Positions 1 through 41,385 of a DNA stretch of 41,385 nucleotides are shown here, piece after piece (position 1 is the first letter of the stretch; each line of letters starts with the position of its first letter). Under the pieces are notes generated by a model that worked only from the letters and a program-made list of their open reading frames with translations, ran no database searches and had not been told where the DNA came from. Made by a program: the position numbers and the translations under genes. The stretch is from Candidatus Fimenecus sp. (GTDB lineage: Bacteria > Bacillota > Clostridia > Oscillospirales > Acutalibacteraceae), in the NCBI GenBank assembly GCA_045591625.1, contig JAZNTF010000096.1:1-41385 (forward strand). Reading direction: 5' to 3'.

Positions 1-37
1 CATCACAGATGCTGTTACAGAATAACGTTCTATACAT
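1..37 (-). CDS. 5' end (12 codons) of a T-box-controlled gene that runs off the left edge; N-terminus MYRTLFCNSICD resembles AspRS-type (class IIb) aminoacyl-tRNA synthetase N-termini
   Basis: ATG at 35-37 (minus) lies 8 nt downstream of AGGAGG (46-51, minus) and directly follows the T-box terminator. Only 12 codons are visible, so the product is a guess. Confidence 0.3.
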   Translation of the reverse strand, partial: MYRTLFCNSICD

Positions 38-63
38 AGACCATACCTCCTAATATCTCCCAG

Positions 64-285
64 ATAAAAAATTAGTACCGGGAATATAAAAATATTCCCG
101 GGACGAGTAAACAAACATTCACCCGCGGTGCCACCCGCATTGATACGCACAAGGCATATCCTCTTTTAATTATTAAATTAGTATTGCACTTGGAGTGTTC
201 CCAAAGCTTACTACTCATCTCAAACGCGCTTTCAGTCGGTGACGCGTTCTCCCTGTCAGACTTTCCACAAAAGCCGAGTCTCCAA
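64..285 (-). promoter_or_regulatory. T-box riboswitch leader (tRNA-sensing attenuator), probable AAC (Asn) specifier
   Basis: Read on the minus strand. Stem I base helix TTGGAG...CTCCAA has GGG-AAC-A immediately 5' of the closing strand (specifier codon plus conserved purine). T-box motif AATGCGGGTGGCACCGCGGG is at plus 122-141. Terminator hairpin CCGGGAATAT/ATATTCCCGG (78-102) is followed by a T-run, then RBS and ATG. Confidence 0.8.
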
Positions 286-290
286 TTGGT

Positions 291-318
291 ATTATAACAA
301 AAAATGAATTTTTGTCAA
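291..318 (-). promoter_or_regulatory. sigma-A type promoter driving the T-box leader
   Basis: Minus strand: TTGACA (313-318), 16-nt spacer, TGtTATAAT extended -10 (291-299). Confidence 0.6.
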
Positions 319-380
319 TAAATTTTTCATTATTTATATAGTATGCAAAATTTTCTTGTTTATGCGATAATATATAGTTG

Positions 381-571
381 TAAATTATAATTTGTCGGGG
401 AATTTATTGAGAACACAATACCTTGTAGGGGAGGGTCTCCGTGCCCTCCCGAACATATGATGCACACTTACGGGTAGTCACAAGTGCGGGTCTCCACCGG
501 ACACCCCCACTCCACAATTCTGCATTCTGAATTCTGCACTCTGCATTCATCCCGATAAACTCCGATTTGTT
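381..571. repeat. GC-rich composite hairpin repeat element, copy A (same family as 36566-36934 and 41245-41385)
   Basis: Starts TAAATTATAATTTGTCGGGGA and ends CCCGATAAACTCCGATTTGT, the same termini as copy B. Contains a GTAG-headed hairpin (422-450), a GGTCTCC-ACC-GGACACC hairpin and a short tandem CTGCATTCTGAATTCTGCACTCTGCATTC. GC content is clearly above the flanks. Confidence 0.7.
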
Positions 572-589
572 AAAATTAACTATAAGTAT

Positions 590-626
590 ACAAAACAAAA
601 ACCAAGGTCATTTCTAAACCTTGGTT
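590..626 (-). terminator. rho-independent terminator of the GPH symporter gene
   Basis: Stem AACCAAGGT/ACCTTGGTT (600-608 / 618-626), followed on the minus strand by TTTTGTTTTG. Confidence 0.7.
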
Positions 627-655
627 TCTGTTATTATTGATAAAAATGAAGAATA

Positions 656-2110
656 TTAATATTTTCTTGAAAGTTGCTTTTCTGCTTCTGCTTTTGTGAT
701 TTTGCCAACATTACAGTCCGCCATAACCTGTACATCCTTATCGTTGAGCTTGTAGAAGCTCCAGATAACCAATGCGATAACAAGACCGATGATAGGCACA
801 ACATTGTATGTGAACCAAAGACCGTCAAGTGCTTCGCTTGTCTGTAATGCAATAGCATTGATTCTTGAAAGGTCTTCAAAGCTGCTTACTGATTGTTTTA
901 CGCCATCAATTACAAACTCTGACTTAAAGCCGAACCAACCGAGAAGCGCAAGTCCCATTGAGCCTGAAATAGCAGCTGCAAGTTTAACTGCGAAGGTCTG
1001 AATGGCAAATGTGATACCCTTTGCTTCTGTACCTGTTGTGTACTGACCATATTCTGCACAGTCAGGTGTGAATGTGAATGAAAGAACGCCGATAATACCG
1101 AGAGGAATGGAACGAAGCATAAATGTAATAACGAAGAGAATGAAGTTTTCTCTTGTAGGAAGAATAAGGAAGGATAAAAGAATAGTTGCAAGAGCACTGA
1201 TTCTGAAAAGCTTTGTCTTATCCATTTTTCTGATGATTTTTGGAACAAGAAGAGCCATAATGAGCTGTGGTAAGGCAGCAACTGTACCTGTAATAAGTGA
1301 TGCAAGGGAATTGTTGTAGATATAATATGCTGTAATCATATGTAAAGCATTATATGTCTGTGCACCTGAATAGAAAATATAACCGATATAGTAGATAAGA
1401 AGATACTTGTTGCTGATAACATATTTAAGCATTCTTCTGACAGTAAACTGTTCTTCGTCAATGGTCTTGTTTCTTTCCTGACAATGTTTAATCATAGGGA
1501 GCATTGTTGCCATAGCTACAATTGCAACAACTATAGAAACAGGACCGTAGCCCAAGCCGATAAATTCACTGATAAGAACAGTTACGAGAACTGTTGTGAG
1601 AGCTGTACCGACACCTGCTGTAATACCTTTAAGAGAAAGAATTGTATTTCTTTCTTCAACATTACTTGTCATTGCAGTGATGATACCGAAAGCAGGTACA
1701 TCGCAAAGGGTGTATGCAGTATCCCAGATGATATACGCCAATGCAAACCACACAAGCTTAACTGTTTCACTCGCTGCTGATGGGATAATAAAGATTGCAA
1801 TTGTTGCAGCCGGTGTAAGTGCGCATGCGATTTTAAGCCAAGGAATATACTTTTTCTTGCTCTTGAATTGAATTTTATCAAAAATAACACCAAAGATAGC
1901 ATCGTTAACAGCATCCCAAACCTTAACTACCAACATAACTGCTGCAGATTTAATAGGGTCAACGCCGATAAGAAGAAGGAATGTTGTAAGATATCCGGCT
2001 ATCATGTTGTAAATCATATTTTGTCCGAAGAAATATGAATAATAGCTTTTTCTTTCAGTTTTCGTTGTCTGCCACAAAGGATTCTGAGGCTTTGCTGCGG
2101 TTTTGCTCAT
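656..2110 (-). CDS. glycoside-pentoside-hexuronide (GPH) family sugar:cation symporter (MelB/YicJ-like MFS)
   Basis: 484-aa polytopic ORF. N-terminal region ...YYSYFFGQNMIYNMIAGYLTTFLL...VKVWDAVNDAIFGVIFDK... is typical of GPH transporters. Confidence 0.8.
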   Translation of the reverse strand: MSKTAAKPQNPLWQTTKTERKSYYSYFFGQNMIYNMIAGYLTTFLLLIGVDPIKSAAVMLVVKVWDAVNDAIFGVIFDKIQFKSKKKYIPWLKIACALTPAATIAIFIIPSAASETVKLVWFALAYIIWDTAYTLCDVPAFGIITAMTSNVEERNTILSLKGITAGVGTALTTVLVTVLISEFIGLGYGPVSIVVAIVAMATMLPMIKHCQERNKTIDEEQFTVRRMLKYVISNKYLLIYYIGYIFYSGAQTYNALHMITAYYIYNNSLASLITGTVAALPQLIMALLVPKIIRKMDKTKLFRISALATILLSFLILPTRENFILFVITFMLRSIPLGIIGVLSFTFTPDCAEYGQYTTGTEAKGITFAIQTFAVKLAAAISGSMGLALLGWFGFKSEFVIDGVKQSVSSFEDLSRINAIALQTSEALDGLWFTYNVVPIIGLVIALVIWSFYKLNDKDVQVMADCNVGKITKAEAEKQLSRKY

Positions 2111-2142
2111 AAAATTTTCTCCTTTTTCATATTATACCAAAT

Positions 2143-2170
2143 ATTATAACACAAAGAAAAAAGATTTCAA
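2143..2170 (-). promoter_or_regulatory. candidate sigma-A promoter for the GPH symporter
   Basis: Minus strand: TTGAAA (2165-2170), 16-nt spacer, TGtTATAAT (2143-2148). A second TATAAT lies at 2131-2136. Confidence 0.45.
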
Positions 2171-2180
2171 TAAATCTATA

Positions 2181-2216
2181 AAACAATAAAAATCCGTAAT
2201 CACAACGATTACGGAT
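2181..2216 (-). terminator. rho-independent terminator of the MFS-SDR operon
   Basis: Stem ATCCGTAATC/GATTACGGAT (2192-2201 / 2207-2216), followed on the minus strand by TTTTATTGTTT. Confidence 0.7.
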
Positions 2217-2281
2217 TTTATGGTAAACGCGAAAACTTACCCCAAACAACTCGTATGACATATAGCTGTCTAAACCGGATA

Positions 2282-3079
2282 TTATCTGCGGTTTAGTTTA
2301 TCCGATAAGTCTCCGTATAACGGCGTGGCAAGGCCAAAGCCACCGGATACGGTTAATATTTGCCCTGTGGTATATGCCGATTCATCACTTGCAAAATACA
2401 CAGCTGCTGCTGCAATTTCTTCAGGTTTACCCATTCTGTTAAAGGGTATATGACGAAGGAATAGGTTTCTGAATTCGCCTGTCAGGTTTTTCTCAACGGC
2501 ATCTGTTGCAGTCATTCCGGGAAGAACTGCATTACAACGAATGTTGTTTTTGGCTTCCTGAACTGCTATAAGTTTTGTAAGATAATTGATAGCCGCCTTG
2601 CTTGTCCCGTAAGACACTTGTGAAATATCAGGAACAAGTCCTCCGACAGAAGAAATATTTATAATACTTCCTCCATCTTGCTTTGCCATATATTTAACGG
2701 CTTGCTGACTTGCCATAAAAACACTTCTGAGATTAATATTAACGGTATCCATAAAAACATCAATATCGGTATTTGAAAAATCAAGGTCCTTACCGGGATT
2801 GGATGTTCCGAAATTATTTATAAGCACATCAATTCGTCCGACATCCTTTATTACATCTTCTGTCATAGTTATATACGATTCCGGTTTACTTGCATCATTA
2901 TAAACATATTTAACAATACAGCCCTGTAAGTTAAGTTTGTCTGCTTCTTTTTTGGCAAGTTCAAGATTTCTTGCCGCCATATAAACCGTAGCACCCTCTT
3001 TTGCACAGGCTTTAACACAAGCTAAACCGATACCCCTTGTAGATGCAGTGATTAAAACAACTTTGTCCTTTAATTTCAT
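2282..3079 (-). CDS. short-chain dehydrogenase/reductase, resembling clostridial NADP-dependent 7-alpha-hydroxysteroid dehydrogenases
   Basis: 265 aa. Cofactor motif ITASTRGIG, NNFG, catalytic S...YxxSK (YGTSKAAINYL), IRCNAVLPG. The overall pattern matches my recollection of the C. absonum/C. scindens 7alpha-HSDH family. The start overlaps the upstream stop (ATGA). Confidence 0.75.
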   Translation of the reverse strand: MKLKDKVVLITASTRGIGLACVKACAKEGATVYMAARNLELAKKEADKLNLQGCIVKYVYNDASKPESYITMTEDVIKDVGRIDVLINNFGTSNPGKDLDFSNTDIDVFMDTVNINLRSVFMASQQAVKYMAKQDGGSIINISSVGGLVPDISQVSYGTSKAAINYLTKLIAVQEAKNNIRCNAVLPGMTATDAVEKNLTGEFRNLFLRHIPFNRMGKPEEIAAAAVYFASDESAYTTGQILTVSGGFGLATPLYGDLSDKLNRR

Positions 3080-4494
3080 ATCTTTGCTCCTTTTTTGTCT
3101 TTATAGATTTGTGGCAGAAAAAGTACGGTAATTATTCCGACCGCAACACATACAATTTCAACTGTAGCAAGTATTTTTATTGAGTTTATGGCAGCTGAAA
3201 TTTCAGATGTCCCTGTATTGATGAGAGTTGCTACTCTGTTAGTGTACAGTGGTACAAATACAGCAACTCCAAAAGGAGCTGCAAGGTCACGGAAAAGCCC
3301 GTATGTTCCCGTGCCTGCACCCGAGTCTTTGGCAGATACACCGGACAGCACAACCTTCATAAATATTGTACCGTTTCCGCCGAGACCGAATCCAAGTACT
3401 CCCAATGAAGCGGCAAGTAAAAGTACAGATGTGTTTCCGGAAAACAAAAGCATAACAGCGCAACCGATTCCTGTAAGAACAAGAGAGCCCACAAGCACTT
3501 TTTTAGGCTCATAACGGTCGGCAAGAGGGCCGAGAATAACAGCACCAAGAGACATTCCAATATACATAATGGAAATGGCATATCCAGATATAACAGAATT
3601 TTGTGGTTGAGTATAATTAACAAAAACTATAATGTTAGTCATATTTGCCTGCATAAGTCCTTGTGTGAGAAAAAGAGTAAGTACGGAAAGAATAAATGCT
3701 TTTCTTTTTATGAAATGCCACTTAAGAATCGGATTCAATGCCTTTTTTTCTGAAATATACAGACCTATGCCTGATATGACGGCTGAAATAAGCACCACAA
3801 GGAAAAGTTCGGATTGCCATCCGAAATTCTGACCGAAAGACGGGATGCAAAGGAGCAGGCTGAAGAAAACTAATATAAAAACAGCACCAACACCATCAAA
3901 ATTCTTTATTTCCTTCTTTGCAGATGCTTTTTTATCGCTTGTTAAAAGACAAAGGACAAATACAATTACCGAAATTACAACACACACCCAGATCATTGTG
4001 CGCCAACTATAATATTCGATAATTAATCCACCAATAGTTGGACCGAAAATTACAGAAATGCTTGATATGAACATATAAAGAGCAAACCCTTTTGCAATTT
4101 TATCTTGAGGAAATTCCGTGACAATATAAGATATTACAACCGGTGCAACAGCCGCTGACCCGATACCGACGATAAAGCGAGCAATAAGCATAAACAGTAA
4201 TGAAGGAGCCATTGCAGTCTGAATGTTACCAAGCATAAAAACGAATATTCCGATTAACAATGTTATTCTTCGGCCTATCATATCACCCAATTTTCCCAAA
4301 ACGGGCGCAAAGGCAGCAGCTGACATTGCCATAGCAAGTGCAGTCCATGTAGTATTGTTATAGGGAAGCTTCAACTCTTCGACAAAGGCAGGGCTGAATA
4401 AAGATGTAAAACCACCAACCAATCCTACAAGAAAAGCTGCAAGAGCATAAGGCGTAAATCCTTTTATATGAGGTTTTTTTAAAATATTTTCCAT
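3076..4494 (-). CDS. MFS transporter, DHA2 (14-TMS, EmrB/QacA-like) drug/metabolite:H+ antiporter
   Basis: 472-aa polytopic ORF with MFS motif GKLGDMIGRR after TM2. Length and hydrophobic pattern fit 14 TMS. Translationally coupled to the SDR gene. Confidence 0.8.
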   Translation of the reverse strand: MENILKKPHIKGFTPYALAAFLVGLVGGFTSLFSPAFVEELKLPYNNTTWTALAMAMSAAAFAPVLGKLGDMIGRRITLLIGIFVFMLGNIQTAMAPSLLFMLIARFIVGIGSAAVAPVVISYIVTEFPQDKIAKGFALYMFISSISVIFGPTIGGLIIEYYSWRTMIWVCVVISVIVFVLCLLTSDKKASAKKEIKNFDGVGAVFILVFFSLLLCIPSFGQNFGWQSELFLVVLISAVISGIGLYISEKKALNPILKWHFIKRKAFILSVLTLFLTQGLMQANMTNIIVFVNYTQPQNSVISGYAISIMYIGMSLGAVILGPLADRYEPKKVLVGSLVLTGIGCAVMLLFSGNTSVLLLAASLGVLGFGLGGNGTIFMKVVLSGVSAKDSGAGTGTYGLFRDLAAPFGVAVFVPLYTNRVATLINTGTSEISAAINSIKILATVEIVCVAVGIITVLFLPQIYKDKKGAKI

Positions 4495-4587
4495 TTTGCC
4501 ACTTCCAATCTGTTCATAGTATTACCGATTTATTGTGAATTTATCATATTTTTTCGGGCATACTTTTATCAGAAAGGAGAAATAAAA

Positions 4588-4962
4588 TTGAAAGTTCAAT
4601 TTTTTATTTGTAATCATTGTGGAAGTTTAGTTGCTATGATAAAAGACAGTGGTGTTCCAATAAAATGCTGTGGTGAGAGGATGCAAGAGATACTTCCCGG
4701 TACGAGTGATGGTGCACAAGAAAAACACGTGCCTGTCTATAATGTGAACGGAGAAACAGTTAATGTTTCTGTGGGAAAAATAGAGCACCCTATGACTCCG
4801 GAACACTATATTGAGTGGGTGTGTATAGAGAGTGAAAATGGAATTCAATTAAAGAAATTAAAGCCAAACACAGCACCTAAGATTTCTTTCTCATTATCAA
4901 AAGGTGACAAAGTTAAGGCAGTCTATGCTTTTTGCAATCTGCATAGTCTTTGGAAAGCGTAA
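4588..4962 (+). CDS. dfx: desulfoferrodoxin (2Fe superoxide reductase)
   Basis: 124 aa with a TTG start after AGGAGA. N-terminal desulforedoxin-like CxxC...CC (CNHCG...KCCG). Centre II ligands EKHVP, HPMTPEH and CNLH are present. Confidence 0.85.
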   Translation: MKVQFFICNHCGSLVAMIKDSGVPIKCCGERMQEILPGTSDGAQEKHVPVYNVNGETVNVSVGKIEHPMTPEHYIEWVCIESENGIQLKKLKPNTAPKISFSLSKGDKVKAVYAFCNLHSLWKA

Positions 4963-4982
4963 AAATAATAAGGAGTTTTACA

Positions 4983-5421
4983 ATGTCAATTATAAACAAG
5001 GAAGTTTCCGATTTCAAAACCTATGCATATCACGAAAATGATTTTAAGACTGTTTCAAAAGAAGATATTCTTGGTAAATGGAGTGTTTTCTTTTTCTATC
5101 CTTGGACTTTACAATGCTGCGGGACCGGGACAACAAATTGACGAACAGACTGAGCAAGAAATTAAAAATATAAAAAGTCCCGTAGATATGAAAATCTTGG
5201 TATCATTATCCTGTACAATGTGTCCTAATTTGGTTATTGCTTGTCAGCATATAGCAACACTTAATGAAAATATCCGTGCCGAAGTCTATGACATTCAGCA
5301 TTTTGAAGAATTGAAGAAAAAATATAATGTAATGAGTGTTCCATGTTTAGTTATAAATGACCATAATGTGTCATTCGGCAAGAAAAATATAAACCAGGTT
5401 TTAGAGCTAATCAGAAATTAA
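4983..5421 (+). pseudogene. remnant: 5' end of ahpC (2-Cys peroxiredoxin) joined out of frame to the CxxC thioredoxin-fold half of an AhpF N-terminal domain / Cp9-like redoxin
   Basis: After AAGGAG, MSIINKEVSDFKTYAYHENDFKTVSKEDILGKWSVFFFYP matches AhpC N-termini but stops before the peroxidatic FTFVCP motif. From about 5105 another frame reads GPGQQIDEQ...VSLSCTMCPNLV...NVMSVPCLVIN..., as in the AhpF NTD. No FAD/NADH domains follow. Confidence 0.55.
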
Positions 5422-5485
5422 AAATGTGAAGTTTAATATTGATTTTGAGTAGTTTACGGTGGGTATTGATAAGGTGAAGTAAAAA

Positions 5486-5526
5486 AGACCGAGCAGAGTT
5501 TTAGGCTCTGCTCGGTTAATCTTTTA
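5486..5526 (+). terminator. rho-independent terminator after the dfx/ahp-remnant unit
   Basis: Stem CCGAGCAGAG/CTCTGCTCGG (5489-5498 / 5506-5515), followed by TTAATCTTTT. Confidence 0.6.
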
Positions 5527-5653
5527 AGAAGTGGTTGCTATGGCTCGATTTTGCGCTTGAATACTGTACTTAGGAGAAATCGATTTATCTAAAATGTTAT
5601 AAAACAAAAACATCTACTCTAAAAGTGATAAAAAATAATTACTCAGTGTGCTG

Positions 5654-5729
<76 letters not shown>

Positions 5730-5819
5730 ATATAAGGACACACTGAGTAATTTATTTATTAAGTTTTTTGTGGTTTTCGTTTTGCGCCCCCAACTGCGCT
5801 AATTCCTCGAATCGCTTTT

Positions 5820-5848
5820 ATTTTATCACAGGAAATCATATTTTTCAA
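5820..5848 (-). promoter_or_regulatory. candidate promoter for tRNA-Ala
   Basis: Minus strand: TTGAAA (5843-5848), 17-nt spacer, TGaTAAAAT (-10 at 5820-5825). Confidence 0.4.
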
Positions 5849-5896
5849 TTCTTTGTTTATAAAATTATGCAGAATAATATGTAGCTGATTTGTGAC

Positions 5897-5925
5897 TTGC
5901 GAAACAATTGCTTTTTGTGTATAAT
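5897..5925 (+). promoter_or_regulatory. candidate promoter for the alpha/beta hydrolase gene
   Basis: TTGCGA (5897-5902), 17-nt spacer, TATAAT (5920-5925). Confidence 0.5.
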
Positions 5926-5950
5926 CAAAATGCAAATTGAGTTTTAGAAG

Positions 5951-6904
5951 GTGTTTTCCTTGAGTTTTTCAACTAAACAATATAGTTTTCAATCTGTTTC
6001 AGGATTGTGTGATATATATGCACAATGCATTGCTCCGAATGATGAGAGTAAAATAAAAGGCGTGGTGCAGATTTCCCATGGTATGGCGGAGCATTCAACC
6101 CGATATATTCGTTTCGCAAAGGAATTGTGCAAAGCTGGATATGTTGTTTTCTTAAACGACCACGTGGGTCATGGTTTATCCGTTACTGACAAGAAAATGC
6201 TTGGTTATTTTGGTGAAAACGGTGAAGAAGCTTTTATCGATGACATGAAGCTTTTAACGGATATTGCGAAGACGGAATATCCCGACTTGCCGTTTTTTGT
6301 GTTTGGTCATGGTATGGGTAGCCTTATTGCAAGAAAATACACTGCTAAATACAAAAGTTTTATTGATGGTGTTGTTTATAGCGCAACAAGTGGCAGAAAT
6401 CCTATGCTGGACTTCGGTTTGTTCCTTGCGAATACTATGATAAAGTTAAAGGGTGACAGATATTGTTCTGCATTTCTGGCTTCAATGGCGTTTGGCTCAT
6501 ATAACAAAAAGACAGAAAAACGAACAAAATGCGACTGGGCAACCCGCGATGAAGCAGAAGTGGATAAGTATATTGCCGACGAATTGTGCGGATATAAATA
6601 TACTGTTAGCGGAATGAAAGCCTTGTTTATGACGCTTAAAGAGGTTTCGTCACCTGATTGGTATAGCAGAATACCAAAAGATTTTCCGGTTTTTCTTGTA
6701 GCAGGGACTATGGACCCTGTGGGTGATTACGGAAAAGGCGTTAATCAGGTTTATGAAATACTTAAACAGACAGGACACCATAATGTTTCTAAAAAAATGT
6801 ATGAAGGTGCCCGTCACGAAATTCTTAACGAAACAAATCGTGACGAGGTTTTTGCCGACATTATAGAATGGTTGGATACACAAGTCAAGAATAAATCAGA
6901 ATAA
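5951..6904 (+). CDS. alpha/beta hydrolase, lysophospholipase/monoacylglycerol-lipase (Hydrolase_4) family, with Gly at the nucleophile position
   Basis: Oxyanion motif SHGMAEHSTRY. Nucleophile elbow reads GHGMG instead of GHSMG. Asp (GTMDPVGD) and His (GARHEILNE) are retained. The start is ambiguous: GTG 5951, or TTG 5960 which has better spacing from AGAAGG. Confidence 0.75.
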   Translation: MFSLSFSTKQYSFQSVSGLCDIYAQCIAPNDESKIKGVVQISHGMAEHSTRYIRFAKELCKAGYVVFLNDHVGHGLSVTDKKMLGYFGENGEEAFIDDMKLLTDIAKTEYPDLPFFVFGHGMGSLIARKYTAKYKSFIDGVVYSATSGRNPMLDFGLFLANTMIKLKGDRYCSAFLASMAFGSYNKKTEKRTKCDWATRDEAEVDKYIADELCGYKYTVSGMKALFMTLKEVSSPDWYSRIPKDFPVFLVAGTMDPVGDYGKGVNQVYEILKQTGHHNVSKKMYEGARHEILNETNRDEVFADIIEWLDTQVKNKSE

Positions 6905-6909
6905 AATAA

Positions 6910-6938
6910 AACCGTAGGGGTTCCTACGGTTATTTTTT
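6910..6938. terminator. bidirectional terminator between convergent genes
   Basis: Stem AACCGTAGG/CCTACGGTT (6910-6918 / 6923-6931), flanked by an A-run upstream and a T-run downstream. Confidence 0.7.
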
Positions 6939-7863
6939 ACATGTTTTTAAGTCTTTCATATTCCTCATCTGTGATTTCAATTACACCACCATGCTTGAAT
7001 CCGTATGGGAATTTGAATAAATCAGGGCAACGGGTAACATTCATATCACCGGGCTTTGATGAGATGAATGGAATATATCCCATTTTTTCTTTTTCACATC
7101 CAAAGAAATCGAAGAGGATACACCATCTTCCGTCAGGCAATGTGAAGCTTGTTCCGGCTTCATAAGAGCCTGCTTTTTCAACTTCATTTTCCATATATTC
7201 TTCAAAATTTTTGTCGTGTTTATATGGTCCGTAAAGATTATCGGATGTTGCATGCATATTCATTGACGGATTGTGTGCATTTTTGTAAAACATATGGTAG
7301 ATACCGTCAATTTTTCTTATGTGAGTATCAAGAATTTCATTATCCTTTGTAAAGAAAAGCTTTGGCTCTGTAAATGTTTCAAAATCCTTTGTGGTTGAGC
7401 AATAAATTGACATATGCTTATAATCATCTTCTGCCACAGTTGAGCCCCAATGAACAAGATATTCGTCGTTGATTTCGTCATAGAAAACCTCAGGAGCCCA
7501 CATACAACCAAAATCATCTCGACCAAAGTAAACGAGCTTTTCCTCGCTGAAATTCACAAGGTCCTTCGTTTTCCACATACGAAGACTTTTACTGCCTGTA
7601 CGATTGATGTTTGACCAATCTAATTGCAGATTTTCGTCATAACGGTTTGCAACACATAAATCAGTTGTGAGAATTACAAAACTTCCGTCACGATATCTTA
7701 CAATTTCAATGTCACGACAACCTTTTTCACCGAGTTGTGCAGTTAAAATAGGATTTCCGTCGTTAACCTTTTCCCAATTGAATCCGTCGCGGCTGATACT
7801 GAAATAAACTTGCTCACCGTCAGGTGTATATTTTTCTTTAAAGTGTACAAACAAATATGCCAT
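6937..7863 (-). CDS. GH43-like five-bladed beta-propeller glycoside hydrolase, no signal peptide
   Basis: 308 aa. N-terminal ...GEQVYFSISRDGFNWEKV..., CRDIEIV (candidate catalytic Asp region) and CMWAPEVFYD...YLVHWG resemble GH43 blades. AGGAGA RBS present. Confidence 0.55.
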   Translation of the reverse strand: MAYLFVHFKEKYTPDGEQVYFSISRDGFNWEKVNDGNPILTAQLGEKGCRDIEIVRYRDGSFVILTTDLCVANRYDENLQLDWSNINRTGSKSLRMWKTKDLVNFSEEKLVYFGRDDFGCMWAPEVFYDEINDEYLVHWGSTVAEDDYKHMSIYCSTTKDFETFTEPKLFFTKDNEILDTHIRKIDGIYHMFYKNAHNPSMNMHATSDNLYGPYKHDKNFEEYMENEVEKAGSYEAGTSFTLPDGRWCILFDFFGCEKEKMGYIPFISSKPGDMNVTRCPDLFKFPYGFKHGGVIEITDEEYERLKNM

Positions 7864-7872
7864 AGTGTTCTC

Positions 7873-9081
7873 CTATATATCAAGAGTAGCAAGTCCGCCC
7901 TCGCTTGTTTCGCGATATGCAGCGTGAATATCCATACCGGTTTTCTTCATAGTTGTAATAACATTGTCAAGTGATATTTTTCTTGTTTCACTTAAGAAAC
8001 TTGCAAGGTTAACTGCATTAATTGCTCTCATTGCAGCAACAGCATTTCGTTCTATACAAGGAATCTGTACAAGACCACAGATAGGGTCGCAGGTAAGACC
8101 TAAATGATGCTCAATTGCAATTTCAGCGGCATATTCGATTTTACCTCTTTTAAGTCCGAAGAGCTCACCGAGAGCAGCTGCAGCCATAGCACAGGCTGTA
8201 CCGATTTCAGCCTGACAACCACATTCAGCACCTGAAATAGATGCAGTTGTTTTAACGAGGTTGCCGATAAGACCACCTGTTGCAAGTGCCTGTAAAATCT
8301 GACGGTCAGTATAACCGTGTTTTAATTGCATGTAGTAAAGCACAGCAGGAAGCACACCTGCAGCGCCACAAGTAGGAGCAGTAACAATTCTATGACCTGA
8401 CGCGTTTTGCTCACTTACCGCAAAAGCATAAGAGCAAACCTCTCTGTTTTCTCTTGTTTCGGCACTTTCACCGATATGTTCCATATTGTAGAGGTATTTA
8501 GCCTTTTTCTGAACTTCAAGTCCACCGGGGAGAATACCCTCATCTTCAATGCCTGTTTCAATGGCATTTTTCATTGTTTTCCACACTTCTGCAAGGTAGT
8601 CCCAAATATATTCACCCTCAACCTCGTGGACGTATTGCCAAAAACGATATTTCTTCTCTTTACAATAATTTTTGATTTCTGAAAATGTACTTAATTCATA
8701 TACGATAGGCTCTTTTGCAGAGGAATTGCCGTTAAATTCAATTCTGCCACCACCCACACTGAAAATACGGATAAAATCAATCTGTTCACCATTTTTATAT
8801 GCAAACAAATCCATAGTGTTCGGATGTTCAATATTTGTGTTTTCATAGTCAAATTCCACTTTACATGGGATAGGCGATAATGTACTTTCGATAACGGTGT
8901 CAGTACAGTGTCCCTTGCCTGTCTTTGCAAGTGAACCGTAGAGAATGGCTTTGAATTCATCAGCGTCCTGATTATTTTCTTTAAAAAGGATACAAGCCTT
9001 TTCAGGACCCATAGTATGTGAACTTGATGGTCCGCAACCGATTCTGTAAAGCTGATTTAATGATTCCATACCTTTTGTCAT
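7873..9081 (-). CDS. sdaA: L-serine ammonia-lyase (iron-sulfur dependent, single-chain beta-alpha form)
   Basis: 402 aa. Contains LYRIGCGPSSSHTMGP, TAPTCGAAGVLPAV and SGAECGCQAEIGTACAMAAA cluster/active-site motifs. Confidence 0.85.
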   Translation of the reverse strand: MTKGMESLNQLYRIGCGPSSSHTMGPEKACILFKENNQDADEFKAILYGSLAKTGKGHCTDTVIESTLSPIPCKVEFDYENTNIEHPNTMDLFAYKNGEQIDFIRIFSVGGGRIEFNGNSSAKEPIVYELSTFSEIKNYCKEKKYRFWQYVHEVEGEYIWDYLAEVWKTMKNAIETGIEDEGILPGGLEVQKKAKYLYNMEHIGESAETRENREVCSYAFAVSEQNASGHRIVTAPTCGAAGVLPAVLYYMQLKHGYTDRQILQALATGGLIGNLVKTTASISGAECGCQAEIGTACAMAAAALGELFGLKRGKIEYAAEIAIEHHLGLTCDPICGLVQIPCIERNAVAAMRAINAVNLASFLSETRKISLDNVITTMKKTGMDIHAAYRETSEGGLATLDI

Positions 9082-9083
9082 AA

Positions 9084-9527
9084 CTATACCTTAACCTTTA
9101 CAACAACCTTAAGACAGGATAACGGTTCATTTACTGCAACACCCGGACAATGCAGGTCATTGGGATAAAGAACCATAAAGTTATTTTCAATAAGAGTCAG
9201 TGGCTCTGTTTTACATTCATAAAACCAAACATCATTTTCCGGTTTAGCTTCTGTTTCTGTTTTTTCACAGGAGAACGGTGCGACCCCAATGATTTCTTCA
9301 CCTTTAACCATAAACTGAATATCAATGTATTTTTTATGAGCTTCTGAAATTGTTTTGTCAGGGTCAGTTTCGTATTGTTGGACCATATAGAAAATATCAT
9401 CACCGCAAAGCTCATATCTGCCTAATTCTATTTTTGTAAAGTCCGTTTTACTAAGAAACTCAAGTGCAGTGTAAACCCTGCCCAGACCCTCATAATTTTT
9501 TATGTTATCAAGTGTATCAAAAATCAT
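9084..9527 (-). CDS. YhcH/YjgK/YiaL (DUF386, EbgC-like) family protein
   Basis: 147 aa. MIFDTLDNIKNYEGLG...ALEFL... N-terminus and ...YPNDLHCPG... cupin-like C-terminus are typical of the family. Confidence 0.7.
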   Translation of the reverse strand: MIFDTLDNIKNYEGLGRVYTALEFLSKTDFTKIELGRYELCGDDIFYMVQQYETDPDKTISEAHKKYIDIQFMVKGEEIIGVAPFSCEKTETEAKPENDVWFYECKTEPLTLIENNFMVLYPNDLHCPGVAVNEPLSCLKVVVKVKV

Positions 9528-9539
9528 CAGAAATCACCC

Positions 9540-12203
9540 TTATTTATTTTCCATAACTTTATCATAGACTCTCTGACAGTTGTTTTTATCATTATATGCG
9601 AAGAATTTATCGATTTTTTCGCGATAAACATCCTTTAACTGACAGCCATTTTCCATATATTCAATAATACGGTTGACGGTTGACTCAAGGTCATATTCAA
9701 CTTCGCCAAAGCTATCTCTTACATCGTCAAAATAACCACCGCTTGATGTGTGACCACCTGCATAGAATTCGTCCGCATCAAAGAAATTATACACTAAAGG
9801 TTTTCTCATATATGCAAAGTCGAATACAGCAGATGAATAGTCTGTAACAACTAAATCACTATGAGCATAAATATCTGTGTATGAAACATCTTCTGCGAAA
9901 AAGTCCACATCGGGATGCTTTGTAAACAAAGAAATATGTGGCTGAATATTAGGATGTGGTAAAAAGCTGATTTTATAACCATATTTTTTAGCGGCAGATA
10001 GTAGCTTTTCGTCATTAAGCAGACTGTTGTAATATGTAAAATATCTGCTTTCCTGAAAATCAGGAATAAGATGCCATCCGCCTGTTGCTGGGTTTCTACC
10101 TTTTGTTAAGTATTTTCTCCAGGTTGGCATAATTGTGATTCTTCGTTCTGAATCCTCATAAAGTCTGTCCCAACGTGGAAGGCCTGTAAGCCATACTTCT
10201 TTTTCAGTGTAATGGTATCCTTCCTCAACAATAGATTTCCATTCACCGTGGGCAGAAGTGACAAAACCGAAAATGTTTTTGTTGTATCGGTTAAGCCAGC
10301 TTGCAAAATTATATTTAATAACACCGTGCTGAAGGAAAACAACATTCTTTTCAGCAAGAAGGTCCTTATAGTATGAGCGGAAAGTGCCAAATTGGTCATA
10401 GGAATCGTTACCTAACTGGCTTGTGAGAATACATTCGCTCAAAAGTATAAGTAATCTGTTTTTATATGTTCCCTTTGCAACAACCGGGCCGATTTTTTTG
10501 AGCCTTTTAAAATCAGCACAGTCATTTCTTATAACAAAACGTGCATCGATTTCAGGATGCTCTTTGACCATATATCGGAAAAACGCCTCACCGTTGTCGC
10601 CGGCTTTTTCACCACGGTCAGAGATTAACCACACAGGTTTTTTCTTGAAAAATTTGACAATAGGAAGAATAAATCTTGAAAAAGCAGCTTCCTTGCTTCT
10701 GAAATTCTTTCTTGTAAGAAGTGCTGCCATAAGCTTGATTCTCTTTCGACAAAGTCTTACAAATGTCTTTTTCTGAACAACAATTCTTTTTTTCAGAACA
10801 GAGAGAATCCAACCGTTGGTATTGTAATACGAACCTATAAATGAGTTTGTAATAGGTGAAAAATATCTGTATGAATATCTTTGTGTAAGTATAGTAATAT
10901 CGTCAATTTCAAGCGCCAGTTTTACAGATAAAACATCGGTATTTTCTTTTAAAGGTATTTTTAAAATGAAGCCTTCTGACCTTTGGATGGGGTTACCCAA
11001 TGAGGACACGAAGGAATCTCGGTGAACTCGTTCGGCAATGTATTCACCGGTTTCAGTAATTGCCTTGATTTTTAAATTTTCAAATGGCAAATCAAAAACA
11101 AGATAGTGACCGTCAATAATAAGAGTATTATCTTTTACTTTTACAAATTCAATTCGTGCAGTAAAATTAGAAGCCTGGAAAGTCGGATTTCCTTCGTAAA
11201 TAAGATGAATATTATCTTTTGTCTTAACGATTTCTGGTAATTTTTTGTACTTGATATTAAGGGCAGAAAATTTGTATTCTCTTGAAATGTTTTTCTGTGC
11301 CATAACAATATCATCGTCAATATTGCTCATTATTTGTGCAAGCATATCAAGGTACAAATCTTTTTCTTCAGGAGTGATGACTTCTGTATCAACATCAGGA
11401 ACCTTTACTCGCCATTGCATATCATACATAATGGCATATTGTGTAAAACGAGGTATATATCCGAGCTCGTTCTTACACTTGTTGATAAGAGCAAGGTGAA
11501 AATTTTCAACAGTGGCGGTGTACCATTTCGGGTTTTTAAGGGAATTATTAATGGCAGAGGTTGCTCTGGAACGATACATATATTCTGCTTCGCTTACAAC
11601 ACCCAATGTCTGTTTATCAAGGAGAATCTCCTGAACGAACAAACCGTCCTCACCATAGGCCAACTCACAATTAAAGCGTTTATCTTTTATAACATCAGCT
11701 TTAATAAACGAGCTTGCAGCGGAAAGGTGAACATAATCGAAGTCCTCATTAAGGTCAACAACTTTTGTTTTTGCGAACTTGAAATTCAGAATATGATTAC
11801 CTGTTTTGCCATCAAAATATCTTAACGGAACACCTGCAATATCGGTTTTATCATAATTTGCTTCAAAGAAATTCCATACACATGATAATGTGGAAGGAGT
11901 AAACTTATCATCTGAGTCAATAAAGTTTACATATTTACCTTCAACATGGTCAAGTCCTGTGTTTCGTGCAGAGGAAACACCACCGTTTTCCTTGTGGATA
12001 ACGATGATATTATCAGGATATTTTTTTGCGTATTCATCACAAATTTTTCCGCTGTTGTCAGGAGAGCCGTCGTCAACAAGGATAAGCTGGATGTTTTGGA
12101 ATCCGATATCCTGTTCAATAAGGCTGTCAATTGTTTCTGCAACAAATTCTTCAACATTATACACCGCAGAAACGATAGAAAATTTATATTTGTAATTTGC
12201 CAT
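9540..12203 (-). CDS. bifunctional GT2 glycosyltransferase / CDP-glycerol(ribitol) glycerophosphotransferase (TagB/TagF family) fusion
   Basis: 887 aa. N-terminus FSIVSAVYNVE...LILVDDGSPDNS...FIDSDD is GT2. C-terminus VWLISDRGEKAGDNGEAFF...FLQHGV...LTGLPRWDRL...VTDYSSAVFDFAYMRKPLVYNFFD is the TagF-type Glyphos_transf domain. Confidence 0.85.
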   Translation of the reverse strand: MANYKYKFSIVSAVYNVEEFVAETIDSLIEQDIGFQNIQLILVDDGSPDNSGKICDEYAKKYPDNIIVIHKENGGVSSARNTGLDHVEGKYVNFIDSDDKFTPSTLSCVWNFFEANYDKTDIAGVPLRYFDGKTGNHILNFKFAKTKVVDLNEDFDYVHLSAASSFIKADVIKDKRFNCELAYGEDGLFVQEILLDKQTLGVVSEAEYMYRSRATSAINNSLKNPKWYTATVENFHLALINKCKNELGYIPRFTQYAIMYDMQWRVKVPDVDTEVITPEEKDLYLDMLAQIMSNIDDDIVMAQKNISREYKFSALNIKYKKLPEIVKTKDNIHLIYEGNPTFQASNFTARIEFVKVKDNTLIIDGHYLVFDLPFENLKIKAITETGEYIAERVHRDSFVSSLGNPIQRSEGFILKIPLKENTDVLSVKLALEIDDITILTQRYSYRYFSPITNSFIGSYYNTNGWILSVLKKRIVVQKKTFVRLCRKRIKLMAALLTRKNFRSKEAAFSRFILPIVKFFKKKPVWLISDRGEKAGDNGEAFFRYMVKEHPEIDARFVIRNDCADFKRLKKIGPVVAKGTYKNRLLILLSECILTSQLGNDSYDQFGTFRSYYKDLLAEKNVVFLQHGVIKYNFASWLNRYNKNIFGFVTSAHGEWKSIVEEGYHYTEKEVWLTGLPRWDRLYEDSERRITIMPTWRKYLTKGRNPATGGWHLIPDFQESRYFTYYNSLLNDEKLLSAAKKYGYKISFLPHPNIQPHISLFTKHPDVDFFAEDVSYTDIYAHSDLVVTDYSSAVFDFAYMRKPLVYNFFDADEFYAGGHTSSGGYFDDVRDSFGEVEYDLESTVNRIIEYMENGCQLKDVYREKIDKFFAYNDKNNCQRVYDKVMENK

Positions 12204-12223
12204 ACCCTTTTTCCCTTTAATTG

Positions 12224-13234
12224 TTATTTTTCAAATGATGATTTTTCCGGAAACTTAGCCTCGAAAATATTAACTATTGTTTGCTTCTTTTCCTCAAAGT
12301 CATCTGTTTTTGCATTGTCATTTATGCAAACAATTGAATGCTCAGGATTTTTCAAATCGTCACAGAGACGACGGAAATTTTTGTTTTTAACGTGATAGCA
12401 GAAAGCGAAATCACCGCGACGCACATTGAATTTACCGTCAGCCAACTGCCAATATTTCATAACCCATTGGTTAACGTCACCGTTTTTACGGAATTTGTGT
12501 AAACAGGTTTCGTGAAGAGTTTCGTATTCTTCTTCCCACACCTTTTCGAAGGTTGATTTTAAGAAGTTATTTGAAACGTGCTGGTTATAGAAGCCTGGAA
12601 ACCAGAGCCAAGGATAAAGAAGAACATTTTTTGTAACATTCATATATCCATTTTTAGGATGGTACCACTTTTTCCAATCTTTTTTCATTACTTGCTTTTT
12701 CTTGAAATGAGAATTGATAATCACAAGGTCGGCAGCGTGGAAAAATCCTGCGCTGTCCTTGCCAAAATAAATACAGTTTATTGCACCAACATCAAGAGGA
12801 AGACCATCTTTAAAGAAATCTTCAGGTTTTACGGGTTTGTTAAGGAAAATGTCGTCATTGAAATAAACAAATTGTTCACTGAGACCTTCAATTCGGTGTA
12901 AGTTTAATTCAATTGTATGTGAACTGAATGTAGGAAGATACTCCTCAGGAATATAGTCCTTATGATTTACAATATGAAGCTTTGGATTAGTTGTATCAAG
13001 CCATGGTGGAAGATGTCCCCAAGTAACAAAGTGAATTTTATTTACCCATGGAGCATATTTTTCAACAGCTCTAAACCAATATTGAAGATTATCCCAGTCA
13101 CGATAACGGACTTCGCTGTTTGAACTTGTAACAACGCTTCCGTTGTACTGTGCTTTTTCTTTACGCCATTCAGGGTCACTGCCGTCAACCCATATCATAA
13201 CGAAGTCTATTGGTTTGCTCATATCAGGTTTCAT
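12224..13234 (-). CDS. Stealth family hexose-1-phosphate (capsule/glycopolymer) phosphotransferase, paralog 1
   Basis: 336 aa from ATG 13234 (RBS AAGAGGA); the longer ORF to 13294 would overlap the upstream gene. Stealth CR1 IDFVMIWVDGSDPEW. CR2 EVRYRDWDNLQYWFR...APWVNKIHFVTWGHLPPWL...LPTFSSHTIELNLHRIEGLSEQFVYFNDD. Confidence 0.85.
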   Translation of the reverse strand: MKPDMSKPIDFVMIWVDGSDPEWRKEKAQYNGSVVTSSNSEVRYRDWDNLQYWFRAVEKYAPWVNKIHFVTWGHLPPWLDTTNPKLHIVNHKDYIPEEYLPTFSSHTIELNLHRIEGLSEQFVYFNDDIFLNKPVKPEDFFKDGLPLDVGAINCIYFGKDSAGFFHAADLVIINSHFKKKQVMKKDWKKWYHPKNGYMNVTKNVLLYPWLWFPGFYNQHVSNNFLKSTFEKVWEEEYETLHETCLHKFRKNGDVNQWVMKYWQLADGKFNVRRGDFAFCYHVKNKNFRRLCDDLKNPEHSIVCINDNAKTDDFEEKKQTIVNIFEAKFPEKSSFEK

Positions 13235-13247
13235 AAAAATCCTCTTT

Positions 13248-14258
13248 TCACTTTTCAAACGATGATTTTTCCGGGAAATTGCGTTGGAAAGCATCTATTA
13301 CAATGCGTTTTTTTTCTTCGAAATTTTCTGTGTTTATTGTGTCATTTATACAGATAAGAGAATGTGTTTTCGCTTCTAATTCTTTACACAAATCCTTAAA
13401 CATTTCATTGTCAATATGATAGCACTGGGCAAAAGAAGCGTCTCTTACACAGAACTTGCCTTCTGCCATCTGCCAATATTTCATAACCCATTGGTTAACA
13501 TCACTTTTTTTGCGGAATTTGTGTTGACATGTTTTGTGAAGAGTGTCATAAGCCTTGTCCCATACTGTTTCAAACGTAGATTTGAGAAAACTGTTTGGAG
13601 TATGCTGACAATACATTCCCGGGAACCATGGCCAGGGGTAAAGAAGTGCAGTACGGACAACATTTTTCAAGCCGTTTTTAGGATTGAACCATTTTTTCCA
13701 ATCCCGTTTCATGCAAAGACGCTTGTTGAAGTTATCATTGATAATCTCAATATCCGAACCATGGAAATGTCCGGCACTGTCGTCAGCAAAGTAAATACAG
13801 TGTACTGCTGCTGTATCGCAAGGAAGACCATTTTTAAAGAAATCTTCAGGACTTACAGGTCTGTTTAAGAAGGTATCGTCGTTGAAATAAACAAACTGCT
13901 CTGATAAGCCTTCAATTCTGTGCAAATTTAATTCAATCGTATGCGAACTGAAAGTGGGAAGATATTCTTCCGGAATATAGTCCTTGTGATTTACAATATG
14001 AAGCTTCGGATTAGTAGTGTCAAGCCATGGCGGAAGATGTCCCCAGGTAACAAAATGAATTTTATTTACCCACGGAGCATATTTTTCAACACCTCGGAAC
14101 CAATATTGAAGATTATCCCAGTCGCGGTAACGAACTTCACTATTGGCTGTTGTTATAACGGAGCCGTCATATTCAGATTTTTCCTTACGCCATTCAGGGT
14201 CACTACCGTCGACCCATATCATAACGAAATCTATTGGTTTATTGTTTAAAGTATTCAT
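13248..14258 (-). CDS. Stealth family hexose-1-phosphate phosphotransferase, paralog 2
   Basis: 336 aa with the same CR1/CR2 motifs. The N-terminal half is nearly identical in protein to paralog 1, and the C-terminal half has diverged. Both end in FPEKSSFEK. Confidence 0.85.
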   Translation of the reverse strand: MNTLNNKPIDFVMIWVDGSDPEWRKEKSEYDGSVITTANSEVRYRDWDNLQYWFRGVEKYAPWVNKIHFVTWGHLPPWLDTTNPKLHIVNHKDYIPEEYLPTFSSHTIELNLHRIEGLSEQFVYFNDDTFLNRPVSPEDFFKNGLPCDTAAVHCIYFADDSAGHFHGSDIEIINDNFNKRLCMKRDWKKWFNPKNGLKNVVRTALLYPWPWFPGMYCQHTPNSFLKSTFETVWDKAYDTLHKTCQHKFRKKSDVNQWVMKYWQMAEGKFCVRDASFAQCYHIDNEMFKDLCKELEAKTHSLICINDTINTENFEEKKRIVIDAFQRNFPEKSSFEK

Positions 14259-14261
14259 AGC

Positions 14262-14993
14262 TTATTTCATAAATTCATCATATTTTGGAAGGACTTCATC
14301 CGTTGTACCATACATTCTCATTTCACCGTCGTGAATCCAAAGAACGTTGTCACAAAGGCTTCTGATAGTGTCAGAGCTGTGAGAAACAATCAATACAGTT
14401 CTGTCATCATTGGAAATCAGTTCCTTCATTTTTGCATAACTTTTTTTCTTGAACTTGGCATCACCAACTGATAAAACCTCGTCGATGAGCATAATATCAG
14501 TCTCTAAAATTGCTGTAATTGAAAATGCAAGTTTTGAATACATACCACTTGAATATGATTTTACAGGGCGGTCAATGAAATCACCAAGTTCGGAAAATTC
14601 AATGATTTCCTCAAGTTTTTCATCAATAAATTCACGGGAAAAGCCCAAGAGCATACCTGAAAGGTAAATGTTTTCACGACCTGAAAGTGCATTCTGGAAA
14701 CCTACACCGATTGAAAGAAGGGAGATAGTGTTTCCGTGAAGATCGATTGTACCCTCGTCAGGAGAAAAGATACCGGCAATTGCACGAAGAAGCGTTGATT
14801 TACCGCTACCGTTTTTTCCTACGATACCTAAAATCTGTCCTTTAGGTACTTCGAAGGACACACCCTTGACTGCTTCAAAATATTTTGTTTTTGAATATGT
14901 TGAACGAGATACCAAAGCTCTGAAGAATGAAACCTTGTTCATCATACGGTATCTGATTTTTACGTCTTTTACTGAAATTGCAGTTTCGTTCAT
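14262..14993 (-). CDS. ABC transporter ATP-binding protein, TagH/Wzt-type polysaccharide/teichoic acid exporter
   Basis: 243 aa. Walker A GKNGSGKST, signature SSGM, Walker B IMLIDE. GAGGAGGG RBS. Adjacent to an ABC-2 permease. Confidence 0.9.
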   Translation of the reverse strand: MNETAISVKDVKIRYRMMNKVSFFRALVSRSTYSKTKYFEAVKGVSFEVPKGQILGIVGKNGSGKSTLLRAIAGIFSPDEGTIDLHGNTISLLSIGVGFQNALSGRENIYLSGMLLGFSREFIDEKLEEIIEFSELGDFIDRPVKSYSSGMYSKLAFSITAILETDIMLIDEVLSVGDAKFKKKSYAKMKELISNDDRTVLIVSHSSDTIRSLCDNVLWIHDGEMRMYGTTDEVLPKYDEFMK

Positions 14994-15011
14994 TTAGTGT
15001 CCCTCCTCAGC

Positions 15012-15803
15012 TTATATAATCTTAACATAAGTATTTTCGTGCTTGTAAATTGTTCTTACACCGATTATAGCAACAATAATTGAGACTACTGCCCATATAA
15101 GGAGTGAAATATAGTGTGGTTCTTTGTTATAGAGCAACACATTTCGCATATCTGTCATAATAAGTGCTATCGGGTTACAGTGGATAAGAATATTACCTAT
15201 GATTTCGTTCTTTGGTAATATTCTTGTTTCAATTGAGTAGAAAATACCTGAAATATAGAAGCCTAACTGAAGAGCAACTGTAAGCACATTCATAAGGTCT
15301 TCAACGAAAACACCGAAATGAGTAATGATTGTAGTACATGCAAAGGTAATCATAAAAAGGAGTAACCAGAGAGGGATTACCCAAAGGAATTTCCATGTTA
15401 CAGGTACACGATAGAAAATCATAAATAGAATAGTAAGTGCACATGAAACAAACATCTTGATTCCGAAAATTGTTTCTTTTTCCAGGATGAAAATAAATTT
15501 TGGTATATAAACTTTTGTTACAACACTTTTCTTATCCTGAACAAGCTTAACGCCCGATTTAACAGTTTTACTGAAGAAGGTCCAGGTGTTCAGTCCGATG
15601 AAAACAAACACCGGGAAATATTGTTCACGGCTACCGAAAACATATACGGCAACAAAAGAGTAAACGAGCATATAAAGCAATGGGTCAAGAATCCACCACA
15701 TCCAGCTCAAAAATGAACCGGCAACCTCTGCCTTCATTCCGGATTTTGCTGCAAACATTGTATAATTTCCAAATTTTTTAATATCATTTATAAATCTTTT
15801 CAT
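15012..15803 (-). CDS. ABC-2 type transporter permease, TagG/Wzm-like
   Basis: About 263-aa polytopic ORF. ATG 15803 with GGAAGTGAGAG upstream is preferred over the TTG at 15821. Confidence 0.85.
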   Translation of the reverse strand: MKRFINDIKKFGNYTMFAAKSGMKAEVAGSFLSWMWWILDPLLYMLVYSFVAVYVFGSREQYFPVFVFIGLNTWTFFSKTVKSGVKLVQDKKSVVTKVYIPKFIFILEKETIFGIKMFVSCALTILFMIFYRVPVTWKFLWVIPLWLLLFMITFACTTIITHFGVFVEDLMNVLTVALQLGFYISGIFYSIETRILPKNEIIGNILIHCNPIALIMTDMRNVLLYNKEPHYISLLIWAVVSIIVAIIGVRTIYKHENTYVKII

Positions 15804-15847
15804 AACTGCTCTCACTTCCAAATAACGGATTTATTTACAGACAAATA

Positions 15848-15876
15848 ATTATATCACTAAATTGTACTATTTTCAA
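15848..15876 (-). promoter_or_regulatory. promoter of the minus-strand glycopolymer operon
   Basis: Minus strand: TTGAAA (15871-15876), 17-nt spacer, TGaTATAAT (-10 at 15848-15853). Confidence 0.6.
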
Positions 15877-15909
15877 GTATTGTAACTGTATTGTAAATAG
15901 TTGAATTGT

Positions 15910-15938
15910 TTGACAATGAAGGGGTTTTGCATTATAAT
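15910..15938 (+). promoter_or_regulatory. consensus sigma-A promoter of the divergent GT2 gene
   Basis: TTGACA (15910-15915), 17-nt spacer, TATAAT (15933-15938). Confidence 0.65.
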
Positions 15939-15963
15939 TCATCTTGAACGGAGGTGTGTTCGT

Positions 15964-17013
15964 ATGACTCCTTTTATCAGCATTATTATGCCTGTTTACA
16001 ATTCAGAAAAATACATTGTAAAAAGTATAGGATCGGTTCTTGCTCAGACATTTACTGATTTTGAGTTGTTGCTGGTTGATGACTGTTCACCGGATAATTG
16101 TGGCATAATTTGCGATGAGTTTGCAAAAATGGATTCAAGAATAAAGGTTATTCATTTACCGGAAAATGGTGGTGTTTCAAAAGCTCGAAACACGGCCATG
16201 ACCATGGTGAATGGTGAATATCTCTGCTTTCTTGACAGTGATGACCATTTTGATAATAATATGCTGGAGGTTCTTGCTTGTTCTGTTAAAGAAAATCCGA
16301 GTCAGGTTGTGATTTTCGGCTTAATAGAAGAATATTATGACGAAAATGGTCAGCTTACAGATACGAAAAAGGTTGTTTATGACGACAAAATTATAAAGGA
16401 TAAACAATCTCTGAGAAATGAAATTCCTATGTTGGAAGAGCTTGATTTATACGGTTATCCTTGTAATAAAATGTACAATGTTGCATATTTGAAAAAATCG
16501 AAAGCAACCTTTCCGCAGATGAAATTCAATGAGGATATTATTTTTAACATTGACTTTTTTATGGATGCACAAAGCTGTAATATCCTTAATTTTGCGCCAT
16601 ATCATTATGTTAAACATGTGGGAAGCAAAACAGGGAGCTTTATCCCTACTTATTATGAGGACATAATGGTTAAAATTGACCGTATGTATTCGCAATTCGA
16701 GTATTGGGAGATGCTCAATGAGGAAAAATTTGAATTTATCGCATTAAGATATACACGATACCTTTTTTCTGCGTTTGAAAGGAATTGCGATAAACGGGCC
16801 GGGATGACACACAAACAAAGAAAGGTGTTTGCAGAAGAGGTTTTCAACAGTGACCGGTACAAAAAACTTTCACCAAATATGAAAGGGAATGGTTTAATCG
16901 GAATTATGGCAAGGGTGCTTAAATCAAAGGGCAGTTTTCTTTGTCTTTCTCTTGCGAGAATAATTTTTATAGTAAAAAAATACATTCCGGGCTTATTCGG
17001 TAAATTAAGTTAA
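15964..17013 (+). CDS. GT2 family glycosyltransferase
   Basis: 349 aa from ATG 15964 (GGAGGTG RBS). Contains ISIIMPVYNSEKY...LLLVDDCSPDN...FLDSDD. Confidence 0.85.
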   Translation: MTPFISIIMPVYNSEKYIVKSIGSVLAQTFTDFELLLVDDCSPDNCGIICDEFAKMDSRIKVIHLPENGGVSKARNTAMTMVNGEYLCFLDSDDHFDNNMLEVLACSVKENPSQVVIFGLIEEYYDENGQLTDTKKVVYDDKIIKDKQSLRNEIPMLEELDLYGYPCNKMYNVAYLKKSKATFPQMKFNEDIIFNIDFFMDAQSCNILNFAPYHYVKHVGSKTGSFIPTYYEDIMVKIDRMYSQFEYWEMLNEEKFEFIALRYTRYLFSAFERNCDKRAGMTHKQRKVFAEEVFNSDRYKKLSPNMKGNGLIGIMARVLKSKGSFLCLSLARIIFIVKKYIPGLFGKLS

Positions 17014-17018
17014 AAAAT

Positions 17019-17047
17019 AAGGGACTTTCCGTTTCGGAAGGTCCCTT
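17019..17047. terminator. bidirectional terminator between convergent genes
   Basis: Stem AAGGGACTTTCCG/CGGAAGGTCCCTT, with an A-run before and TTGATTGTTGTTT after. Confidence 0.65.
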
Positions 17048-17056
17048 GATTGTTGT

Positions 17057-18166
17057 TTAGCAATATTTCTTCGTGATTTCGTTCATCTGTTCCATTTTTT
17101 CTTCCATCTCTGCAACAAGCTTGAACTGAGTACGACAACGGTCCAAATTGTGTTCAGGATAGGCAATATGGAAATAAATGTCACCGTTAAGGTAGTCTGT
17201 AAGGAATCGGATACCACATTCGTAAGTCATCATCTTTGCACCGAAAGGAAGCAATTCTTTTTCAAGGTCTGTGAGAGCATCTTTTGCACTGCTGAGATAC
17301 CCCTTAACGTAAGCCTCATAAAGAGGAAGACTCAATGTTACCTTTGAAAGGTCTTTTTCATCTTCAGCTGCTGTGTTAGCACCAAAACGAATGCTATCAC
17401 CGAAATCGTAAAGAGAAAGTCCCGGCATAACAGTGTCAAGGTCGATAATACAGATACCCTGATTTGAAACATTGTCAAAAAGGATGTTGTTGAGTTTTGT
17501 GTCATTGTGAGTAACTCTTAAAGGAAGCTTACCTTCGTCAATCATGTCAACAAGCACATGAGTATCTGCTTCACGAGCTAATGCAAATTCAATTTCATCC
17601 TTAACATTGTGGAGTCTGCCTGAAGCATTTTTTTCAATAGCAATTTTAAGGTTTTCAAAGCGGGAAGCCGTGTTATGGAACTTTTCAATGGTTTCAAAAA
17701 GTGTTGAACCGTCAAAGTCTGCAAGTACATTCTGGAAATTACCGAATGCAACACCTGCATTGGAGAAAACCTGTGCATCAGTAATGGAGTTGCAAGTGTA
17801 AACATCGTCGATGAAGTTATACATTCTCCAGCAATTATTGTCCTCATCTATGAAGTAATATTTACCGTTTTTACAAGGAAGGAAAGTGAGTGTACCACGG
17901 TCAGCCCATGGAATATTCATTTCTTCGTTCTTTTTACGGATGTGGCTTGTAACAGCTACGATATTACTCATAAGCTCTTCGGGCTTTTTAAATGCTTCTG
18001 TATTAACTTTTTGAAGAACATATTTTGCAACATTATCATTTTCTTCAAAAATTAAAGTAAAGGTACTGTTAACATGACCGTTATTAATTTTTTCATATCC
18101 TGTGAACTTTCCGCTAAGGGAAAACATTTCACAGATTTTTTCCAAGTCAAAAGGAAGATTTGACAA
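17057..18166 (-). CDS. APH-fold sugar kinase resembling N-acetylhexosamine 1-kinase (NahK/LnpB)
   Basis: Contains ...INNGHVNSTF...VLQKVNTEAFKKPEELMSNI...WRMYNFI...VTHNDTKLNNILFD...IIDLDTVMPGLSLYDFGDSIRFGA..., which matches my recollection of NahK motifs. The ORF extends to a GTG at 18199. TTG 18166 lies 6 nt after GAGGTG and is preferred, but the start is uncertain. Confidence 0.65.
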   Translation of the reverse strand: MSNLPFDLEKICEMFSLSGKFTGYEKINNGHVNSTFTLIFEENDNVAKYVLQKVNTEAFKKPEELMSNIVAVTSHIRKKNEEMNIPWADRGTLTFLPCKNGKYYFIDEDNNCWRMYNFIDDVYTCNSITDAQVFSNAGVAFGNFQNVLADFDGSTLFETIEKFHNTASRFENLKIAIEKNASGRLHNVKDEIEFALAREADTHVLVDMIDEGKLPLRVTHNDTKLNNILFDNVSNQGICIIDLDTVMPGLSLYDFGDSIRFGANTAAEDEKDLSKVTLSLPLYEAYVKGYLSSAKDALTDLEKELLPFGAKMMTYECGIRFLTDYLNGDIYFHIAYPEHNLDRCRTQFKLVAEMEEKMEQMNEITKKYC

Positions 18167-18304
18167 GAGAAACACCTCGTTATTTTTCAAAAATAACACT
18201 AACCATTTGTCAGTGTACAGAATTTAACCGTACTGATTATATAACTTTTGTCGGTTTAAGTCAATATCCACTTTGTTTCAGGTGTATTTTATTGAAAAAT
18301 ACTC

Positions 18305-18333
18305 TTTACAGAAAGCCGATTTTAATGTAAAAT
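18305..18333 (+). promoter_or_regulatory. candidate promoter of the pyrH-frr unit
   Basis: TTTACA (18305-18310), 17-nt spacer, TAAAAT (18328-18333). Confidence 0.4.
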
Positions 18334-18383
18334 ATACTCAATATGGTAGTCGGTGAAACAGATTGCCGTGGAGGTGTTTTATT

Positions 18384-19097
18384 ATGGAACCAAAATATAA
18401 AAGAGTACTTTTAAAAGTCAGCGGTGAGGTGCTTGCCGGGGACAAAAAACATGGATTTGATTTTGATACAGTGAACAGCGTTTGTTCTGCTATCAAGGAG
18501 ATGGCAGATTTGGGAACAGAGGTTGCTATCGTTGTCGGTGGCGGTAATTTCTGGAGAGGTCGCTCAAGTGGTGATATGGACAGAACAAGAGCTGACCATA
18601 TCGGCATGCTTGCAACTGTTATGAACTCATTAGCTCTTGCTGATTCTCTTGAACAGTTGGGTGTAATTGTAAGAGTACAGACAGCTATTGAAATGAATAA
18701 GATTGCAGAGCCATACATCAGCCATCGTGCAAAGCGTCACCTTGAAAAAGGCAGAGTTGTAATTTTCGGTTGCGGAACAGGTAACCCATTCTTCTCAACT
18801 GACACTGCAGCTGCTCTTCGTGCAGCAGAAATTGATGCTGATATTATCTTTAAGGCAACAAATGTTGACGGCGTTTATGACAAAGACCCTAATCGTTTTG
18901 ATGATGCAATCAAGTACGATGTTATCACACATCAGGATATTCTCAGTAAGGGACTTGCAGTTATGGACAGCACTGCTGCTTCCCTTTGCAGAGATAATAA
19001 AATCCCACTTCTTGTTTTCAATCTTCAACAGCCTGAAAATATGGTTAAAGCTGTTAAGGGTGAAGTGGTAGGTACAATTGTTGTTGACGAGAAATAA
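18384..19097 (+). CDS. pyrH: UMP kinase
   Basis: [15 protein letters not shown]..., [13 protein letters not shown] 18384 follows GGAGGTG. Confidence 0.93.
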
Positions 19098-19123
19098 GAA
19101 TTTTACATAAAAGGAGAAACATT

Positions 19124-19678
19124 ATGAATACAGTATTTGACGCAATGAAAGAAAAAATGAACAAGACAATTTCTGTTCTTGAAAAAGATTTTGCAGGTAT
19201 GAGAGCAGGACGTGCAACACCTGCAGTTCTTGATAGAATTCAGGTTGACTACTACGGTGTTCCTACACCAATTCAGCAGATGGCTGCTGTTTCAGTAAGT
19301 GAAGGTAGAATTCTTGTGATTCAGCCATGGGACGTTTCAACAATCAATCCTATTTCAAAAGCAATTCAGGCTTCTGATATCGGCATCAATCCTATGAATG
19401 ACGGTAAGGTAATTCGTCTTACATTCCCACCACTTACAGAGGAACGCAGAAAGGCTCTTTGTAAGGACGTAAGCAAAACTGCTGAAGACTCTAAGGTTGC
19501 TATCCGTTCAATCCGTCGTGATGCAATTGATAAAATCAAGGCTATGAAGAAAAAAAGTGAAATCACTGAGGATGACCAGAAGGATGCAGAAACAAAGATT
19601 CAGAAAATTACTGATGATTTCGTAAAAGAAATTGATGCAATTGCTGATAAAAAAGAAAAAGAAATTATGGAGATATAA
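19124..19678 (+). CDS. frr: ribosome recycling factor
   Basis: 184 aa. Contains ...FAGMRAGRATPAVLD...YYG..TPI.Q...PLTEERRK.... Confidence 0.93.
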   Translation: MNTVFDAMKEKMNKTISVLEKDFAGMRAGRATPAVLDRIQVDYYGVPTPIQQMAAVSVSEGRILVIQPWDVSTINPISKAIQASDIGINPMNDGKVIRLTFPPLTEERRKALCKDVSKTAEDSKVAIRSIRRDAIDKIKAMKKKSEITEDDQKDAETKIQKITDDFVKEIDAIADKKEKEIMEI

Positions 19679-19686
19679 TCAATTTT

Positions 19687-19715
19687 GGGCGGATAAAACC
19701 GCCCTGATTTGCTTA
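19687..19715 (+). terminator. candidate terminator/attenuating hairpin after frr
   Basis: GGGCGG-ATAAAA-CCGCCC (19687-19704), followed by the interrupted T-run TGATTTGCTTATTTT. Confidence 0.45.
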
Positions 19716-19725
19716 TTTTAAGAAT

Positions 19726-20460
19726 GTGATGAAAAAGAATATACCTCAATTTTCAGTATTGCCCAAGCATATCGGTATCATTATGGATGGTAATGGCAGA
19801 TGGGCAAAACAAAGAAATTTACCACGATATAAAGGACATATAGAGGGTGCAAAGACATTTCGTAAAATCGGTGAATTTGCGGCAGATGTCGGTGTTAAAT
19901 GTATGACCTTTTATGCCTTTTCAACTGAAAACTGGAAGCGTCCGCAAGAAGAAGTGGATGCAATTATGCAGTTGTTCAGAGAGTATCTGAAGGAAGCGGA
20001 AGAGCGAAAAGAAGAAAATCGTGAAAAAGGAATTGCTCTTCGTTTTATTGGTGACCGTCAGGGAATTCCTGAAGATATACAGGCACTCATGGAACAGATT
20101 GAACAGGGAACTCAGTATGAAACAAAGGTTATTTTAAATCTTGCTATCAACTATGGCGGACGTCACGAGATTACTCAGGGAGTGCAGGAAATTGCTCAAA
20201 AGGTTAAAAACGGAGAGCTTTTGCCGGAGGAAATTACAGAAGATGTAATATCTGACCACCTTTATACAAAAAATCATCCGGACCCGGACCTTATTATCCG
20301 ACCAAGCGGAGAATACAGATTGTCCAATTTCCTTACATGGCAGTCTGCTTATTCGGAATTCTGGTTTTCAAATGTGCTTTGGCCTGATTTTACCGAAGAA
20401 AATCTTTGCGAGGCATTGAGAGAGTTTGAAAAACGTAACAGACGATTTGGTGGGGTTTAG
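19726..20460 (+). CDS. uppS: isoprenyl transferase (undecaprenyl-diphosphate synthase)
   Basis: Contains HIGIIMDGNGRWA, FSTENWKRP and RPSGEYRLSNFLTWQ. The start is GTG 19726 or ATG 19729. Confidence 0.92.
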   Translation: MMKKNIPQFSVLPKHIGIIMDGNGRWAKQRNLPRYKGHIEGAKTFRKIGEFAADVGVKCMTFYAFSTENWKRPQEEVDAIMQLFREYLKEAEERKEENREKGIALRFIGDRQGIPEDIQALMEQIEQGTQYETKVILNLAINYGGRHEITQGVQEIAQKVKNGELLPEEITEDVISDHLYTKNHPDPDLIIRPSGEYRLSNFLTWQSAYSEFWFSNVLWPDFTEENLCEALREFEKRNRRFGGV

Positions 20461-20490
20461 TATTTTTATCATTTTGAAAGAGGACGAATT

Positions 20491-21360
20491 ATGGCAAAAA
20501 GAATAGTGTTTGGTCTCTTGTGGACTGCATTGGGAATTTCTGCACTTGTGTTTATGCATACGTGGTTTTTCTTGGCATTTGCAATGTTTTTATGCTTTAT
20601 GGCAACCTATGAACTGAATCGTTCCTGTGGGATTGAAAACAAGCCGGTTATGATTCTCAGTGTAGCAGTATCCAGCATATTTCCGTTGTATTATGAATAC
20701 GGACATTATTTGCAAGAGATAGAAGGAATCAATCTTAAAACAGAATATTTGCTTGTGATATATATTCTTTTATTGTGCTTTATGATGCTTCATAATCATG
20801 AAAAGACTAAGTTTTCACAGATTGCATTTGTTATAGTATCATCCTTGTTGGTGCCATATTCATTCTCAAGACTTATGTTCTTCCGTGATATTGCAAAGTA
20901 TTATCCAGAAAGAGAATACACAACTGCTCATGGAGTATTCCTTATTTTGTTCCTTCTCTTTTCAGCTTGTTTTACAGATACATTTGCATATTTTACAGGC
21001 AGTTTCCTCGGAAAGCATAAGCTTTGTCCGAAAATTAGTCCTAAGAAAACAATTGAAGGTGCAGTGGGTGGCGTATTAGGATGTATTCTTGCGAATGTCA
21101 TTCTTTATGCTGTTTATGATAATCTCATCTTTGCAAATCCTGTTCACAATTACCTTGCAATAGTGCTTATTTCAATAGTTCTTTCTGTTGTAGGTATGTG
21201 TGGTGACCTTACAGCATCACTTATTAAACGTAATTATGGAATTAAAGATTTCGGAAATCTTATTCCGGGACATGGTGGAATAATGGACCGTTTTGACAGT
21301 ATTTTATTTGTTTGTGCTGCTTTCTACGCAGTGTTCAATATTTTTGAGGTGTCAATATAA
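20491..21360 (+). CDS. cdsA: phosphatidate cytidylyltransferase
   Basis: 289-aa polytopic ORF. C-terminal signature SLIKRNYGIKDFGNLIPGHGGIMDRFDS. Confidence 0.9.
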   Translation: MAKRIVFGLLWTALGISALVFMHTWFFLAFAMFLCFMATYELNRSCGIENKPVMILSVAVSSIFPLYYEYGHYLQEIEGINLKTEYLLVIYILLLCFMMLHNHEKTKFSQIAFVIVSSLLVPYSFSRLMFFRDIAKYYPEREYTTAHGVFLILFLLFSACFTDTFAYFTGSFLGKHKLCPKISPKKTIEGAVGGVLGCILANVILYAVYDNLIFANPVHNYLAIVLISIVLSVVGMCGDLTASLIKRNYGIKDFGNLIPGHGGIMDRFDSILFVCAAFYAVFNIFEVSI

Positions 21361-21361
21361 A

Positions 21362-22513
21362 ATGACTAAAAATTTAAGTATTTTAGGCTCAACAGGTTCC
21401 ATTGGTACTCAGAGCCTTGAAACAGCAAGAAAGTGCGGTTACTCTGTGTCCGCGCTTTCGGCATATTCAAACGTGGATTTAATCGAAGAACAAATTCGTG
21501 AATTTAAACCAAAAGTAGCTGCATTGGTTGACGAAAATGCAGCCAGAGAGCTCAAAAACAGAGTTTCTGATATGGACATAAAAGTTCTTTCAGGAATTAA
21601 AGGTGTTTGTGAGTGTGCAGCAGTTGACGAAGCCGATACTGTAATCAACTCAGTTGTTGGTATGGCAGGTCTTAAGCCAACACTTACAGCAATTGATGCA
21701 AATAAAAAAATTGCCCTTGCCAATAAGGAAACTCTCGTTGCAGGTGGTCTTCTTGTAACTACGAATGCAAAGGAAAAGGGTGTGGATATTCTTCCGGTTG
21801 ATTCGGAGCATTCTGCCATTTTTCAATGCTTACAGGGACAACCAAGCAACAAAGCGTTAAAGAGAATTATTCTTACTGCAAGTGGTGGCCCTTTCTTTGG
21901 CAAGACAAGAGAAGAATTGGAGAAGGTAACTGTTGCAGACGCTCTTAAGCATCCGAACTGGTGTATGGGACAAAAAATAACCATCGATTCTGCTACAATG
22001 ATGAATAAAGGACTTGAACTTATTGAGGCAGTATGGCTTTTCGATGTTCATCCTTCAAAAATTGAAATCGTTGTTCACAGGGAGAGTATAATTCATTCTG
22101 CAGTTGAGTATGATGATAATGCGGTAATAGCACAGCTGGGACTTCCTGATATGAAAATTCCGATTCAGTATGCTCTTACATACCCTGAGAGAATCGAATC
22201 ACTTACAGGAGAGTTGGATTTGACTAAATTGGGTACCTTGACATTCTATAAGCCTGATTATGAAACATTCAGATGCATGGACATTTGTCGTGAAGCAATT
22301 ACACGTGGTGGACTTTATCCTGCATTTGCAAATTCAGCTAATGAACAGGCAAATCTGATGTTCAGAAAAGGTGAAATCGGATTTTTGCAGATTGCCGAGT
22401 TAGTTGAAAAGGTTATGAACGAAGCTCCAAAAGTAAGTACTTATACAGTGGATGATGTTTATGATGCAGATGTTCTTGCAAGAGAGCTTGTAATTAAATA
22501 TGCAAAACAGTAA
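21362..22513 (+). CDS. dxr: 1-deoxy-D-xylulose 5-phosphate reductoisomerase
   Basis: Contains LSILGSTGSIGTQSL, LANKETLV, DSEHSAIFQC and HPNWCMG. ATG 21362 lies 1 nt after the cdsA stop; the longer ORF from 21293 overlaps cdsA and is rejected. Confidence 0.93.
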   Translation: MTKNLSILGSTGSIGTQSLETARKCGYSVSALSAYSNVDLIEEQIREFKPKVAALVDENAARELKNRVSDMDIKVLSGIKGVCECAAVDEADTVINSVVGMAGLKPTLTAIDANKKIALANKETLVAGGLLVTTNAKEKGVDILPVDSEHSAIFQCLQGQPSNKALKRIILTASGGPFFGKTREELEKVTVADALKHPNWCMGQKITIDSATMMNKGLELIEAVWLFDVHPSKIEIVVHRESIIHSAVEYDDNAVIAQLGLPDMKIPIQYALTYPERIESLTGELDLTKLGTLTFYKPDYETFRCMDICREAITRGGLYPAFANSANEQANLMFRKGEIGFLQIAELVEKVMNEAPKVSTYTVDDVYDADVLARELVIKYAKQ

Positions 22514-22534
22514 TTTTTAGAAAGCAGTGATTTT

Positions 22535-23593
22535 TTGGAAATTTGGTCAAAGGTGTGGCCTTTCTTAGTTGCAATTTTATTTTTCGGACTTCTTATTTCA
22601 ATACATGAATTGGGACATTTTACTTTTGCAAAGCTTTTTAAAGTAAAGGTCAATGAATTTGCTCTTGGAATGGGTCCTGCTATTTTAAAGAAAAAGAAGG
22701 GTGAAACAACTTATGCTCTTCGTCTTCTTCCGATTGGTGGATATGTAAGCATGGAGGGTGAAGATAAAGAAAGTTCAGACGAAAACGCGTTTAATCGTAA
22801 AAAAGTCTGGCAGAAGATTATTATTGTTGCCGCCGGAGCCATAATGAACTTGATTTTGGGTGTTGTAATTGTTGCAACCTGCCTGGCTATGGATGACTTG
22901 GTTGGTACAACTGAAATTCTTCAGTTTGAAGAGAATGCAATAAGTCATCAGACAGGTCTTGAAGCCGGAGACCGGATTCTGGAAATCGATGGTCATAAGG
23001 TTTTTTCTGATATGGACATTTCGTTTCTGATGACAAGAAGTGACGACGGAATTTTTGATATGGTTGTTCGTCGTGATGGTGAAAAGGTTGACCTTGAGGG
23101 TGTTACCTTCAAGACTCAGAAGGAAGACGGATATACAATCATTTCTTATGATTTTGTAATTCTTGGTAAAGAAACAACTTTTTTGAATGTGGTTTCCACA
23201 GCGGTTAAACAGACCATTTCTATCGGCAGACTTGTGTGGTTGAGTCTTTTTGACCTAGTAACCGGCAAATTCGGACTTTCTGATTTATCAGGTCCTGTCG
23301 GTACTGTGAATATACTTGCTGATGTCACATCTTCGGCAGTGGAGAGTAAGGCGAATCTTATTTCTGCACTGACATTGATGTCGTTTGTATCAATAAATAT
23401 TGGTATTTTCAATCTTTTGCCATTACCGGCACTTGATGGTGGCAGATTATTCTTCTTGATTATTGAAGGCATTCGCAGAAAACCGATAAATCCTAAATAT
23501 GAGGGATATATTCATGGTGCAGGACTTGCATTATTGCTTCTTTTAATGGTGGCGGTAACCTTCAATGATATTGTGAATCTTATAAGAAATTAA
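22535..23593 (+). CDS. rseP: RIP metalloprotease RseP (M50 site-2 protease) with one PDZ domain
   Basis: HELGHF in TM1 and NLLPLPALDGG near the C-terminus. TTG start is uncertain. Confidence 0.88.
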   Translation: MEIWSKVWPFLVAILFFGLLISIHELGHFTFAKLFKVKVNEFALGMGPAILKKKKGETTYALRLLPIGGYVSMEGEDKESSDENAFNRKKVWQKIIIVAAGAIMNLILGVVIVATCLAMDDLVGTTEILQFEENAISHQTGLEAGDRILEIDGHKVFSDMDISFLMTRSDDGIFDMVVRRDGEKVDLEGVTFKTQKEDGYTIISYDFVILGKETTFLNVVSTAVKQTISIGRLVWLSLFDLVTGKFGLSDLSGPVGTVNILADVTSSAVESKANLISALTLMSFVSINIGIFNLLPLPALDGGRLFFLIIEGIRRKPINPKYEGYIHGAGLALLLLLMVAVTFNDIVNLIRN

Positions 23594-23603
23594 AGGTGTT
23601 ATT

Positions 23604-24656
23604 ATGATAGAACGCAGAAAAAGTCGTGTTATAATGGCAGGAAATGTGAAAATCGGTGGAGACAATCCGATAGCAGTTCAGTCAATGCTCAATGTTATTG
23701 CTGAGGATGCAGAGGGTAATGTAAGACAAGCTGTTGAATTAGAAAAAGCAGGTTGTCAGATTGTCCGACTTACTGTTCCTAATAAAGAAGCTGTAAGAAC
23801 TCTTTATGCAGTAAAAAATGCAGTCAATATTCCTGTTGTGGCTGATATTCATTTTGATTATCGTTGTGCTTTGGAAAGCGTTGCGGCAGGAGTTGACAAA
23901 ATCAGAATCAATCCTGGTAATATCGGTGATGACGAAAAAGTAAAAGCGGTTGCAGATGCTTGTCGTCTTCATAATGTACCTATTCGTATCGGAGTTAATT
24001 CAGGTTCCCTTGAAAAGAATTTACTTGCAAAATATGGTTCTCCTACACCTGAAGCTATGGCCGAAAGTGCAATGTATCATATAGGACTTTTAGAGAAATT
24101 TGATTATAACGATATAGTTGTGTCAATCAAATCATCCGATGTTCAGAAAATGGTAAAGGCATACAGACTTGTTGCTGATATGTGTGACTATCCGTTACAC
24201 CTTGGTGTTACAGAAGCTGGTACACATAATATGGCTCTTGTAAAATCAAGTATCGGTATCGGTTCACTTTTGCTTGATGGTATCGGAGACACCATTCGAG
24301 TATCAATGACGGATGACCCTGTAACAGAGGTTAAGGCTGGTTTCGATATTTTAAAGGCAGCAGGAATTAAAACTGACTGTGCACAAATAGTGTCTTGCCC
24401 AACTTGTGGCAGAACAAAAATTGACCTTATCGGTCTTGCGGAAAAGGTAGAAAAAGCACTTGTAAATTATGATAAACCAATCAAAGTGGCAGTAATGGGT
24501 TGTGTTGTTAATGGTCCCGGTGAAGCAAAGGAAGCTGATATCGGTGTTGCCGGTGGCGATGGTTGTGGTGTTATTTTCAAGCATGGTGAAGTGCTTAAAA
24601 AAGTAAACGAAAATGAAATAGTAGAAGAATTATTGAAAGAGATAGAAAAGATATAA
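23604..24656 (+). CDS. ispG: 4-hydroxy-3-methylbut-2-en-1-yl diphosphate synthase
   Basis: Contains VQSMLN, IRINPGNIG, CPTCGRT and VMGCVVNGPGEA. Confidence 0.93.
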   Translation: MIERRKSRVIMAGNVKIGGDNPIAVQSMLNVIAEDAEGNVRQAVELEKAGCQIVRLTVPNKEAVRTLYAVKNAVNIPVVADIHFDYRCALESVAAGVDKIRINPGNIGDDEKVKAVADACRLHNVPIRIGVNSGSLEKNLLAKYGSPTPEAMAESAMYHIGLLEKFDYNDIVVSIKSSDVQKMVKAYRLVADMCDYPLHLGVTEAGTHNMALVKSSIGIGSLLLDGIGDTIRVSMTDDPVTEVKAGFDILKAAGIKTDCAQIVSCPTCGRTKIDLIGLAEKVEKALVNYDKPIKVAVMGCVVNGPGEAKEADIGVAGGDGCGVIFKHGEVLKKVNENEIVEELLKEIEKI

Positions 24657-24669
24657 TGGTGAAACATAT

Positions 24670-27600
24670 ATGGCAATAGTAAAATCACTTTTCGGTGAGT
24701 TTTTTGATTGCACACAAAATCTCGATATTGCCTTTGCAGATATCGTAGGATTTTCTGTATCACAGGAAAAAATGAGTGCAAAGCTCACTGTAAAGCCTTA
24801 TAGGAAAATAGAAAAAGAAAGAATTGAAGCTCTTGAAAGTCAACTTTCAAGGGCTGTCAATGTTAATATAACCATTGTTTGCGACGAGTCAAGAATTGGA
24901 TTCCGTACTGAATTTATGAATTTGGTTGTAGAAATTTTGAGAGATAAAATTGTTGTTGCAAACGGATATTTTAACAATGCAGAGTACGAGATTTTCGGCA
25001 AGGAGTTAAAAATTTCCCTTAAAAAAGGTGGAAAGGATATTCTCCTTTCTGCAAATTGTGATAAGGAAATTGAAAGAATTATAAAGGGGATATTTGGTGT
25101 TGAATATACTGTAACTTTGATTCAGGAAGACAATTTCAATACGGAAATGGCTATTGACAGTATGCAGAAAAAAGCAGATGAAGAAATTCGTCGAGAAAAA
25201 AATATCCCTGATACATATTCCGAGTCCAATGAGCCAAAAGCTCATGTCGTTAAAGACGGTTTCCCGCTTTATCTCGAAACACAAAAGCCTATCTACGGAA
25301 ATCTTATCCGTACAGCGAATTTACAAAAGCTTTGTGATGTTTCAATTGAAAGTGGTGCTGTTGCTGTCTGGGGTGAGGTTTTCAGCCTTGATGTGAGAAC
25401 AACACGAGATGGAAAAAACAATATTATCAATTTTAATATTACAGATAAAACTTATTCATATACAGTAAAGATTTTTGAGTCTTGTACAAATGCCAAATCA
25501 TTTCTTTCAGCTTTGAGTGAAGGTACAACGGTAATTGTTTATGGCAGAGTCAGTTTTGATAAATATTCAGGTGAAAATATTATTTCTGCTACTGCCGTAA
25601 ATACTGTAACTCAGATAAAGAAAAAGGATAATGCCGAAAAGAAAAGAGTTGAATTGCATCTTCATACAAATATGTCCGATATGGACGGCATGACAGGTGC
25701 GGATAAACTTGTTAAACGAGCAATCAGTTGGGGACATCCTGCTATTGCTATTACTGACCACGGTAATGTTCAAGGTTATCCTGATGCTATGAAGGGTAAA
25801 GGCAAGGATGATATTAAACTTATTTATGGTGTTGAAGGTTACCTTATTGACGATATCGGAAATCCTGAAACACCTTGGGAAAAGCTCCCAAGATACCATA
25901 TTATTCTTCTTGTACAGAACAAGGTTGGTCTTAAGAATTTATATAAGATTGTGTCACTTGCTCATACAACTTATTATCACACAAGACCATGTATTCCACG
26001 TTCAAAACTTAACGAATTAAGAGACGGAATTATTGTGGGCTCTGCTTGTGAAGCAGGTGAGCTTATAAAGGCAATTCTTCTTGAAAAGTCTGATGAAGAA
26101 ATTATTGAAATAGCAAAATATTACGATTATCTTGAAATTCAGCCTGACGGAAACAATATGTTTATGATTGCTTCTCATTCAGACCCGAATGCCAAAAATC
26201 CGGACAGGAATAAAGAGTATAACAAAATTAAGACTCTTGAGGATATTCGTGATATTAACCGAAAGATTATCCATCTTGGTGACAAATTAGATAAGCTTGT
26301 GTGCGCAACAGGTGACGTTCACTTTATGGACCCTGAGGATGCTAAATTCCGTGCTATTCTTATGGCTGGTAAGGGCTTCGACGATGCCGATGACCAGGCA
26401 CCGCTTTATTTTAAGACAACTGACGAAATGCTCGAAGAATTTTCATATCTTGGTGAAGATACTGCATACGAGGTTGTTGTTACAAATACAAATAAAATTG
26501 CAGATATGATTGAACAGGTAAGACCTATTCCTGAGGGAACATTCCAACCGTCAATCCCCGGTGCAGAACAAGAGCTTCGTGACATTTGTTGGGCAAAAGC
26601 AAAGGATTGGTACGGCGAAGAAGTGCCTGAATATGTTGCTGATCGACTTACACGAGAGCTGGAATCAATTATCAAGCACGGATTCGCTGTTCTTTATATT
26701 ATCGCACAAAAGCTTGTTTGGGACTCTGAGTCTCATGGTTATCATGTTGGTTCCCGAGGTTCTGTCGGTTCATCCTTCGTTGCTACAATGGCAGGTATTT
26801 CGGAGGTTAATCCGTTAGCGCCACATTATCGTTGCGCAAAGTGCAGACACAGTGAATTTTTCCTTCATGGTGAGTATGGTTCCGGATTTGATATGCCACC
26901 AAAGAATTGTCCGCATTGTGATATTCCAATGGTGCGTGACGGACACGAAATTCCGTTTGAAACTTTCCTTGGTTTCCACGGTGATAAAGCTCCCGATATC
27001 GACCTTAACTTCTCCGGTGATTATCAGGGTAATGCTCATAGATATACAGAAGAGCTTTTCGGTCGTGACCACGTGTTCAAGGCAGGTACTATCGCAACCG
27101 TTGCCGATAAAACTGCTTATGGATATGTGAAAAAGTATCTTGATGAAAGAGGAAAGGTTGTAACTCGTGCAGAAGAAGACAGACTTACAAAGGGTTGTAC
27201 AGGTATTAAGCGTACAACAGGTCAGCATCCCGGCGGTATGGTTGTTGTACCTAATGAATTTGATGTTTACGACTTTACTGCAGTTCAATTCCCTGCTAAC
27301 GATACATCTTCGGATATGGAAACAACTCACTTCGACTTCCATTTCTTGCATGACACAATTTTAAAACTTGATATTCTCGGCCATGATGTACCTACACTCT
27401 ATAAACATCTCGAAGATATGACAGGAATCCCTGTTATGGATGTTGATGTTTGTGACCCGAAGATAGTAAGTCTTTGTACAAGCCCTGAAGCGTTGGGTCT
27501 TACTCCTGATGATATCGGTGTACAGACAGGTACTCTTTCAATTCCTGAAATGGGTACGGATTTCGTTCGTGGTATGCTTATGGAGGCACAACCAAAATGC

Positions 27601-28452
27601 TTCTCTGACCTTTTGCAGATTTCAGGTCTTTCTCATGGTACTGACGTTTGGCTCGGTAATGCACAGGAGCTTATCAAAGATGGTACTTGTACAATTTCTG
27701 ATGTTATCGGTACTCGAGACAGTATTATGACATATCTTATGCATAAAGGTCTTGACTCCGGTCTTGCATTCAACATTATGGAAAAGACTCGTAAGGGTAT
27801 CGTTGCAAAGGTTGGTTTCCCTGAGGGTGCCGAGGAAGCAATGAGAGCTTGTAATGTTCCTGAATGGTATATGGAATCTTGTCGTAAAATCAAGTATATG
27901 TTCCCAAAGGCTCACGCTGCGGCTTACGTTATTGCAGCACTTCGTCTCGGCTGGTACAAGATTTATAAGCCTACCGAATATTACACAGCATTCCTGACTG
28001 TTCGTGGCGGTGACCTTGACGCTGTTACAGTTTGTCAGGGTAGGGATGCAGTTAAGAGAAAAATGGTTGAACTTCACGGACCTCTTAATGCAGAGCCAAA
28101 GGACAGAAAGCCAATGACCACAAAAGAAAAAGACCAGTTTACTGCACTTCAGGTTGTCAACGAAATGATGGCAAGAGGCGTTGAGCTTCTTCCTGTTGAT
28201 ATTTATAAATCCCGTGCAAGTGTTTATTACATAGAAGACGGAAAAATCAGAATGCCGTTTTCTGCTTTATCAGGTGTTGGTGAAAAGGCCGCTGATGAAA
28301 TTGTAAGAAGACGAGATGAAAGTGATGGGACATTCGTGTCTGTTGACGATTTCCAGGCAAAGACAGGTGCTTCAAGTGCTGTTGTAACTGCACTCAAAGA
28401 AATCGGTGCATTTGGTGATATGCCTGAAACTGCCCAAATCTCTTTCTTTTAG
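24670..28452 (+). CDS. polC: PolC-type DNA polymerase III alpha subunit lacking the inserted 3'-5' exonuclease domain
   Basis: 1260 aa. N-terminal domain, OB fold, PHP (ELHLHTNMSDMDG, ITDHG), PolC Zn finger (CAKC...CPHC), polymerase core (GSRGSVGSSFVA, PDIDLNF, GQHPGG) and C-terminal HhH. Between IYGVEGYLIDD and RYHIILLVQNKVGLKNLYKIVS only about 14 residues replace the roughly 190-aa DEDDh domain. Confidence 0.9.
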   Translation: MAIVKSLFGEFFDCTQNLDIAFADIVGFSVSQEKMSAKLTVKPYRKIEKERIEALESQLSRAVNVNITIVCDESRIGFRTEFMNLVVEILRDKIVVANGYFNNAEYEIFGKELKISLKKGGKDILLSANCDKEIERIIKGIFGVEYTVTLIQEDNFNTEMAIDSMQKKADEEIRREKNIPDTYSESNEPKAHVVKDGFPLYLETQKPIYGNLIRTANLQKLCDVSIESGAVAVWGEVFSLDVRTTRDGKNNIINFNITDKTYSYTVKIFESCTNAKSFLSALSEGTTVIVYGRVSFDKYSGENIISATAVNTVTQIKKKDNAEKKRVELHLHTNMSDMDGMTGADKLVKRAISWGHPAIAITDHGNVQGYPDAMKGKGKDDIKLIYGVEGYLIDDIGNPETPWEKLPRYHIILLVQNKVGLKNLYKIVSLAHTTYYHTRPCIPRSKLNELRDGIIVGSACEAGELIKAILLEKSDEEIIEIAKYYDYLEIQPDGNNMFMIASHSDPNAKNPDRNKEYNKIKTLEDIRDINRKIIHLGDKLDKLVCATGDVHFMDPEDAKFRAILMAGKGFDDADDQAPLYFKTTDEMLEEFSYLGEDTAYEVVVTNTNKIADMIEQVRPIPEGTFQPSIPGAEQELRDICWAKAKDWYGEEVPEYVADRLTRELESIIKHGFAVLYIIAQKLVWDSESHGYHVGSRGSVGSSFVATMAGISEVNPLAPHYRCAKCRHSEFFLHGEYGSGFDMPPKNCPHCDIPMVRDGHEIPFETFLGFHGDKAPDIDLNFSGDYQGNAHRYTEELFGRDHVFKAGTIATVADKTAYGYVKKYLDERGKVVTRAEEDRLTKGCTGIKRTTGQHPGGMVVVPNEFDVYDFTAVQFPANDTSSDMETTHFDFHFLHDTILKLDILGHDVPTLYKHLEDMTGIPVMDVDVCDPKIVSLCTSPEALGLTPDDIGVQTGTLSIPEMGTDFVRGMLMEAQPKCFSDLLQISGLSHGTDVWLGNAQELIKDGTCTISDVIGTRDSIMTYLMHKGLDSGLAFNIMEKTRKGIVAKVGFPEGAEEAMRACNVPEWYMESCRKIKYMFPKAHAAAYVIAALRLGWYKIYKPTEYYTAFLTVRGGDLDAVTVCQGRDAVKRKMVELHGPLNAEPKDRKPMTTKEKDQFTALQVVNEMMARGVELLPVDIYKSRASVYYIEDGKIRMPFSALSGVGEKAADEIVRRRDESDGTFVSVDDFQAKTGASSAVVTALKEIGAFGDMPETAQISFF

Positions 28453-28613
28453 TAACCACCTCATAAATCTTGGTCACAATTCTCAACGGCTACTTTTCCG
28501 TCATAACTCGTCCAAAATACTCGTTAATACACAAAGTATTGCCTGCGTTTTTTGACGATTCTGACAAAAAACTATCTCGTAGATAATTGCAACCCGATTT
28601 ATTCAGCGATTAC
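28452..28613. repeat. 162-bp long-palindrome MITE-like intergenic element, copy 1
   Basis: About 90% identical by eye to 31817-31978. Nested inverted symmetry: TAAATCTTGGTCACAATT.../...AATTGCAACCCGATTTA, GTCATAACTCGTCCAAAA/TTTTTTGACGATTCTGAC, and central AATACT...AGTATT. Confidence 0.8.
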
Positions 28614-28632
28614 AGGATTTTTACTAATATAC

Positions 28633-28661
28633 TTGACACGTGCACTTTATTATGGTAGCAT
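28633..28661 (+). promoter_or_regulatory. candidate promoter of the his operon
   Basis: TTGACA (28633-28638), 17-nt spacer, TGgTAGCAT extended -10 (28656-28661). Confidence 0.45.
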
Positions 28662-28706
28662 ATTAGCACACTAAAGTGAAAAAATATAGAAAAAGGATAT
28701 TTTCTG

Positions 28707-29903
28707 ATGAAAAATTACTCAAAAATTACTCCCGAGGGAACAAAAGACTATCTGGCAATGGAAAGCAGAGCTATCCGTTGTGCAGAAAAAAGACTTTCCT
28801 CTGTATTTAAATCAAAAGGCTATGAAAAGGTAATGACACCAACAATCGAATTTTTCGATGTGTTCAATCGTGAAAGCTCAGGTTATAATCCTGAAGATTT
28901 ATATAGCTTGACTGATTCGTACGGAAGACTTTTGGTGCTTCGACCTGATTCAACTCTTCCTATTGCAAGACTTGTGTCAACTCGTTTCCAGAATGCTCGT
29001 TTGCCACTTCGTCTTTATTACAATCAAAATGTTTTTGTAAGACAGAAAAATCTTACAGGCAGAAGTGACGAAGCAACACAGAGTGGTATCGAGCTTATGG
29101 GTGCTTACGGACTTCGTGCAGATTTAGAGGTTATTACAACTGCTGTTGAATCTATTGAAAGCTGTACTTCTGCTGATTTTAAGCTTGAAATCGGTCACGC
29201 AGGTTTCTTTAAAGAGCTTTGTAAAAAACTTAATGTAAGTGACGAAATCGTAAGCTCAATTTATGATTGTGTTGAAAGCCGAAATTTCGTTTCACTTAAC
29301 AACATTCTTGATAAAATCGGTAAAAATGGTGTAACAGATTGCATCCGTAATCTTCCAAGATTTTTCGGTGGTGCAGAAGTTATCGAAAAAGCCAAGCAGA
29401 TTGATTTGGGTGAAGAAGGTCAGAAGAGTCTTGATTATCTAAAAGAATTATATATGCTTTTATGTGAAGCAGGACTTTCAGACAAAATCGTTATTGACTT
29501 GAGCCTTGTAAACAGAACAAATTACTACACAGGCATTATCTTTAAAGGTTATCTTCAAGGTAGTGGTATTTCAGTGGTTTCTGGTGGTCGTTATGACAGC
29601 CTTGGTGCTGAATTCGGCAGAGATATGCCATCAACAGGCTTCGGTATTGAAACAGGTGCTTTGGCATCAGTAATGCTTTCTCGAAATGAGCTTGATGAAG
29701 AAAAAGTTCCTGCAATTATTGTTTTTGGTGAAAAAGATTTTGTTGTTAAGGCACTGGAGTATTCTAAAAATCTTCGTGCAGAGGGTGTCTACTGTGAAAA
29801 CAGTACATTTGAAACACTCGAAGAAACAAGGGAATATGCAATGTCAAAAGGCATTAAAAAGATTTGCATAATTGGTGACAGTGTAAGGGAGGAAATATTA
29901 TGA
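28707..29903 (+). CDS. hisZ: ATP phosphoribosyltransferase regulatory subunit (HisRS paralog)
   Basis: 398 aa. HisS-like class II core (PEGTKDYL, MTPTIEFFDVF, LRPDSTLPIARL). Overlaps the short-form hisG by 4 nt. Confidence 0.88.
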   Translation: MKNYSKITPEGTKDYLAMESRAIRCAEKRLSSVFKSKGYEKVMTPTIEFFDVFNRESSGYNPEDLYSLTDSYGRLLVLRPDSTLPIARLVSTRFQNARLPLRLYYNQNVFVRQKNLTGRSDEATQSGIELMGAYGLRADLEVITTAVESIESCTSADFKLEIGHAGFFKELCKKLNVSDEIVSSIYDCVESRNFVSLNNILDKIGKNGVTDCIRNLPRFFGGAEVIEKAKQIDLGEEGQKSLDYLKELYMLLCEAGLSDKIVIDLSLVNRTNYYTGIIFKGYLQGSGISVVSGGRYDSLGAEFGRDMPSTGFGIETGALASVMLSRNELDEEKVPAIIVFGEKDFVVKALEYSKNLRAEGVYCENSTFETLEETREYAMSKGIKKICIIGDSVREEIL

Positions 29904-30532
29904 GAAAACTAAGAATTGCCCTTACAAAAGGTCGACTTGAAAAGAAAAGTGTTGAGCTCTTTGAGAAAATGGGAATTGATTGTGATGAACTCATAAACAA
30001 AGGCAGACGCCTTATTCTCACAGCAGGTGACTATGAAGTTGTCCTTGCAAAAGCAGCGGATGTTATTACATATGTTGAACACGGTGTGTGTGATATCGGT
30101 ATTGTTGGTAAAGATACAATCGTAGAAAACGGTAAAAGCTTCTACGAAATGACAGATTTGAATCTCGGTAAATGTGATTTTGCACTTGCAACACAAAAGG
30201 GTGTTGATTTCTACGACGGATTCAATACAAAACGAATTGCTACAAAATACCCTAATATAACAAAAGCATATTTTGAGGGAAAAGGAATGGATGTCAAGAT
30301 TATTAAAATCGAAGGCTCTGTTGAATTAGCTCCACTTCTTAATCTTGCTGACGGTATTGTGGATATTGTTGAAACAGGCACAACACTTAAAGAAAACGGA
30401 CTTGAAGTGAAAGAAAAGATTATGCCTGTTTCAGCTCGTGTAATTGTTAATATGGCAAGTATGAAGCTTCGTCGTGAAGAAATCGACAAGTTCCTTGAAG
30501 AAATTGAAAAGGTTATCCCAAAGGGTGAATGA
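29900..30532 (+). CDS. hisG: ATP phosphoribosyltransferase, short form
   Basis: 210 aa. Contains LRIALTKGRL, GVCDIGIVGKD and DIVETGTTLKENGL. Confidence 0.92.
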   Translation: MRKLRIALTKGRLEKKSVELFEKMGIDCDELINKGRRLILTAGDYEVVLAKAADVITYVEHGVCDIGIVGKDTIVENGKSFYEMTDLNLGKCDFALATQKGVDFYDGFNTKRIATKYPNITKAYFEGKGMDVKIIKIEGSVELAPLLNLADGIVDIVETGTTLKENGLEVKEKIMPVSARVIVNMASMKLRREEIDKFLEEIEKVIPKGE

Positions 30533-30533
30533 T

Positions 30534-31820
30534 ATGATAAATACAGTATTTGCAGACGGTAAGGCTGATGAAGCACTTATCGCACAACTTAAAGAAAGAA
30601 GTGGCGAGGTTGACAAGAAGGTTACTCTTGCCGTTACTGATATTCTTGAAAATGTAAAAGCAAACGGTGATAAAGCCGTACTTGAATACACAATAAAGTT
30701 TGACGGAAAAGCACCTGAAAAGGCTGAAATTTCAAAAGGAGAAATTGATAAGGCTATCGAAAAATGTGACCCATTCTTCGTAAAAGCACTTGAAGATGCA
30801 GCAGAAAACATTCGTGATTTCCATGCAAGACAGAAACAGCAGAGTTGGCTCACAACAAAGGAAAACGGCGTTATTATGGGACAGCGTGTGCGTGGACTCG
30901 AGAGAGTCGGTCTTTATGTTCCCGGTGGTACTGCAGCTTATCCGTCAAGTGTGCTTATGAATGCTATTCCTGCAAAAATCGCAGGTGTTAAGGAACTTGT
31001 TATGGTAACACCTCCATCAAAAGATGGCACACCAAATCCTGATATTCTTGCTGCTGCTAAAATTGCTGGTGTTGACAGAGTATTCTTAATGGGTGGTGCA
31101 CAGGCTGTTGCAGCACTTGCATACGGAACTGAAACTGTTCCTAAGGTTGACAAAATCGTAGGTCCCGGTAACATCTTCGTTGCTACTGCAAAGAAACTTC
31201 TTTACGGTACAGTTGATATTGATATGGTTGCAGGTCCGAGTGAAATTTTGATTGTTGCTGACGAAACTGCAAATCCTAAATTCCTTGCTGCTGACCTTAT
31301 GAGTCAGGCTGAACACGATGTATTGGCTTCTGCAATTCTTATTACAACAAGTGCTGAAATTGCAGAGGAAACAAAGAAAGAATTAGCAAGACAATGTGCT
31401 ACTCTTTCAAGAAAAGAGATTATCGAAAAATCACTTAAGGATTACAGTGCAATTATTATCTGTGACACAATGGATAAGGCTGTTGACTTTGCAAACAGAC
31501 TTGCACCTGAACACCTTGAAATGTGTGTACAGAATCCTATGGAATATATCGGCAGAATGGATAATGCAGGTAGTGTGTTCCTTGGTAACTATTCTCCTGA
31601 ACCATTGGGTGACTATTTTGCAGGTCCGAACCACGTTCTTCCTACAAGTGGTACAGCAAGATTTTTCTCACCATTGTCAGTTGACAGCTTTATTAAAAAA
31701 TCAAGCTTTATTTACTATACAGAAGATGCACTTCGTGAGTGCAAGGATAAGGTTGTTTCTCTTGCAGAAACAGAGGGCTTAACAGCTCATGCAAATTCAA
31801 TTAAGGTTAGATTTGAGTAA
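30534..31820 (+). CDS. hisD: histidinol dehydrogenase
   Basis: 428 aa from ATG 30534, which lies 1 nt after the hisG stop. Contains VPGGTAAYPSSVLMNAIPAKIAGV, GPGNIFVATAK, QAEHD and HANS. Confidence 0.93.
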   Translation: MINTVFADGKADEALIAQLKERSGEVDKKVTLAVTDILENVKANGDKAVLEYTIKFDGKAPEKAEISKGEIDKAIEKCDPFFVKALEDAAENIRDFHARQKQQSWLTTKENGVIMGQRVRGLERVGLYVPGGTAAYPSSVLMNAIPAKIAGVKELVMVTPPSKDGTPNPDILAAAKIAGVDRVFLMGGAQAVAALAYGTETVPKVDKIVGPGNIFVATAKKLLYGTVDIDMVAGPSEILIVADETANPKFLAADLMSQAEHDVLASAILITTSAEIAEETKKELARQCATLSRKEIIEKSLKDYSAIIICDTMDKAVDFANRLAPEHLEMCVQNPMEYIGRMDNAGSVFLGNYSPEPLGDYFAGPNHVLPTSGTARFFSPLSVDSFIKKSSFIYYTEDALRECKDKVVSLAETEGLTAHANSIKVRFE

Positions 31821-31978
31821 TTACTGATTAAATCTTAGTCACAATTCTCAACAGCTACTTTTCCGCCACAACTCGTCCAAAATACTCGTTAATACACAAA
31901 GTATTGCCTGCGTTTTTTGACGGTTCTGACAAAAAACTATCTCGCTGATAATCGTAACACGATTTAATCAGCAATTAC
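31817..31978. repeat. 162-bp long-palindrome MITE-like intergenic element, copy 2 (inside the his operon)
   Basis: Terminal inverted repeats GTAATTACTGATTAAATC / GATTTAATCAGCAATTAC (17/18). The interior is collinear with copy 1. It accounts for essentially all of the 171-nt hisD-hisC gap. Confidence 0.8.
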
Positions 31979-31991
31979 ATGAGGACTAATA

Positions 31992-33044
31992 ATGTTTAAT
32001 TTGAATGAAAAAGTAAAAAATTTAACACCATATGAGCCAATCAGCGGTACATATGAAATCCGTCTTGATGCCAACGAGTCATTTCTCACTTTTCCAAAAG
32101 AAATTGAAGACGAAATGGTAGATGCTTTAAGAAATTCTGCGTTGAATCGTTATCCTGACCCAATGGCAACAAAACTCCTTAAAGGTTTCTCGGATTATTT
32201 CAATGTAAATCCTGAATGTGTAACGGCAGGTAATGGCTCTGACGAGATTATTTCAGTTATAATGAATGCGTTTTTGCAGAAGGGTGACAAGATTTTAACT
32301 CTTGAACCTGACTTCTCAATGTATCGTTTTTATGCTGAAATTGCAGAATGTGAAAGTGTAAAGTATCAGAAAGACGAAAATCTTGATGTAAATGTTGATG
32401 ATGTAATCGCACTTGCAAAGAAAGAAAATGTGAGAATCGTGATTTTCTCAAATCCTTGTAACCCAACATCAAGAATTGTTACAAAGGATGATGTAAGAAA
32501 ACTCATAAACAGCGTTGATTCACTTGTTGTGCTTGATGAAGCATATATGGATTTCGCAGGTGATGAAAGTCTTTTAGGTGAATTTGAAAATTACGATAAT
32601 CTTATTATTTTAAAGACTTGTTCAAAGGCATTGGGCTCAGCAGCACTTCGTCTTGGTTTTGCTGTGGCAAATAAGACCCTTACAAATGTAATTCGTGCAG
32701 TAAAATCTCCATATAATGTGAATTCTGTTTCACAGGCTCTCGGTGAAGTTCTTTTTTCACATCCTGATTATATTGATAAGTGTATTGAAACAGTTGTAAA
32801 CTCAAGAAAAGAACTTTACGCAGAACTTATTAAAATCGAAAGTGATAAAATCGAAAAAATATACGAAACACATACTAACTTTGTATTTATGAAAGTGAAA
32901 AATGCAAAGTCTGTGTTTGAAAAAATGAAAGATAACAGCATTATCATTCGTAATATGGGTGACTATTTGAGAATTACTGCAGGTACAAAGTACGAGAACG
33001 AAAAAATGCTTGAAACATTCAAAAAAGTGTTGGAGGAAGTGTAA
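31992..33044 (+). CDS. hisC: histidinol-phosphate aminotransferase
   Basis: 350 aa. Contains LDANES, NRYPDP, NPCNPT and the PLP lysine context LKTCSKALG. Confidence 0.9.
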   Translation: MFNLNEKVKNLTPYEPISGTYEIRLDANESFLTFPKEIEDEMVDALRNSALNRYPDPMATKLLKGFSDYFNVNPECVTAGNGSDEIISVIMNAFLQKGDKILTLEPDFSMYRFYAEIAECESVKYQKDENLDVNVDDVIALAKKENVRIVIFSNPCNPTSRIVTKDDVRKLINSVDSLVVLDEAYMDFAGDESLLGEFENYDNLIILKTCSKALGSAALRLGFAVANKTLTNVIRAVKSPYNVNSVSQALGEVLFSHPDYIDKCIETVVNSRKELYAELIKIESDKIEKIYETHTNFVFMKVKNAKSVFEKMKDNSIIIRNMGDYLRITAGTKYENEKMLETFKKVLEEV

Positions 33045-33616
33045 TGAGAACTGCAACAATAGAAAGAAAAACAAAGGAAACAGATATTAATTTGACTCTC
33101 TGTCTTGATGGAGGAGAAGTTAAAATAGACACAGGTGTTGGCTTCTTTGACCATATGCTTACTGCATTCGCAACTCATGCAGGTTATGGCTTGACAGTTA
33201 CTTGTAAAGGTGATATTGAAGTTGATTGTCACCACACAGTTGAGGATATCGGCATTGTACTCGGTCAGGCATTTTTTGAATGTCTTGGGGACAAATCAAA
33301 TCTTGTTCGTTATGGTAGCTTCTTTGTACCAATGGATGAAGCACTCGGTTTCTGTGCTGTTGACATCTGCAACCGTGCATACACAGTTTTTGAAGCTAAT
33401 TTCCCACAGGAAAAATGCGGTGACTTTGATGTTTGTATGTGTGTTGAATTTTTCCGTGCATTAGCAGATAATGCAAAAATCACAGTACATCTTCGTGCAC
33501 CTTATGGTGATAATTCACACCATATTGCTGAGGCAATTTTCAAAGCATTTGGTCATGCAATGAGTATTGCAACAGAAAAAACAGATAAAACACTTTCAAC
33601 AAAGGGGACTTTATAA
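33044..33616 (+). CDS. hisB: imidazoleglycerol-phosphate dehydratase
   Basis: 190 aa. Contains RKTKETDI, DTGVGFFDHML, HHTVEDIGI and NSHHIAEAIFKAFG. Confidence 0.93.
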   Translation: MRTATIERKTKETDINLTLCLDGGEVKIDTGVGFFDHMLTAFATHAGYGLTVTCKGDIEVDCHHTVEDIGIVLGQAFFECLGDKSNLVRYGSFFVPMDEALGFCAVDICNRAYTVFEANFPQEKCGDFDVCMCVEFFRALADNAKITVHLRAPYGDNSHHIAEAIFKAFGHAMSIATEKTDKTLSTKGTL

Positions 33617-33619
33617 TAA

Positions 33620-34336
33620 ATGATTATTTTTCCTGCGATAGATATAAAAGATAAAGAATGTGTCCGTCTTTATAAGGGTGACTTTGCAACAGCCGGTAAA
33701 GTGGCAGACAGTTATATGGAAACTGCATTGAATTTCAAAAAATCAGGTGCAGAATGGATACATATGGTTGACCTTAACGGTGCACTTGATGGTGTAAGAA
33801 TAAATTCCGACATTTTCCTTGATGTTGCAAAAAACAGCGGACTTAAGGTTGAAGTAGGTGGCGGAATCCGTACAATGAAGGACGTTGATTTCTATATCCA
33901 GAACGGTATTGAAAGAGTTATCATCGGTTCTGCTGCACTTAAAAATCCACAGCTTGTAAAAGAGGCTTGTAAAGAGTTCGGTGACAGAATTGCCGTTGGA
34001 ATTGATGCTAAAAACGAAATGGTTGCAACTGAAGGTTGGACAGAAAAAAGTGATACGCACTATATCGACCTTGCAAAACGAATGGAAGATTTTGGTGTAA
34101 AGTACATTATCTTTACAGACATTGATTGTGATGGTATGCTTTCAGGTCCAAACCTTGAACAGTTAATAAAACTTAATGATGCAGTTTCTTGCAATATTAC
34201 TGCAAGTGGTGGCATTAAAGATATTTCCAACATAATTGACCTTAAAAAAGCCAATATGTATGGTGCAATCTGTGGCAGAAGTATTTACAGTGGCACATTG
34301 AATCTTGCAGAAGCAATCAAGGAGTGTGAAAAATAA
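33620..34336 (+). CDS. hisA: 1-(5-phosphoribosyl)-5-[(5-phosphoribosylamino)methylideneamino]imidazole-4-carboxamide isomerase
   Basis: 238 aa. Contains [34 protein letters not shown] and SGGI. Confidence 0.9.
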
Positions 34337-34650
34337 TGAACCTTGATAAATATTTTGTAAAAGCAGAGCTCATTCCTGCAATTGTTCAGGAAGAAAGCAC
34401 AGGGGAAATCCTTATGCTCGCATATATGAATAAGGAGTCAATGGCAAAAACTCTTGAAACAGGATACACATGGTTCTGGAGTCGTTCCCGTCAGGAACTT
34501 TGGAACAAAGGTGCAACATCAGGTCATTTACAAAAAGTGGTTTCAATTCACGGTGACTGTGATGACGATACATTACTTGTAAAAGTAGAACAGACAGGTC
34601 CTGCTTGTCACACAGGCAGCAAATCTTGTTTCTTTAATAAAATTAAATGA
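34336..34650 (+). CDS. hisI: phosphoribosyl-AMP cyclohydrolase
   Basis: 104 aa. Contains LIPAIVQ, MLAYMN, WFWSRSR..LW.KG..SG, DCD.D.L and CHTG..SCF. Confidence 0.92.
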
Positions 34651-34660
34651 GGCGAATAAA

Positions 34661-34987
34661 ATGAATGATACATTAGTAAATCTTTACGAAACAATACTTG
34701 AAAGAAAAGAAAACAAACAAGAGGGCTCATACACTTGCTATCTTTTTGAAAAGGGACTTGATAAAATCCTTAAAAAAGTCGGTGAGGAATGTAGTGAGAC
34801 AATTATTGCTGCAAAAAACGGAAACAAAGAGGAAACAGTTGGTGAAATCAGCGACCTTATTTTCCACCTTTTTGTTATGATGGCAAATGAGGGAATTGCA
34901 GTAGAAGATGTTATGGCAGAACTTGATAAGAGAAGTAACAAAACAGGAAATTTAAAGACTTTTCATGTAGTTGATAAAAACACATAA
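34661..34987 (+). CDS. hisE: phosphoribosyl-ATP diphosphatase
   Basis: 108 aa. Contains SYTCYLFEKG.DKILKKVGEE..E and ISDLIFHLFVMM (MazG-like). Confidence 0.9.
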   Translation: MNDTLVNLYETILERKENKQEGSYTCYLFEKGLDKILKKVGEECSETIIAAKNGNKEETVGEISDLIFHLFVMMANEGIAVEDVMAELDKRSNKTGNLKTFHVVDKNT

Positions 34988-35030
34988 ACACGACTTGTTT
35001 TAAATATAGAGTGAATTGGAGTGTTGGAGT

Positions 35031-36497
35031 ATGAAAGTTTTAGGTATTATTTTAGCGTTACTCGGTGTCTTTATTGTAATAACACTTATCCGTGCAATTT
35101 TCTTCAAAGAGAAAAAACAACAGACAGGAAAACTTTCCCCTGAAATGATTGATATGGAAAAGTATTGCAGAGATTTAAGTGATGCAATTAAAATCAAAAC
35201 AATCTCAAATTATGACAGAGAACTTGTTGATTGGGCAGAATTTGATAAGTTCCATGCATTTTTGGAAGAGCGTTTTCCACTTGTTCATCAGAATATGACA
35301 AAGACAAAGGTTGCTGATGCAAGTCTTGTTTATAAATGGGAAGGAACAGACCCAAGTCTTGACGGTATTGCAATGCTTGCTCATCAGGACGTTGTGCCAA
35401 TTACTGCAGGTACTGAACAGGATTGGGAACACGAGCCATTCAGCGGACATAATGACGGTGAATTTATCTGGGGCAGAGGTGCAATGGATATGAAAAATCA
35501 CCTTATTGCTGTTATGGAATGTATGGAAGAACTTCTTAATGAAGGTTTCCAGCCAAAAAGAACAGTATATATCTGTCTTGGTCATAATGAAGAGGTTGTT
35601 GCAGCACCTGATAATGGTGCAAAGCAGATTGCTGCATACCTTAAGGAACAAGGTGTTCACCTTGAAGCAGTCCTTGACGAAGGTGGCGCAATTCTTCCTG
35701 TAAAGCTGGGTAAGCTTCTTGATATTAACCTTACAGGTGTTGGTATTGCCGAAAAAGGTAGTGTTAACTATAAAGTCAGCGTAAATGCAAAGGGTGGACA
35801 TTCATCACAGCCACCAAAGCATACTGCAGTCGGCAAGCTTGCTGATGTAATCAAGGATATTGAAAATCATCAGTTTAAGGCAATAATGCCTGATTACCTT
35901 AAACAGCTCATCAAGAGAGTCGGTATGAATGCAGGTTATCCATTGAGAGTCGTTCTTGTTAATGCTCCTATTTTACAGCCTGTAATTCTTGCAATCGCAA
36001 AAAGAATTCCTGCGGCAGCATCTCTTATCCGTACTTGTACAGCTGTTACAATGGCAGAGGGTAGTCCACAGTTCAATGTTCTTCCACAAAAGGCATCAGT
36101 TACTGTCAACTTCCGTACAATGCCGGGTGTTTCAATAGCAGATGTTGAAAAGCATATCCGTGACAGCGTAAGAAATAAGGATATCGAGGTTGAATTCCTT
36201 GTTGGTAAGGAATCATCAAAGGTTTCTCCAACAGATTCAAAGGCATTCCAGACAATTAAGGAATTAGCGGAAGCACAAAATAGTAAGAATCTTGTGACCC
36301 CTTTCCTTGTAATGGGCGGTACAGATGCTTATAATTATGAACCTGTTTGTGAAAATATTTATCGTTTTGCTCCATTCGTTGCAGATACAAAACTTCTTCT
36401 CTGCACTCATGGTACAAACGAAAGAATTCCGATTGCATGTTGCGAAGATGCTATTGCCTTCTTTAAGAGATATGTTCGTAAAATGACACAAGAATAA
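35031..36497 (+). CDS. M20 family metallopeptidase (carboxypeptidase/dipeptidase-like) with N-terminal membrane anchor
   Basis: ATG 35031 follows GGAG. Hydrophobic N-terminus MKVLGIILALLGVFIVITLI. Contains HQDVVP, WGRGAMDMK, GHNEE and LDEGG. Confidence 0.8.
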   Translation: MKVLGIILALLGVFIVITLIRAIFFKEKKQQTGKLSPEMIDMEKYCRDLSDAIKIKTISNYDRELVDWAEFDKFHAFLEERFPLVHQNMTKTKVADASLVYKWEGTDPSLDGIAMLAHQDVVPITAGTEQDWEHEPFSGHNDGEFIWGRGAMDMKNHLIAVMECMEELLNEGFQPKRTVYICLGHNEEVVAAPDNGAKQIAAYLKEQGVHLEAVLDEGGAILPVKLGKLLDINLTGVGIAEKGSVNYKVSVNAKGGHSSQPPKHTAVGKLADVIKDIENHQFKAIMPDYLKQLIKRVGMNAGYPLRVVLVNAPILQPVILAIAKRIPAAASLIRTCTAVTMAEGSPQFNVLPQKASVTVNFRTMPGVSIADVEKHIRDSVRNKDIEVEFLVGKESSKVSPTDSKAFQTIKELAEAQNSKNLVTPFLVMGGTDAYNYEPVCENIYRFAPFVADTKLLLCTHGTNERIPIACCEDAIAFFKRYVRKMTQE

Positions 36498-36512
36498 AAA
36501 CATAATGAATAT

Positions 36513-36550
36513 AACGACGATGGTAGCAATAAACCACCGTCGTTTTTTGT
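36513..36550 (+). terminator. rho-independent terminator after the peptidase gene
   Basis: Stem AACGACGATGG/CCACCGTCGTT (one mismatch), followed by TTTTTGTT. Confidence 0.65.
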
Positions 36551-36565
36551 TATATGTAATGTTAT

Positions 36566-36934
36566 AAATTATAATTTGTAGGGATGTTGAAATTGTATAT
36601 TCTAGTCTCCCCTTGTCAGGGGAGCTGTCACCGTAAGGTGACTGAGGGGTAGTCAATTTACCGGTTAACTATCTCTCCCTCCGTCAAAATCAAAGATTTT
36701 GACACCTAATTCTCACCTGTCGGTTTGGTCGGTGCTTCTGCTTCGCAGAGGTGTCCACCGGACACCCGCACCCGTGCCCGACCGAGAGCGTGTTGTTTAC
36801 TAGGGACAGGCACGGAGACCTGCCCCTACAACGGACCACAATGGATAAGATTTATAATTGCGTCGCAGACCTAAAATTATGAATTGCGAATTGCGAACTA
36901 CGAATTTCAACTCCCCGACAAACTCCGATTTGTA
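36566..36934. repeat. GC-rich composite hairpin repeat element, copy B
   Basis: Termini AAATTATAATTTGTAGGGA and TCCCCGACAAACTCCGATTTGTA match copy A. It is a string of short GC hairpins: CTCCCC-TTGTCA-GGGGAG, GTCACC-GTAA-GGTGAC, GTCAAAATC-AAA-GATTTTGAC, TCTGC-TTC-GCAGA, GGTGTCC-ACC-GGACACC and a GTAG-headed hairpin (reverse orientation, 36803-36831). It ends with the tandem GAATTGCGAATTGCGAACTACGAATT. Confidence 0.75.
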
Positions 36935-36967
36935 TTTCCGTTATTTTATTTTTTTAACCTGGTTTTG

Positions 36968-36996
36968 TTGACTTTTGGATGAAAATCTACTATACT
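36968..36996 (+). promoter_or_regulatory. candidate promoter of the methyltransferase/lipid-kinase block
   Basis: TTGACT (36968-36973), 17-nt spacer, TATACT (36991-36996). Confidence 0.55.
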
Positions 36997-37027
36997 ACAC
37001 ATGAATAAAATAAAATGGAGTAGTTTG

Positions 37028-38143
37028 ATGTTAATTAAATTTTCTGCACCTTGTCTTTTAGGTTTAGAAGGACTTGTTGCACAAGAATTACGAGATATGG
37101 GAGCTTTGAATGTTGAGGCAAACAACGGCAGAGTAGATTTCGAGGGTGACGAAAACATCCTTGCCCGTGCTAATATATGCTCACGATATAGTGAAAGAAT
37201 CTTAATCCGCCTTGGTGAATTCAGAGCCGTAACATTTGAACAGCTTTTTCAGGGGGTTAAAAAGCTTCCTTGGGAAGAATGGGTTGGAAAGCTGGATGCT
37301 TTTCCTGTTAAAGGATATTCACTTAATTCAAAGCTTTTTTCAGTTAGTGACTGTCAGGCAATTATCAAAAAGGCAGTTGTTGAAAGACTTAAAGAAAAAT
37401 ACAAAATTTCTTGGTTCGATGAAACGGGTCCGATTCATCAGATACAGTTTTCAATTATGAAGGATATTGTAACTGTGTTTATTGATACCTCCGGAGTAGG
37501 ACTTCACAAGAGAGGATATAGACCTGTTTCAAATTCAGCACCAATCAAAGAAACCTTGGCGGCTGCTATGGCAGAATTGGCAAGGCTCCGTCATTACCAC
37601 ACACTTTATGATGTTACTTGTGGCTCAGGTACAATTCTTATTGAAGGTGCTATGAAAGCACTTAATATTGCACCGGGTCTTAAGCGTTCATTTATCTCTG
37701 AGAGATTTGAAAATATAGATTCTTCCGTTTGGCAGGAAGAAAGAATGAGAGCAACAGATGCTGTAATTCAGGATGCTGACTTTATGGCTTATGGCTCTGA
37801 TATTGATTTCAATGCACTACAGATTGCTCGTGAAAATGCAAGACGAGCAGGAGTGGGAATGAAGATTGACCTTTCTAAGAAGGATTTAAAGGATTTTGCC
37901 CGTAAAAGTGAAAAGGGTACAGTGATTTGTAACCCACCTTATGGTGAAAGAATGCTTGATATTCAGGCTGCTGAGGAAATTTACAGAACAATGGGAAAAA
38001 TCTTTAATCCGGAGCGCGGATGGGCATACTATATTATCAGTCCTGACGAGGAATTTGAAAAATGCTTTGGCAGAAAAGCCGATAAACGACGTAAGCTTTA
38101 TAACGGTATGATTAAATGCCAGTTATATATGTATTACAAATAA
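37028..38143 (+). CDS. THUMP-domain class I SAM-dependent RNA methyltransferase (YpsC / RlmL N-terminal-half like)
   Basis: 371 aa from ATG 37028 (GGAG RBS). THUMP-like N-terminus, then DVTCGSGTILIE and the NPPYGER motif. Confidence 0.8.
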   Translation: MLIKFSAPCLLGLEGLVAQELRDMGALNVEANNGRVDFEGDENILARANICSRYSERILIRLGEFRAVTFEQLFQGVKKLPWEEWVGKLDAFPVKGYSLNSKLFSVSDCQAIIKKAVVERLKEKYKISWFDETGPIHQIQFSIMKDIVTVFIDTSGVGLHKRGYRPVSNSAPIKETLAAAMAELARLRHYHTLYDVTCGSGTILIEGAMKALNIAPGLKRSFISERFENIDSSVWQEERMRATDAVIQDADFMAYGSDIDFNALQIARENARRAGVGMKIDLSKKDLKDFARKSEKGTVICNPPYGERMLDIQAAEEIYRTMGKIFNPERGWAYYIISPDEEFEKCFGRKADKRRKLYNGMIKCQLYMYYK

Positions 38144-38156
38144 TTAGGAGAATTTT

Positions 38157-39083
38157 ATGAAACACATTTTTGTTGTAAATCCTGTATCAGGTAAGGGCAA
38201 AAACGCGAAGAATTATATCCCTACAATTGAAAAGTACATTAAGGAAAAAGGTTTAAACGCTGATATTTATGTAACAAACTCTCAGAATGACGGTATGCGT
38301 TATGTTGAGAAGATTGCACAAAAAGGTGAACCTGTTCGTTTCTACTCATGTGGCGGTGACGGAACACTTTACGAAATCGTAAACGGATGCTATAAGTATT
38401 CTAATTGTGAGGTTGCTAACATTCCGTTGGGCTCAGGTAACGATTTCAGCCGTCTTTTTGGCAGAAATACAAATCTTGACGACCATGTAAACGGTGTGCC
38501 TGTAAAGCTTGACCTTATCGAAACTAACGGAAGAGTTGCTATTAACGAATGCGCTATGGGTGTCGATTCAGAGGTTTGTGCAAGACAGGTTAAGTATAAG
38601 CAGTTGCCGATGGTTAACGGTGAATTGGCGTATACTCTTTCTGCACTCCGTTGTGTTGTGTTCAGCAAAATCAATAATAAATTCAGAATTACAATCGACC
38701 ATGACAAGGTTTATGAGGACGATTTCCTTTTCTGCTATATCGGTAACTCCCGTTGGTACGGCGGCGGATATATGGCTGCTCCAGGTGCTATGCCTAATGA
38801 CGGTCTTATCGATTGTGTTATGGTAAGATATACAAAGGAAGTTGCAAAAAAAGGTCCTTTGGGTCTTCTTCCTTTGCTTAATAAATATAAGAACGGTGAA
38901 CACCTTAACTGGGATTTTACTAAGCTTGTTCATTGTAAGCATGTGAAGATTGAAAGCAAGAATCCTGCGGCAGTTAATGTTGACGGTGAATGTGAATATG
39001 TTACTGAACGCGAATTTCAGCTTTTGGAGGGCGCAATCACATTTGTTGTTCCTCGTGGTTCAAAATTCCTTGAATTGATATAA
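38157..39083 (+). CDS. diacylglycerol kinase catalytic-domain family lipid kinase (YegS/DagK/BmrU-like)
   Basis: 308 aa. Contains FVVNPVSGKGK, CGGDGTLYEIVNG and IPLGSGNDF. Confidence 0.82.
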   Translation: MKHIFVVNPVSGKGKNAKNYIPTIEKYIKEKGLNADIYVTNSQNDGMRYVEKIAQKGEPVRFYSCGGDGTLYEIVNGCYKYSNCEVANIPLGSGNDFSRLFGRNTNLDDHVNGVPVKLDLIETNGRVAINECAMGVDSEVCARQVKYKQLPMVNGELAYTLSALRCVVFSKINNKFRITIDHDKVYEDDFLFCYIGNSRWYGGGYMAAPGAMPNDGLIDCVMVRYTKEVAKKGPLGLLPLLNKYKNGEHLNWDFTKLVHCKHVKIESKNPAAVNVDGECEYVTEREFQLLEGAITFVVPRGSKFLELI

Positions 39084-39090
39084 AATAGTG

Positions 39091-39130
39091 GGCGTAGGTT
39101 TTTAACGAAGCCTACGCTGTTGTTATTTAT
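39091..39130 (+). terminator. candidate terminator after the lipid kinase gene
   Basis: Stem GGCGTAGG/CCTACGC(T), followed by the T-rich GTTGTTATTTAT. Confidence 0.45.
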
Positions 39131-39144
39131 AAAGGATAATAATT

Positions 39145-39894
39145 ATGTATAACTTTTTTGTCGATGAAAACCAAAAACTGAATGATAAATATGTAATAAC
39201 AGGAACGGATTTCAATCATATAAAAAATGTTCTTCGTATGACCGTCGGTGACACGTTTCTTGTAAGTGAAAACGGTGTCAGTAACCTTTGCGAAATTGAA
39301 GATTTTTCAGAAGATTCCGTTATTGCAAAAATAATTGAGGAAAACTATAACGACACAAACCTTCCTATAAAGATTTATCTTTTTCAGGGGCTTCCAAAAG
39401 GCGATAAGATGGAATTGATTATCCAGAAAACTGTTGAGCTTGGCGTGGAAGGAATTATCCCTGTTGAAATGAATCGTTGTGTTGTAAAGCTTGATGACAA
39501 GAAGAAGAAAAGCAAGGTAAGTCGTTGGCAGACTATTTCCGAAAGTGCAGCAAAACAGAGTAAACGAAACACAATTCCCGAAATTTATGATGTACTTACA
39601 TATAAACAGACTATGGAAAAAGCAAGGGAAATGGATTTCTTTTTAGTGCCTTATGAAAGCAAAAACGGAATGGAAGATACAAAAACTGCCCTTTCTCAAA
39701 TTAAAAATGGTATGTCGGTTGGCATTTTAATAGGTCCTGAAGGCGGATTTGACGAAAAAGAAGTTGAAATTGCATTTGAAAACGGCGGAAAAGTTGTTTC
39801 TCTTGGAAAAAGAATTCTCCGTACAGAAACTGCTGCCATAACATCTGTTTCAATGTGTATGCTACACGCTGAAATGTATTTGGGTGACGAATAA
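39145..39894 (+). CDS. rsmE: 16S rRNA (uracil1498-N3)-methyltransferase
   Basis: 249 aa. PUA-like N-terminus, ...KMELIIQKTVELGV... and the SPOUT C-terminus GPEGGF...SLG.RILR.ETA. Confidence 0.88.
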   Translation: MYNFFVDENQKLNDKYVITGTDFNHIKNVLRMTVGDTFLVSENGVSNLCEIEDFSEDSVIAKIIEENYNDTNLPIKIYLFQGLPKGDKMELIIQKTVELGVEGIIPVEMNRCVVKLDDKKKKSKVSRWQTISESAAKQSKRNTIPEIYDVLTYKQTMEKAREMDFFLVPYESKNGMEDTKTALSQIKNGMSVGILIGPEGGFDEKEVEIAFENGGKVVSLGKRILRTETAAITSVSMCMLHAEMYLGDE

Positions 39895-41246
39895 TGAAAC
39901 AATTACCAATTGAATTTCAGGAGAGAATGAAAAATCTTTTAGGTGACGAGTATGACGACTTTTTAAAGTCCTACGACGAAAAGCCTGTAAGAGCTTTTCG
40001 TGTGAATACGGATAAAATTTCTCTTGAGGACTTTCAAAAACTGAACATATTTTCAAATGACAAAATTCCTTACGTGGAAAACGGTTTTTATTTTGATTAT
40101 GACGGAATAGGCAATCATCCTTATCACCATGCAGGAATGTTCTATATTCAGGAACCTGCTGCAATGGTGCCGGTTGAAAGCATTGATATAGAGCCCGAAT
40201 GGAAAGTCCTTGACTTGTGCGCAGCACCAGGTGGTAAAAGCAGTCAGATTAAAAATAAATTGGGTGAAAACGGAATTCTTGTTTCAAATGAATTTGTTCC
40301 GTCAAGATGTAAAATTCTTACGGGAAATATGGAACGAATGGGCTTTAAAAATGTTGTTACAACCTGTATGCATCCACGGAAGTTATCAAAAGAGTTTCCT
40401 GAAACCTTCGATATGATTATGGTTGATGCACCTTGTTCAGGTGAAGGAATGTTCCGTAAGGAAGAAATCGCAATCGACGAATGGACTCCTGAAAATGTGA
40501 AGATGTGTGCCGAAAGACAGGCTGAAATTCTTGATTGTGCAGTAGAGATGCTTAAGAATGGCGGATATATTGTCTATTCAACTTGTACCTTTTCATTGGA
40601 AGAGAATGAAATGACAGTCAATGCATTTTTAGAACGACATCCTGAATTTGAAATAATTCCTGTGACGGAAACAGTAAGAGAAAACACTGCAGATGGAATA
40701 AAATTTGATGGATGTAAATGCGAAAACATTCATTATACTCGTCGTTGTTATCCTCATAAGACAAAAGGTGAAGGTCAGTTTGTTGCAGTTTTAAAGTATA
40801 GTGAGTGTAATAAGGAGTATTTTTCAGTGAATTTCGGTAAAGAAAAACACGATAAGGTGCTTATAGATTTCCTTAATGACACACTTGTTGAGTATGATGA
40901 AAGAAACGTGCAGATTTATAACGGAAATCCCGTGTATTTCACACCAGATTTTCCTATAAGAAAAGGCAGTGCATTTGCCTGTGGTGTGACAATCGGTGAA
41001 ATTCGTAAGAATTATATTCAACCACATCATCAGTTTTTTATGGCTATGGGAAAAAATTTCAAACGAAAAATCAATCTATCAGCAGAAAGTGAAGAAATTA
41101 AAAAGTATCTTCACGGAGAAGAATTCAATACGGGTTGTCCTAATGGATGGGCAGTAGTAATGGTTGACGGTTGCAGCGTCGGTGGAGTAAAAGTTTCAAA
41201 TGGCAGAGCAAAAAACCATTATCCAAAGGGATTACGAACAAAATAA
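39894..41246 (+). CDS. NOL1/NOP2/Sun family rRNA m5C methyltransferase, RsmF/YebU-like with C-terminal extension
   Basis: 450 aa. Contains YIQEPAAM, DLCAAPGGKS, DAPCSGEGMFRK and YSTCT. The start overlaps the rsmE stop (ATAATG). Confidence 0.85.
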   Translation: MKQLPIEFQERMKNLLGDEYDDFLKSYDEKPVRAFRVNTDKISLEDFQKLNIFSNDKIPYVENGFYFDYDGIGNHPYHHAGMFYIQEPAAMVPVESIDIEPEWKVLDLCAAPGGKSSQIKNKLGENGILVSNEFVPSRCKILTGNMERMGFKNVVTTCMHPRKLSKEFPETFDMIMVDAPCSGEGMFRKEEIAIDEWTPENVKMCAERQAEILDCAVEMLKNGGYIVYSTCTFSLEENEMTVNAFLERHPEFEIIPVTETVRENTADGIKFDGCKCENIHYTRRCYPHKTKGEGQFVAVLKYSECNKEYFSVNFGKEKHDKVLIDFLNDTLVEYDERNVQIYNGNPVYFTPDFPIRKGSAFACGVTIGEIRKNYIQPHHQFFMAMGKNFKRKINLSAESEEIKKYLHGEEFNTGCPNGWAVVMVDGCSVGGVKVSNGRAKNHYPKGLRTK

Positions 41247-41385
41247 ATCGGAGTTTGTCGGGATACTTGATATGTTCCAGAAACCTTGTAGGGTCGGGTC
41301 TCTGTGCCCGACCGCAAATAACATATAAACTATCGGGCAGGCACGGGTGCGGGTGTCCTGTGGACACCTCTGCGAAGCAGAAGCA
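41245..41385. repeat. GC-rich composite hairpin repeat element, copy C, inverted relative to copy B and truncated by the window end
   Basis: It starts at the stop codon of the preceding gene with AAATCGGAGTTTGTCGGGA, the reverse complement of the A/B right terminus. It contains a GTAG-headed hairpin at 41284-41312. Positions 41340-41385 are the reverse complement of 36733-36778 with one mismatch. Confidence 0.75.

Follow-up and report, generated by a model that had tools for sequence, protein, structure and literature searches.

PolC is the textbook replicase with a built-in DEDDh proofreader, and it is the target of ibezapolstat and related compounds. In the window, which is the whole stretch of 41,385 nucleotides of Candidatus Fimenecus DNA analysed here, polC encodes a protein in which this proofreader is missing. 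The locus raises two questions: whether the shortened gene is genuine, and which activity would then supply 3′-5′ proofreading to its product. A preliminary description made from the DNA letters had named two possible sources of proofreading, the PHP domain of PolC itself in cis and a free DnaQ-like protein in trans.

The window polC is an uninterrupted ORF encoding a 1260-aa PolC-type DNA polymerase III. The protein scores 1468.5 bits against NF001688 (cut-off 873) and 1331.7 bits against TIGR01405 (cut-off 1043.45), which are both PolC equivalog models, and falls far under the cut-off of the best DnaE model, NF005298 (226.9 bits versus 1260). Its domains follow the PolC order of N-terminal domain (NTD), OB fold, PHP domain, Pol3 core, and C-terminal helix-hairpin-helix (HhH) domain, and aa 224-1260 are colinear with the PolC structure 3f2b. 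The DnaE-type order, with the OB fold and a CTD after the HhH domain, is not seen, as the OB fold is N-terminal. Pfam places the PHP domain at aa 328-491, Pol3 alpha at 634-828, the fingers at 918-1043, and HHH_6 at 1170-1251. Since the exonuclease domain is known to be absent in about 6% of PolCs (PMC3919608), the assignment to PolC rests on these other features. All domains other than the exonuclease are present, as the preliminary description had listed, and so are the catalytic residues, judging from Pfam and from residue alignment to solved PolC structures. The C-terminal clamp motif has QISLF, QLSLF or QMSLF variants in the orthologues, and the PolC consensus is QLSLF (supplement of PMC3919608). 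With its NTD, OB fold, polymerase core, zinc finger, HhH domain, and clamp motif all intact, the protein is expected to work as a replicase tethered to the clamp. The coordinates of these features are collected in Table 1; the region singled out in the preliminary description (25640-25960) corresponds to aa 324-431 and takes in the N-lobe of the PHP domain together with the junction and the beginning of the C-terminal part.

Table 1. Features of the window polC and of its gene neighbourhood.
Feature	Position	Strand	Basis
pyrH, frr, uppS, cdsA, dxr, rseP, ispG (upstream)	18363..24656	+	Pfam
polC CDS, Exo-less PolC-type DNA polymerase III alpha subunit	24670..28452	+	ORF, Pfam, NCBIfam, structure alignments
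PolC N-terminal domain, aa 1-224 (N-II match aa 84-175)	24670..25341	+	PF11490, E=1e-6
OB fold, aa 225-310, N-terminal to PHP	25342..25599	+	PF01336 aa 235-302; 3f2b alignment begins aa 224
PHP N-terminal part, aa 324-389 (ligands H330, H332, D339, H364, E389)	25639..25836	+	alignments
20-aa loop, aa 390-409, at canonical Exo site	25837..25896	+	alignment with P0115, P0116, P0118
PHP C-terminal part, aa 410-620 (ligands H410, C460, D549, H551)	25897..26529	+	alignments, Foldseek
Polymerase core (palm, thumb, fingers)	26530..28164	+	PF07733, PF17657; G. kaustophilus PolC alignment
C4 zinc finger C722, C725, C747, C750	26833-26919	+	aligned to G. kaustophilus residues
Catalytic D776, D778 (PDIDLNF)	26995-27003	+	aligned to G. 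kaustophilus residues
Catalytic D901 (KLDILGHD)	27370-27372	+	aligned to G. kaustophilus residues
Tandem helix-hairpin-helix domain, aa 1170-1251	28177..28422	+	PF14579, E=1e-14
Beta-clamp-binding motif QISFF, aa 1256-1260 (extreme C-terminus)	28435..28449	+	motif search
his genes: hisZ-like, hisG, hisD, hisC, hisB, hisA/F (downstream)	28707..34336	+	Pfam

The missing part is the ~190-aa DnaQ-like DEDDh exonuclease (Exo) of the PHP domain, which is replaced by a 20-aa loop. Pfam gives no match to RNase_T (PF00929) in the window PolC, and the matches to NF001688 and TIGR01405 are each split in two, with the second stretch (aa 403-1260) starting from profile position 609 of 1445. On alignment to the full-length PolC 9qpc, aa 225-399 correspond to chain residues 260-434 and aa 394-1260 to residues 626-1471, so that residues 435-625 of the chain (about 190 residues) have no counterpart, and the window PolC aligns as one piece with 3f2b, an engineered delta-Exo construct of the Geobacillus kaustophilus enzyme. 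In the MAFFT alignment, the linker between E389 and H410 is 20 aa long in the window PolC versus 213 aa in the closest Exo-bearing relatives (P0115, P0116, and P0118), whose 213-aa segment carries DLETTG, HNAQFD, and HRACDD; the loop length within the clade is 20-24 aa. The AF2 model shows the loop (aa 390-409) as a short strand-loop-strand connection with a pLDDT of about 90. No DEDDh motif was found in the window protein by a regular-expression search, and the Exo domain of the relatives, searched by tblastn against the six frames of the 41-kb window, gave a best match of only E=0.5. A hidden or divergent Exo fold was also considered and rejected, as PolC domains cover every segment of the protein, neither a DEDDh motif nor, in any frame of the window, an Exo-like sequence is present, and the AF2 model is that of a plain PHP domain. 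The alignments to PolC profiles and structures (9qpc, 3f2b, NF001688) that the preliminary description had proposed thus bear out its claim that the insertion is absent, and the searches of the protein and of the six frames agree with its statements that exonuclease motifs and remnants are lacking.

As the evidence from this genome is a single window, the short polC could in principle be an artefact, namely a deletion introduced during assembly, a pseudogene, or a secondary paralogue beside a full-length polC. The survey of relatives argues otherwise. The same colinear short polC, found each time as one single HSP, is present in 79 species-level genomes, all with different WGS prefixes, from Candidatus Fimenecus and other gut Clostridia related to it. 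PF00929 is also missing from more than 110 clusters of proteins 1244-1283 aa long that derive from independent assemblies, and several of these clusters are found on many independent contigs. The titles of the related loci name Candidatus Fimenecus, Clostridia, Oscillospiraceae or Ruminococcaceae, and NCBI places Candidatus Fimenecus in the class Clostridia, Clostridia incertae sedis. This recurrence excludes an assembly deletion at the junction. The ORF is intact in the 79 genomes and is under strong purifying selection, with a dN/dS of 0.04-0.10 overall, 0.04-0.08 in the PHP domain, and 0.06-0.17 in the N-terminal domain; in the comparison with the related locus L071 (JAZSHP010000185.1, PolC 97% identical, dS 0.48), the value is 0.041 for the gene and 0.036 for the PHP domain alone. 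The gene is therefore functional and the domain absence clean, as the preliminary description had judged. The gene order around an Exo-bearing polC (P0116, locus L080) is the same as in the window, pyrH-frr-uppS-cdsA-dxr-rseP-ispG-polC-hisZGDCB, and this shared synteny block shows that the window gene occupies the orthologous polC locus. In the 79 loci, the 10 kb flanking polC on each side contain no second C-family polymerase. In a 2014 survey, two polC genes were present in only one Clostridia genome, and 6% of PolCs were without Exo (PMC3919608). We consider the artefact explanation effectively refuted. Scanning the window against Rfam and for tRNAs gave a single tRNA-Ala and nothing of relevance to polC.

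Whether Exo-less PolCs had been described was left undecided in the preliminary description, and the implied novelty does not stand. Timinskas et al. (NAR 2014, PMC3919608) reported that the 6% of PolCs without the Exo insertion are, with one exception, from Clostridia or Negativicutes, taxa that pair PolC with DnaE1. The window PolC belongs to this subclass, known since 2013/14 and common in the group, and we regard the loss of the Exo domain together with this membership as virtually certain. Two described members are the PolCs of Acidaminococcus fermentans DSM 20731 (YP_003399045.1, 1191 aa) and A. intestini (YP_004896958.1, 1210 aa), both with the layout NTD+OB+PHP+Pol3+HhH, nine of nine PHP residues, and the polymerase set PC+E1 (PMC3919608). 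The window PolC shares with them the layout without the Exo insertion, the complete HHDHEHCDH set, and a clamp motif at or a few residues from the C-terminus, and its host is likewise an anaerobe of the Bacillota, within taxa that pair PolC with DnaE1. Acidaminococcus belongs to the Negativicutes, whereas the window lineage, Candidatus Fimenecus, is known from metagenome-assembled genomes only. Compared with canonical PolC (B. subtilis, S. aureus, G. kaustophilus 3f2b, and 9qpc), the domain order, zinc finger, catalytic aspartates, HhH domain, clamp motif, and gene neighbourhood are alike, but the DEDDh Exo of about 190 aa in the PHP domain is absent, and the window PolC in this respect naturally resembles the delta-Exo construct engineered for crystallisation.

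The PHP metal site, which carries out proofreading in Mycobacterium tuberculosis DnaE1 and in Thermus Pol III alpha, is complete in the window PolC. Its nine ligands (HHDHEHCDH) are kept in 119 of 119 close homologues and are invariant in our alignment A1. The AF2 model of aa 320-640 has a pLDDT of 84.7, and its top Foldseek match is the PHP domain of 3f2b (325 columns). The trinuclear zinc exonuclease in the PHP domain of M. tuberculosis DnaE1 uses the same nine residues, and in G. kaustophilus PolC the Exo domain is inserted in a loop lining the PHP active site (PMC5636811). D339 and D549 of the window PolC are the counterparts of D23 and D226 in M. tuberculosis DnaE1. At the position of the Exo insertion, the loop of Taq Pol III alpha is 18 residues long (PMC5636811), compared with 20 residues in the window PolC and 18-29 aa in the PHP-proofreading replicases of the DnaE1 type. 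The G. kaustophilus delta-Exo PolC, which has one PHP ligand changed, was reported to be without activity (PMC5636811); the window PolC keeps D549, whereas the G. kaustophilus, E. faecalis, and E. faecium enzymes have an asparagine there (HHDHEHCNH). The window PolC is thus similar to M. tuberculosis DnaE1 (5lew/7pu7) and Thermus Pol III alpha (2hpi/3e0d) in its conserved nine ligands and in being a polypeptide without a DEDDh domain, and a similar exonuclease activity may be predicted for it from its residues. It differs from the DnaE1-type replicases in belonging to another branch of the C family, with an N-terminal OB fold, a PolC-specific NTD and zinc finger, and no DnaE CTD. We found no exonuclease assay of a PolC PHP domain or of an Exo-less PolC in the literature.

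The Exo and PHP status was compared in 121 diverse PolC representatives at 50% identity, retrieved with aa 200-1260 of the window PolC as query; a PHP domain was called active when it matched HHDHEH[C/H]DH (PMC12926913). Both domains are active in 51 of the 121 representatives, and in another 35 (35 of the 86 Exo-active PolCs) Exo is active and PHP inactive. When Exo is absent or degenerate, PHP is active in 34 of 35 cases, which leaves a single representative with both inactive. This complementarity has a Fisher p of 1.5e-5 in a test that ignores phylogeny. At the same identity level, Exo-less PolCs are found in 22 lineages and degenerate Exo relics in 13.

The window gene is thus the genuine and functional polC, at the orthologous position, of a gut Clostridia bacterium resembling Candidatus Fimenecus, and the DEDDh Exo was lost in an ancestor by a clean in-frame deletion that left a 20-aa loop in the PHP domain. 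In the account that we modestly favour, the source of 3′-5′ proofreading would be the PHP domain of PolC itself, in which all nine ligands of the trinuclear centre are kept and which would then house an active exonuclease. A DnaE1 partner is expected to be encoded in the same genome. The two sources named in the preliminary description appear to be the right ones, and the PHP option gains support because the nine metal ligands are all present and invariant. On these residues and on the comparison across PolCs, we lean slightly towards the PHP domain as the cis proofreader. We note that most Clostridia-type PolCs keep the PHP site with or without Exo, so that its conservation could reflect a structural or other role, and that the PHP ligands are also intact in the 51 Exo-active PolCs, so that an intact site alone is no proof of proofreading.

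Proofreading could instead be supplied in trans, either by a free DnaQ-like DEDDh protein docked on PolC, as epsilon docks on alpha in E. coli, or by a partner DnaE1 through its own PHP domain, with the PHP domain of PolC kept for structural or other reasons. Proofreading in trans among C-family polymerases has precedent, as the Exo domain of B. subtilis PolC corrects errors of DnaE3; the mean number of free-standing DnaQ homologues per bacterial proteome exceeds three (PMC12926913), and mycobacteria have DnaQ as a second proofreader beside PHP (PMC11348249). However, the 41-kb window contains no DnaQ-like ORF, and tblastn of the 79 related genomes gave no DnaQ-like match at E<=1e-3 in the 10 kb to each side of polC; the retention of the PHP ligands in 34 of the 35 PolCs with a lost or dead Exo is what cis proofreading by PHP predicts. 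Domain fission, in which Exo would have become a separate gene in the Exo-less lineages, was not seen either among the matches examined. A search of 5.8 billion proteins with the Exo domain of a sister lineage (P0116) as query listed 120 matches, many of which also carry a PHP domain. Among the five PHP-less matches on long contigs that we examined, four (P0457, P0460, P0512, and P0525) are frameshifted pieces of polC in error-prone long-read assemblies. The fifth is a real free gene for a 189-aa RNase_T protein, located between ispG and polC in the related genome L084, and it shows that a separately encoded PolC-type Exo domain does exist; the polC beside it is Exo-bearing. We consider proofreading in trans unlikely.

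Less probable still, and in our opinion quite improbable, is that the window PolC goes without proofreading, with a DnaE1 carrying an active PHP domain as the main high-fidelity replicase and PolC in a reduced or specialised role, which would explain the repeated loss of Exo. Timinskas et al. raised it as a possibility: DnaE1 is the sole such polymerase in some Clostridia, and every Exo-less PolC comes from a taxon with both PolC and DnaE1 (PMC3919608). The 13 relic lineages and the 13-20 changes of Exo status on our trees also suggest a relaxed need for DEDDh. On the other hand, purifying selection is very strong over the whole gene including the PHP domain (dN/dS 0.04-0.10), and the clamp-binding motif, catalytic aspartates, and zinc finger are conserved. 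Invariant PHP ligands would be needless in an accessory enzyme that does not proofread, and PHP is often decayed where Exo is active (35 of 86). DnaE1 was searched for in the same genus with a 399-aa N-terminal query, taken from the Ethanoligenens harbinense DnaE1 given in the PMC3919608 supplement, and DnaE1 fragments were found in MAGs of Acutalibacteraceae and Oscillospiraceae; all matches listed for this 399-aa query are shorter than 700 aa, and the full-length source protein is not among them. The two NCBI matches that were followed belong to an unbinned metagenome assembly (GCA_964261755.1) that is not tied to Candidatus Fimenecus.

A broader reading, which we offer tentatively and hold with somewhat less confidence than cis proofreading in the window PolC, is that clostridial PolCs have repeatedly swapped proofreaders. 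Exo would decay and then be deleted, while PHP, active in most clostridial PolCs and retained throughout, would remain as the sole cis proofreader, making the window PolC a natural equivalent, among PolCs, of M. tuberculosis DnaE1. The natural Exo-less PolCs show that a PolC can lose its DEDDh domain where the PHP site is intact, and their taxonomic pattern places this loss where PolC is paired with DnaE1 (PMC3919608). They offer a ready-made system for asking if PolC proofreads through its PHP domain and how PolC and DnaE1 divide labour in Clostridia, the latter being a still-open question in the discussion of the 2014 survey (PMC3919608). The contribution of the window itself is small, as it extends a known subclass to Candidatus Fimenecus, a gut lineage that is abundant and uncultured. 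On bootstrap neighbour-joining (NJ) trees, which are crude, Exo status changes 13-20 times, and the many origins of Exo-less PolC on the NJ tree suggest that the loss in the window clade was probably independent of the Acidaminococcus event.

The PolC-type DNA polymerase III alpha subunit encoded in the window scores 1468.5 against the NCBIfam PolC equivalog NF001688 (curated cut-off 873) and 1331.7 against TIGR01405 (cut-off 1043), and falls far under the cut-off of every NCBIfam DnaE model. Judged by these scores, the protein is therefore a PolC, not a DnaE. Alignment to their Geobacillus kaustophilus counterparts or to the PolC consensus shows that D776, D778, and D901 (catalytic aspartates), C722, C725, C747, and C750 (C4 zinc finger), and the clamp-binding pentapeptide QISFF at the C-terminus (aa 1256-1260) are intact. 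Together with the Pfam matches, these residues agree with the preliminary description that the other PolC domains are present. The protein stops right at the clamp motif (…QISFF*, window 28447-28452); close orthologues (loci L001, L071) extend 2-4 residues past it (…ISFFGF, 1262-1264 aa in total).

Features of the polC region and of the rest of the window
Feature	Position	Strand	Remark
polC ORF	24670..28452	+	1260 aa; encloses the whole region flagged earlier (25640-25960)
PolC N-II subdomain	aa 84-175		Pfam
OB fold	aa 235-302		Pfam
PHP domain	aa 328-491		Pfam
20-aa loop at the Exo site	aa 390-409; nt 25837-25896		MAFFT
Pol III alpha NTPase/palm domain	aa 634-828		Pfam
Fingers	aa 918-1043		Pfam
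Tandem HhH domain	aa 1170-1251		Pfam
Genes upstream of polC			pyrH, frr, uppS, cdsA, dxr, rseP, ispG
Genes downstream of polC			hisZ-like, hisG, hisD, hisC, hisB, hisA/F
Desulfoferrodoxin gene	4588-4962
AhpC/TSA and Thioredoxin_3 ORF pair	4950-5421	+	AhpC/TSA ORF: 63 aa, PF00578, E=6.5e-4
132-aa Thioredoxin_3 ORF	5023-5421
tRNA-Ala (GGC)	5654-5729	-	single
Cell-surface polymer cluster	9540-15821	-
Tandem Stealth-family genes	12224-13294; 13248-14258		47-nt overlap

The DnaQ-like DEDDh 3'-5' exonuclease (Exo) domain normally inserted in the PHP domain is missing. A Pfam scan of the 1260-aa protein found no RNase_T/DnaQ domain, and NF001688 matches it in two stretches, the second covering aa 403-1260 from profile position 609 of 1445. 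On the full-length PolC structure 9qpc, aa 225-399 align with chain residues 260-434 and aa 394-1260 with 626-1471, leaving ~190 residues of the chain unmatched; 3f2b, a G. kaustophilus construct with the N-terminal and Exo domains taken out for crystallisation, aligns in one single stretch. In the MAFFT alignment, the 20-aa loop separates PHP residues E389 and H410, where the closest Exo-bearing relatives (P0115, P0116, P0118; 1434 aa) have 213 aa with Exo I, II, and III motifs DLETTG, HNAQFD, and HRACDD. These motifs are absent throughout the protein, and a tblastn search with the relatives' Exo domain against all frames of the 41-kb window gave a best match of only E=0.5. The AlphaFold2 model of aa 320-640 (pLDDT 84.7) is a compact PHP domain in which the Exo-site junction is a short, confidently predicted connection. 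Its best structural match is the 3f2b PHP domain (325 columns), and its match to 9qpc spans 510 columns because 9qpc carries the extra domain. The preliminary description had noted the absent domain, the lack of DEDDh motifs, and the lack of exonuclease remnants in other frames around the junction, and had proposed alignment to PolC profiles and structures; the observation is fully borne out.

A scan in which each GTDB species was represented by one genome, the survey of related genomes suggested earlier, found the same short PolC at 79 loci, each with a different WGS prefix, at 53-97% protein identity. Their titles mostly read Candidatus Fimenecus sp., Clostridia bacterium, Ruminococcaceae, or Oscillospiraceae, and the gut sources are ruminant, human, rabbit, and chicken. 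All 79 loci give a single colinear HSP without insertion at the junction, and none has a second C-family polymerase within 10 kb of polC. In a large protein collection, over 110 clusters of 1244-1283 aa lack PF00929, several of them present on many independent contigs. Against such recurrence, it is very improbable that the short gene is an artefact. Compared pairwise with its orthologues, the whole gene has a dN/dS of 0.04-0.10 and the PHP domain one of 0.04-0.08 (dS unsaturated to moderately saturated), which argues against a pseudogene, and the gene order around polC is identical to that of the Exo-bearing relative P0116 (L080), which argues against a spare copy. The short gene is therefore a positional orthologue of a canonical polC from which a single domain has been removed in frame, a clean domain absence as originally described.

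The Exo-less PolC of the window is real and belongs to an already described subclass. Timinskas et al. (NAR 2014; PMC3919608) found the Exo insertion missing from 6% of PolC sequences, all in Clostridia and Negativicutes with PolC paired with DnaE1, except one extra Thermotogae copy. Their Acidaminococcus PolCs (1191 and 1210 aa) have an NTD+OB+PHP+Pol3+HhH layout, a 9/9 PHP site, and the polymerase set PC+E1; the window PolC shares every tested protein-level feature of this subclass. Our additions are modest: the abundance of the short PolC in Candidatus Fimenecus, the near-perfect complementarity between Exo loss or decay and PHP-site retention, the existence of dead-Exo intermediates, and the number of independent losses.

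For the survey, a set of 1.84 billion 50%-identity cluster representatives was searched with aa 200-1260, near-full-length hits were aligned, and 121 representatives with a complete N-terminal region were classified. Exo and PHP are both active in 51 of the 121, Exo is active and PHP inactive in 35, Exo is absent and PHP active in 21, and 13 combine an active PHP with an Exo-sized insert whose DEDDh residues are degenerate; only P0212 (1178 aa) has neither an Exo domain nor an intact PHP site. A perfect PHP site is thus found in 34/35 PolCs without a working DEDDh versus 51/86 with one (Fisher p=1.5e-5, ignoring phylogeny; the PHP site tends to persist in Clostridia-type PolCs in any case). 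This complementarity supports PHP proofreading, short of proof. In P0139, P0150, P0152, P0156, P0163, P0171, P0172, P0189, P0211, P0236, and P0252, 142-291 aa remain inserted at the Exo site, the DEDDh residues are degenerate, and the PHP site is 9/9; such PolCs seem to capture steps on the way from a working Exo to its removal. In a neighbour-joining tree built from 930 columns, with the Exo region left out, Exo-less proteins are interspersed among Exo-bearing ones. All 50 bootstrap replicates pair Exo-less P0128 with Exo-bearing P0129 as sisters, and 44-47 of the 50 group Exo-bearing P0115 with Exo-less P0104, within the window's own clade. Evidently, the domain has been lost repeatedly, and the 17 changes counted by Fitch parsimony (13-20 over 50 replicates) are indicative only, given the crude tree method.

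The PHP domain retains all nine of its metal ligands (H330, H332, D339, H364, E389, H410, C460, D549, H551), and these are invariant in 119/119 near-full-length close homologues. They form HHDHEHCDH, the literature signature of an 'active' PHP domain (PMC12926913), and the same nine residues build the trinuclear zinc exonuclease centre of Mycobacterium tuberculosis (Mtb) DnaE1 (PMC5636811). G. kaustophilus PolC has one altered ligand and no PHP exonuclease activity (PMC5636811); it reads GNVH where the window PolC reads GDVH. The Exo insertion point is a loop lining the PHP active site; Taq Pol III alpha has 18 residues there and Mtb DnaE1 has 29 (PMC5636811). The 20-residue loop of the window PolC is therefore DnaE1-like in size. 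We found no literature report of an exonuclease assay on any Exo-less PolC. The best-supported mechanism, which we rate at even or marginally better, is that the clamp-tethered PolC replicase would proofread in cis through its own PHP zinc site.

Proofreading in trans, by a free DnaQ or by DnaE1, appears about half as probable. A more distant DnaQ paralogue may sit elsewhere in the genome, but no DnaQ-like ORF was found in the 41-kb window or within 10 kb of polC in 79 genomes. A large protein set was also searched for domain fission with the sister lineage's Exo domain. Many of the listed matches carry a PHP domain too, and four of the five PHP-less matches examined on long contigs (P0457, P0460, P0525, P0512; L083, L085, L086, L087) were rejected as free Exo genes, since each is part of a polC broken by frameshifts, in long-read assemblies where adjoining genes are likewise broken, as is typical of uncorrected assemblies. 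Such fragments can pass for domain fission in protein databases. The only genuine free copy among the five, in L084 (8001-12932), is a 189-aa RNase_T (DnaQ-like) gene 57% identical to a PolC Exo domain, with ispG on one side and a full-length Exo-bearing polC (1442 aa) on the other. Found on 6 contigs, it seems to be a separately encoded duplicate of the proofreader domain. The five matches thus give no hint of fission in the Exo-less lineages. It is less probable still, and in our view improbable, that PolC does not proofread and DnaE1 is the main replicase, the latter a question Timinskas et al. raised for such organisms (PMC3919608). DnaE1 is reported to accompany PolC in Clostridia (PMC3919608, PMC12926913); when aa 1-399 of the Ethanoligenens DnaE1 served as query, all matches listed were shorter than 700 aa, and the two followed were unbinned metagenome sequences.

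In metagenome scaffolds L081 (6001-12745) and L082 (3181-9925), whose NCBI product name is Oscillospiraceae DNA polymerase III alpha subunit, dnaE1 lies in a murB-whiA-dnaE neighbourhood as two ORFs of 553 aa (PHP and palm) and 614 aa (fingers, HhH, OB). They are kept apart by a 3.2-kb insert with a 619-aa RVT_1 ORF, which we read as a putative group II intron within the replicase gene.

Elsewhere in the window, Rfam and ARAGORN scans found nothing besides the tRNA. The AhpC/TSA ORF holds only the first ~55 residues of the peroxiredoxin, ends just short of the catalytic Cys motif, overlaps the Thioredoxin_3 ORF out of frame, and adjoins the desulfoferrodoxin gene; it looks like a deletion scar or an ahpC pseudogene. 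The surface polymer cluster encodes an 887-aa fusion of GT2 and CDP-glycerol glycerophosphotransferase, the two Stealth-family proteins, and an ABC ATPase with an ABC-2 permease.
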